A DNA stretch of 64,000 bases, from contig OX638155.1 in NCBI GenBank assembly GCA_951804945.1, positions 70,246,001-70,310,000 of the forward strand, read 5' to 3'. Positions 1 through 64,000 of this stretch are shown here, piece by piece. This stretch comes from Podarcis cretensis (taxonomy: Eukaryota). The notes beneath the pieces are model-generated. The model did no database searches. It saw nothing but the letters and a program-made list of their open reading frames with translations, and was not told where the DNA came from. How positions within the stretch are numbered: position 1 is the stretch's first letter; each line of letters starts with the position of its first letter. The translations under genes were made by a program, and so were the position numbers.

Positions 1-620
1 AATAAAGTCACTAGTCTACACCACGTCTTGACTCTCAATGGAAGCACAACTCTGGGTGAGGGGGTGGAACACCCCCCCCCGAATTTTGTGCACTGCTTGG
101 CAGAGATTGGCGGTTGGTGTGCCACCTTTGTTACAATACAGCTTGAAAAAATAGTTTGGCACAGAAAGGAAATAAAGATGATTTCAGTATGGGTCAAAGG
201 GAGACGACTACGAAAAGGACCAGGTTTAATCCAAAACTGATCAGCCAGAAGCATTTAAAAAAATAAAAACAACCCCCCAACAAACCTCTAAGAGGTCTTG
301 AAAGAACTATTTAAAAATAAATGTGCTAAATGTGTGGCTAGACACTAAAGATAGTGTGTTATATCCAACTAAGTCATACTAAATAGGCCCACTGAAATCA
401 ATAAATTATGAATCTAGTTTATAGACTCATTTCTATTCTCAGTATGGATTTGTTGGTTATCACCCTAAATCTTTTAATAAGTAGCACAGGTAAGCAGTAA
501 AACAAATTTCATCTGATGAAATGTCTATTAGATACGGAGTTTTATTTCTGCTTTTCCTCCTCTTCAACCCATACTGTCTCACCAAACACCCTCAATAATG
601 CCCGTGCAGTGGTATATTAC

Positions 621-723
621 CTTAGCTTCAACTGCCAGCTGTTTTATGTACAACTTTCTCCTCCGATTCGCATGTCTATCTTGTATAACAATTTCTCGCC
701 AGTTCTTGCTTACTTTCCACATA
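621..723 (-). CDS. FBXO43: FBXO43 F-box C-terminal exon (SMWKVSKNWREIVIQDRHANRRRKLYIKQLAVEAK)
   Basis: tttag|T ATG TGG ... GCT AAG|gtaata; 103 bp; phase matches the upstream exon. Confidence 0.92.
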
Positions 724-3036
724 CTAAAATAAAGAATCGCTATCAGCCACAATTCAAACATTTTGCTAGAATTTAGAATGGGGCTGCTTTGTCCTCAAGG
801 AACCTGATCTGCTTTAATGTCTTCACCAAGAATGAATAAATCAGCTTCAATGATAGCTGCAGCACAGGATCAAAGGGACAAGTGCTCTGAAGCTGATATA
901 CATCAAAGTATAGGGGTATTTACATATATATTGGTCACTTTTAATCATCATACCCTTTGTCACAGAGGGACAGACAATATTATTTTATTTGCTAATGTTT
1001 ACCGTTAATACATAGCATTTTTAAATATTATTTATGCTTCAACCTTGCTATGCTTAATAGTTATATGCCAAATTCCCAAACCTTAATTAATGGAGGAATC
1101 CAAAAGATTTGTCATTTTGTAAAAGCTTATCATAATACAAAAACAGGGTATCCAAATGGGAAAACTGGAGTGAAGTTGTAACTGTAACAAAACATGGAGT
1201 GCTTCAGGTTTATAGCCACTCCCTTCCATTTTTCCTTTTTCCCTGTTTTTCATCCCACACCCCAGGCAGCTAACACCTGTGCCCACTAAGGATGTTCAGT
1301 CTTCTGTGGCCTGCTCTGGGTTTTGCTTAGATTTTTCTCCAAATAATTTTTGTTCTTCTGCAAATTATGATGCTCCCACAAGCCTCATGGCGCCTCCCAT
1401 GTGTGTAGATGGTGCCATTTTGGCTACATAAGCATAAGCACTCAGGTAACTGAATTCACTACTAGTATACAGAATTTCAATTATGTTACACCTGTACAAT
1501 GTCATTAGGGGGCACCCAGTGAAAGTCCCAAAGTTGTTTCTTTTACCTGCATAGGCTTTCCACAGTCAGGATATCTAAAATCAAAGTAAGAACATGTCTT
1601 AAGTCTCTGATTCTTAATTCTGTTAATATATCTAGTTTCTCAATGCCCATTTTCCTGCCAATGAGTTGAGCCACAATACACTTCAGCGCAGATATGTCAG
1701 CTCCATCAATTTTCTTCAGCAGGTCATCTTGTTTTGTTCTTTTACTTCTGTTTTGCATAAATAGCGCACGCACTATCTGCAAAGCAGGGGTTCTTGACAG
1801 ACTGCCAAAATCTGGAGCCATGCATTTGTCATCCTCATGAAAAACCAATTCATTGCTTTCGGTGATAGAGCCAGCTATCTTTAGTATACATTTTGAATGA
1901 GCAACAGTGGTATCACAGTCCTCCTCTTTTTCTGATTGGGAACCACATTCTGAAAGTGTGGATAATCTTCTTGAACGTTGTAGCTTTCTTACATTTCTTT
2001 TAGAGTTTAGAGTGCTAGATGATTCTGTACGTTTTTGAAGTAGTTCTTGGAAAGATCCCTCATGTTCTGACAAGGACTCCTCCGATTTATCTAAACTAAG
2101 TGAATTATAGCTGCTGCTACCAGGGGTTGATAGGCTCAAGTCACTTATTTCTTTAACTGGAGGGGTATTTATTTCAGATATATTAAGACTAAATCCTTCT
2201 ACAAGACTATTGATGGGTGTGATAAATCTATCATCATTTGTCTCAGACAATGTAGAGTTAGGAGTTTCAATCAATTCTGGACAGGTGCTTTGATCATTAA
2301 AACTATTAAGAACATTGTCAATAAAAATATTAGGTGTATTTGTAGATGATTTAGGCTGGATTGGAGATAAACAACCTGGCTCGGACAAGCAGCCACCTTT
2401 AGATTTTGAATCATCTATTGTAGATGTCCTCTGCTGAGAGAAAACAAGTCTGAGTTTCTGACAACCAGAAATAGGGTCCTCACTTTTTAAAGTACTAGTA
2501 GCCAAAGGCTTGTAGCTCTTCTCTCTTGGAGAATCCAAGGCACATTTTGAAATTATTTCATCAAGACTAAGAAAGTGAGCTAAACATGTTTTTTTCTGAC
2601 GGCTCCCTGAAGATACTTGTTTTTCAGAACACCCCAAAGAACCAACAGAAGCTGATTTAGACACAAGCAATCTTCTGCGGAGTGACAAGTCTTTTTTAAC
2701 AACTTTTGGTGTTTCATATAAGTCTGTATGTGTAATTGGTTCCTTTCTTTCAGATAAAAAGGTAACATTTTCATGGTCAATGGGAGACAATGAAGTGCTT
2801 AAACTAGAATGTGCATGTTTTGAATATTCAGGCAGGCCTGTTTCATTCTGTTCGCCTTTATGTTCTGCATCATTATAATCAAAGCTTGGGTCTTTTAATG
2901 ATCCATTGTATCCACTGTCATGAAATATGGAAGGGGAGCAAGAATCTTTAAAGCTGAAGTATCTTGCACTGTTGCCGGGAGAGGTCAGTCTGCCTCTTTT
3001 AAGAATACTGGATAGAATTGAGTGGCTTTCTGACAT
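621..3036 (-). CDS. FBXO43: F-box only protein 43 (EMI2/XErp1, meiotic APC/C inhibitor); partial, C-terminal ZBR/RL-tail exons lie left of the window
   Basis: Exons 3036..1547 and 723..621 join in phase (TGC AG|T ATG TGG). Motifs DSGYNGS, QQRTSTIDD, RRLSTL..SQSE, EGSFQELLQK and F-box LIGRKMGIEKLDILTEL...WKVSKNWREIV match EMI2; synteny with POLR2K. Confidence 0.95.
1547..3036 (-). CDS. FBXO43: FBXO43 large coding exon (exon begins at 3060; ATG at 3036)
   Basis: 497-aa ORF; acceptor ttacag|ATC at 3060/3061; donor GCAG|gtaaaa at 1547/1546. Confidence 0.93.
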
Positions 3037-4210
3037 CTTGTGCTTGGAACTGGTTATGATCTGTAAAGTGGAAACAGCATTTTACAATTAATAACATCAT
3101 ACCTGGAATCTCTGGGTACCAAACAAAACACTTACAGGAAGCTATTTCATCAGAGAAGGAAGCCAGTCACCACAGCTGAATGCTGATAGAATGAGGATTG
3201 CCTATGTACCTATTATAAAGTTATAGGAAAAATGCTCCACTATGTTCGTAGTAAGAGGTCACTTAAGTTATCATTTACCATTCAGTTGCCTCCTTTAAAA
3301 ATATCATGACATTACATATTCACAAATAAGGGTTATAGTTTTTCAAAAAGCTCGTATTGAAGTAACTGGAAGCCCCCGCCATGCAATCTTAACCATATCT
3401 AATCAGAAGTCCTATTTAATTTAATGGGGCTTCCCCCTCTGGTAAGTACAGTTAGGAACGCAGTCACAGCCTTCATTTGAGTGATATGGCTTAGTAACCT
3501 TGCATATATAGACAGAGCAAAACAAAAATCTGTCTTATCAATAAGCAGTAAATTGTTGTACTGCAAATAGCATGAGGGGCATTAGAGAGATTTCGGATTA
3601 TGCTCCTATGTGGTATAAAGGCTCTCCTTAACCACAAGCAAATGTGTCTTGATTTTTATAGCAGTCAGTTAGTAAAAATGATTTTAAACATTAGCTTAAA
3701 TTGGTCTCTGTTCTTAGTGATTTAAAATCAATCCACTCCGGGGGTGGTGCATTCTGTTTTGCTGCTTGCTGCTGCCTCACCATACCACACTTACCTGTGT
3801 TGTGCAGCGGCACCCACAAAGCACCAGCAGCAGGGCTGGCTTCCATGAGATCTCGTGAGATTTCGGAGAGATCTCATTGGATACCGGCACCACTGCCAGT
3901 GGAGGCAGAGAGACAGGCAGTGGAGGAGAGGTGGGTGCTGCCTATTGGTATTCTGCCGCTCAAAGTGGGCACCTCACCTTGCCTCGCCTGAAACACTCCG
4001 CACTCTCCCTAAGGCTTGCTAGTCTAATGGAATTGTTCGTTTTATTTAAACCGCTGACTCTCATGAAAGATCACAAATTATTTTTGCAAATCCACTCAGT
4101 CTTACAAGTGGTTTGCCATGCACCTTTCAGGAGCTGTTCAAAAAACAAACAAATCCCGTTCTCGTGGTATAATAGAACTAGCTGCTCAGTTCTTTGGATC
4201 CTGGCCAGTA

Positions 4211-4484
4211 CAGTGGTACCTCGGTTTAAGTACTTAATTCGTTCCGGAGGTCCGTTCTTAACCTGAAACTATTCTTAACCTAAAGCACCACTTTAGCTAA
4301 TGGGGCTTCCTGCTGCTGCCGCGCCACCGGAGCACGATTTCTGTTCTCATCCTGAAGCAAAGTTCTTAACCTGAGGTAGTATTTCTGGGTTAGCAGAGTC
4401 TGTAACCTGAAGAGTATGTAACCTGAAGCGCATGTAACCTGAAGCGCATGTAACCTGAAGTGTAAGTAACCTGAGGTACCACTG
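4211..4484. mobile_element. Tc1/mariner-type MITE
   Basis: TIR CAGTGGTACCTC...GAGGTACCACTG with TA on both sides; internal tandem TAACCTGAAG units. Confidence 0.88.
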
Positions 4485-6263
4485 TATTTGCAATGACTCT
4501 TCAACAAACTAAGATTTTGTACTTACCCTGATGGAGTCACAAGGAGGCTGAAGTTAAATAAATACTCCACAACTGTATAGGCATCACCTAAGATGCTGAG
4601 GGACAAAAACATTTGCTATTACAAAACATAGCATAGCTTTCTTAGACTTTAGTATATGGTGGGCCAAAGTTTCTTATGATTGTATGAGAATCACAGGTTG
4701 TGCAGAACACAGCAACCTATCCCATGATAGTTTATCAGCTGACAGTATAAATGAGGTCTCCCAAGTCCTGCACTGCCTTCCAATTATAATCCAAGGTAGA
4801 TACATAATCCAAGGTAATACAGTCTTAAAATGCATTTGTAATGCAGTTACTACCTCCACCCTCCAGTTAAGTTTGTACTGTGTGCTTGGGATAACATTTC
4901 ATGTGTTTGATGAAGTGGACTCTACAAAGGTATTGTGAATTATAAATGTTTCACTCTTTAAGGCACAAGACTAACACAACAACGCAGAGAACAAACTGAC
5001 ATTTTTAGTGTCTTGTAAAAAAAAAAAAGAGGATTAAGTAGCTGAGTTTTTAGCTTAAAGACAGCTGAAGGAACATGACACAGGATTATAAAAACCATGA
5101 ACAATATAAAGAAAGTAACTAGAAGTGTTATTCACGCTCTCAACACAGGAGAACCAAGAGTCATCTAACAAAACGGATTGTTCTGAACTTGCTACTAGGG
5201 AGATGGAAGTACTTCAAACAATACAAACGTTTACCTAGAGAATCAACTGTCACAGTTGTTGCTATAGCCACTTGCACAGATGGCTTTAGGGTTGTCAAAT
5301 CACAACCCGGAGGTTTCACCTGTACTTTTAATCTAACACTGAATCAAAGGACTAGGTTAATTTCTCTCTCCCCATTTCCCTGTCTTTTTGCTTGTGTCTT
5401 GTCCCTCTGTGGTAGTAAGCACTCCTGATCAGCTGCAAATCATGCATGATTAGTCTCATTCAGTGGTAGACTTAAAAGTACAGAGGAGCTTTTCAAACGA
5501 GACCTGGAAAGTGGAAACTGACTATTTTTTAAAGGCTTAGATATATACACACTGTTTATTGCTTAGGAAAATTGCAAAATGGAACCTCCGTTGGTGGCAA
5601 GTTGTAATTACCAGCTATCTGGAGAAAACAGGAAATTATCACCTGTATACAAGATACCAGTGTCATCTTCCTCACTTGCTTGGAAGATGTTTAGAATTTA
5701 GAACTATGATCCTCTGCTTTAAGTAAGTAAGAAAAGAAACAGTTATTAGTATAAATGCAGAGCCAGTAGAAGACACATGTGTGTTTCTGGAAACAACTAG
5801 GTTGGGATCATAATTTCTTAAGGCACCATCCACAGTATGCTCTAATTAAGTGGCCTACAAATTAATGCAAAAAAGAATAATTGTGCCTAAAAACAAAACT
5901 ACAAATGTAAAGTCTTAACTTTATAGCTTTCTCTATAGTGCCTTTTTAAAATACTGAATATAAAACACTGTTTGTCAATGTGTCTGTTTTAAGCAAGAGC
6001 ATTAGAAAAGCAGGATTTTCTAGTGCAAATGTGTGTTTTCTTCACCCTCATCATTTCATCACCTATACCACAGTAACAGTACAATCCTACAGGTGTCTAC
6101 TCAGAAGTAACTCCCATTGTTATTCCCAGATAATTGTGTACAGCCTCTACAGAACACTTTCTCTTCCAGCTAGGATTTCATTAACTCCATCATTCAGGTC
6201 TGATTTAGGGGAGAACAGTGGCTGTGTGAGATCTCCCTCAAAACACACAACAGCCCTACTTAC

Positions 6264-6338
6264 CTTGTGAATTTGAAAGGCAGGAGCCCGCTTCTCATGA
6301 AGGTTTCCTTATTGTTAAAATCAGAATACCTTTTTAAC
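6264..6338 (-). other. FBXO43: Candidate 5' UTR exon of FBXO43
   Basis: Pyrimidine-rich acceptor (ttccctcctccccag|) and strong donor AAG|gtaagt, lying between the CpG-rich region and the coding exon. Confidence 0.45.
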
Positions 6339-6639
6339 CTGGGGAGGAGGGAACGGTGAAATGGAGGAAAGGCATCCAAGGTTGAAAAAAGGAAACAGAA
6401 CAAGCCAAGCACTCTACCAAACATACAATCTTAATCGTGAAACTGATAGATATGGTTAGAGTCAAAGTATGTTCAAATAAATGGATTAGCATTAGAGTTA
6501 ATTAACTGTACTGTTTTCTTTTAGTAAATAACAGGGACAGAAACGGGACTTTGAGGGGTTCAGTCACCTTGAGTGCAAAACACCACCAGCTGCAGTTCCA
6601 CACACCCCAAATCCTCGCACAAATCAATGGAGACGGTGA

Positions 6640-7215
6640 AAAGGGCGCTGCTCCCACATGTGGAGCAAGAGATGGGTGCGGGGCGGCGGCTGGAAAGAGT
6701 GATTAAAGAGGGCTTTTAAAAGGGAACGAATTCGCACCCATCCTAAGAACTGGCAGGGGCTGCGCGCAAGATCTATGCAGAAAGAGCACGGCTCTCTGCC
6801 TGTTGGGGAAAAAGCAGCAGCAGCAGCAGCAGCAGCTCTGGGCTTCCCCCGCTCCAGCTCGCCTCAGCCCCAGAGCGTTGCCCTAAGCGAGAAAGAGAAA
6901 CGCCTCCCGCTGCACTGCCCGCGTGCGCCTGCCGTGGTTTTCCCTCGCTCAGTTTTGAACTACCCGCCTTTTCCCAACTGCTGCAGCTTCTCTCCTCCGC
7001 TCCCTCTTCCTCCGCGTTGCTTCCTAGGAGAGGAGCTGAAAACGGACGCCACGCGCAAGACCGGCAGAGAGAGGGAGGGAGAGAAGCAGAGGGGAGAAGT
7101 TGCAGTTGTGCACTAATTGCAAAGGACAGAAAGTTTTGTGAACTGAGGCTGGGCAAGGAGCAAGTTGCAGAGCTTTTCTCTGCTAGCTAACACGCGTCGT
7201 TGCGTGTGCATTTTT
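6640..7215 (-). promoter_or_regulatory. CpG-rich region, probable FBXO43 promoter/first exon
   Basis: Local GC and CpG enrichment upstream of FBXO43; contains a (GCA)n run near 6813-6836. Confidence 0.55.
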
Positions 7216-7809
7216 ATAACCTGGGGGCGTGTGAAGGAGGGCTGTCAATTTCCTATAGTTGACCTCCTTACCCCATGACCCACTTCCTTTCACAAGAACT
7301 GGATTTCTCTGACGTCTTCGGTGTTTTTCAACCACACATGAACACATTTTATACTTTATATTAATTGAGGTGGATGTACACATTCTCTCACCCCTTCCCT
7401 ATAGTAGATTAGAATTTCCACTTCCCGTCCCCCCTATTAAGGAGAAGAGAAATGTCATCTTTCACAGCAGACAGAACTAATGTTAAGAATGAGCCAGGAA
7501 ATCCAAGCTCCAAATCCTGCAAGGGCCACAAATTGCAGTTCCCTCACTCCACCTGCAATGTTGACTAGTGTTGACTAAGTGTAGTGAGGGCTAGCTGTGA
7601 GTGTATTTTTTAATTATAAGGTTTTTTTAAAGTGTATTTTAAATGGCAATCTGCCCTGGGACTTTAGGGTGAAGGGCAATCAATACATTAAAAATTAAAA
7701 TAATAATAAATATTATTACAAAACATTGCAAGATAATGGAAGTGAATTACTTTGAACAGTAATAAACGGAAATCTGCCCTTATCCCCTTATGGGGTACAC
7801 AAGAGCCCT

Positions 7810-8222
7810 TGTAGAGTCCTTTGCAGGTTCTCCATCGGTTGGAAAAAATAACAGAGACCAACCAGAGAATACTGAGAAGCAAAGCAGTTAGTAAGCCTGA
7901 TCTTTATTGATCTGTTGCAACAGGGTGCTCCCCTCACACACAAGAAAGGAGGAGGACCCAGAACCCAGCTGTGTCCGCCCTTATATAGACATTTTAAATT
8001 GCCCGCCCTGGAGTTCAAGACCACCCACAGAAACATCATAAATACATCACAGAATAGGTGGTCTACAGCAGAAATCTGAGTGTGTTTTTTTATCTCCTGT
8101 TGTTGTTCATCTCCTGTCTGGCAGGTTACCTTTAATGCTTACTTGATTGGATACCCTGGGGAGCCAGGCCAGTCTTTTGTAATGATAAATATTTAGTTCC
8201 TGAGCCAGGTCACAGGCTCACA
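7810..8222 (-). mobile_element. Candidate solo LTR
   Basis: TG...CA ends with imperfect inverted termini and CCCT flanking both ends; minus-strand TATA (7981-7988) upstream of AATAAA (7903-7908). The right boundary could extend to about 8360. Confidence 0.45.
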
Positions 8223-8591
8223 CCCTATTCATATCTTAAATGTACCCTTAAGACAGGATTTGTGAGAAAAGAGCCAATGGGGAGGTTTCCCACTTTGACC
8301 TTGCAGAGAAATATTTGAGGTCAATTTGTTCAGGACTTTTTTCTGTGGGGTTTCAGACATGTGGTTTATATATTTATGTATATGTTTATGAACAGAACAG
8401 TCTAAAATATTACTGTATACTACTTAAAAGCTTAGTAGTCGTATTCTTACTACTTGCTTCTCTGTTTTTGGGTTGCTCCTACTGTATTTGGTTTACTCCT
8501 AGCAAGTCTAATTGTGTGTATAACTACTAAGAAACAAGTCTTACTACGTTCAGTGGGGCTTACAGGAAAGTGTTTATTATAGCCTTAAGGG

Positions 8592-8738
8592 CAGTGGCAT
8601 AGCGTGGGGGGTGCAGGTGGGGCCGGCCGCACCGGGTGCAACATCTGGGGGTTAGGGTTAAGGGGTGCAAATCCACGGGTTAGGGGGCGCAAATTACTTG
8701 CCTTGCCCCAGGTGCTGACAACCCACGCTACGCCACTG
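8592..8738. mobile_element. hAT-type MITE
   Basis: TIR CAGTGGC(A/G)TAGCGTGGG; perfect 8-bp TSD CTTAAGGG. Confidence 0.88.
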
Positions 8739-9171
8739 CTTAAGGGCACCCAACCTATCTGAAAGATACAGAACTAATTTGCATTAAAAGACACCTTGTG
8801 ACAAGACATGCTGCCTCCTCTCTTTTTCTTGATGGGGGTGGGAATTGGCGTGGCTACTTGACGTGAGAAAAATACACGTGGCAAACGCTCAGATCCATTT
8901 TTAATCATAACCAGCCTATAAACTTTAAGAGAGAAAAAAGGAGGGGGTTGGAAGTAGACTACAGTAGGTGACACAACCCCTAATATAGATTTTGGGTCTG
9001 AGCTTTGAGTCACAGTTCGAGTTTTACCTATGATAAATGTTCAAAACGTACGTTGCAGTGCAGTGTAATACTGGAAGCTAATATACTGAAGTTAAAACCT
9101 GAACAAGTTGTTATAAGAAAAACCTGCTCCTTTGAATTCCTATAACAAAGTATTTGCTGAGCAAACCATTA

Positions 9172-9264
9172 AGAGCGCAATCCTAAAACATGTCTACTCA
9201 GAAGTAAGTCCCACTGAATTCAATGGGATTTACTCCCAGGTAAAAGCGATTAGGATTGCAGCCT
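9172..9264. repeat. Short palindromic MITE-like repeat (GCAATCCTA...TAGGATTGC)
   Basis: Hairpin-like structure; degraded relatives near 3380, 6075, 14620, 18990, 56825 and 61620. Confidence 0.6.
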
Positions 9265-9329
9265 CTTAGTTTACTGAGTAATTAGGAAAGATTATAAAGC
9301 GCTAAATGGGGTTGCAACCCAGCTCTTTA

Positions 9330-9513
9330 ACAACACGCCTGAACTAACGGGGCGGGGATTTGCGGGCTTGTTGTGTGTGCTTCTTACGTCATCAGCCTGC
9401 GCCCAAGAGTAGTGCTCATTAGGCTGCGCCCTAGAGCCGTGCATGGGAGATACGAACTGGTAACGGAGCTGGTTTTTAAAAACCTGCTTTGGGGGGATTG
9501 TTTCTGTTGAAAG
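9330..9513 (+). promoter_or_regulatory. POLR2K promoter and probable non-coding exon 1
   Basis: CpG-rich; GC box GGGGCGGGG near 9348-9357; CRE/ATF-like TTACGTCA 9383-9390; candidate donor AAG|gtgaga at 9513/9514. Confidence 0.55.
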
Positions 9514-9862
9514 GTGAGATGATAAATTCCCTAATCAGGTCCTTCCCCAAAAGTTGTAGCTCATTCGTGCCTTCCAGGGTGAGACTATAGATCGACCCTC
9601 GAGGGTTGAGTCATGAGTTGGGGGAGCGGGTAAATAATGTAGCGTCTTCCTCGTGTCGCGTGCTCTTTTGGCAATACTCTTGCTTGGTTTAAAAAGTAAA
9701 AAATCGGCGTAATAAAGAAATCGGGTAGAAACCTTCCCTTTTCCAGCCTGTAACACCATCACCCGATTTTATTTAACAACAAGCCTGAAGTGGACTTGTA
9801 AGAGAACTATGCGTAGGAAACTCATAACAGATGTGCATGATTTGTCTTTTTACTGACAGAAT

Positions 9863-9923
9863 ATGGACACCCAGAAAGACGCTCCTCCTCCAAAGCAGCA
9901 ACCTATGATATACATCTGTGGAG
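9863..9923 (+). CDS. POLR2K: POLR2K coding exon 1
   Basis: gacag|AATATG...TGT GGA G|gtaaga. Confidence 0.95.
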
Positions 9924-10055
9924 GTAAGATTATTTAATGCCTAACTGTTAGGAGTTGTGTGATGTATAGCCTCTTGGTAAGGTGACTGTGCCACCGAGTG
10001 TTGCTGAAATTGAGTTTTATCTCACGTTCTGAGGGAAGGATGATGTTGTGACACA

Positions 10056-10102
<47 letters not shown>

Positions 10103-12672
10103 TCGGCAACCTAGAAGTTTGAGCAAAACCTGGGCGGCGTCCAGCACACCTGTCCCATGGTTTTAATGTTTGAAATTTTATTCTGTTTTTAGTGTTCTGT
10201 TGGGAGCCGCCCAGAGTAGCTGGGGAAACCCAGCTAGATGGACGGGGTATAAATAATAAAATTAGTAGTGGTAGTACAAGGACTGTGCAATGGGATATTC
10301 CCCCCTGTGCATGCCCTAAATCTGTTTTGGGAATTCTGCGAACCCATTGATTTGGCATGGGTGCAGAGTACATGTGGGGGGAGGAAAAGGGAGAAGTACC
10401 TTTGCTCGAAAAATAAATCCTTGCAGATCCTCGGGGGGGGGGGGGAGAGTTTTGTCTCACGTTCATGAAGCCTGTCATTAATTGCATCTCAGAATTCTTT
10501 AGGTTTAAATGAGAGGGAGAGGGAGATGACACAAAGTGCCTGTTGCTGCTTTGTTTGGAAAGGAGTATCAGATTCCAGCTTGTGCTCCAGTGGAATTAGT
10601 TTTATTTTGACTGGGTGGTTCTTGGTGTATCTGTTGTACTTTATAAATGCTCTAGGCCACTTTGAGGACTGATGAAAAATCAAAATATAAATCGTCTATA
10701 TAAGTATTGAACTCAGATGCCATTCTAATTTGACAAACCCCAATATGAAATGTTAAGAAGTTTCATAATTCTAGTGTAAACGAATTTATAAAATACAGTG
10801 TGAATATAGGTTTTCTGCCCTCACAATCTAAAGCATAACTGAGGAGTAGGGTTTAACAGAGCGGCAGGGCTGGAGCTACAAATGTGATTTAGGGAGCAAT
10901 CCTACGCACACAAAACTGGCATAAAATAAGCTGTTGTAGTTATACCAGATCCAAACCCTGTTCAGTAGCAGGGTTGTTTTTGCTCTGTCAAAATCAGAGA
11001 GGAAACAAGCCTTTAAAATGGTGTTCTACACTGGATTGCCAGGTCACATGACCAAGCTGGGCAAGTTTAGGATCCAGCCTAGCCCCCTTTTCTGGTTGCA
11101 GACCTGGAACACCCCTGTTTTTGAACCTACTTGGGCCTCGGCTCAGCTCCAGCTCAACCAAGATGAGCAAGTTACACTGTTGTATCTTCAGCTGAGCTGG
11201 GAATTAGCCAGCTGAACCAGAAATCTGCATTGTAAACTGCTAATTGCAACATGTCTTGCCATAGGATTGCCCCCTAAATCTGGATCATGTCAATGCCGTA
11301 ATATGATAGTAGGGTTAGTTTGGGATTCAGAGGATCCTAGGCCAGCTCAGCCCCTACCTGGAATGTTCCAATTCAGGGTTTTCTGCCAGCTGCTGGTGGC
11401 AGAATCCCCCCCATTAGCACCTCCACCTGCATGTTCAGTGGGTGGAATGGAGAGTTGTATGCCAGCAGTGATGCATTACTCCACAAGTAGAGGCCGGTAG
11501 GGCTAGGCGGAGGGACACCTCCACTCAATCCAACTTTCTCCTTAACCCCTCAGGACTTGGATTGCAGCCTAACTTCTCTAACATTTTAGTAAAATGAGTT
11601 AGCCAGACTGTTCTTTTCACTAAAATGTGACATTGTTTATAATATTTTGTGTGTTATAATAAAAGGACAGTTTTTCTCTCACATTGCTAAGCTTTGTTCT
11701 CATTGCTTTGTTTCAATTTTCATATTCCTTTTAATATATTTTCAGAATGTCACACAGAAAATGAAATAAAAGCAAGAGATCCCATCAGATGCAGAGAATG
11801 TGGATACAGAATAATGTACAAAAAAAGAACAAAAAGATGTATCCTTCTATGTGGGCCTGTTCATTGCTTGATTACTGCATGCTGATCCTAACTACCTGAA
11901 CTTTTAGAATTTGTTTAGAGTTGCTGTAATGTGATGGCGTAATTTTACACTAATAAAGGTCTACAAATCTCATCAGTACTTAAAATACTTGTGCTGCAAT
12001 ACTTTGATCCACTTTATATATTACATTTCATATACAGATACTCTGGTTGGTAAGTGTGTTCTTTGCCTGTCTTTATTATACACAGCTTGGATGGATTAGT
12101 CATATTGTGAAGTGTAATGGGTAAACTGGTCAGCCATAAATATTTTCAACTAAGGTTGTTAAAACACATAGCACCATACTTGTGCATATGTATATACTAT
12201 ACCCTAGTTGCTTTTATTTGCATGTCAGTGCCATTGCATTCAGTGGTGTTTAAATAGATCAGGGGTTGTCAACCTGGTCCCTACCGCCCACTAGTGGGTG
12301 TTTCAGGATTCTAGGTGGACAGTAAGGGGTTCTACGGCACAAGCTGAATCCTCCTATTGAGCACTGGTGGGCGGTAAGGAAATTTTACCATCGAGAAAGA
12401 TGCATTAGTGGGCGGTAGGTATAAAAAGTTTGACTACCCCTGAAATAGATAGAACAGCTGATTGCAGAGGGAGATGTGAAAGTTACATCTTGAACATTGG
12501 AAAGAAGCACAAAGCACAAACTTTCTGCTTCTTGCTTATGCCTCATGTTGAAATGTGTTAGGAGCGTGAAATAATTGCTTGCATAATTCTTATAACTAAC
12601 CAGGGTTTTTTCTCATGCTCTCCAGCTTTTTTCTTTAACTCTACTATAGTGGTTGTGTTTGATGCCCGATGA
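9863..12672 (+). CDS. POLR2K: DNA-directed RNA polymerases I, II and III subunit RPABC4 (RPB12), complete, 58 aa
   Basis: Exons 9863-9923, 11746-11838 and 12650-12672 total 177 nt: [58 protein letters not shown]; C4 zinc ribbon. Confidence 0.97.
10057..10099. repeat. (CT)n microsatellite
   Basis: Seen directly. Confidence 0.95.
10161..10263 (+). mobile_element. 3' end of an L2-clade LINE
   Basis: GGAGCCGCCCAGAG...GGGGTATAAATAATAAA, homologous to the terminus of the 37.5-kb copy. Confidence 0.7.
11746..11838 (+). CDS. POLR2K: POLR2K coding exon 2
   Basis: ttcag|AA TGT CAC ... AGA T|gtatcctt. Confidence 0.95.
11839..12649 (+). other. POLR2K: U12-type (minor spliceosome) GT-AG intron of POLR2K
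   Basis: 5' splice site GTATCCTT; branch site TTCTTTAAC at 12631-12639 close to the AG at 12648-12649. Confidence 0.9.
12260..12442. mobile_element. hAT-type MITE inside the POLR2K U12 intron
   Basis: TIR CAGGGGT(T/A)GTCAA; 8-bp TSD AAATAGAT. Confidence 0.88.
12650..12672 (+). CDS. POLR2K: POLR2K last coding exon
   Basis: tatag|TG GTT GTG TTT GAT GCC CGA TGA. Confidence 0.93.
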
Positions 12673-12790
12673 AGAAAACAGAAGATGCATCTGGCTTATT
12701 GCAATGTACTTTATTCATGTTAGACTTTGATTTTCTTATGGGCAAATGCTTTCTTCCATTCTGACAGTGTGTAAATTATTCTGTTATGAC

Positions 12791-12796
12791 AATAAA
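12791..12796 (+). terminator. POLR2K polyadenylation signal
   Basis: AATAAA about 120 nt after the stop, followed by U/GU-rich sequence. Confidence 0.7.
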
Positions 12797-13400
12797 GTTT
12801 TATTCCAGTACTTGGTTGACATTTTTGCCAGTAATGAAATCTGAGAAAACTTTTTAACATCTTTTAAAGTTCTATAATATCACCCACTACCATAAAATCT
12901 AATTCTCTTCCTACCTGGGAACAAAAGGGATACTATTTTATGTTAATAATGATCCCATTTCTTTGGAACAGCTGGCAACTAATACAGGAAATCTGAATTT
13001 CGAGTGGTTCCAGATACACCAATGACAACATTTGTTATTGGACGTAGGATTGAAAACACAGGCTAGCCAGCCATTAACATGGTTAGAGAATTTAATATCT
13101 ATGTGTGACCATGGAAGGGTATGGTGTCATTAATTTATGGAGGATTTGTAAGCAATTTGATAGGCCCTCTAGAGGGATTATGGGAGGGTATGAGAGACAG
13201 TTGTGAGTGTGACTGGACACAACTTTAGACAAACCAATTAAATCTGTCTCAGCATATGTTTGGGAAAATTCTATCAAGATAATCCATAGATGATATAGGA
13301 CACTGGTGCAATTACCCCATATGACATGGATTTGCAGCTTCCTTTTGGGAGGGATGCAATCACAGGGAAACATGTCCCCTTTGGTTGTCTTTCCCTATAG

Positions 13401-13661
13401 GTAAAGGTAAAGGGACCCCTGACCGTTAGGTCCAGTCGTGGACAACTCTGGGGTTGCGGCGCTCATCTTGCTTTACTGGCCGAGGAAGCCGGCGTACAGC
13501 TTCCGGGTCATGTGGCCAGCATGAATAAGCCACTTCTGGCAAACCAGAGCAGCGCACGGAAATGCTGTTTACCTTCCCGCCGGAGCAGTACCTATTTACC
13601 TACTTGCACTACGTGCTTTCAAACTGCTAGGTTGGAAGGAGCTAGGACCGAGCAACAGGAG
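13401..13661 (-). mobile_element. Sauria SINE, 5'-truncated
   Basis: (CTTTAC)n tail and characteristic core; 12-bp TSD CTTTCCCTATAG. Confidence 0.92.
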
Positions 13662-15077
13662 CTTTCCCTATAGCCCAGGATTATTGATGGACAATACCTT
13701 TGGAAGTACCACAAATTATCCAGGAGCATGTGGACTTCACTGCTTAGTGTAGTGGTTATGAAAGGGAAAAAGAAACCACACACACATTTTATCCTGTTTG
13801 ATGGTCATTTATTACATTGGCCAACAAATCAGGTTCACAAAACAACTTGTCACCAGCATCATCACAAATTTGGATGTCATTATATTTCTGCTCTGAAATT
13901 TATCCTTGGATATCTCAATCTCTTCTGGCTGAAGGAAATGGTGACATTATCTTGGCAATATACTCTGTAAGAACAACACAGGCAACAGTGACTATGTATA
14001 AGAATGAATGTGATTACTTACCTGGATTCTGCCACGGAGGGGGAGTTGTTTTTTTATTTCTTGTTATACTCAATTTCAATTTTGTGACTTTGTACAATAT
14101 GTATATCATTGAAAAACCAATTAAAATAGTTAAAAGTTCATTTAAGGTCGAATATGATTGTAGCATCTAAGTCAAACAGGTGACTAAATCTAGTTGATAG
14201 AATCTCTTATGTCTGAGGGGATGGAAAGAAACATGGGGTGATGATAGTGGGTTCAGAACCAGGTTAGTGTAATGGTTAAAAGAATCAGACCTTGATCATG
14301 GAGATCAAGGTTCAAATGCTTGCTTGGAATTGAGGGCATCAGATCTATTTTTCCTTAGTTTTGTGTATTTTGCAGATACCTAATAACTTGTCCTAAATGC
14401 CCTGCCATCTGATGGTGCAGAAATAATACAAATTGCCAGCAGCTGAGTGAAGAACCAAGTATTGTCTCCATTTACTGTTCCTATGCCATCAATTTCCAGC
14501 AAGCAGATGGAGGAAAGCTGGATCTCTTTTTTTCTATATTGTGTTAAATTGCAGCGCAACCCTGACATCTACTCAGAAATAAATCCTGTTGAACTTGAGG
14601 GTTAGGCTAAGGCTGCAACTCTAACTCCACCTAGTAGTGTGAGGCCCCATTGATTTAAATAGGATTTGCATCTCTGTGTACAGGGTTAGAATTGTGCTAC
14701 TACTTGTGTATTTATTCCATTGTGCAGGTATCTTGTTTGCCTCCTTGAGCCTACTAATGAAAAGCCACCTTTAAGGCGGCATTTCGGTTGTACTGTTCTT
14801 ATAGCAGAAGTTTGGTCCTGGGTGTTTGTTTTTTTTATTAATTATGATGATGCTTTTTAGTTGCTGAACTTCCTTGTTTTTATTGCCCGCTGATTTTGTT
14901 CGGCGAGTGTAAAACACGGTGGAATTGGGATATATTTAGAACAAATTCAATAGACAAGAAGACGAAACATTAAGCCGTTTTTAGATGTACGCTTTAATGA
15001 AGTGCGGGAGGAGGGGAACGAGAGCCTGCCTTCACAACGTTGGCAATCCGCCCTTTCCAGAGCGGCGGCGAAGCAGC

Positions 15078-15091
15078 GTCTCCTTAGCAAC
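15078..15091 (+). promoter_or_regulatory. RFX X-box-like motif
   Basis: GTCTCCTTAGCAAC closely fits the X-box consensus with a perfect RGYAAC half-site, in the promoter of a ciliary gene. Confidence 0.7.
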
Positions 15092-15166
15092 CGCCCCGCG
15101 CGAGCCTGGGTGAAGACTGTCTTCCTCGGGCGACGGCGCTGAGCTGGTGGTGGGCCGCTCGCCTTC

Positions 15167-15177
15167 TGCGCATGCGC
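15167..15177. promoter_or_regulatory. NRF1 motif
   Basis: TGCGCATGCGC within the CpG island. Confidence 0.6.
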
Positions 15178-15747
15178 TTGAGGGGGTACGTTTTGTTGCT
15201 CGAGCGAATTCTATTTAAAAAGTGGCTCTCGGCGGGGCCACCTGTAGGGTTTCCCTCAGCGGCGCCGGTTCAAGGCCGCTCCGAGCGGCGAGGGGCGGCG
15301 GCAGAGCGTTGCTGGGGTCTCTCTCCTGTGGAAAGGACGTTGGAGTGGCGGCGTTCGCTGGGGAAGGAAGCAGGTAGGAGCGTCCGGTGCCGGGCAGGGG
15401 ATGCTGTGTGTGGCCGTTTGAGGATAACGGCAGGAGGAAGAGGGAGGGCGAGGAATCGCGGAGGATGGATGGGGAGGGCTGTGGGAGATCTGGGGGGGGG
15501 GCGAGTCTAGGGTGACGCAAACGGGGAAGGTGCGATGGTGCTAGAGGCAGCTATAATTGGTAGAACAGGCTTCATAGGGGGGCAAACAGGTGGTGGTGTC
15601 AATGTATGTTTTTCTTCCTTTAAAATAAAATTAATTCTGATTTTTCTCTCCAGTAAGTTCAGGGTATGCTTTTCTCTGACTGTCTTCACAGCAACCCTGT
15701 AAGGTAGGATAGATTGTGGTGGTAATTGGCCTGAAGTCACTCAGCTA

Positions 15748-15892
15748 CAAGGGTGTAGCCAGATACCCCCCAAATCAAGTAAATAAATAAAAATACTCAA
15801 GTAACTGACCAATCGTGTCACATGGAGCTCAGTTCTGCCCCCCAACATAAATCCTGCCCCCCCCCACAACATAACTCCTGGCTATGCCTGTG
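15748..15892. mobile_element. hAT-type MITE
   Basis: TIR CA.GGGTGTAGCCAG; TSD CTCAGC(T/C)A. Confidence 0.78.
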
Positions 15893-15997
15893 CTCAGCCA
15901 CATGGTCATTTGAAACTGCAAAAAGCCTCAAGGGTATATATTACATGGGCAGCATACATGAACAGCTGTTATCTTTCATGCTCCTTTTCCTACCCCC

Positions 15998-16116
15998 CAT
16001 GGGTGTAGCCAAGGGGGGCAGCTGGCCCCCAATCAATTAAAATCAATACAAATTTGAGGTTCTGCCCCCCCTAACAACAGCCTGCCCCCCTAACCAAAAT
16101 CCTGGCTATTCCCATG
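15998..16116. mobile_element. hAT-type MITE (related family)
   Basis: TIR CATGGGTGTAGCCA / TGGCTATTCCCATG; degenerate 8-bp TSD. Confidence 0.72.
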
Positions 16117-17689
16117 CCACCCACCCTCATTGCTCTAAGAGTGAACATAGGGGTGTGACTGCTGTTGCTAAGGTCAGTTCTTGATTTTTGTGTGAATTGG
16201 GGCTAAGGCTGTAGAAATTACTTTGATAAAGGGGCGCTGGCTAGGCCCTTAAAATATTCATGGTACAGGTCCCTACCACAAATTTGTATGTGCTTTATAC
16301 AGATAGATACAAATTTAGACCTCTGGGCACATTTAGATGGTTGGTGGCTGGAGTCTTGCCAGCTCTGTGCTTTACATCTATGCCCAGATGCCCTGTAAGC
16401 AAATAAAAGCATTTTATTTATTTATTTTAATTTATTTTTTAAAAAGGAGAGAGAAGGAGATTGGGGACCCAACACAAATGATCCAGTCATTTCAGACTTT
16501 CATATAGAATAAAGCAGAATACCTTCAAAATGTTGTTATTTTGGGAGCTTGCTGCATGTACTGAAAAAGTGAGGCTTGCCTCCATGGTGTTGTGAAACTG
16601 CGTACGGCAGGGCCTAATCTCAGGAGATGGTGATCTGAAATTTCTGAGCTTTGTGGCTCACTTCAGTACATAGCAACAGTTGCTAGTGGATTATTTATTT
16701 ATTTGCTGCAACCTGTTTCTTTTTTTTAACTGTAGAGGGCATTGTCCTTGAATTATTCTTTATAAAAAACGTATTTCCCCATTACAGTGCTGAAATTGTG
16801 TTTTGATGCTACGTTGTAGGCTCAAATGATTCTTGTTTTGTTTTTTAAGTTTCAAAATGGTGATGGGTCAGAATTTTCTGGCATCCCATTTTCATGGGAA
16901 ATTACAGGGTTTGTTTGTTTGTTTTTTAATTGATGCTGACATTTTGCATTTGTTAACCAGTACACGGTAAAATACTCAGTTTTCTTATAAACTGTAGCAT
17001 TATAAACCATGTTCAAGAAATGAGCTTGTAGGTATTCTGTATGATTTGCATAAGGAGAACAGAAGGTAAATAATGTGGAAAATCTCTCACAACAGATAAT
17101 TCACAAATACACAATGTTCTCTGAACCTATGATTCTCTAAGATCATCAGTCACATGATTTGCAGACAAGATTCAATCAATGGATTTATTTATATGCAGAA
17201 GGGTCTGAGAAGAATTCTCACAAATAGGATTATGTTCAGTTAGTCTGTATTATGGAAAAAAGTTTGACATTCAGATGGCTGCCAAATCTGAATGAACATA
17301 AACATTATGAAGTCTGTATTTGGCATGTTGTAATAAAAAGCAACTGTTATTGCAAATACAAATAAGAAAACAGTCACTGCAAAGATTTAGAAAAAAACCC
17401 AGAATTATACATGTGAAAAATTCTGCTGAGGAAATTCTTTTCACATAATCATGTTTTTTTTCTAGCAGTAGCTATTTATACATATAAGCATTCATAGTGC
17501 ATAAAGTACTACCCACACAGAAAGTCTTGGTCCTATAAATTGTTCCATTTCAATGGACTGAAGCTAGAAGGATTTAAAACAGGTGCATATGTAACATAAG
17601 AGATTATAACACATTATTCAGTGAGCTTATGCAATTTCAAAATATACATGAACACTGGGAAAATTTAATTACCGTTTATATTTCCAGTT

Positions 17690-17829
17690 ATGAGTGCTGA
17701 CCAAGTTTCATGCTTGTTAAGCCAAGGAACAACAAAAACATATCAAATTCCTATTGAGCATCTAGACTACAAATTCATTGAAACATGCAAAGATGTTAAA
17801 CATTTGGAAAAGATTCTTAAGATATTAAG
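17690..17829 (+). CDS. SPAG1: SPAG1 coding exon 1
   Basis: ccag|TTATG AGT ... TTA AG|gtaaac; [29 protein letters not shown]. Confidence 0.92.
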
Positions 17830-20800
17830 GTAAACATTTAAATTACATATTTATTTTATTATGGTTTACATATTTTTATTCGTATTAACTAGAAACTAAC
17901 AAGGCCACCACTTCTTTTGTAGACCTTGTCAGAAAACTTGTTTAAAAGCTAAATATTGTAATAATTTTAAATAAGTGAAAATAGTTTAGTCTTGCTAGCA
18001 TGGCATTAGTATAAGATAAATTGGTTGTTTAGACTGAGAAGGTGATATATTTATACTAGCTAAGGCTGGGATATTCAGATTTAAGATTTTACAGATCTTT
18101 TGGTCATGCAGAATTGAGCCATTGAATGGTTATTGAGCTTAAAAAAGCAATACAAAAACAATACAAAATGTAGCAATGTCAGCTGTAAACTACTTACAAG
18201 TCTAGAGCAAATCAAACAAAAATAGTGGAAGTCTTTATCTCAGAAGGGGGGGGGGTGTTATAACAACTCCTGAAGTTAATATTTATGGTTTATGCTTTAA
18301 AAATTGCTATTAGTGATATCTAATGTTGTATGTGCGGAGGTCCACTCATCCAGCAGGACTTATTCTTTCTCTGCACTCTCTCTTGAGTTTTCCCTAACCT
18401 GTCATAGCATATTTTGAGGATGCATGGGGGCTACAGGGGACAGAAGAGAATTCCTGTTGTGCTTACAGAAGCTCGTATAATGTCACATTTATTAATTTTT
18501 AGATCTGGTGAAGAAGGCTTCTACCCTGATCTTGTATTATTTTGTGAAAAACGCATTGAGTCTTTGGCTCCAAATAGCAGAGCTCTGCGAAGAGATAAAC
18601 CTGCAGCCACTGCTTCTGATTTTACTACTGCGGAATGGCAAGAAATAGAGAATGAAATGAAGGTATTCCCCTTCTTCATTCTGTAGCATGCTAATTTTGT
18701 ATGTGACTTTTAAATAACAAATAGTTGTTGCCTGGTAAAAAAAACAATTTCAGATTTTGAAATATGTTTATGTTTTCGATTTCTTTCAGAGCTGGATTAC
18801 CGAAATGAAAGAAGATGAGTATAAAATGCGGTATGCTACAACGGAAGTATTCAGGGAGAAAGTGGAAAATTTGCCACCAGTTCGTAGTTCAGATAGCTCT
18901 CTTCCTTCTAGACAGGTGGGAATCTGTGTTTCTATACAATATTCAATATCTATATATGATTTTTTTAAAAAATGTGTTGTTGGCATCTGACTAAGTCATA
19001 CCCTGAAGGAGACCCAGTGAAATCATGGCCAACTTGTCCCTATTTCAGTAGGTCTACTCTGAGTATGACTTGGTCATATATCAAATGGGAGGGGGAAAAC
19101 ATCTAATAACCCTGGAGAGAAGTACTCCACAATAGAACATTTTGTCACAGGACCCTACATTTAAATTCTGTGAGTGCCAATCGTGTAAAAGGAAGCTATC
19201 AGTAGGTTCAGGGCATCTCAAAGGTTTGCAGAAGTAGGAAAAAAGGACAAACAAACCCCAATCAGCCCAGTGATGGCAGAGCATTCCATGCCCACTAACT
19301 GGAGGTGAGGAATGGAAAGCTGGAGGGGGAGGGGCTGGATTCTTGATGAGATAGCACTCTGTGCTGCAATGGTTAATTGCAAGTCCCACTTGGTTATGTA
19401 TGTTTGCAAATGATATGTTTGCAATTCTCATTTTTTCCCATATGAGAATTTTTAATATCGAAATATTGAAATTTATTCTTAGTTGATAAGCACATGATTG
19501 TAGAAAGGATAGCAAGTGATTGAGTTACTTACTGAACATATGTGAACTCCAAAACCTCAGTTTGAGCTAGCTAAAACATGTTATAATGCTCATATTACAT
19601 GAAATGAAAAGTAACAAAACAAATTCTTTGATGAAGCTTATTTTTTTATATCTTCTCATTCTAGAGCAAAACTTCAAGAAATGGTGTAGTAAAGAATAAA
19701 AATGTACCAAGGGACTATAGAGAGTGGGATAAGTATGTCAGATACCTTCTGCATATTGTTTAATTCAGTTATTTTCTAATGTTCTATTTAGGTTGGTTTT
19801 GAAAAAGGAAGGTTTGTTTCTATGTTAACGTTCCCTTGAAATTCTCAAAATCTCACAGGGCTAACTATAGACAAATGGTATTCGAAAGTCTAATATTAAT
19901 GGAGAACTTTACACAAAAATTGCATGTTGGGAGAAAGCATTCTAAATATGATGAGTTGTATTCAACATCATGCTAAGGCAAGTATTTGATTTGTGCAATA
20001 ATTTTTCCTTGCACAACATCTTGCTTGCCCTGCCAATATCCTCCTTAAATTGTGGTGCCCAGACCAGGACACAGTACTCCAGGTATGGTCTTTCCAAGGC
20101 AGAATAGAGCAGTACTATTACTTCATTTGATAGGGGCACTATACATCCTAGAATAGCATTAGCCTTTTTTGGCTGCTGCATCACACTTTTGACTCACATT
20201 AAATGAGTGGTCTACTAAGACACCTAGAGCCTTTCCCACATCTTATTTTTGTACAGCTGATTCTTCCTACTTAAGAGTAGAACGTGCCCACTGCTGCAGG
20301 TCAGTTGGTTAGAGTGAGGTGCTGATAATGCCAAGATCATGGGTTTGATCCCTGTATGGGCCACCTGCATATTCCTACATTGCAGATTAATGGTCCATCA
20401 TATCCTTAAACTATGTAGGTGTGAAGTCTTGCTATAGTTAAACACACATTTGTATAATTTATGGATGTTTATTATTATAATGTAAATATATTAAATGCTT
20501 TTCCATTTTTTAAGGTTTGATGTGGAAAAAGAATGTTCCAAAATTGATGGTTATGAGGAAAATAAGAGTAAACCCAGCTTTAAAACAACTAACAAAGGGT
20601 TACCAAAATCTGATATAGACACAACAGGTAGGTTTTCATTCAATACTACAGTGATTTTGGTTGCTGTTGCCTTTTATTGAAAAATAAGAAATCTGCTACT
20701 CATAGGAATCCCTGTTTTCAAAAATACTGTGACTTGATGCTCATATAGAATTATGACAATTTTATATGAATTTGTTTTTCAGTATTGTATGCATTGTCAG

Positions 20801-21553
20801 TAACTCCTGTATATATCCAATGTCTGCCTATCCTTTCCCAGAAACATTTACCCCCACTTTACCATGTTACTTCAAAATTCAGTAATGTAGTCAGTACTGC
20901 TGGATTACAGTATTTAAAAATCCTGTGTTTTTGATTGCATAATTCTGCTAAGGTAGTAGATAAATCAGCAATATAGCTAGAAAACATTTTTTTGTAAACA
21001 GGGTTTTAAAATGTTATAACCCTTACCTTGAAAAAAATAGTATACCCTTAAACAATAAAGCAAAAAATTCCAAAGTGTAATTTCAACCACTGTATAACTG
21101 CCCACTTTGACTGCCACTAGTATTTCAGGATCTCAGAGGTGCTTCCCAGCCTTGTTACAGGAGTTCCTTTTAACTGGACAGACTAATAATTAAATTTGTT
21201 ACCTTCTGTATACAAAGTATGTGTTCAACTATTGAGATATAGCATGTTGCCTGAAGTGGGTGGAGACTCAAATCAACACAATAGAGCACTTGTAGATTGT
21301 GTCTTTTACAATATTCTCTCTCTCTTATTATTTCTCTGTAGTGTTAAAGAGAAATTTTGGTTTTGCCTGCAATTTTTCTTCCTTTAATATGTAATAGATA
21401 TTTTCTAGGTTTGACTACAAAGGAAAAAATCTTCATTGCTAATCGTGAAAAAGAAAAAGGAAATGAAGCATTTGTTACAGGAGACTACAAAGAAGCCATT
21501 ATCTACTATACTCGGTGAGTCATCCATAGTAATTATTAGCCTGCTGCAGTAGC

Positions 21554-21589
<36 letters not shown>

Positions 21590-24500
21590 TTATTTATACC
21601 CTGCCCATCTGGCTGGTCTTGCCCAGCCACTTTGGGCGGCTTCCAGCAAAATATTAAAATACAGTAGCAACCTGGATGCAAGGCAGGCATTAATATGTAG
21701 TCTTAAAAGTTACAACTTCCACTTAAAAAATCATTTAGCTGTTTCACTATCAACTTCGTTATTTAAAAGGGGTTTAAACAAAATTTGTACTAGTATACAT
21801 ATATCAATTTTATGATATGCATTTTTCTGTGTATATGTTGTTTAGCCACACAGTAACCCTCACAATAAGGCATTCTAGACTGAGACTGTGTACTGACAAA
21901 AACATCAGGAACTTGAAAGTGCGACATGACACTATTTTTGGCCTTCTTATCCTGTCCTATCAGGTAGCAAAAATGGCTTGGACGGATCCTGATTGTATTG
22001 AATATGGTATATATAGATGCCTTCTTCCTGGTGGTCTTTGCAGTTGTCCTGGCTTTGTTGGAGGTTTGAAACCTGGCATAACTGTGGGGATGACTCCCAC
22101 CCTCCTCCAGTTCCAGATTTGTAGGTGGAGAACTAGAGTTTGTTTTGTCACTGGACAGCTGATGTACTTGATATACCTCTGCTGCCCATTGCCCAAATGA
22201 GCCTATGCCAACCTTCACCTCCAAAGCCAGAGAGAAAACTTGTGCTTGTTTTGGTACTAGGCAGCAGAGGCACTTTGTGAATCTTTAACTGCCCACGGCC
22301 AACATGGCAGGCCACAGCCTTCGTCTTCAGCTTGGAGTTGGGGGTGGGTGCAACTTAGTTTGCTCTGTATCTCAGTGCAGTTGCAGGGGATTATCCCAGC
22401 TCTACCTTCACTTCTAAACTGGAGAGTTCATCATCGTTGACATATGTAACTTTTGCGATGACAAGGGTGACAGGCAGAATTGTAGATCACTTGGCCTTTC
22501 TTACATGCTTTATCATATAGTCTTCATATTATAATAGCTTTATGACTTGTAGTCAATTTTCTGCACTGAGTTGCATGAGATCAATAGAGAATGAAAATGG
22601 TTAGGTAACTACGGAAAATAATTTGTCCCTCTTTAGGCCTTTATGTGTATTCTTTATCTTCCTTTGCCATTTTCATTAGCAGATGGGAGGCCTCACCCAC
22701 TCTGATTGGATCTTTTACTCTTTTGACCTGTACTTGTTTTCATTTGTACTCTGTACAGTACTGTAACACTCCTATCTTTTTCATTCTTGGGTCTTCCGGC
22801 TTTACTTTGTAACAACATCCCCGCACCTTGGGCTTTAAGGCGTCACCTGACTCTTCTGAAGTGTCTGTGTTCATTTCAGCCTGCCTAATGCCTCAGTATT
22901 TTGCAGGAGCATATCTGCCTTTCCCACTGTGGCTGCATACAATAATAAAGCTCAGGCAGAAATAAAACTTCAGAATTGGCATGTTGCTCATCAGGATTGT
23001 GAGACAGTGTTAAAAATGGACCCTGAAAACATAAAAGGTAAAATTAAAGAAATCACTTTTGAGAAATTAATGCTAGCAAAAAATCTTTTTAAATGAATGG
23101 AGCAAAATCAGCATAGGTGACAAACACTGGTTTTTGAAATTTGTGGATTGCATTCTGTGGAATAACCGCTCTCAGTTTTTTATTTTTCCACTACTGCTAT
23201 AGCGGGAAATGAATTGTTCAGCACATAGTGGCTTAGTACCCATGCTAAGTGCTTTACATGGTTTAGTGGAAGGGAATTTATGGGGGTACAGTATCTGTGA
23301 TTTGCCATTAGAACCCTGAATATTTTCCCACTCATCTCCAATATTCACTGTAAAAGCTTGTATCCCTTCAATTCAAGGTAAATTCCGAGACAGGGCTAGC
23401 CAGGCGATGGTGGGAAAAGTTTATTCCAAGCAACAAGAGTTCCCCTTCCAACTATTAATCAGCTGAAGGAAGTTCAGTCTACTTTGTCTAAAGCAATTTA
23501 TTGCAATCCTGACAGATGAAAAGTTGGCTTTTTTCTATACAATGTAAAAGGAAAGTCCCCACATGTCTAGGTACTGCCTTTTCCTAGCACCAAACTAAGT
23601 AAATAAAAAGGGAGAATAACAGAGCAATCCTACAGAGATCCAGGGAAGCACAAGTCTAAGCACAAAATAGGACATAAAGTGGTGCTGGTGGACTTATTTC
23701 CTTTATTCCTATCAGTAGGAGGGAAGTTATGCTAGTTCCAGTGTTGGCATAGTTTGTATAAAACTTGCCACTACTGCAATGAAGAGGCATCCAGGAGTGG
23801 AACTCCTCCACCTGGTGAGGAAGGGATTCAGGATTCCGCAGCTGCCTTTCCTGGGAGTGTAGAATTCCTCCTGGAATTATGCTTACACCTTTAAGAGATA
23901 GTTGGCCTCTCCCACTCACAGCAACTGTTATCTCTTTTGCTCTGTTTTCCCATGACAAGTGATTGTGTACAGATACAACATTTTGAATTTATGTGTCCAT
24001 GCCATGCAATTATCATACATACATATACCATGTGGGAGACTTTTTATAGTGTGGTTGTTGGACTAGGACCAGGGAAACCTGGCTTCAAGGTTAGCCCACT
24101 TTACAGATCATTTTGACAATAAAACTGGGGAGTAACATAAGCCAACCCAAGGTCCTTGGAGGAAGCATAAAAATATAATGAATAAATAAGAAACAATGCC
24201 ATGTTACATTATATAGGTTATTGCAGCTGTAATCACATCTCTTTTAGTGGGTTAATTTTTGGTAACAGATTATACTTTGATGGGAGACTGGGACAGACTA
24301 GAAATTTAGCGGAATAATTACAGTATTAAAATAAGGGTTGAGGATCCTTTTTCAACCTGAGGGCCTGTAAAGAAGGACTGGTGATAGGTGTGGTTCAGGA
24401 GGGGGTGTGGCCTTGGGAGAACCTCAGGGGCCAGATGGAGTGGCCTGGAGGGGGCTGCATTTGGCCCCTCAGCCTGAGGTTCTGCATGCCTGTACTAAAA

Positions 24501-27500
24501 TGGATCCTTATATGTGAAGATGGTTTGTCTGCGTCAAATTGAAATTATTTTTAAACCATTCCTCTTTATTACAAAGTTATATTGCAATAGTTGCAAGTTA
24601 TTATATAATTAATGCAGAATTATTTTACATTTCCACTATTTCACATTATATTGACATATTTATTATGTAACTTAGAATATTGCAATAAAATAATGCATTC
24701 TTTATTGATCTGCAGCTTTTATGCGCCGTGCCACTGTTTACACTAATCTACATAATTTCAAAGCAGCTGCAGAAGATTTGAAGAAAGTGTTACATATTGA
24801 GCCAGAAAATGCTATTGCTAAGGTAAGTATTAATTGTTAACTTCATGGACGTATTGTAAACTATGGATACCATTTGTATTAGACATATTTACTATTGAAA
24901 GATGGTACACAATGAAATATATCTAATACAAATACTGTATTTGATACAAATACTGCCATCCCACAGATGACAGCAGGTTAAACTGGTTTTTCAAAAGGGA
25001 AAAAAGCAATAAGTTTCCATCAGCTGATCCAGAGTGGAGAGCCCACCACTCACCCAACTATTACAATACCATATTTCTCCCAATTTTGATGCTGCTCTGC
25101 AAGCTAAGTTATCTGATTTGGAGGGAATGTCACACAGAAATAATCTGCACATTTTGAGGGTTCAAGAGAGATCTGAGCAATTGATTACCTCTGTGGTTGT
25201 AGCCACTCTGTTGTGGATATTGCTATGGTTCTGTACACTGAGTTGGCCAATTGCAGCCCAGTTCCTACCAGAATGAGTATCTCAAGTTCCAGTGGCATAG
25301 CATGGCTTTCAATAAATCCTGTAGCCCTCAGCCAGTGGAGTACAAGATTGCTGGCTGAGCCATTTGCAGCAGATTGAGTGGGACAGTCTGGTATTGTGTA
25401 TGCTGGGGATGTGGTATTGTGAGTTCATTGGCTCCCTATGTGGGTGTTGTCACTGGCACCATCCCTGATTGGTGGGCTTTGGTAGTGTTTCTCTTGACAC
25501 GGAAGGCATGTCAGCCTGCAGCTTATTTTCCTCACTCTGGTTTAGTGCAGGTGACCTAAGTAGCACATACATGTCAGGAGAAGTATGGTAACGTATAATT
25601 GCTCCACACAATTTATATTTATTTATTAAATTTCTATACCACCCTTTGTCTGAGGATTACAGGGTGGTTTACCAATTACACATGATGAATTTAATATAGA
25701 AGATATTCTAAAACAGAGTCTAGTTTTTCTTGCCCTTTCAGTAGCTTAAGTTGGTGAATGATCTTTGTGCCAAACTGAGAGAGAAATCCTGAGCCAATTT
25801 CTAATGATGAGCTATAGTCAGTCTGGTTCCAAAGGCCATCTTGATAGACTGATAGTAATGAAAGCATCAAACAAACTGTATTCAGTAATATCAATTGTGG
25901 TATTAAACCAGTTGCCTCATTCAGGATTTTAGACATTTCTACTTTAACAATCTCCCACTACAGATAATTTAAAGCACCACTCCCAATATAATATCCCTAC
26001 ATTTACAACTGTATTACTTAAATTTATTTGAGAACTACTATTGTACTGAACAGGTTATTTTTTAATAAGAATTTCCTATAGAGGTAAATGTACTTTCAGT
26101 TCTAAGTACTTTGGTTCTGATCTCACTTCCGACACTAGGTTCTCTAATTTTCTCCTTTTGCAATTACAGTATTATGTAATGTTTGAAATGTTGAGTGTAT
26201 CTTTCAGTGGTGGAAGAATTATTATTAAAATAAAATAAATATTGCTATATTACTACAGAAAAACTTGTTGGATATTGAGAAGAAGCTGAAAGAGTTGGAA
26301 CCTATTTCTCAAACTAATAGCAAGGGGAAAAAAATACTTATTCAAGATATAGAAGACTCAGATGGTGATGAAGAACTAGGAGGAAATGAAGCAGAATGTG
26401 AAAATGGCAGTGGAGATAAAAGTAATTTTAACTTGTTAATTGTTAATGGAAGGACATGGAGCTGACTGTAGTGTCACCTCACTGGAAGATAGTACTGCAC
26501 ATCATCCCAGTCTTGAGCAGTGTGAGATTCCAGGGGTTGCAGGCACTTACCCAGGGTTCGTGTTTCCTTCGGAATGAGGCATAGTGGAGACTGAGGTGTC
26601 TTTATGATATATGTTTTATTTACACATATATATGTATACCTGAGCCTACGATGGAGGGGTTCACAGCATTAACATCCCAAGAGGGTCTTGCTTCCCTGAT
26701 AGCTGTGGCCTGGAATTCAAACAGAAATCAAATATCTCTCTGATTCACCAGCTTCCTAACTTGTTTGTGTACAGTACTTAGACATACTTTCAATCTGTAA
26801 TTTTGCACATTATTCCCCACCCACTCCAATTTTCCTTTAAAAAGTTTTCATAGCATAACCTTGAACAGTTGTTTTTCATATGTCTTTTAACAGTAGATTT
26901 GCAGACAATGGAGCTATTTTAAGAGGGAAACTCTCATAAAGTTGTAGTCTTCTATTTTTGGTTTAAGATGGTATTAAACAATTTTGTTTAATATTTTGTG
27001 TTTAGATAAGTAAGAAATAAATATGTTCAATATTGCAAGTTTTACTTTTAAAATCTGGAATTATTTGTTTTAGGAAGATGCTGCAAAATGATTATTTCAC
27101 CTTTTTATGATCTCTTTAAAATGTCATTCTCTTTAAGATGATTATTTCATACTATTATAGGGGCTAACAGAGATAAAGCATATGGTAAATCTGTTTATCT
27201 GCTATACATTTTATATATTGAATATTCATCAAGTTTCTAAAACTGATCTCCAAATTGTTCACTTTAAGCAATCTATTCCTTTTTTTAGACAGTAGCAAGT
27301 GAATACAGCTCTACTAGTATAAAAACTGTTAATTGGTTTATCCAGTACCATTTTGGCCCCTGCTATCTATTCTAGACCATTTGGATATGAATAGCAAGCC
27401 TTTTTGAAATAAAGGGTAGAAGAATTTATCCTTACCTTTTAGTGGACCTGAAACTGTATGTGAAACTTCACAATACAGAACATGGCTTAATCTTTTTATA

Positions 27501-30500
27501 TGTTTGATATAGTCTCAAAAAGGTAGGTTGCAACTGTGACTTGAAATGCAGTTGTGATTTGCTGTCTAATTTGCTTGTCAGGCCAAATTTTAAGTTGAGC
27601 ATCTAGTATTTAAAAGGTTAATTTCAAGGTGATTGTATACCATTCAGAAGAGAGTAGTGCCAGTTCTTAAAAAATACTGATTTGACAGTTTTAAATTCCC
27701 ACGATGGCAAACCATTTATACTTAGCTGTGCAGTCTAAAAAGACTGCAGAAAATGTTATCTTTCATTGAATTCATTTCAGTAAGCTAATATGTGTGATAT
27801 ACCGGTACATGCTTTTAATCCACCCCTCCTTTGCTTTTACAATGGTTCCTTCTGATGATGCAGTCTAACCTAGCCGATTAACTTCCTTGTAGAAACTGCT
27901 GTGCTAGTGGGAGGAGAGATCACAACTGAGAAGACAGAAATGGGGAATGCACAAAAGAAGTTTCCCAGCAAAGGAGATGGCTGTAAATGGGAACACAAGG
28001 AAGCACAGAAGCTCAGAGACCCTTTGGAGAATAGTGTCAAAAAAGGCACACCTGAAAAAAAGACAGCCACGGTTTTACGGGATTCTGAAAATGAAGTAAA
28101 TGGCTATCTGGGCAGTGACAGAAATAATAGTGAAAACAAGGAAGTAATACAGAAAAATGCTGAATCTTCAGCAGCTGGAAAAAACAGTTCTACTTTGCTC
28201 CCTTCCACTGCAGCAAAACTGAAAGCTGAAGGAAATGAATTATTTAAAAATGGACAATTTGGAGAGGCCGTCCTCAGATACTCAGAAGCAATTGAAAATG
28301 TAATTAGTTCTGGTGAGTTATATCTTTATGCAGTTCTTATGGTGATTTTAAAATGTATCCTTTCTTCAATTAATATATTTCTAGGAGAAAGCTGAATTTC
28401 TCTGTAATAATTATGTAGTTGTGAAAATATTCATATACAGTTGACATGAGAATCAGATTTATTGTGTAGAATTTCAATGTAACTGAGTTATGGCTGCATA
28501 TTAAAGCAGTAGGATGTATTTATAGATGATCCACTAAAAAAAAGATCCTTGAAGCTTTGCTTCATCAGCACAATTGCACTACTGCAATGCAACTTACAAT
28601 CTAATGAAGTGTTTTATACTAATAAAACTTGATTTCAGTGATCATAATCCACTGTAATTTTTTGTAATTTAAGGAATCCAAAGTCCAGAGGATCTAAGTA
28701 TTTTGTATTCAAACAGAGCAGCATGTTACCTAAAAGAAGGAAACTGTGTTGACTGCATTCAAGACTGTAACAGGTAAATACCAATCTTACGCAGATAAAC
28801 AATTCCCCCCCCCCATGATTAAAAGAGCATTTAACCTTCCTTTAAAGAGTTTAAACAGTTTGAAATGTGTAACCCCTATGAATATGATAGTATGTGTTTC
28901 GTCAGAATGTGTTGGAAATCACTTCCTTGCTAAGAGGGAGGAAGATGAGAAAGACAGTTAATATTTCTCCAAGTTATATAAACATGTAAGGTTGGTTTGA
29001 ATGTAAAATTAAAGCAAGTTCATTACAGAATTGTATGTTAGTTCCTATAGCTATTAATGTATTTTCCATTTGATACCTGAGCCTAGAATTATGTTTGATA
29101 TTATCCAGAACGTTTTTAAGTAGTTGCATCACAATTGCAACATGATTGCAATTGTGTTGCAGTGGTTCCCAGAAAACACATTATTGGTCTCTTACGTATG
29201 GTGCAGTATAGGGTATAGTTCTGAAGGCAAATGTCTTGAATCCTTTCTCTCATCTAGAACATGAGGGGAAGGGTGTAGCTCAGTGATAGAGTATCTGCTT
29301 TTGCAAGCTGAAAGTCCCAGGTGCGGTTCTTGGCACCTCCAGACAGGAGTGGGAATGTTCGCAGTTTGAAACCTAGGGAAGTCGTCATCAGTCTGTGTAT
29401 ACAATACTGACCTATATTGACTAATGATCTTACTCAATACAAGGCAGCTTCATATATTCCTAACTTGCTGCTGGCTTTTCTAAAATGTATCCTCTTATAC
29501 AGTGAATGTATTTAATCAGTATCTAATGAGTTAGACATAGCAGCAGAGCTATAGCTGTCCAGGCCTTGCCTTGTTAAATGTAGACATTAGGCGGTCAATG
29601 TATTTTATACAGGGGTAGCCAGTGTGATGCCTTCCAGGTGTTATTAGACTGCACTACCTGTCAGCCTCAGGCAGCATGGTCATGATGAGGAATGATTGGA
29701 GTTGTAATCCAATAACGCCTGGACTCTGGAGGATGCCATGTTAGGATTTCTGATTTAATTTCTGTTTTAATATAGTTAAATTTCTGATTTAATAAGCATT
29801 TTTGGATCACAGTTTTCTTTAATAGCTCTTGAATCTCACAGGCAACATATAATTCATAATTGTTAGGCAACTCACACAAGCTTTCAGGTGTCAGAGTTGT
29901 CCAAGACAACTAATCATTGTTATATAAAAATAAGTACAAAATAGGTTGGCATCTTTAATTGCACCAACTTTTGTTGGTTTAGAAGTTTGAGAGTTTCAGA
30001 AGTTACAAAGAACTTGTAGTAATGGGTAGTGATAACACTGGAGACAGTGCTTAACTCTGTCATTACTCACTGCTCAGAACTCTGCCTTGAAAATAATGGA
30101 CAGATAGTGTAATCATAAAATTCTTTTCTGAGAAATTTTTGTTACTTAATGCTGAATGAGCTAAGAAGGATGAGCGGTAGAAGTAGGGACCAGTTTTAAA
30201 TATTAAAACTGTATCCCAAATTACTGAATGGTGAGATTGGTGAGACTATTTTCTAAATATTCTCCAGGGGAGGAATGGAATTATCTGATGCTTCAGAAGG
30301 AGCTCAGAAAAGGAAATCACCAGTAAATTCTTTGAGAAATTTCAGCTGAGCCACTCACTCACCTGCTGAAGTTCCTCACCACTGAAACTATGAAGATAGG
30401 CTTGAAAGTTGTGTGCAGTGCTTTAAGTCTTAGAAGGCAGAGAGTGGGCACAGCAGGATTTCCAGAGCTAAGAACCTTGGTTTGGTGTTTTGAATAACTC

Positions 30501-33500
30501 TTGTCCCTCCCTATGATTACCTGACACATAATAAATTATGCAAACAGAGGAAATATTTCTAAACAGTCTTAATTTGCATAATTTATATAAGCCACAGAAT
30601 TCAGCTTTTTTTGATTCAAAATGTTGATTTGAATTGAAGTCCTACCTAGCATTGTTCATATTATTACATAAATGCTTAGAATTCTCAGAACAAATGCTTC
30701 TCCCTCCATTATAAAAATTCCCAAATGTTGGATGTTACTCTTTTATGATATCTTTATTAAAGCTACAGAGTTCATCATCATATGGGATGAACCATTTGTA
30801 GGTAAATTCTGTATATATCAGTATTGTGTATCTTCATGTAGGGGTGACAAATTCAGGTAATATTACTTGTAAAGATAATTTGGACCAAGTAATTGGCAGT
30901 TGTGTATATTGCAAGGAGACAGTAATAAATAAATACTTTTTTCAGCTATTAGGCTCTGGGTATACAGTGGTACCTCTAGTTATGGACTTAATCCGTTTCA
31001 GAGTGCTGTTCACACCCCCAAAAGTCTGCAACTAGAGCACCTCTTCTGCGCATCACGGTGCAATCAAGCACTTATGGGCATGCACACGTGGTGAACCCGG
31101 AGTAAACACTTCCGGGTTTGCCGCGTTTGTAAGCTGAAAGTCTGTAACAAGAGTGGAACGCAACAAGAGGTACCACTGTATTTTGTACCTGTACATACTG
31201 AATGTTATGCAACTATAACAATCTGCAAGCTATATAGATATAGATACAGATGATGACAACAACAACTACTAGTACTAATAATAATAATACAATTTATTAT
31301 TTATACCCCGTCCATCTGGCTGGGTTTCCAGGGATGGGGAATCTGTGGCCCTCCAGAAGTTGTTGAACTCCAACTCCCACCAGCCTCAGCCAACATGGCC
31401 AATGGTCAGGGATGATAGGAGCTGTAGTCCAGTAGCATCTGGAGGGCCATAAATTCCCTACTCCTGACCTAGATACTACTTTAAGCGCGATAACCATTAA
31501 TCCTCTGAGTTGCTTCTCTGCTAATAAGTATCACTCAGTTTAAATCTGTCTCTTATCTATATGATTAATAGACTTTCCTTTATATTGTCCCAATATAAAA
31601 AATAATACAATAAAATAGCAATAGACGGCTTGGTACATTATTTCCTTTTCCTTCGATTTATTTTAGGATAGGCCCATATCTGAAATATACATGTTTATAA
31701 GCGTATCGAAATTCTGCATGTTTTTTGTGTGTTTTTCTTTCAAGTATTTGTAATAACTTCTGGCCATTTGTCCTTAGTGCACTAGAACTTCATCCATATT
31801 CTCTGAAACCTCTTCTGCGTCGAGCAATGGCCTATGAGTCTATGGAACGATATCGGCAGGCATATGTTGATTATAAAACAGTACTACAAATAGACAGTGG
31901 AATCCAGGTAGCAAATGACAGTGTTAACAGGTAAAACCATTTATAACATGAACATAAAATTGTAGCATACCAATGTGGAACAGACTACAAGCTTCAGTGT
32001 CAGTTCATCTAAATGGACTTCATATACTGATCTGTTGAATGGGGACCAAAATCTTTTGTGGCCAGGTGCCTGTTTAGTGATAATCTAATTCTGGATATAT
32101 ATAGCCATATGATGGGTAGAAATAATTAAAAATGGGGGCTGTATACTGCTTCCTTTACTGCATACCCTCCTTTTAAAATTATTATTTTTTGTGCTGTTTT
32201 TAGTTGCTTTTATTCTGTTCTGTACATTACCTTGCGATATATATGTGGAAGGTGATTTAGTAAATATGCCTTATTTAGCAGTAGTGGTTTTGATGTAAAA
32301 TGGTTTGGAGTCACCCAGGTTGGTGAACCTGAGGGAATTAATTATACATTTGTCTGGAGAATGTAAGGATTTAATGGCTGCATGACCACCATGGGTCAGT
32401 CTCAATCATTATTGAGCTTCATGCTTCTGGCAGGTTATAATGTTGATATGGTGTTTTGTACTTGACAGAATGATGGGTTCTAGGGAACTTGATGTGGTCC
32501 CCTTATAATGAACAGATTGCTGCCTCACAGTGTTAAAGTTCACTGGGACCTCTAATCTCTGCAGGTGTGGGGAACCGATTTAGAACCGTTTGCCTGGGAA
32601 TGGATGCATCCAAATGGATTCTTGGTGCTTCTTTGGGAGTTTTCTATTTCCAATGTCTAGCAGTCCTGTTGGACCCCTAGCCTACCTCTAGAATGGGGAA
32701 ATGACTAGGGCAGTTGACATGATTGCTTCTAAATCTCCACTTCACTTTTTAAAGCCCAGCTCCACAATTTCTGGGATGATTGAAACAGTGAAATAGCAGA
32801 TACATCAGCTAGACACACAGTGGTGAAATATTCAAAGTGAATCCAACCCAACATGGACTAGAGCCCATTTTCAGACTCTTTGGTGGTACTCAGTGGTAGT
32901 AGTAATGGTGGCTATTAAATGTTACTGTTCCATCATAATTTGGTCCATCTGATTTTGGCAAGTGTAGCTTTTCTGAGTGGTGAGAGGGCATTTACCCTTA
33001 CTGTAACTGATTTCATAGAATATTATAAACATATAATTGTAAAGTTTGAAGGGACCACAAGAGACATCTCATCCAACCCCCCCCCCCCTTTCAATACAGG
33101 AATCTTTTTGCCTAATGTGGGGCTGAAACCCACAACCCTGAGATTAAGAGTCTTATGCTCTACCAACTGATCTGTTGTGTACACTTGTTTACAAGACATT
33201 TCCTGCATGAAGTCGCTCACTTCCACTCTGTCTTGAATGCCATAGTAATTGCAGAATCATTATGTGCATTTAGAACTCTTGCTCACCCTGTTATTATGGA
33301 TACACTTCAGCTTGTGCATCATTGGAGGTTTGAAGCCTACAACAGGCAAGGATAGATTGTACACATAATAGCCTTATACCTCCAAGGATCTTGCAGCAAG
33401 AGGTGGAACGATTGGTTGGGTGAATCAGTAAATGCTTCTTTGAGAGAAGGCAGGAAAGGAAGTTATGGTGAAAAGGTGACTGGCAATGTTTTCTTAGATG

Positions 33501-36500
33501 CCACCAGTCTGGGCAATTAGTCGTCTGTGTCCTGCATACCATCTAGTGATGGCCCCCAGCAGCAACAAATATTTATTACGGTTGTAAACCAGCATAAATG
33601 ACACCCAAATTCTTACATTTCTGGATGGCAGAGGGTATCTAGATCCTTTTCAGTCTGGTTTCTTGTTTGGATTTGGGATAGAGACTACTTTGGTTGTCCT
33701 GGTAGGTGAGCTTCATAGAGAACTGAATAAGCAAATGGTGTCCCTCTTGGACAGATGATTTCAATGACTGCTGAAGACTTATGTTTTTGCCCAGGCTTTC
33801 CCTGACTCATAAAGTTTTACAAATCATCCAGATTTCTGCTTTATTTGCTTTTATGTGTTTTTCTATTTCTTGTGGGTTTAGGTTGTGTTTTTGTTTTAAT
33901 GAAATATTGTTCCTTTTTAGACTGTATACCATTAGTTTTTTAAAAATACTAAGTGATATATACATACATGTTTTTAAATAAAATATGCATATAATCTTGT
34001 GCAACATCCTTTTCTGTGGATGTAACTCCCATGTTGCTGGGGATATTTGTACGAAGAAGCCTGCATGTATTGGAGCAGAATACCATTGCAGAGGTTTGCT
34101 ATGAATGCAGCTTTCAAAATGAAACCATTTGGCCTAAACATCTTGATTAATGTACTACTAAGTTCGCTTTATTGCTGTGATAACTGTATTGGCACAATAA
34201 ATTTAGTTCAGTTTTAGTTTTCCCGTAAATTGATCTCTAGTGTACTGCCAGATTTAATCTTAAGATCTGTACTGTACATTACTGTATTAATAGGGAGCCT
34301 TTAAGAAAAGTGGTTTGTTGTTGACCACTCAGTTACGTGTTTCTTGCACTAAAGGCCAATTATTAATGTACATAATATACCTATATGTCTGTCACCACTG
34401 AAAGTCTAATATTAGTTTTGAGGAACCATAATAATAACCCCACTTCACTTTTGGGACACACTACTTGGAAACTGAACTGACATGCCAATTAGGGAGCTAC
34501 TTACCAAGATCTGCTACTATAAAGGTTTTTTCTTTTCTTTCCTAGCCCACTTTGGATGTTATTAAAAACATTTAATTATTAAAAATAATAATTTTCAAGT
34601 TATAAAACTGCTTATATATAATAAATAATTCCCTTTTATTTTTGTCACCTGAGATGATCATACATGTCTCTTAAGTGCTATCAATTTTAGTTCATGTTTT
34701 AAGTTTTATTAAATATGGCTCTTGTGATTTCTCAAGATACTATTTTTCCATCATTTCTCCAAACAAGAGCTTAGTTCATAACACTGGAATTTTAATGAGT
34801 TTACAGTTGGAGCTTTGTAAGAGTTTAACATTCCAACACTAAGTCATATGTGCAATATTTCCATTTTATCTTGTATTCATCACACTGAATTATGTTTTTT
34901 AATGTTCAATCCACAAAACATTGTAGGCCATACAATGTATTTTAGACTAGCTTGGATAGCCTTTTGTACTGTGGTGGTCTGGCTGCAGATGTAAACTATT
35001 TGAAACTAAATCCTGTGATATTTAAAGAAATAAACAGTGTTCATGGCATGTCCATCAGCCTTTGAAAAGTGCTTGAGAGATTTGTGTCTTGATTTGGTTA
35101 AACAGAAAATGTTTTATTCCATATTTGCTTTGAGAAATGGTGGGAAGCACCCAGTGTTAATAGACCCACTGAAAACCTTGGGCTTAACATAACTTGCTCA
35201 TTGATTTCAGTTGTCCTGCTCTGAATATGACTGACATCAAATATCACTGAATATATTTAATTGGGGCTATGTATATTCAGGTGTTTTCTGTCATGTGAAA
35301 TAGATGAAGTAGAAATTGGAGGTCATAAACTTAGGATTTCCATTCTTTTCATCTTATATTTGCATTTAGATGTTTTAAGAATTACTCCAAATACCTTCTG
35401 CTTTCTTGCTTCTTATGATGGCTTCTCCTGCGTAATTCTGAACACATGGACTCCCCAGCCCCTCTCTAGGTCTTTCTTATGCTTTTGCTTCACTGCTTAT
35501 TGCTCTCTTCCTGGCAACCCATCTCCTTATTTCAGCTGCTTCCTTCTCCTTCTGGTAATTCATTTTCAGCTTGCAAAGTATTTGTTTCTGCACTATGTGA
35601 AATAGAATTAAACTAAGTTGACATAGTATTATAAAACCTGAGGTTTGAAATTTGATTCCTATGAAGTAATTATTGAATACCTCAAAGTATATGTGTGGAA
35701 TGCTCCTAGCAATACAGCAATACAAAATAAACAGAATCTGATTATCTTGGGGCTGATTTGTGTGTACTATGAAGTGGTCCTCACTGGGTCTGAAAGAGAG
35801 AAACAGTTCAATGTGGCTTTCATGCTTGTACTTAGTTGACATATTCAATAGATAATGTTATTGTTACTAGCATTCTAAAGATAACATGGGTATGGATAAT
35901 AAATAAAAACAGCTTAATGTGATTTTTTAAAAAAGATTTTAAAAAACTTGAATGCATACCATTTAAATTGTTGCAATATTTTAATTACCCAAGTTTACTG
36001 CATTTTATTGCCGTCGGTGAAAAAAAACAACACCTTGTTTTTCTCTAGGATAACAAGAACTTTAATAGAGGAGGATGGCCCAAATTGGAGGGAGAAGTTG
36101 TCCCCGATTCCTGTTGTTCCAGTTTCTGCTCAGTTACATTGGTGGGATGGAGGAAGTGTTACTGCAGAGCCAAAGCAGAAGAAAAATGCAGCCAGGCATG
36201 GAGATCAACAGTCACATTTTCCTAGTATGTGTAACATGATTGCTGATAAATGTTTTATTTGAGAAAGCTTAATACTTGGGAAATTCCTGCTAGTAACAAA
36301 AGAGCTCTCACTGCAGTGTACTTGCATGGGCTGTGGGAGGGAGTTCTTAATTTTTGCTTCCTCTACAACTTCTTGTTCCCCCAAAGCCTGGATTATCCAG
36401 TGAAAAGCGTGATGGTATGAACTTGCTCTTAAGAAATAGATCCATACTCTATGAATTCCAGCCTTGCTTTCTGAATGCCGCAAAACTAGTGCATGAATGT

Positions 36501-39500
36501 TCTCCCTACTCAAGTTTGCTGATGACTGACAATCTCTTTATCTGTTTGGAGAAATAGATGAAAAACCAGAAGAAATGTTCAAGTCACTTAAGAATAAAGG
36601 AAATGAATTTGTGAAAAAGGGTAACTATGAAGAAGCATTGATAAAGTACAATGAATGCATCAAAATAAATTCCCAGGAACAGACTATCTACACTAACAGG
36701 TAAGGAGAATTTTAAAACACTATCAGATGCAACCCAGCTTATTCAAATCAGCAGGCATTTGTCATTCATTTTAGTGGGAAATTGATTTTGTCCAACTTTA
36801 ATTTTGTAATTGAAAGCTAGTTTCATTGCAGTTCTGTTATATGAAAGTCTATGCCTTTATATTAAGACGTTTATACTCTGCTATGCAGAGAGGACCATAA
36901 ACATCTGGGCACACAATTCTCATATTGCCTTTCCAAATAGTACAGTCATACCTCAGTTTTTGAACAGCTTAGTTCACGAACAACTTGGAACTCAAATGCT
37001 GCCAACCCGGAAGTAGATGTTCCGGTTTGCGAACTTTGCCTTGGAAGCCGAACGTCTGGCGCGGCTTCCGATTGGCTGCAGAACACTCCTACAGCCAACC
37101 GGAAGCTGCACCTTGGTTTTCGAATGTTTTGGAAGTTGGACAGACTTCTGGAATGTATTCTGTTTGAAAACCAAGGTATGACTGTATATCAGAATCAAAC
37201 TTAGGTTGGCCATTTAGCCAGTCTTATAACTACAACCATACATATTTCTTAATATACAAATAATGGGACTTTGAGAATTGGCCTCAGGGTTCTATGGGTG
37301 CTACCCTATGTTCTTACAGTGCTTTTTCTTTTTTCTCTATAGGGCCCTTTGTTACTTGAAACTGTCTCAATATGAAGAAGCCAAAAAGGATTGTGATCAT
37401 GTTCTTCAGATTGATGACTCTAACATAAAAGCTTTATACAGAAGAGCTCTAGCATACAAAGGATTACAGGTAAGAAAAGAGTTTTAATATAATATAATAA
37501 TAATTTATTATTTATACCCCGCCCATCTGGCTGAGTTTCCCCATCCACTCTGTGCGGCTTCCAATCAAGTGTTAAAAACAATACAGCATTAAATATTAAA
37601 AACTTCCCTAAACAGGGCTACCATCAGATGTCTTTTAAAGAGAAGATAGCAGCTTATTTCCTTCACATCTGAAGGGAGGGCATTCCACAGGGCTGGAGCC
37701 ACTACCGAGAAGGCCCTCTGTCTGGTTCCCTCTAACCTCACTTCTCGCAATAAGGGAACCGCCAGAAGGCCCTCAGTGCTGGATCTCAGTGTCTGGGCTG
37801 AACAATGGGGGTGGAGACGCTCCTTCAGGTATACAGGACTGAGGCCGTTTAGGGCTTTAAAGGTCAGCACCAGCACTTTGAATTGTGCTCGGAAACGTAC
37901 TGGGAGCCAATGCAGATCTCTCAGGACCGGTGTTATGTGGTCCCGGGAGCCACTCCCAGTCACCAGTCTAGCTGCCGCATTCTGAATTAATTGCAGTTTC
38001 CGGGACACCTTCAAAGGTAGCTCTTAACTTGCTCAGTGTTAGCTATAGCATAAATGATAACATTTAAATTATCAAAAGTTTGAAGGAGGGAGAATTCCTG
38101 TTGTTTGAAGAAACAGAAATGGAAAAATGCTGACTGCTGATTTAGAGGAACACTTTGTGGTAGTCACAGCATCACTTGACCTAGTCTTAATGCCAGTTCT
38201 TACTATGTTTTGCTATGTTTCATATTTATGAGTATTTGTAAATTTTGTGATATTTCCAGCTATTCAGTTTATAAGGCCCATAATTGACTTTTTAAACATT
38301 TCAGAACTACAAAGCCAGTATTGATGATTTGAAGAAAGTTCTTCTAATAGATTCAAATATTGATGAAGCAAAGAAGGAGCTGCAGGAAACAACACAGTTG
38401 CTAAAACTGAAAAATGAGCATACAGTCAACGGGCAACAAAAGCAAAGGAAAAAAATTGAAATCCAAGAGGTATTCAGTTAAAAAAAAATCATGTACTGGG
38501 CATATAAGTGTGTAAGATTCAGACCTCCTTATGAAATGTCTGGATTGAACTGCTGAGTTCTCAAGCACTTTGTGGTAACTGGCAAGCTAAGTAAGTTGTG
38601 CAAGTCAGTTTTAGACCTGCTGGTTGTGGGGACTCTTTTCTGAGAAAATAGTGGAAGGCTAGAACCAGCTAGTCAGTATCTTTGCAAATCATGCTTAGGG
38701 TCTTCTGGGCTTGTGTTTTATTAACAGGATCCTGTTTTGTTTGATGTTATAAACAAATGTGACTAGCCACCAGCTGATTATCACATAGTAAACACCATAT
38801 TAAATAGTTTTGGCTTACTTATTGCTTATTATACAGCAGTCATAAAGAGAATCCCATTACAGTACTAAAGGAAGGTAATTTAGAATGTTACTTATTACAT
38901 CCAAAATATTTGTAATGCTTAAAATCTTGATGCTATATTTGAATTTAAGATGCCCTTAGTCCCATTGCTTCCTTTTCTATATTACAGGTAACTCACAACT
39001 TGGTTTGCATTCAATTTTATGTGCTTGGCAAATTTTCTTTAAAAAAAACTAATTGTGAAAATTGAACCACCCTGAGATGTTATGATCAAGAGTGGTATAT
39101 TAACTATGTGTTCATTTTCCTTTTCACTCAAAAAGGGGTTCCCAATTAATGATAAATGCCAAAAATGTTTCCCCCCCCTCTAATTAAATGTTTAAATTTT
39201 GCCTCCAATTTCCTCCTTTGTGCATATAAGAATCTATCTGCTGTGATCGTATATTGAGATAATATTCCAAAATCCTTTTATTATGTATCCATTGGCCCAC
39301 ACCCAGTTCTGTATCTTCAATTTCCACTTCCTGTTGTATTTGCCATGTTTTTTCAGCCTTATCTAGTACTGACTCTTCCTTTTGTGTTTCTCTTTCCAAA
39401 AAGAATGCCAGAGATTTAATTGCTTTATCCCTAGGATCACTCCAAGTCATAGGTCAAATTCTTTCTCTCTCAATTCCATCGATGTCAGATTATCCAGATC

Positions 39501-39730
39501 TTTCTTCATTTATGTCATTTTTGTTTTCCAAAATCTTACCTTCATTTCTCCAAACACTTGTATAGTGGGTACTTCCATTTCATCAGTTGTTCCTTCTAGT
39601 TTTGCCATAGTTTCATCTCTCAGTCCTGCCAGTTCTTTGTCATCTTTGCCTCTATATAATTTCTGATCTTAATTTCCATTTCATTAATCTCTGGTATAAT
39701 TTCATTCCCCATTTTCATTTTCTGTGAAGC

Positions 39731-39779
<49 letters not shown>

Positions 39780-41748
39780 TTTATAATGTATCTAAAACAG
39801 AGAATCCTAACAGATTAAAAGATGAAAAACATAACTATAAAATAGGAATGAGTAGCACGTTAGTGTTTACTTGCACTTTATTTTAACTATCAACATTGTT
39901 ATGCAGTTGCCGTTGAGTCAAGATTATTGTCGAGTGATTGAGGGACAGCAAAAGCCCAAATCAGCAAGTGGACAGGGTGGAAGCTAGAGGGAAATGCCCT
40001 GGATCAAGGGCCACCAACATTGCTTTGCAGGTGCACACGTGATCACCAAGGGCTTCCCTGGCATCTGCAGGGTCGCCTCTCCTCCACTGAAATTACTGTA
40101 TTGGCCCAAATATAAGCTGCACCTTTAAAATTGGAGGGAGTGGAGACAAAAAGAACCAAAATATAAGGTGTTCCTGACTGCATACTGGACGGCGGCGGCG
40201 GAGCCGTGCTGCTTTGCCAGCGACCTTTCCCCTTTCTCGCTCTCTCCCTTCCCATCCTTGGGGGAGAGGATGGGGGACTGCACACAGGACAGGCACTGCT
40301 TTGCCGCTCTCTGGATGCATACCATAAGGTCGCAAATATAAGCCACACTTTTTTCATGGTCGGAATTTGGGAAAAAAGTGAGGCTTATATCCAGGCCAAT
40401 ATGGTAGGTCTGAAAGTAGCTTTCTGTTGTAGCTAGTAGAATGTGTTACAGTGTGGGTGTGATGCCCATGGCAGTTTCCCTGGTTTGCAGATGTGCCCAC
40501 AGGCCTCCAAAGGTTGGTAACTCTTATCCTAGACTCAGCGCAGTCTCTCAGTTCTGAACAAAAGTTTTTTGATGCTGGAGTTAACATTGAAACTGTTAAT
40601 AGTCCCTCCCTCACCCAACCTCTCTGATTTTCTAAGTGCACCAGTTTGTTTACTGCTTTTAGTATACGCTGCTCTGATTGCAGACACCCCATCATATGTG
40701 CAGCCAGCTATGTGGAAGTCAGTTAAACATATAAGACACCTGCACGGCATGGGCATGCAGAGGATGAACATGAGCAAATAGGTGAAGCCAGGCATAATTT
40801 TTTTACATCCTTTTTTACCATGCAGTCAGCACCCCACTGAGAGGGATGGAGCCACCACAATCAAGCTCACCTATGTTATAATCTGGCAGCTGCACATGTG
40901 AACAGGGTCAGACATTGAATATATCATTTTGATGGTGTCTAGGACAGAATTAAAATGTCTCTTGGGAGAAAGATTTTACTAAGTTTTACTCAGGCGGCAA
41001 TAATAATTTCTCTGACTGTGCTCCTGCTTATCACAATTATGAAATGTTACATGTTGCATACATATATCAAAACCGACTGGGCATGTGGTTATTTCTTTGT
41101 GAAGGTGAATGAGGAAGAGGAAGCTAGAGAGACCTGGACTTCAGAGAAGGCTACATCAAATCATGACAGCGCTAAAGGAGAGACTGACGCAGTGCCAATG
41201 AATAGTTCAGAAAAACTCATTATTTCAAAGCCATCTAATGCCTATGAATTTGGTCAGATTATAAATGTTGTGAATGTCAATAAGGACATCGCTGCTTGTG
41301 CAGAGCTCTTGACAGCGATTGAGCCAAAAGATTTACCAGCCCTTTTAAGCAACAAACTAGAAGGAGACATTTTTCTGCTCTTTATCCAAGCCCTGCAGTC
41401 GGATGTATTTTGTCAAGACCCTGGACTGGTGTACCAGCATCTTGTCCACCTGAGTAGAGCAGAAAGGTTTAAGGTAAGGAATTATGGCATTTGCTGTCAA
41501 TTATTTCTGAAAATGTGCATGTTTATGAAATGCTAGCTTTTACTAGACATTTAGACAAATACCATTTGCAGATAGTATTTATAAATGCTAACCACACATT
41601 TTTTTTCCCTTTTCAGATGGTGCTAACGCTACTTAGTAAGAACGAAGTAGAACAGATTCAACAACTGTTTGATTCTCTTTCCAAAGAGGAAAACCAACAA
41701 TTTTCTTTAGATGATCTGAAGAGCCTTAAGAGAGACTTTGAACTTTAA
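17690..41748 (+). CDS. SPAG1: Sperm-associated antigen 1 (TPR co-chaperone for axonemal dynein assembly, RPAP3-C-like C-terminus), complete, 965 aa
   Basis: 18 GT-AG coding exons in consistent phase, 2898 nt in total; N-terminus [15 protein letters not shown], three TPR clusters ([32 protein letters not shown]) and C-terminal PSNAYEFGQ...SNKLEGD. Confidence 0.95.
18503..18662 (+). CDS. SPAG1: SPAG1 coding exon 2
   Basis: tttag|A TCT GGT GAA ... ATG AAG|gtattc. Confidence 0.92.
18790..18915 (+). CDS. SPAG1: SPAG1 coding exon 3
   Basis: ttcag|AGC TGG ... AGA CAG|gtggga. Confidence 0.88.
19665..19732 (+). CDS. SPAG1: SPAG1 coding exon 4
   Basis: ctag|AGC AAA ... [10 protein letters not shown]|gtatgt. 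Confidence 0.88.
20030..20285 (-). mobile_element. CR1 LINE ORF2 fragment
   Basis: Translation ANAILGCI...[23 protein letters not shown] is typical of the CR1 ORF2 C-terminal region. Confidence 0.8.
20292..20400 (+). mobile_element. tRNA-derived SINE fragment
   Basis: Degenerate A/B boxes (TCAGTTGGTTAGAG; GGTTTGATCCC). Confidence 0.6.
20515..20627 (+). CDS. SPAG1: SPAG1 coding exon 5
   Basis: taag|G TTT GAT GTG GAA ... ACA G|gtaggt. Confidence 0.9.
21409..21514 (+). CDS. SPAG1: SPAG1 coding exon 6 (start of TPR cluster 1)
   Basis: ctag|GT TTG ... [25 protein letters not shown]|gtgagt. Confidence 0.93.
21554..21662 (-). mobile_element. L2-clade LINE 3' end with (AAT)n microsatellite tail
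   Basis: Same terminus as the 37.5-kb copy. Confidence 0.7.
22907..23037 (+). CDS. SPAG1: SPAG1 coding exon 7
   Basis: gcag|G AGC ATA ... [12 protein letters not shown] ... AAA G|gtaaaa. Confidence 0.93.
24716..24822 (+). CDS. SPAG1: SPAG1 coding exon 8
   Basis: gcag|CT TTT ATG CGC CGT ... GCT AAG|gtaagt. Confidence 0.93.
25090..25280 (+). mobile_element. Degraded L1/Tx1-like ORF1 fragment
   Basis: Translation [17 protein letters not shown] resembles the L1 ORF1 motif LE.RSRRNNLRI.G..E. Confidence 0.5.
26259..26421 (+). CDS. SPAG1: SPAG1 coding exon 9
   Basis: acag|AAA AAC ... [15 protein letters not shown] ... AAA A|gtaatt (weak donor; phase fits the next exon). Confidence 0.82.
27893..28312 (+). 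CDS. SPAG1: SPAG1 coding exon 10 (linker and start of TPR cluster 2)
   Basis: gtag|AA ACT GCT ... [17 protein letters not shown] ... TCT G|gtgagt. Confidence 0.9.
28674..28773 (+). CDS. SPAG1: SPAG1 coding exon 11
   Basis: taag|GA ATC ... [16 protein letters not shown] ... AAC AG|gtaaat. Confidence 0.93.
29264..29462 (+). mobile_element. tRNA-derived squamate SINE (Squam3-like)
   Basis: Head TAGCTCAGTGATAGAG...GTCCCAGGT; 3' end AAGGCAGCTTCATAT. Confidence 0.75.
30965..31178. mobile_element. Tc1/mariner-type MITE
   Basis: TIR CAGTGGTACCTCT; TA flanks. Confidence 0.88.
31329..31466. mobile_element. hAT-like MITE abutting an L2 3' fragment
   Basis: CAGGGATGGGGAAT...ATTCCCTACTCCTG with a palindromic interior; degraded relative near 29610-29740. 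Confidence 0.7.
31778..31930 (+). CDS. SPAG1: SPAG1 coding exon 12
   Basis: ttag|T GCA CTA GAA ... [11 protein letters not shown] ... AAC AG|gtaaaa. Confidence 0.94.
33013..33170 (-). mobile_element. SINE with tRNA(Lys)-like head and CR1-like tail
   Basis: Minus-strand GACTCTTAATCTCAGGGTTGTGGGTT head and CR1-type GGTCCCTTC...TTCTATG tail. Confidence 0.75.
36049..36224 (+). CDS. SPAG1: SPAG1 coding exon 13
   Basis: ctag|G ATA ACA ... [13 protein letters not shown] ... CCT A|gtatgt. Confidence 0.86.
36558..36699 (+). CDS. SPAG1: SPAG1 coding exon 14 (start of TPR cluster 3)
   Basis: atag|AT GAA ... [18 protein letters not shown] ... AAC AG|gtaagg; an alternative in-frame AG lies 6 nt upstream. 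Confidence 0.85.
36943..37184. mobile_element. Tc1/mariner-type MITE
   Basis: TIR CAGTCATACCT; TA flanks. Confidence 0.85.
37343..37469 (+). CDS. SPAG1: SPAG1 coding exon 15
   Basis: atag|G GCC CTT TGT ... TTA CAG|gtaaga. Confidence 0.94.
37490..38020 (-). mobile_element. 5'-truncated L2-clade LINE (ORF2 C-terminus plus 3' end)
   Basis: Open frame [14 protein letters not shown]...[21 protein letters not shown]; AAT-rich tail. Confidence 0.88.
38305..38469 (+). CDS. SPAG1: SPAG1 coding exon 16
   Basis: tcag|AAC TAC ... RKKIEIQE|gtattc. Confidence 0.92.
39150..39725 (-). mobile_element. Degraded L1-like fragment
   Basis: Strongly A-rich minus strand with broken K/E-rich coding character. 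Confidence 0.4.
39733..39776. repeat. (TTA)n microsatellite
   Basis: Seen directly. Confidence 0.95.
40096..40404. mobile_element. Tc1/mariner-type MITE
   Basis: TIR CTGTATTGGCCCAAATATAAGC / GCTTATATCCAGGCCAATATGG; TA flanks. Confidence 0.8.
41105..41473 (+). CDS. SPAG1: SPAG1 coding exon 17 (RPAP3-C-like domain)
   Basis: gaag|GTG AAT ... TTT AAG|gtaagg. Confidence 0.9.
41617..41748 (+). CDS. SPAG1: SPAG1 last coding exon
   Basis: tttcag|ATG GTG CTA ... GAA CTT TAA. Confidence 0.92.
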   Translation: MVLTLLSKNEVEQIQQLFDSLSKEENQQFSLDDLKSLKRDFEL

Positions 41749-43060
41749 ACAACTTCATTTTGGAACTGCCTCTAGCATGCATTCCCTTAATGCTTGTAGG
41801 ACGGGCATATAAACTATGCAGGCTTGCATGAGGTAAAGTCAGTCTTTTACCTGGACTGTTCAATATGCTGTACATTTTTTTTTACAGTACTTGCACACTG
41901 AAAAATCTGCTCTTCCGTCTTGTATATATTTTATCCTACAGAGTACACACGCATGGCTTTATAAGTAATGGGCCTATTCACTTACCATTTTGTTCCTGCA
42001 ATTATACAATGAGATCGGGAGCACAGGACTCAGGCTTGCACATTCCCTTCAGAGGGGAGAGAACACATGAGCCAGTGAGGACATGGTTCTCTGGGACAAA
42101 TCAACAGTTTCTAAAATGTGGGTCCCATATATAACAGTATATCTAATAATCAGAATGTATTCAGTGACATCAAGCTGTATTAATGGGGCTGAATATAGCC
42201 ACCTATGTTGTATTCCCTTTCTTGTAATACAGGAGTGTCTTCTAAAGATGCTACTATTTCAGAAATGTCTTTGGACATGTAGCATTGATGGAGAACATCT
42301 TGTACAAAAGTTCCATTGACAGAATGGAAATTGTGCATCATTATCTTTCAGTGGGGCTTATGCCGAAAAACAATCCTAGTGCATTTGTGCCTACAGCCGC
42401 TCTGAGCCTGGCCTTGGCCGGGGAGGGCAGGGTATAAATAAAAATTATTATTCTTATTATTACAGCCTTCATTTTTTTCCTGCTAGTCACATCTAACTGC
42501 AGTGCAGCTGAAACCTACCTTTCTTTCCATCAGTCGCCGATGCACTTGGACAAACACTTGCATCTAGCTCCAATTCTGTGTGGCTTCAAAGGAAAACACT
42601 GGCACACTTAAAATTCAATGCTAACTTAAATATATGCAGTAAAATGCTTTATGGCACTGAATGTGTAAAGTTACATCCGCACTTTGGTAAGCAGGTTCCA
42701 AGAAGGGACAGTTTGGTCATCTTCTACTTTGTGTCTTCTAGGTATACAAAAATCATTTTATATGGCTTGTGGACTACTGGTGAACAGCAAAACGGGAGCA
42801 GGATAGACTATGTTGTTAAATGTTTTAAAGCAATAGAACTGTTATATTTTTAAACCAGAGACTCGTAATTTATTGTTAGTGTGCATATCAAATTTTATTA
42901 TGGGAGGGACTGCTCAGGTAATTGCACTATTTTGAAGGTGAAATTAGTCAGTGACTTTCCCCATTATTAAATAACCTATGTATGACATTTCTGTTACCTT
43001 AAGACTTTAACCCGGTTGAAAGTTGTTTCCTTGAAGAACCCTTACAGGAAAATATTTAAA

Positions 43061-43066
43061 AATAAA
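43061..43066 (+). terminator. Candidate SPAG1 polyadenylation signal
   Basis: AATAAA followed by GU-rich TTTGTGTTTTT. Confidence 0.5.
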
Positions 43067-46000
43067 TATATTTGGCATATTTGTGTTTTTGCCTTTTCAT
43101 TGCCCTAGCGTAGCAAGACAACAGTTTTAGGATGCTTTCCACACTGGCAAGATACTTTCTAGAAGACTGCAATAATTTAGATATTGTTGATAAATATGAA
43201 ATGGGGACTTTTATGCTCCCAATTTAACGCTTGTTAATTGCCCAGTCCAAATGTAGGAATGTCCTCTGTAATAATTTGGTATCCTCTGATAACTGGCTAC
43301 CTCAGTTCTGTTCTCTGTCACATATAAGTTTCTAGCTCATTTTTAGAGGTCAATTCAAGTAATAAGAATGCAACTGAAATGTAATATCTATTATTTGTTA
43401 TTACTTGAATTCTTAAGTAGGAAGAGGCATAAATTCTCTAAAGACAGCTCTCTTGCATAACTGCTTCTATAGGCAGATTCACATTAGAAACCTATTTGTG
43501 AGGTGAAGCAAGGCAGTGTCCTACAAGCTCATATACACAAAAAATTCAGGGTAGCAGTTCATCTGCTCAAGTAAATCATGCTTAAGGCAGTTTTTCACTG
43601 CCATTTATTACAAGCAGTATTGTTTTCCTTGTATATGCTTTCTGGGGCCTAGGCTTAGCTTGGCAACCTGAACCATGGTTTCAGCAGATATGTTAGTTAA
43701 TAAAATACTGTCCACCGTTATAAGCAAAACACTTAATTTTAGTTTGAACTACCAGACAACAGCAGAAGTCTACCTACAGATTTAATTTTGAAGGGTATCT
43801 GTACCTGAATGATTTGTAACTTAATGTATAGTGATGAACATTATCCTAGTACAGTGAAATTAGTTATTTTCCCTATTAGGTTTCATTTATTCCTATCATA
43901 TATTGTCTATATACTTATGTGTGGGGTAGATTAGTATTAAACATTACTCTTTTTAACTGAAACAAAAAGCTGCATTGTCCATAATGTCTCATCTCTTGGA
44001 CAAATCTGTCAAAGTCCCATCCTACACAAGACACATGCACACACAGCTTGCATTTTACCTACTTAATAGCCTTGATAGGTCTGATTACAAAATTCTCAGG
44101 GTATTGACAGCTATTAGCCATCGATAGCCCTATAAGTCTCATTATTTCGTTCAGTCAAAGGCTGACAATACTGAGGACAGAAAAGACACAGTTTACCAGG
44201 ATCATATTCATATGAAACTTTTCAAAATCATTTTCCATCTTCAGTGTTTTGGTAGTTGTCACTTGACCACCTTGTCAACGCTAAACTAGTTTTGTTCAGG
44301 GCTCTTCCATGGACACTGATTTGTAAATAGGTGCAGGGTACCTAAATGGTATGGTTTGCTTCCTGGAATGCTAATAGGTTTACATTAAAATGCTACTAGT
44401 GTTCTTAATTTAGAACTTAAGTAATTTTAGCTTACTCATCCGTTGATCTCTTGTTCATTTTCATCTTAAACTGAATTAACCTCATCATTGCAGTCTTATA
44501 GTTAAGATGTGCTTTTTAATTAACACAAACACTCACTTGATTTGGTATTTATTTAAAAGCCTTTATGTATCACAATTATTTCAAAAATATGTATGTTGTG
44601 CCTTCTAAAAGTATAGAGATTAATATTTCATGTACAGCCTAAACAAGTATCTATTTCACCATATAGAAAACCTCTTTTTCTTAGAAAGTCAAAGAGTAAC
44701 ATTTAGTTTCAGTATTTTCTTCTAACTCAATCATTAGACTAAGACAAGGAGCCTATTTCCTTTGCTCAACAAGTTATCCTGACTTGCAGCAACACAGTCA
44801 TCTAAACATCCTGCAACTTGCTCAAGGTTGGACAGCAAATTGTCCACTGAAGTAAAGATTCATGTGATGGCAAGCACACAGAGTTCTTACAAAATTGCTA
44901 TATGTAGAATAAAAAATGCTACTGGTGTGCATGAATTGCTACTTATATATTTAGCATAGCCATGTATATGAATACCTACAGCAATTACAGTAGATATCAA
45001 CAAGTGAGACCTATTACAGTATATCCTTACCCAGTAACAGAAGTGCTCCTTTTCAGGAATCCAGGCAGCTGTCCATGCCTTCCTCCAGAACACAGTACTG
45101 TAAACAGCTAAAGGAAGCCAGCCAAATTCCTGACTTTCAACTTTGGCTTTTCCAACTTATATAGCATTTAAGAGGCTCCTTCCAATGATCACTGAAGAAG
45201 CTCAACTCTCATTGGGCTGTTTAAGGAAGATGGTCCCATTAGGGTATTTGCTTTTTAGATGTTTTGTACTTCTGGAACCTCTGGCTTCCCCAAGCATGCT
45301 AATTTCTCATTTCTCAGTAGCCCCACTTTTGATTGTGAGTTCACTATTAAGAAGAATAAGTCCTATATTTAGATGTCATCTACACAGGAATGTTGTAGAA
45401 GGCTAAAAAGCCCTAACTTCAGAGAAGACCCACTCTCTGAAAGCTTGTTTAGAATAGAAGTCTTCCACAAAGTAACAGAAATAAAACAAGGTCAGTAGAA
45501 ATAGCCTCAAGGAGCTGGCAAAGACTGTGAGAAAGGGCTTATAGTATTAAAAGCTCACAGTTGATCTAATATTCTATGGAATCGTAAATGCAATGCATAT
45601 TCCAGTTTTCCATGGACTTGTTCCAGAGTCTGGCAGGTGACTCCTAAAATTTTAAAAATCCTTAAATCCTGCTGCCAATAGAGAACATGAATTTAGAGAT
45701 GGCTACCAGTAGTCCAGTGTCAGTCACAGATCCTTGCTTCATGCTTCCAGTCCCTATCTGTCCACCTATCTGCATAACTTACTGATTCTATCAACATATT
45801 TAAATGCCAAAAAGTGGCATGCATATGCTGGTTTCTGGAATACTGCGCCCATGGTTCTTGCAGCACAGCCCATCCACCTTCCTGCAGCTAACCTCCCATG
45901 TGAGGTGAATTAACAGCACTGCTTGAAATTCAGCCACTGCTACTGATTGGTTGAAAGTGAGTTTGGAGAAAAGATAGCAACAATTACACTCTACAGAGAA

Positions 46001-47399
46001 GAGGGTGTATTTAAATGGGCTTTTCAAGCAGAGCTTAAATGGAGACAGACACTGGAAGCCAAAAGCTATGCAAATGAACCTTGTATTAACACTGTCTTCC
46101 CATTTGAGGAAGGATGATTCACAACCACAGGTATGAAAATCGAGTAATAGAAATACTGAGCTTTCATAGTTGCTTAAAAAGAATCCAAACCAAGAACTGT
46201 AAGACTCAAAACTTGGTGCACTCCAAAGGAAATTCCATAACTCCTTACATTTAGTCAGGTGTGGAGTACGAAGAGAACACATGAGCTTTTTTCTATCTTG
46301 GCAGCAGCTTCTTTCCTAGCCTGGGCCCTGCAGTCACACAGAAGTATGGGTGAATTAAAAAGATTCAAAAATAATGACATCTACACATTACAAACCTTGT
46401 TGCGCAAGTTTCTTCCGCTATAGTGGTTCATAAAGCTAATTCTTTATAATATGTGGAACCTATGATCGTACTTAACAGCACTGTCAGATCAGAGCAAAAG
46501 ACTGTTTCCAACAGTGGTCAATCAGATGTTTCTTAGATACCTTCAAGTATGGCCCCAGCCCTCAGGTGCTTGTCACCAGCAGCTGGGATTCAGTAGTACA
46601 CTACTTCTGACCAAGGAGACTCCCATTTAGTTTGTTGGCTAATCGACATTGACTGATAGGCAAGATTCATGGAGAAATTATTTATTTTCCCTTTTAGTCA
46701 GTGGCTATCACATCCTACAGCAGTGAATTCCTTAATTGTGTGGTATGTGAAGTACTTGCCTATCCTGAATCTACTTTTAGTGGATGACTCCAAGGTCTTT
46801 GTGCTTTGCAAAAGGGAATAATTTGTTTACCTACCCTAACCATACATTTTATAAACATCTATCGTGTCCCCCTCCCCTCTTAGTATTTTTTTCCTAAACT
46901 AAAAAAGTTCCTAACAGTTCAGTCTTTTATTTTTCATAAGGTACTGCATAATAGTTGGTCAGTAAATATATGGTTGCTGCAGCAAAGGAAATAACTGGGA
47001 GCACATACATACCATTATACCAAACCTGACTTATGCCATCACCACTCATATGCTATCAGAAGTGAAACTACCCATTAGGAACTCCTACATCAAGCAGTTT
47101 TAAGGATGTTTTGACCATTTTGCAGTATCTGACTAGGAACAAAGTAATTTTACAAAATTCCTACCATATTATTAAAATAAAATGTTCAGGTCAGGTTTCC
47201 AAGTTAAAAAAAGATGGCAAAATATGCCAAACTTTCGTTTCCAAGTTTACATTTATCTGTAGGATAAGACATACAAAAGTATATTACACACTGTGTGCCA
47301 TAAAACAGTTTTAATGTAGTAAAAAATACTTACTGGAAATAAAAATAAGATGCTATATTGAATATTTTCTGTGAAATGTCACAGGAGAGATTATTTGCC

Positions 47400-47565
47400 C
47401 ATGTAGCCCCGTATTGTGTACTCTGGTTGGCAGTAGCTCCCCAAGGTCTGACAGACAGACCAACTTCACATTCCCTGCTACCAGATCTTTTTAACTGGAA
47501 ATGCCAGAGATTGAACATGACATTCCGCATGCAAGGCATGTATGTGCTCCACAGTTGAGCTATGC
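47400..47565 (-). mobile_element. tRNA-derived squamate SINE (Squam3-like), degraded
   Basis: Reverse-complement similarity to the 29.3-kb copy. Confidence 0.6.
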
Positions 47566-47785
47566 TTCTTGTCCTATATTCACCACAATAAACTATTTCT
47601 GATGGCCTCAGCCCTACTTGATTAAGCAGCTGAGAAGGGAGAGGTGAAAATGCAAGACACACTACTTTTGGGGCCATTCTTTGAAACAGCTATTTCATCC
47701 CACACCAATAGTGTATATGCTTGATCTCCAGGCTAAAGGTTCTTTGTTCAAATGGACAGAAGACAACCAAAATAGTACTCAGACA

Positions 47786-47791
47786 TTTATT
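47786..47791 (-). terminator. Candidate proximal RNF19A polyadenylation signal
   Basis: AATAAA on the minus strand about 1.5 kb after the stop, followed by TTTTGGTTGTCT. Confidence 0.55.
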
Positions 47792-49253
47792 TCAGGTATG
47801 CAGTTTACACACATCATTGAGCAAAAGAAAAGAGCAAATATACAAATATTGTAACAAGCGTTACCAAATGACGTATCTGGCACTAGTGTTATAAGCCGAT
47901 TAAAGAAACTGGTGAAGGGAAGTCATGGAAGAGGGCTGCAGCTCACAGCAGCCGTCTTCTCATACAACCAAACTTTCAGTAGCACCATAATGGCAATACT
48001 TACAAAAAACACAGAACAAAAATTGGAGGCTATTATGCGCCAAGGATAATCATTTTTTTTTCTTTTGGGGGAGGGGCAGAGGGCACATATCATTATGGAT
48101 TGTGTAGCAAACATCTAACAGTGCAGACGCCTGAGCTAGCTTCAGCTTATGTTTAGCTGAATATCTTCCATAAGGAGGATAACATGGGAAAGCCCCAAAA
48201 GCCAGCCAAATTTGAAGCCCAAATTTTGTATATGTGCAAGCTCTGCACTGTGCTTTATTTCTGTGCATGTGACTCGCAAAAGGGATGTCAGAAAAGTTAT
48301 CCACTAAAAGCCTGAGTGAGTCTTTGGTAGGCTAATACTTCAGTATTATGATACCCATTAATCTACCACAGTCAGTTGATTTTCTGAAGTTTTCCTTTAG
48401 CTTCCAAAAAGGTGGCAAGAGAAAACATTCTGGAAAACTGTACAGTGAAAGCATCAACAGACCAGGCACTTAAACCCCCAGTCTTTTCCAAAGGCACCAA
48501 GAATTAAACAGCATAACTGAAGTCCCCTGGGTGAAAGGCGACTATATCAGCTTCACTATAATGGATTACAAATTAAAATGATCTTAAATTTTACAAAAAC
48601 TTTTATACAGCATATCATAACCTTACCTTCTGCTGTCAGTTGCAAATATAATTAAATTACCCCCACTTGCTTGATAAGGAGACGTCACCTTGCTACCTAT
48701 CATATATCAAGTACCAGTTTTTCATACTTAAAAATTATATTAAATGCCATAACCTTGCTCAAGGAACGTTGTGTGTCTCAGCATTGCCTAGAACAGATTA
48801 CATTCTGTCCCAAACAATATTAACAGCACTGAAATATTTGGTATGGTTAATGCAACTTATTTTTGCTAGGTGCTATTCACCAGAGCTTGAAGTTACTGCT
48901 GGGGACTTGAAACCACTTACTGCGTTTTTACATGATATCTATTACCAAGTGGTCACTTTTGCAATTGACACGAGTCAGCTTTTGCCCCTACCCAAATGCA
49001 GACCTTCAGCAAAGTTATGGCAATAATACAAAACATCAACATATTCATTTCGTTGTAATGCACTTGTTTACACCTTCATGTCACTTCACATAGTTCTGCA
49101 ACAGAGTTCCACGCAAAGCATTCTGCCTTAATAGAGATATATAAAATGTAAATTGCATTGAAGCTTTGCTTCTGATGGCCGCTGAAAGTTACCTGACCAG
49201 CTAACAGAAAAGGGCTCTTTAGTGGTAAATACATTTCTGCAGCACTTACAGGT

Positions 49254-49944
49254 TTAAATCTCAGTCTGAATTGCAGCATTTAACTCCACAGCGTGCTGTG
49301 AATGGTTGTTGTTTGCTTCTTTCAGTGTTTCACCAGTACCCATATCTGCAACACTTGAAGTCCCATTATAAACACATTCTTCAGCAATATAACTCAGCTG
49401 TGGAGCCTCTGAGTTTGGAGCAGCTGGAATCAGCAACGAATTGCCACTTTGGTGTGGAGAGTTTTCTAAACGGTCATTTTCTACCTCTGGGAGAATGTTA
49501 ACTGTGGTAAACCGGGTATGATAATCGCTGGAACCATGGCTACATGAGGTTTTCATACTCTCCATATCAGAGCAACTAAACTCAGAAAAATGACTTGAGT
49601 GGGAATCAGCTACAGATGGGATACTGTCACTGAGGGAGGGAGAGTCAAATTCACTGGAGTTTGTGCTTTGTTGCTCTAATAACTGAGCATCCATGTCCTC
49701 TCTGGTCTCATTTATCTTCATGCTACTCTTTTTTCTTAGTTTACCTTTGCATTTTTTCCCTGCCGATGCATCTTTGGACCACTTGGTGGCACTAGATTTG
49801 TTTTCTGACAAGCAGGCTGACGAACAACCAGCGTTACTTTGACCTGCAGAACTACCATCTTCAACACTACTGCTGCCACTGTTGTGTCTGAATTTTGTGG
49901 GCTTTGATTCAATGTCTACTTGTACCTCCATACTGCTGCTATCT
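49254..49944 (-). CDS. RNF19A: RNF19A last coding exon
   Basis: tctag|A GAT AGC AGC AGT ATG GAG ... GAG ATT TAA. Confidence 0.94.
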
Positions 49945-52900
49945 CTAGAAGGGGGAGAAGAGAGAAGTATTCATTAAAAAAATGTTTCAATTTGTGAAAT
50001 TAAAAATGGAAAAATGCAATTTAAAAGCATTTTAACACAATGCAGTATAGCTTTAGGAAAAAATGGCACTAAAAGCCTGGTGACTCATTCTGCTAATATT
50101 GCCCTTAATAAAATGATGTAATACAATATAAACACAACTATTTCAGGTGCTGAAACATTGCCTCTATTTATCTCTAACCATCCCTTTAAGGAAAAATGAG
50201 CCACTATTATTCAAATATAAGTTTAGTTTCTTTTTTTAAAAAAACTGCAGATATAAAGCCTTATGAACTGCAACTGATTTATGTGTTGAAACTCTGTTTT
50301 AAGAAAATAATTAACATATCAGATTTCTCACTGGACCTATGCACATAATCCATTATCTTCACTGTTCACTTCATGGATCAGTTGCAGTAGGGTTTTGCCT
50401 TGGAAGTTCTTGTCACAATCCATTTTAGTCCTTGAAGTGTCATAGGACTTTCCACTGTTTTTAGTACACATATCTAAAAGCACATTATGAGAACTTCTTC
50501 CTAACTTTAATGTGCCATGGATCCACAAGCATACATTCCAGAAGCCCATCAACCATTTGTAAAAGATATCCAGAAAGAAAACCATACAGGGTTGGATCCA
50601 GACATGCCAAATGGAAAAGGAGAGGCAATTTTCAGCAATTCTCCTTCCTCCTGCAGCCTGCCAAAAGCAGTTTAAGAGTCAGAGGACTATCTGGAGGCAT
50701 TGGGGGGGGGGGCTGCAGGAAGAATTGGTGGAAATCACTGCTCCTGTCCAGCAGGAAGTCTCTACAAGACCTCAGTCCTTTCTGTGAATGGAATGTCTGA
50801 AATTCACAGGATAGCCAAGCTGGATCTACCTTTACCAAGCTTTGCAAACTGTGGGAGGTGGGGAGATATAAAGACATCTTACACCAGTTTCTCAATAAAA
50901 AAGAAATGTGCAAATATAATTTTTAAAACCAAGCCAGGAAAAAAATTCTGCCAAGAGCTTTTATTTCAAGGCAAAACAGATGCACTAAGTGGACAGTGAG
51001 GATTTTGGATAGTTCTAGCAAGAAATCTGATTGACAAAGTTACTTCATAAAAGCAGAGATCCAAAGCTTTTTTAAAAAATGAATTTAACAAGGTTTTGTA
51101 TCTGCAGGTCAAGAAAATTATATTTGAGTAATAGCAGCTCAAACCAAGAAGAAACTAAAAATCCCACCACCTCCCTGGCTCTGAAGGACTGAACTTCAGA
51201 AGGGTGGGGCAGAAATTTGATAATAGATAAAAAAATATTGTTACATCCAACAACAATCATACCAGAAATTTCAAAGAAGGGGAATTCATTAATGCTGCTT
51301 TTGAAGACTACTACAAGGTATGCATATTGAATACGACATCGTTCAATTAACAGAATTGAATAAGCTGCATTTCTATTCACATTTCCACTACTTAATTCTT
51401 ACCTGTCCAATGGGATATATGAATTTAAAATGGATCCAGCCATCGCTTTGGTGCTGGCATTGTCACTAACTGTTCCTAAACTAACGGTGCCCGACTCTCC
51501 ACTCAAACTGCACCTTTCCTTCTGCACGTCTGCTTGAACTTCCAACCTTGGGGAGAAATTCAATTTTAGTTCTGTTATTATCTTTCAGCTTTCATATCAC
51601 TTGGGAGTCTTTTAGAAGCTTCTGCTTGCAAGCTACTCACAGGCATGTGGCTAGAGAATGAGACTCTTAATCTCAGGGTCGTGGGTTTGAGCCCCACCAA
51701 TGGGTTGGACGATATGAACCTCATGGTCCTTTCCAACTCTACAATACTATGATTCTATTATCTAGTTGGCTACTGTCAGTACAAAAGCTTCCCAGACTAC
51801 AAAAGACCCATGTTTAGACAATATTTTCCTGTTGCCCCTGAAGCCATACACATGGTAGAAGGTAGAACTCCTTATGTTATTTTGGTACATTGCTCACTGT
51901 AGTTGAGACAGAAAACCAACTACAGAAGAATAGCACTATTTGGCCAAAAAAAGAGGGGCAGAAAATATCATTTATTATGAGCCCAACTCATTTCAGAAAA
52001 AAATCTTCTCTCAAAGCCCCCCCCCTTTTAGCAACAGTTTTGACACACCAAACACACTGCACTAAATTCTGTTGCCAGAAACTTTCGAAGTGGCCTATGT
52101 AATTTGTAGCACCTGAACTTCCTTCCCTTCCTTTAACTTCAATTGAGTAATCAGGGATCAGAAAGCTTCTTTAATCCATGTAAACAAAGTAACTGTTTTT
52201 AGACTACATGAGATAAAAAAAAAAAAGTATCACATCAGAACGTACAACACGAAAAAGTTCATCCTCTCAGAGCTAACTGTAGTTTGTTTACAAAAGCAGA
52301 CACAAAAACTGAACTTTGGACACAAATTATCTTACCTGTTAAAGCAGTTGACCATTGCACTTCCCGACAGACTCCCTGTTATACTGGCTCCAGCCAGGGC
52401 CATAGTGCTGGCAGTTTCGCTCAGATTGTCTCGAATTGCTCCCATTCTGTCCATATGGCTACCACTTGCACTCAGGCTTCCAGTCAATCCTCCAACACTT
52501 TCTTCCCCTATGCTGGGGTTATTACGTGCCTCTGCTACTGATGTGGTATCTAAATATGAAAGGTAAAGGTAAAGACACTTAAACTCGGGACGTAAGGGAG
52601 AAACGTGCTAAGAGGAAAGCACGGTTGGCAAATCCACACCGTGATCAACTCCCACCCAGAAACCAATGTCCCCACTGTGGAAGGATGTGTGGATCCAGAA
52701 TTGGCCTCCACAGTCTCTTACGGACTCATTGTTAAAACCGTGTTTATGGAAGACAATCTTACTCGACTACGAGTGACTGCCAAAGAAGAAAGATCTAAAT
52801 ATGAAAAGGGTGGTACTTAAAATTAATAGGAAAAGCATTTCACTGAAACTCCTTCAATGTAGAGAAAGACATTGCTCTTGGAAAAGCTGAAACAGTGACT

Positions 52901-53319
52901 ACTAGGGTTGCTGCTAAGCTTTTCCATGTGTCCCAAGAATCTGGGTTAGTGCTGGTCCTAGACTGATATAACTACAATGTCTGCAAGAAGAGAGCATGTA
53001 TATCATCTATCAACTCAAGCCATCAACTGAAGACATTGAGAAGAGACTGGAACAGACTTTCCTTACCTACTGCTGCATTTGTTCCACCAACAGTTATATC
53101 ATTTTCATCATCAAATTCTATTCTGACACCCTTTCCATTGCCAGCCGATACACCGCAACCTCCGCTTCGGCAGAGAGAGATAGGAACTACTCCATAGACA
53201 TAGGCCAACATAATCGGGACACCAATTCCTGCAATAAAAATGTAGAACACTATAATCAGTACAGAGTTGTCATGTTGTGTGATATCTCTGTCTGTTTGTT
53301 TGTTTGTCTGTCTGTCTCG

Positions 53320-53350
<31 letters not shown>

Positions 53351-56300
53351 GAGAGAGAGAGATCACTATATATCTCCTTATTATACAATTTAATAGGCTA
53401 TCACAAAAAGTGGCAAAGAAAGTAAAAGCTGAATTACTATTATAAATGAAAAAGACACTCCCCTTAATCCTATAAACACCTCCTGATGCCAGGAGTTTCT
53501 ATGTGACACTGAGATCCTCTGCTTCTAATGCCTCTTCCATTCATTTCAACTGATGAATCAGGTCTGTATGTACACTGTTTTGTACCACTGGGTGTGGTTC
53601 TTCCCTTGGAATTGATGGGGCTTGACCCAAGGGCTCACATACGTATCTGAACCCACACAGGTATCTTGTACTGAGGCCCTGGTTTTCAGAGAGAATCTTA
53701 CCAAACCTACAATAATTGGGATGAGTGCTTAGGCACAGGGATTGTTTCAGCTCCACATACTTTTATAAGCTAGTAATGCATTTTTTAAAAATAGGGTTCA
53801 GAGCTGTAAAATGAATGCCTAGCAGCATCGATAATATCAATTCTTTGTGCCCCACCTTTACAGCAATGTGTAAACAAAGCTTTTTATAAATCAGTATAAA
53901 TAACTAATTCTGAAAGGGTTTTCCTGATTTTTACCTGCACCTTTACTTACCAACAGTTACTGCAGCTACAACCGGTGAAACAATTACAGACAAGGTTACG
54001 CCACCTGCAATGGCCAAGTTCCTCTTGTGCTTTGAAATGTCTTTACCTTCATAGCGATTGTGAATCTTTAAGAAAAAGAGCATTTTAGAATGCATTGCAC
54101 ATCACAAAACTGAGAAGTATTTCCTGCAAGAATATATATATATTTTATTTTGAGCTGCCTTTTCTTAAATGAAGCGTCTTAATGCCACAGATTTATAGAC
54201 AGAAACTGTTTGCAAATATTACTAGCTTATTTAATTCTATGCTGCTGCATTATACTTTTTTTAAGTGTTTTTTTTAAAAAAAATTAAACTTTTTTTCCTG
54301 GTTCTAGGTACATTTATTTATGTAAGTTGACTAAAGGCAGTCTCTCTCTCTCTATATATATATATATTACTACAACATCTTGAAGTACAACATGTTGCTG
54401 TATGAACAAGCCTTAAACATGTATACAAAAGTATCCAAGTCCTATGTAACTGAAGACTCTAAACACACACGTCACCTTACCTTACGTCCCACATATACAG
54501 GTATTCCAATAATCATAGCTGGAATAGCAATGCCTGCTATTAAGGCGATTCCCACAGGTGCACCCACAAGCGTCCCTAGTTGCCACAGTATTTTCTTCTT
54601 CCGACTCCATGGTTTTTTCCCCCAGAATGTACAACCTGATGGACTATTTGAAGAAATTTTCCATAAGTAAGGCAAACTTATGACTCACAGTGAATAGTCT
54701 TAACTAACCATCAGTTTTATAATAACATTCTCTAACAGAGAGAGCAAGAATGCTTGAATCTGCAATCCTGCTAAAAGTGTTAAATGTTTCAGGTTGTGGA
54801 GAGAGTAATCTGAAACTAATATAGTACCAGACCAGCAGCACACCATTTATATCCAGTGCATTTTCTTTTTGGTTCCATCAGATCATGGCTCTTCCCAGGG
54901 CTGATGCTAAAATAGGCAACTCGGGATTTGGAACAAAGTTTCTCCACCTACGTTTTAAATGAACCTCTTTACTATGAATGGGGAAAATTTACCTTCCTCA
55001 AATTTAACTGAAACATCTGACAAGTTTTGTCTTTCTCTAGGAATTGTGTGTTTTACTTAGGCAAAACCTCTAAGGCCTGTTGATGAAGTTTTATGGCAGC
55101 AGCTGTCCCACTTGTTCTGAACACAGCTAGACACAATAACAAACAGAATGTTCTCTTTGCAAAAGGCTTCTCCAAGCATGTAGGACATATGATGGGAGGC
55201 GGGGGTTGTGGTGATAGATTTGATTCCATTGCTATCTTTCCTAGTGAAATTTACTGCAGGAAGTCCATTTTCTAATCTACCACAGTAAGTCCTGGGGTTT
55301 CCCCGTCACTTTATCATATTCTGAAGAGAGCTTCCGTGTGCACCAGGCTATAGAAAGCAAGGCACTTCCTGTAGTTGACACCCATGCAATGGAAAGTCCT
55401 GCCTTATCTAATATCAGTAAACTCCCTCTCAAACCAGTTTTATATATATTAAAAATCTAACCAGGTATGAAAATAGAATTCCACCTCAAACTAAGGTAAA
55501 GGTAAAGGTACCCCTGCCCGTACGGGCCAGTCATGTCCGACTCTAGGGTTGTGTGCTCATCTCACTTAAGAGGCCGGGAGCCAGCGCTGTCCAAAGACAC
55601 TTCCGGGTCACGTAGCCAGCGTGACGAAGCTGCTCTGGCGAGCCAGCACCAGCGCAGCACACGGAAACGCCGTTTACCTTCCCGCTATAAAGCGGTACCT
55701 ATTTATCTACTTGCACTTAGGGGTGCTTTCAAACTGCTAGGTGGGCAGGAGCTGGGACCGAAAGACGGGAGCTCACCCCGCCGTGGGGATTCGAACTGCT
55801 GACCATACGATCGGCAAGTCCTAGGCACTGAGGTTTTACCCACAGCGCCACCCGCGTCCCTACCTCAAACTAAAGACTACATCAAATGTGCATGATCAAA
55901 ACAAATGTCACTTGTTTCTTCATTCATTCATTCATTCATTCATTCCTTTTAAAGGATTTATAGCCTAGGCTGCTGTTAATTAGTGGGGTACAACATGAAG
56001 TGAGGTATATGAAATCTTTCAATACTTACCTTAAATAATGCAAGTCTGAAATCTCCTTCATGCATAGCCAACAGAATTCACATCCACAGACCGCACATGT
56101 CATATGATTGCAGCTTCCATCATTCATCTTTATTATATAAGCAGCACAGCGTGGGCATGGCTTTATGTCATCAGCTGTTTAAAAAGAAACCCAATGAACC
56201 CATGCTGCTTATGAGAACAAACAACACTGAAAATCATGTCTGGAAATGTTTGTAAATTTTAACTGGTTGCGACCAATTCCAAGTTCAGCCTAACTTAATA

Positions 56301-58300
56301 AAGAATTAACCTAAAGGGAGAAAAATTTAACTGGAGAACCGGGAGATCTGTGGGTGTATACAAAATTAATAAATAATAACAGGTACATGCAGGTACCTTT
56401 TACACAATTTTGGTGCAATGAGCTAGCTTGGTTGCTTCAGCCTGTCATTTGCAGTCAGCAAGGAAAGTCAGCGCTGTTTGGACACCTGGGATCCTAAAGA
56501 ACTTCTGTTTTCTTCTTCCTTTTAGTGAATTATTCCTGCATCTGTCTTATTTAGAGTAGTCCTTGGAATCTCCATAGTTTCCCCCCTTTTCCCATGGCAA
56601 CCAGGATACATATATCCTATGGATAGTTCATTTCCGATCAGGTACTGTCTAGAGGTTATTTTCTGCAACTACTACTACACAGTAAGAGTGGGTGGAAGCT
56701 AAATAATCCCTTTTCCATATGGCAAATGCAAAACATGAACACTTTGGAAAGTGGCTTAGGTGTGTCTCTTGCAGTGTAGGAGCACTCCAGGCACTCATTA
56801 AGAATTCAATGTATACTTAACTTACAGTCCAACAATACCCATACCTCCTTCAGAAGTAGTCTCTGTGCTTAATGGGACTTACTCCCAGGTAAGTGGGTAC
56901 AAAATAACAGCCTTGGCTTTGGTTTAGAATTGACACTGGGGGAAATGGGGTTTTTGTGTCTTTACCAGTTGCATCTCCACAATCAAGACCAGCAGGACAC
57001 AGATCTTCCCATGATAAACATGAGGTTGAGGAGGTTGACCATGTTCTCTTATTTTGTGTTACACCATGCTCCTATGGCAGCCATTTTGTGGCAAAACATA
57101 TCCACTGGCATGGGTGTAGCCAGGATTTTTCTTAGGAGGGGCAGGCCTTTTGTTAGGGAGGCAGAACCTCAGTTAGCTATGTATTTTTATTTAATGGGGG
57201 GGGCAGCTGTCCCTCCCTGTTCCTGCCCCCAGCAATGCCCATGTCTACTGGTCCCAAAAGGTTAGCAACCCCTGCTCTAAGTCAACATCTGTGACTCAGT
57301 ATAACAAAGAAGCACCTGGATCAGATGTTCTGACTATCCATATCCAAATAAAAATCCAACAGAGTGTACAGTGAAATTTTTCGCTCTACATTAAGTCAGT
57401 AATTATGCTCTAAAGCGATGCCAACTCCTCCCCCTTGCCCAAGATTCTGATGAGGTTTCTGGCTGTCCAGTGTGAAATAAGTTCACTGACAAAGCAAGGC
57501 ATTATATGCAGTCAGTCCTCTTGCACAGGTTACCAAGGAGCATATCATAGGTGAGTCAACAGATAGCCTGTTTTCTCTTCATATTGTGTAAATCTTTTGC
57601 CTTTAAAACAGGTGGATAGGCATGGTTATCAGCTGCAGAAGTATAAGCACAAGGGCAGTTTTTAAAAATAAAATAAATCTAGTATAGTAAGCTCTGTCCT
57701 TCACTTTCTACTTAAGTCATTGCTTATATTTTGAAGGCCTTCCCAAAAGTAATCATAAAAACAAAATAATTCATGAGTGAAATCTCAAAGCAAGACAATC
57801 ATGAAAATGTCTAGTTTCACTGCACTGTGATCCTTGGAAGAAGTACAGTAAAGAAATTTAATAAATAATAATAACAACAACAATGATATTGGTTAACTTC
57901 TATTAAGTCAACCATTATCAGTCGACTTCTGGATCATCTGATTATGAAAGTTTGCACCATTTGCATAATGCTGAAATAAGGGCTACTGGACTCAGCGCTC
58001 CTTTCTTAATAAACATCAATAATCAGTGAACAAAAGTTATCTGATAGTTTAAAATGTTTTAAAGACACCTAGTATTTCAGGTAATAAATACCTGCTGCTC
58101 CAGACTCCTGGCTGTAGCTAATGGACGAAGAACGAATTGTTCGCAAGCGTAGACTCTGGGCTCTCTCCTGGCGAGCAGCATCACAAGTCTGGTTGGGATG
58201 CCAAATTTGTTTACAATGATAGCAAAATTCAGTTCCACAGCCTTCACGTCCACATGTAAGTTTAGGACAGCTTGCACAGCCAAAAGCGATTACAGCATAC
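49254..58300 (-). CDS. RNF19A: E3 ubiquitin-protein ligase RNF19A (Dorfin, RBR family); partial, the ATG/RING1 exon lies right of the window
   Basis: 8 exons in phase: IBR ([19 protein letters not shown]), RING2 ([32 protein letters not shown]), two hydrophobic transmembrane regions and a Ser-rich C-terminus ending AIQTEI*. Confidence 0.96.
51403..51546 (-). CDS. RNF19A: RNF19A exon ([20 protein letters not shown]...)
   Basis: ccaag|G TTG GAA ... GAC AG|gtaaga. Confidence 0.94.
51620..51757 (+). mobile_element. SINE with tRNA(Lys)-like head and CR1-like tail
   Basis: GACTCTTAATCTCAGGGTCGTGGGTTTGAGCCCCAC followed by GGTCCTTTCCAACTCTACAATACTATGATTCTAT. Confidence 0.75.
52336..52549 (-). CDS. 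RNF19A: RNF19A exon ([18 protein letters not shown]...)
   Basis: tttag|AT ACC ACA ... AAC AG|gtaaga; the acceptor lies within a TSD copy. Confidence 0.9.
52562..52792 (+). mobile_element. 5'-truncated RTE-clade LINE 3' end with an inverted Sauria-SINE-type tail stub at its left end
   Basis: [22 protein letters not shown] (52667-52735) and GAA-rich tail; 14-bp TSD ATCTAAATATGAAA (52548-52561 and 52793-52806). Confidence 0.85.
53067..53228 (-). CDS. RNF19A: RNF19A exon ([26 protein letters not shown]...)
   Basis: gcag|GA ATT GGT ... GTA G|gtaagg. Confidence 0.94.
53951..54065 (-). CDS. RNF19A: RNF19A exon ([38 protein letters not shown])
   Basis: aaag|ATT CAC ... GTT G|gtaagt. Confidence 0.94.
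54481..54643 (-). CDS. RNF19A: RNF19A exon (first transmembrane region)
   Basis: atag|T CCA TCA GGT ... CGT AAG|gtaagg. Confidence 0.94.
55495..55861 (-). mobile_element. Sauria SINE, full length
   Basis: tRNA-like head GGGACGCGGGTGGCGCTGTGG; (CTTTAC)n tail; 12-bp TSD ACCTCAAACTAA. Confidence 0.93.
55920..55945. repeat. (CATT)n microsatellite
   Basis: Seen directly. Confidence 0.9.
56030..56174 (-). CDS. RNF19A: RNF19A RING2 exon
   Basis: acag|CT GAT GAC ATA AAG CCA TGC ... TTA AG|gtaagt. Confidence 0.95.
57109..57243. mobile_element. hAT-type MITE
   Basis: TIR CATGGG...CCCATG; TSD TC(C/T)ACTGG. Confidence 0.78.
58092..58300 (-). CDS. RNF19A: RNF19A IBR exon
   Basis: taag|G TAT GCT GTA ... 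GCA G|gtattt. Confidence 0.94.
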
Positions 58301-59396
58301 CTTAAAATGTTCAAGAATAAGTAGGAGGAAGATTGTTATTCTCAGTACTGCACAGTGGCAAGCAGTAAAACTGACTTTCGGGGATAAATTAAGAAATATC
58401 CCTTATTCTGAAAACAGAACTCCATTGTCATTGTGATCTAGCTAACAAAAGTTTGAAGATCTGAACCTAACAATCTAAGTCCTTGTATTTCACAGTCTGT
58501 GTAGCATGTACTCTTTGATCTAAGTCCCAAGTTTCAACAATGAGAATGGTACATTCCAGATTCCCACAATTCTAAATGCTTGGTGCTGACCTCAAGCCAT
58601 CTATAATAATTGTGTTATTTTTTAAGGTCTTTCAAAGTTGCACACATTTTAGTGGTTAAGAGTTAGCAAAAATAGACTATGTAATTGCAGTTGCTTGTAG
58701 TTGCTTGTGTTCAGTGAAGCCCACAGTAGACACTACAAATGACAAATAAGTAATCAATAGGTCTAATCTTAAATTCCCCAAACCACCTCATCAAACTAAG
58801 GCAAACAGGAGTACCCACCAGTTGCTTGCAGCCATTTTATATAGTAACTTGAGTTGTGAGAATAAAATTAGTTATTCTCAAAACCTCTTAAAGCCAAACT
58901 ATAGGGAACTACTATCCTCAAAAGCAACAAAAGGTCAATGTTGTATAGCATGAACTAATATAACTTTTAAAAAAAACTACTTCCAATCCTGTGACTTGTC
59001 TACTATATAAAATACGATTAATATAATAAGGACCATCTCAGGCTTCCTCATCATCACAGTGGCAGCCAATGACTGGAACAGAAGATCCCACTAAAATGCA
59101 GTCTCTGGTCCTGCATTCAAAATGTTATCTCCTGGTTCACCCTTTACGTTCCCTCCGTGGTGTGGAAGCATTGGGAGGAATGTGGAGGCCCAAGGTTTGC
59201 TCTGAATTCCACAATCTGTAAAACCCCAGGGGCCCAGGTCCAGCTGAAAACAAGCTTAGATTCAAATAATATTTCTGAGAACACAAAGTTGAAGGTAATC
59301 TTAATTTTCATATTCCAACCCAACAACTACCAGAGAGAAGTGGGGCACATTGTATCAAACAGACATAGTGCATATGTGACAGAAAATCAGTGAGCA

Positions 59397-59623
59397 CTGG
59401 AGAGTTAACAGTGTCTCTTATAATACACAAGAGGTTTGACTCTGAAATTAAGCTGTTAATCCCAGCTTTTCCCCATGAACATTCTCTAATCAATAATAGT
59501 AATGCAATAATGCCATTTGTAGAAGGGAAGGCAAGTTCAATAGACCAACAGGGATTCTGCCCTTTTGTGTAGAAATAAGGGCTTTGCTGGCAGAATCAGA
59601 GAACAGAGGTATAAAACATTAGG
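59397..59623 (+). repeat. 227-bp direct repeat, copy 1 (probable long TSD)
   Basis: Matches 60181-60407 with one mismatch seen (59534 A versus 60318 T). Confidence 0.93.
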
Positions 59624-59983
59624 TAAAGGTAAAGGTACCCCTGCCCGTACGGGCCAGTCTTGACAGACTCTGGGGTTGTGCGCCCATCTCACTCAAGAGG
59701 CCAGGGGCCAGCGCTGTCCGGAGACACTTCCGGGTCACGTGGCCAGCGTGACAAAGCTGCATCTGGCGAGCCAGAGCCGCACACGGAAACGCCGTTTACC
59801 TTCCCACTGGTAAGCGGTCCCTATTTATCTACTTGCACCCGGAGGTGCTTTCGAACTGCTAGGTTGGCAGGCGCTGGGACTGAGCAGCGGGAGCGCACCC
59901 CGCCCCAGGGATTCGAACCGCCGACCTTTCGATCGGCAAGTCCTAGGCGCTGAGGCTTTAACCCACAGCGCCACCTGCGTCCC
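59624..59983 (-). mobile_element. Sauria SINE, full length
   Basis: Same subfamily 3' end as the 55.5-kb copy. Confidence 0.92.
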
Positions 59984-60180
59984 AAAGGTAAAGGGACCCC
60001 TGACCATTAGGGTCCAGTCGCGGAGGACTCTTGCACTTCGACGTGCTTTCGAACTGCTAGATTGGCAGGAGCCGGGACCGAGCAACGGGAGCTCACCCCG
60101 TCGCGGGGATTCGAACCGCCAACTTTCTGATCGGCAGGCCCTAGGCTCTGTGGTTTAACCCACAGCGCCACCAGCGTCCC
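59984..60180 (-). mobile_element. Sauria SINE with internal deletion
   Basis: Head and tail present; central part missing at the GGACTCT/TGCACTT junction near 60030. Confidence 0.88.
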
Positions 60181-60407
60181 CTGGAGAGTTAACAGTGTCT
60201 CTTATAATACACAAGAGGTTTGACTCTGAAATTAAGCTGTTAATCCCAGCTTTTCCCCATGAACATTCTCTAATCAATAATAGTAATGCAATAATGCCAT
60301 TTGTAGAAGGGAAGGCATGTTCAATAGACCAACAGGGATTCTGCCCTTTTGTGTAGAAATAAGGGCTTTGCTGGCAGAATCAGAGAACAGAGGTATAAAA
60401 CATTAGG
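60181..60407 (+). repeat. 227-bp direct repeat, copy 2
   Basis: See copy 1. Confidence 0.93.
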
Positions 60408-62654
60408 CGTCTGCATTTCAGTCTTCTCACATGCTTAGAAACTAATCCTCAGTATCTAGAAGCATCAAGCCTCAGGCTGTTTAAAGATATATGGGGGGGG
60501 AGAGGAGGAGGGACAGTGGCACTTTTGTACTTTAGGCTACATTCCAGCTACACAGGTACTTCAGGATTCCACAGACACACACACATACCCCATCCTCCAG
60601 CCGGGCAACAGCAATCAAGGAGGATGCAGAGCAGGGCTGATGAAAACTTTAACTTGGAGAGGAGGCATAGCCTAGGGAGAGTCCCAAGGGCCAGTGCGAA
60701 AGGTCTGTGGGGCTGTGTCATTCCCAGATTCAACATACTAAGCAACAGCACAGCACAACAACAATGGGGAGGAGCAAAGTTCTCTGATCTTTGCCCTGGG
60801 AGCCTGTGCAATTGTGCCAAGCCATGGTTTGGCTTAGCATGACATATGAAGCAGGCCACTCACAGAAGTTGCTAGTCAACAAAAGAGAACTAATGTACCG
60901 TATATTAAAAATCAGCACACTTCTGGGTGCAGACTGTTTATAACGGGGTGGGGGGGGGAACCTCAGGTCCAGGAGCTAAATGCAGCCCTCCAAGCATTTC
61001 TATCTGACACTTGGGGCTAAGCCCAGCTCATGCCACCTCCCCAGACTATACCAGCCCTACTCTATGCCTACCTTGATACCTTTTGCCTGGCTGGTTTTTG
61101 TGTGGTTGGAATGTAGCTGAGCTCAAAGAAGTAAAAGTCATCCATAACCACATCCATGTTTTGTCTCTAGCCCACCAATTACATGCTTCCCTCAGAAGGT
61201 CACCATATAGTAGCCCTCACAATGCAAAATGCTCCCCATCCCTGGTTTATATTATTGCTTTATTTGTCATCTAATATCTTGCTTTATATCTTAAAATATT
61301 TTTAGACTTGGCAGTTTTTTGTTTTTAATGCATGTATTGTCTTTTCGGCATTCCTCTTTCAAGAAGGAAAGTGGATATTTTTATCCCAATCTGTATTGGA
61401 TATGTAATTGTTCTTATATGTGCAAGTGTTTTATATATGTCTTTATTGTATTGTGAAATAGCTTTGAGATGTTTCACAGGAAGTGGCTTAATAATAACAA
61501 CAACAATAATGATGCAGAGCCCTTTAATTACAGGCTTGACCAGAGTGACATGCAATCCAGCCATGCAAAAGCAGCTCCCTCACCACTCTTGTAACACATG
61601 AATCATCTCTAACAAAGGAATCTATATGCAAGGTCACTGAGAAGTAAATCCAAGTGTGTTCAATGAAGCTACCTACCAGAAAAGTGTATGCAAGATTGAA
61701 GCCCCAACCTAGGACACAAAACTGAATCTGAACATTACACAGGACTCAGTAGATTAAAAAATAAAATAAAAGGTACAATCAACAAAAAATCATTTAAAAT
61801 GAAAAGTCACTCAAATAAATCCATAGCATTGTGAATCAAGGAAAGGGGTGGTGAACATAAACCTATTGTATTGTACTGATTAAATAATCAGGTAACTGGT
61901 TCCATGGTCAATCAATTCTATTTCTCAAGGAGTTCCTCTTACTGTTTAACCAAAATCTAGCCTCCTATAATTTTAGTATTTTCTTGAAGATGTGTAGTCT
62001 TCTCTTGGAAAATGTTCCAACACATGGTTTGGAATCTATAGGTTTCCAAGTTCATAAATGCTGTAGTGGGGCAGAGAAGGACATTCAAAATAGCTACAAT
62101 GTTGTCCAGAAAACTGGCAACATCTCAAATTAAAAGAATTTTATGCTCCATACTTTTGGTCTAGGATTGGACTGACAAGAACAAGATGATAAGCGCAAAG
62201 CAAGAAAAGCAAACCATGCTTCTGCAATGTTTCTTTCTAAATAGGACCACAATCCAAATTTGATTCAAAGCCAATACTGGAGAACATGCAATTACTGTCA
62301 TTTGAACTACTGAAGAACTGAATTTTTTTTTTAGTTATTCAGTCAATCAATAGATATTTAGTAATTACTATCCAACATATGCAGAAGTGAAAAAACATAC
62401 TCATCTGTTATTCTCCATGGAAAACCAATTACTTCCCTACTACCAGCTCATTTTCCATGCTATTTTATTTACAACATCACTATACTTTTTCTCACCAGCC
62501 ACCTGTTCCTAGCTACACACAATCTTCTTGCTAACATGATAATGCAGCACTTCAGGTCACAGAATAAGTATATACTTTTAATGCAAAAAGTGCTTGGCTT
62601 AATGACTTCATGGATACTAATGCCATATATACGATAAACACGAACGCTTAAATT

Positions 62655-62987
62655 GGTCTAAACCACAGAGCCTAGGGCTTGCCGATCAGAAGGTTGGCGG
62701 TTTGAATCCCCGCAACGGGGTGAGCTCCTGTTGTTCAGTCCCTGCTCCTGCCAACCTAGCAGTTCAAAAGCATGTCAAAGTGCAAGTAAATAGGTACCAC
62801 CCCGGCGGGAAGGTAAACGGCGTTTCTGTGCGCGGCTTTGGTTTGCCTGAAGCGGCTTAGTCATGCTGGCCACATGACCAAGAAGCTGTCTGTGGACAAA
62901 CGCCGGCTCCCTCGGCTAGTAAAGCGAGATGAGCACCGCAACCCCAGAGTCCGCGACTGGACTTGGGGTCCCTTTACATTTACCTTT
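62655..62987 (+). mobile_element. Sauria SINE, slightly 5'-truncated
   Basis: AAACCACAGAGCCTAGGGCTTGCCGATCAG...GGGGTCCCTTTACATTTACCTTT. Confidence 0.9.
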
Positions 62988-64000
62988 AAGCTGAAGTTAT
63001 TGTTTTGCTAAGGATTAAAATGATCTAAAAATCAGCAGAGGACGTGGTATTTGTCATTGTATCTAATTTGTGCTGATTGGCATACTGTTGTGTAAATTTT
63101 GTGTAGGAAGGTTTGTATGATTTAAGATAAGGCAAGTTCAGGGGGGAGTGAAAGAGGGATGGAATGTTTGTGTGTGTTGTGTGCTGAATGACAGGGTAGC
63201 TTATGACAGAATAGGTATGTGTCTGGGGAGTGACAGTTGGGTTTTGGAGGAAGTGAGAGTAGCTGGTGTGGGTGCTGAGGAGTAAGGGGTAGAGTAGGTT
63301 GGATAGGATACAGTTAGGAATAGAGGTATAAGCACATGTTAAAACATAAAATAAATGAACACCGTTATTAAAGCAAATCCCATAAAAACCCTTTATATTC
63401 AGCTTTTACTATACTAATGGAGTTTTGTGTGTTCCAATCACATTTCATATTTGGCCAAGTTATCACAGCTATAACAAAATAAGTCAGAGATAGGTGTTTA
63501 TATGATAGCAGCAGAATAACAGCAGTTAGGAGATTGCTTGAAGTTTGAGAACCCAGAGCTGGGAACCGAACAAGGCAACCGAAGGCGGGGAGAGTGGTGA
63601 GAGGAGCTTTACCAAGCAAAACAGTGATTAGAATGAAAAGTACCCTCTTGCTCCTCCCAAGTAGTGGGCTTGGAAAGGGAAGAATATGACAAAGGGTACA
63701 CTTGTTCTGGCTTAATGATGACAATCAAATGTGTTTCCTTGAATATTAAAACATTTGCAGCTTAGGAAAAAGTATTCTAGCATCAAGCAGCAACAACAAA
63801 CTGGTTTATGCTCTCTTATACTGAATTTCTACTGGCCACCAATATTTGGGGTATTAAAACTGCCAATGCCAGGATGTGTAACTACAAGGTTAACTTCTTT
63901 ATTTTATAAAAACTTTCACAATTTACACTCAAGAAACTGCTAGGTTTCTTTTCAAAGTGTATTAAAATATTTCTATTTTATTTTAAAGGGACTAAAGTCA

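What the first reader, a model, noticed from the sequence alone, without database searches (positions are those of the whole stretch)
52548..52830. Retroelement insertion duplicates an RNF19A splice acceptor, leaving two identical 3' splice sites 245 nt apart
Seen in sequence: the 14-bp TSD ATCTAAATATGAAA reads TTTCATATTTAG|AT on the RNF19A strand, which is the acceptor itself. The distal copy (AG at 52796-52795) keeps the original upstream intron context. The proximal copy (AG at 52551-52550) abuts the real exon, and its polypyrimidine tract now comes from the insert (CTTTACCTTTACC-TTTCATATTTAG). Splicing to the distal copy would add antisense RTE sequence: [25 protein letters not shown] then TAA at 52720-52718, and 245 nt is not a multiple of 3. 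Inference: this is either a hypomorphic or NMD-regulated allele of a conserved E3 ligase, a route to a short RBR+TM isoform lacking the Ser-rich tail, or a case where inserted sequence rescues correct splicing.
Basis: partly seen in the sequence, partly recalled or inferred. Interest (0 to 1): 0.8.

Follow-up and report, generated by a model that had tools for sequence, protein, structure and literature searches.

The report
Retroelement insertion duplicating RNF19A splice acceptor
A 231-bp jumping-gene fragment landed exactly on a splice acceptor of the lizard RNF19A gene and duplicated it, the same layout as the dog Merle mutation, but the tools could not show which copy the cell uses.

Summary
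An exact 14-bp direct repeat (52548-52561 and 52793-52806) flanks a 231-bp insert. On the minus (gene) strand the repeat reads TTTCATATTTAG|AT, the 3' splice site of a conserved RNF19A exon (52549-52336). The intron therefore holds two identical acceptors 245 nt apart. A third, unnoticed acceptor-like CAG (52778-52777) follows a 12-nt pyrimidine run. Using either upstream site gives the same frame and a TAA at 52720-52718.

The "RTE" label does not hold. The body is the antisense 3' end of a LINE whose ORF2 ends in a C2H2 finger. The 13 nt next to the real exon are a sense-oriented Sauria-SINE tail, (ACCTTT)n, which supplies pyrimidines and TTTAC branch-point-like motifs.

A Logan-derived protein from another haplotype carries the same insert junction with a 13-nt deletion at the proximal acceptor. 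So the insertion is not an assembly artefact, and the site varies.

My best guess is that the real acceptor dominates, with minor transcripts carrying a premature stop. The architecture is that of canine Merle (PMEL), so this is a new member of a known kind. The scan also noted a similar DOCK2 case elsewhere in this genome.

The parts
53067..53228 (-). Upstream RNF19A coding exon; donor GT at 53066-53065 (TAG|GTAAGG).
   Evidence: Reading frame and splice signals read.
52807..53066 (-). Ancestral part of the intron. It holds the ancestral branch-point-like TTAAT, whose A lies 28 nt before the upstream AG.
52793..52806 (.).
52777..52792 (-). Cryptic acceptor made by the antisense LINE tail: a 12-nt pyrimidine run tctttcttcttt, then ggCAG (AG at 52778-52777). 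It is in the same frame as the upstream TSD copy.
   Evidence: direct reading.
52575..52792 (+). 5'-truncated 3' end of a LINE, antisense to RNF19A. It holds the last 50 codons of ORF2 (52583-52732, ending in a C2H2-type finger), a stop at 52733-52735, a short 3' UTR and an AAG-rich tail that ends at the TSD.
   Evidence: the match falls at the C-terminus (718-761) of the 761-aa P0057. P0057 carries RVT_1 at 251-520; other family copies share sequence up to ...AKEE and then diverge.
52562..52574 (-). 13-nt Sauria-SINE-type tail stub CTTTACCTTTACC, in sense orientation to RNF19A. With the TTT that opens the TSD it reads CTTT-ACCTTT-ACCTTT. It shares about 3 nt (AAG on +) with the LINE at the join. 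It supplies pyrimidines and TTTAC motifs 20 and 14 nt before the real AG.
   Evidence: three SINE copies in the window end ...ACCTTTACCTTTACC followed by T. PMC13295347 states that Sauria SINEs end in (ACCTTT)n. Metrics.
52548..52561 (.).
52336..52549 (-). Conserved RNF19A coding exon ([13 protein letters not shown]...NCFN-R), 214 nt, donor CAG|GTAAGA.
   Evidence: 96% identity to a protein that a source names E3 ubiquitin-protein ligase RNF19A.
52718..52720 (-). TAA reached if either upstream acceptor (52794 or 52776 exon start) is used.
52551..52567 (.). Span within which a 13-nt deletion (five equivalent placements) separates the window from a second haplotype, seen as protein P0058. In that haplotype the real acceptor reads ...tctttacctttag|AT.

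Best explanation
One retrotransposition event put a 231-bp composite into the 3' splice site of an RNF19A intron. The composite has two parts:
- On the plus strand, a 5'-truncated LINE 3' end of about 218 bp, so it is antisense to the gene.
- At its other end, a 13-nt Sauria-SINE tail stub in the sense of the gene.

The staggered nicks bracketed the last 12 nt of the intron plus the first 2 nt of the exon. The 14-bp TSD therefore copied the whole acceptor (shown).

Inferred mechanism:
- The ancestral branch point, pyrimidine tract and AG now sit 245 nt upstream of the exon and remain fully competent.
- The antisense LINE tail adds a strong pyrimidine run plus CAG just behind them.
- The real exon keeps an AG whose pyrimidine tract and a TTTAC branch-point-like motif at -20 come from the SINE-tail stub.

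I expect the real acceptor to stay the main site. It has an optimal 214-nt exon, a better local pyrimidine tract, and the gene is retained intact. A minority of transcripts would use the upstream TAG or CAG, hit the TAA at 52720-52718 and be removed by nonsense-mediated decay. This makes it a mild hypomorph rather than a knockout.

The splicing outcome is inference only. No read evidence could be obtained.
For: Structure:
- The exact 14-bp TSD occurs only twice in the window.
- The LINE identity of the body rests.
- The SINE-tail identity of the stub rests.
- On the gene strand the stub plus the first TTT of the TSD run in register as (ACCTTT) units. The TSD starts with T after a T, and a TTTT lies 13-16 nt upstream. 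This fits the Sauria-SINE insertion signature described in PMC13295347.

The insertion is real and not brand new:
- P0058, from one Logan contig, encodes the antisense-exon ORF running into the same LINE junction.
- P0058 differs from the window by a 13-nt deletion and two ACG>ATG changes.
- Four samples of organism A hold 0.91-0.96 of the sampled 31-mers of 52300-53260.

Splice-site metrics:
- Real acceptor: pyrimidine fraction 0.82 at -20..-4, with TTTAC at -20 and -14.
- Upstream copy: 0.76, with TTAAT at -28.
- Cryptic CAG: a 12-nt pyrimidine run.

Other points:
- The downstream exons are open and conserved.
- In dog Merle alleles with short oligo(dT), the original acceptor next to the exon is used normally despite the insert (PMC6091007).
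- Presumed RNA contig runs hold 0.43-0.54 of the words. My count of the 31-mers that lie wholly inside the two exons gives 0.34. So some intron or insert sequence is present in RNA contigs.
Against: - No junction read was seen for any acceptor.
- The upstream copy keeps everything that made the ancestral site work, and it is closer to the donor. Established work on duplicated 3' splice sites (from memory) says such a site competes well.
- The CAG behind a 12-nt pyrimidine run is a textbook exonization signal.
- The metrics used are simple counts, not a trained model. No MaxEnt or SpliceAI is installed.
- Two AGs (52585-84 and 52579-78) lie between the best branch-point-like motif of the insert (CTTAC, -43) and the real AG.
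- The excess of words in RNA runs could equally be pre-mRNA, exonization or transcripts of other LINE copies. Those runs are only guessed to be RNA and belong to a different species label (F) from the best DNA holders (A).
- Whether RNF19A's C-terminal tail is under strong constraint in this lineage is not known.
Confidence: 0.5

Rival explanations
1. Neutral intron expansion. The real acceptor, rebuilt by the SINE-tail stub, is used essentially always. The upstream copy and the CAG are silent because exon definition needs the 214-nt exon and its enhancers.
For: - The real acceptor has the highest local pyrimidine content and a TTTAC at -20.
- The gene is intact downstream.
- The insertion is shared by at least two haplotypes and probably by four samples.
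- Cryptic-merle dogs splice normally.
Against: The upstream copy is sequence-identical from -12 to +2 and keeps its ancestral branch point. Complete silence of a formerly constitutive acceptor that lies closer to the donor would be unusual. RNA-run word shares exceed the exon-only value.
Confidence: 0.25
2. Strong hypomorph or truncating allele. The ancestral branch point still commits the intron, the first AG downstream (52796-95) or the CAG is used in most transcripts, and RNF19A is largely lost to nonsense-mediated decay or made as an RBR+TM protein without the Ser-rich tail.
For: - The upstream context is intact and there is a 12-nt pyrimidine run plus CAG.
- Proximity to the donor favours this site.
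- Standard and harlequin Merle show such a switch.
- The 13-nt deletion at the real acceptor in a second haplotype could be read as relaxed constraint on that site.
Against: - The downstream coding exons show no decay.
- The insertion seems common in organism A.
- The pyrimidine run is far shorter than the >=66 T needed for cryptic-site use in Merle.
Confidence: 0.2
3. Assembly artefact or chance repeat. There is no real insertion at this acceptor.
For: the repeat finder did not list the pair. No read pile-up could be laid.
Against: - The 14/14 repeat sits exactly at the ends of a LINE 3' terminus and a SINE tail.
- An independent Logan contig product (P0058) reads from the exon into the same junction and has private differences.
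- Word shares of 0.91-0.96 in four samples exceed the roughly 0.72 expected without the insert, if its 31-mers occur nowhere else in the genome. The other LINE copies found are only 69-88% identical at the protein level.
Confidence: 0.03

Closest known systems
Canine Merle allele: SINEC_Cf insertion at the PMEL (SILV) intron 10 / exon 11 boundary
   Same: - A retroelement is inserted antisense exactly at a 3' splice site.
- It is flanked by a TSD (15 bp in Merle) that contains the original splice acceptor.
- The antisense tail creates a pyrimidine tract followed by a cryptic acceptor inside the element.
- The outcome is a competition between the original acceptor next to the exon and the upstream cryptic site.
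(PMC7349775; PMC6091007.)
   Different: - Here the element is a LINE 3' fragment with a short AAG-type tail (12-nt pyrimidine run), not a SINE with 25-105 T.
- Exonization here is out of frame and gives a premature stop, whereas Merle gives an in-frame 52-aa insertion.
- A sense-oriented SINE-tail stub sits directly in front of the real acceptor.
- No splicing or phenotype data exist.
Exonization of antisense retroelements (Alu-type: antisense tail as pyrimidine tract plus cryptic AG)
   Same: The antisense tail plus a nearby AG gives an acceptor-like signal (tctttcttctttggCAG). This is the general principle summarised in PMC7349775.
   Different: Typical Alu exonization makes a new internal cassette exon deep in an intron. 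Here no good donor exists inside the insert, so use of the site would extend an existing constitutive exon by 227 or 245 nt.
Sauria SINE / Bov-B (RTE-clade) target-primed insertion signature
   Same: - The stub is the (ACCTTT)n tail.
- On the element-sense strand the TSD begins with T after a T and continues the repeat register.
- A T stretch lies roughly a helical turn upstream.
(PMC13295347; PMC6007223 abstract.)
   Different: - Only 13 nt of tail are present, with no SINE body.
- The rest of the insert is a different LINE in the opposite orientation.
- The T stretch is 13-16 nt upstream rather than about 10.
L1 twin priming and two-ended composite insertions
   Same: Both ends of the insert look like primed 3' tails that point outward inside one TSD. 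The two parts are joined at a short microhomology.
   Different: Twin priming inverts part of the same element. Here the two ends come from two different elements. The mechanism is not tested here. It is recalled from memory and from an unchecked note of this scan (s1-839439).

Membership tests
Merle-type acceptor-duplicating retroelement insertion | Retroelement flanked by a target-site duplication | tested here: met
   Exact 14-bp repeat at both ends of the 231-bp insert.
Merle-type acceptor-duplicating retroelement insertion | The TSD contains the original splice acceptor of the downstream exon | tested here: met
   TTTCATATTTAG|AT on the gene strand. The exon boundary is fixed by frame and by conservation starting at DTTSV.
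Merle-type acceptor-duplicating retroelement insertion | The antisense element tail gives a pyrimidine tract plus a cryptic acceptor | tested here: met
   12-nt pyrimidine run, then CAG at 52778-77.
Merle-type acceptor-duplicating retroelement insertion | Demonstrated use of the alternative acceptor in RNA | not testable with these tools
   The body ends ...GCCAAAGAAGAAAG. It shows no similarity to the SINE 3' region beyond the separate 13-nt stub. The (CAA)n tail is from PMC13295347.
LINE (non-LTR retrotransposon) ORF2 3' end | Homology to the C-terminus of proteins that carry a reverse-transcriptase domain, with family copies that end at a common 3' terminus | tested here: met
   P0057 has RVT_1 at 251-520, and the match is at 718-761 of 761 aa. 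Nine other copies diverge after ...AKEE. The clade (L2/CR1-like from memory) was not determined.
Sauria SINE | (ACCTTT)n 3' tail | tested here: met
   The stub CTTTACCTTTACC is identical to the tails of three SINE copies in the window. The tail is described.
Sauria SINE | tRNA-related head and SINE body | tested here: not met
   No SINE body is present. The sequence next to the stub is LINE.
RNF19A (RBR E3 ligase) | IBR domains, and orthology of this exon to proteins named RNF19A | tested here: met
   IBR / IBR_1 hits in the exons at 58072-58335 and 56029-56178. The exon ORF is 96% identical to a protein named E3 ubiquitin-protein ligase RNF19A. The spliced full-length model was not joined or searched.

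The most novel reading that the evidence does not exclude
The insertion is a dual-primed chimera. A Bov-B-type nick primed on a Sauria-SINE tail on one strand, and a LINE 3' end was primed on the other. It hit the acceptor because the RTE-type target (a T stretch, then a T|T about a turn later) resembles a polypyrimidine tract. The sense-oriented (ACCTTT)n tail, rich in pyrimidines and carrying TTTAC, then rebuilds the branch point and tract for the real acceptor. In squamates such hits on 3' splice sites would therefore be recurrent and partly self-healing. Unchecked notes on DOCK2 and KIF21B in this genome point the same way.
Probability: 0.15. Interest if true: 0.6.

Novelty: new member of a known kind. 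Interest (0 to 1): 0.35.

Why it matters
If carriers splice partly to the upstream copy, this is a natural, apparently common allele that tunes a conserved RBR E3 ligase through nonsense-mediated decay. It would also be a clean in-vivo competition between two identical acceptors. The variables would be only the branch-point source, the distance to the donor and the exon context. A second natural allele, the 13-nt deletion, changes the real acceptor. If carriers splice normally, it shows that 13 nt of SINE tail can replace an ancestral branch point and pyrimidine tract. Either way it is a non-mammalian counterpart of the Merle architecture. By itself it does not add a new principle.

Tried and rejected
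I did not call it again.
3. A protein word search with the exon ORF, meant to reach lizard contigs, returned only other vertebrates' genomic ORFs. Some of these may be human-derived and were not pursued.
4. A word search with the ORF that spans the right junction gave only other LINE copies at 69-88% identity and no junction-specific product.
5. No further copies of the insert exist in the window by blastn or tblastn.
6. Pfam (no significant match) and the ESM Atlas (only generic C2H2 clusters) did not identify the 50-aa insert ORF as LINE-derived.
8. RNA folding of 52540-52835 showed nothing special (z -1.05). Sequestering of the upstream AG in a stable structure is therefore not supported.
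9. A cassette-exon scenario was rejected. No donor inside the insert matches more than 6 of the 9 consensus positions.
10. Trained splice-site scorers are not installed.

Full report
**What is there**

The minus strand of 49-58 kb carries an RBR E3 ligase gene. IBR and IBR_1 domains are found in the exons at 58072-58335 and 56029-56178.

The exon at 52549-52336 is 96% identical to a protein that one source names E3 ubiquitin-protein ligase RNF19A. In relatives the conserved block begins at DTTSVAEA, after unrelated residues. This places the exon boundary at the AG at 52551-52550.

The upstream exon is 53228-53067, with donor TAG|GTAAGG. The exons were searched one by one by reference. The joined spliced model was not built or searched.

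**The observation**

ATCTAAATATGAAA occurs exactly twice in the window, at 52548-52561 and 52793-52806. Chance expects 0.13 hits with up to 1 mismatch. The two copies flank a 231-bp insert, 52562-52792.

On the gene strand the repeat is TTTCATATTTAG|AT, that is, the last 12 nt of the intron and the first 2 nt of the exon. The intron (53066-52550, 518 nt) therefore holds two identical acceptors 245 nt apart. The upstream copy keeps the ancestral intron in front of it.

Reading on from the upstream copy gives [25 protein letters not shown] and a TAA at 52720-52718.

The antisense LINE tail reads tctttcttctttggCAG|T (AG at 52778-77), 18 nt downstream and in the same frame.

**What the insert is**

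On the plus strand, 52583-52732 is an open 50-codon stretch that ends ...[22 protein letters not shown] and then a stop.

- A full HMMER scan found 13 relatives. One is P0057 (761 aa), where the match is the very C-terminus (718-761). Another is P0045 at 73% identity.
- P0057 has a reverse-transcriptase domain at 251-520.
- Nine other copies of the family share the sequence up to ...AKEE(E) and then diverge into their own flanks.

So the right end of the insert is the true 3' terminus of this LINE, and it abuts the TSD. The body is thus a 5'-truncated LINE 3' end lying antisense to RNF19A.

It is not Bov-B. Reptilian Bov-B ends in (CAA)n and shares its 3' region with Sauria SINEs (PMC13295347), and neither holds here. 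I could not name the clade. From memory it looks like the L2/CR1 group, but I did not test this.

The left 13 nt, GGTAAAGGTAAAG, are not LINE. The other copies continue with LINE sequence upstream, and the homology starts at about AAGACACTT.

- On the gene strand these 13 nt read CTTTACCTTTACC. This is identical to the tail of three roughly 350-bp SINE copies in the window. Those copies have a tRNA-like head and end ...ACCTTTACCTTTACC followed by T.
- It is also the (ACCTTT)n tail that the literature gives for Sauria SINEs.
- The tail continues in register into the TTT that opens the TSD. On that strand the TSD starts with T after a T, and a TTTT lies 13-16 nt upstream. This fits the described Sauria-SINE insertion signature reasonably well.

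The insert is therefore a composite with two retroelement tails pointing outward inside one TSD, joined at about 3 nt of microhomology. This agrees with the sibling note s1-835250. How it arose is inference: either both nicked ends primed on different RNAs, or there was a template switch.

**Is it real, and how old?**

A word search with the plus-strand ORF that runs antisense through the exon into the insert returned P0058 (109 aa, one Logan contig of 1550 nt, 99% identity).

- Its C-terminus, ...DVVSKGKDT then a stop, is reproduced from the window by one 13-nt deletion only (equivalent placements within 52551-52567). No deletion of any other length from 1 to 39 nt does so.
- It also differs from the window by two ACG>ATG changes.
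- It therefore reads from the exon into the same stub-LINE junction in an independent data set and a different haplotype. There the real acceptor has become ...tctttacctttag|AT.

This rules out an assembly artefact and shows that the site has varied since the insertion.

In the k-mer index, four samples of organism A hold 0.91-0.96 of the sampled words of 52300-53260. Organisms B to E hold 0.69-0.87. Lacking the insert would cost up to about 0.28 of the words, so C, D and E may be empty sites. Divergence of about 1% would give the same numbers. This is open.

**Splicing**

Later work used the regions beside them.

What remains is sequence logic:

| Site | Pyrimidine fraction, -20..-4 | Branch-point-like motifs and context |
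|---|---|---|
| Upstream copy (AG 52796-95) | 0.76 | Ancestral TTAAT at -28 |
| Cryptic CAG (AG 52778-77) | 0.71 | 12-nt uninterrupted pyrimidine run; TTCAT at -25, TTAAT at -46 |
| Real acceptor (AG 52551-50) | 0.82 | TTTAC at -20 and -14, both from the stub; CTTAC at -43, but two AGs lie between it and the real AG |

- No special RNA structure hides either site (z -1.05).
- No usable donor lies in the insert. Use of an upstream site would therefore lengthen the exon from 214 to 441 or 459 nt and place a stop 382 nt before the next junction. That predicts nonsense-mediated decay (established 50-55 nt rule).
- Presumed RNA contig runs of organism F hold 0.43-0.54 of the words. My count of the 31-mers that lie wholly inside the two exons gives 0.34. 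Some intron or insert sequence is therefore present in RNA contigs, but this does not say which form.

**Comparison with what is known**

The architecture is that of the dog Merle allele. There, an antisense SINE sits at the PMEL intron 10 / exon 11 boundary, flanked by a 15-bp TSD that contains the original acceptor, with a poly(T) plus a cryptic acceptor inside the SINE. Short tails leave the original acceptor in use and long tails shift splicing upstream (PMC7349775; PMC6091007).

By that yardstick a 12-nt pyrimidine run argues for mostly normal splicing. The fully intact ancestral acceptor copy argues for some leakage.

**Verdict**

- The structural reading is right.
- The "RTE" label is wrong for the body and right only for the 13-nt stub.
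- The functional alternatives remain open.
- My committed reading is that the real acceptor is dominant with a minor premature-stop isoform (confidence about 0.5).

This is a new member of a known kind and of moderate interest.

The scan noted similar events on other DNA of this genome. These are a duplication of the DOCK2 exon 2 acceptor (s1-842455), a Sauria-SINE tail proposed as a branch point for a KIF21B exon (s1-838193), and a two-ended Bov-B composite insertion (s1-839439). They are unchecked leads for the idea that RTE-type insertions hit 3' splice sites recurrently.

Noticed in passing
window 52551-52567 (seen through protein P0058): A second haplotype in a Logan contig carries the same insert junction. 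It has a 13-nt deletion that removes one ACCTTT unit and most of the intronic part of the proximal TSD copy. It also has two ACG>ATG changes, at 52240-52242 and 52249-52251. This is a natural variant of the real acceptor.
   Followed up: partly
window 13400-13760, 55495-55860, 59622-59990 (minus strand): Three roughly 350-bp SINE copies have a tRNA-like head (ARAGORN calls no tRNA) and the tail ...ACCTTTACCTTTACC, each followed by T. They are about 81% alike and match the literature description of Sauria SINEs.
   Followed up: partly
window 52562-52792: The insert has two different retroelement tails pointing outward inside one TSD, joined at about 3 nt of microhomology (AAG). It is possibly a dual-primed or template-switch product. 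This is the same stretch as the scan's note s1-835250.
   Followed up: partly
window 53296-53362 (minus strand, intron upstream of the 53228 exon): A compound microsatellite, (TC)n(GT)n(GA)n, is followed by (ACAG/ACAA)n.
   Followed up: no
window 27800-42000 (plus strand) and 1546-3081 (minus strand): There are TPR-like coding exons on the plus strand, and a 512-aa open frame on the minus strand. From memory this resembles the SPAG1 / FBXO43 neighbourhood of RNF19A in mammals. I did not test it.
   Followed up: no
window 19945-20193 (minus strand): An 83-aa open stretch (...[24 protein letters not shown]...) looks from memory like the C-terminal part of a CR1-type reverse transcriptase, so a different LINE family from the one in the insert.
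   Followed up: no
window 59397-60407: Another note of the scan (s1-835192) reports a 227-bp near-perfect direct repeat flanking a Sauria SINE pair here. The duplicated ORFs at 59369-59569 and 60159-60353 are consistent with it.
   Followed up: no
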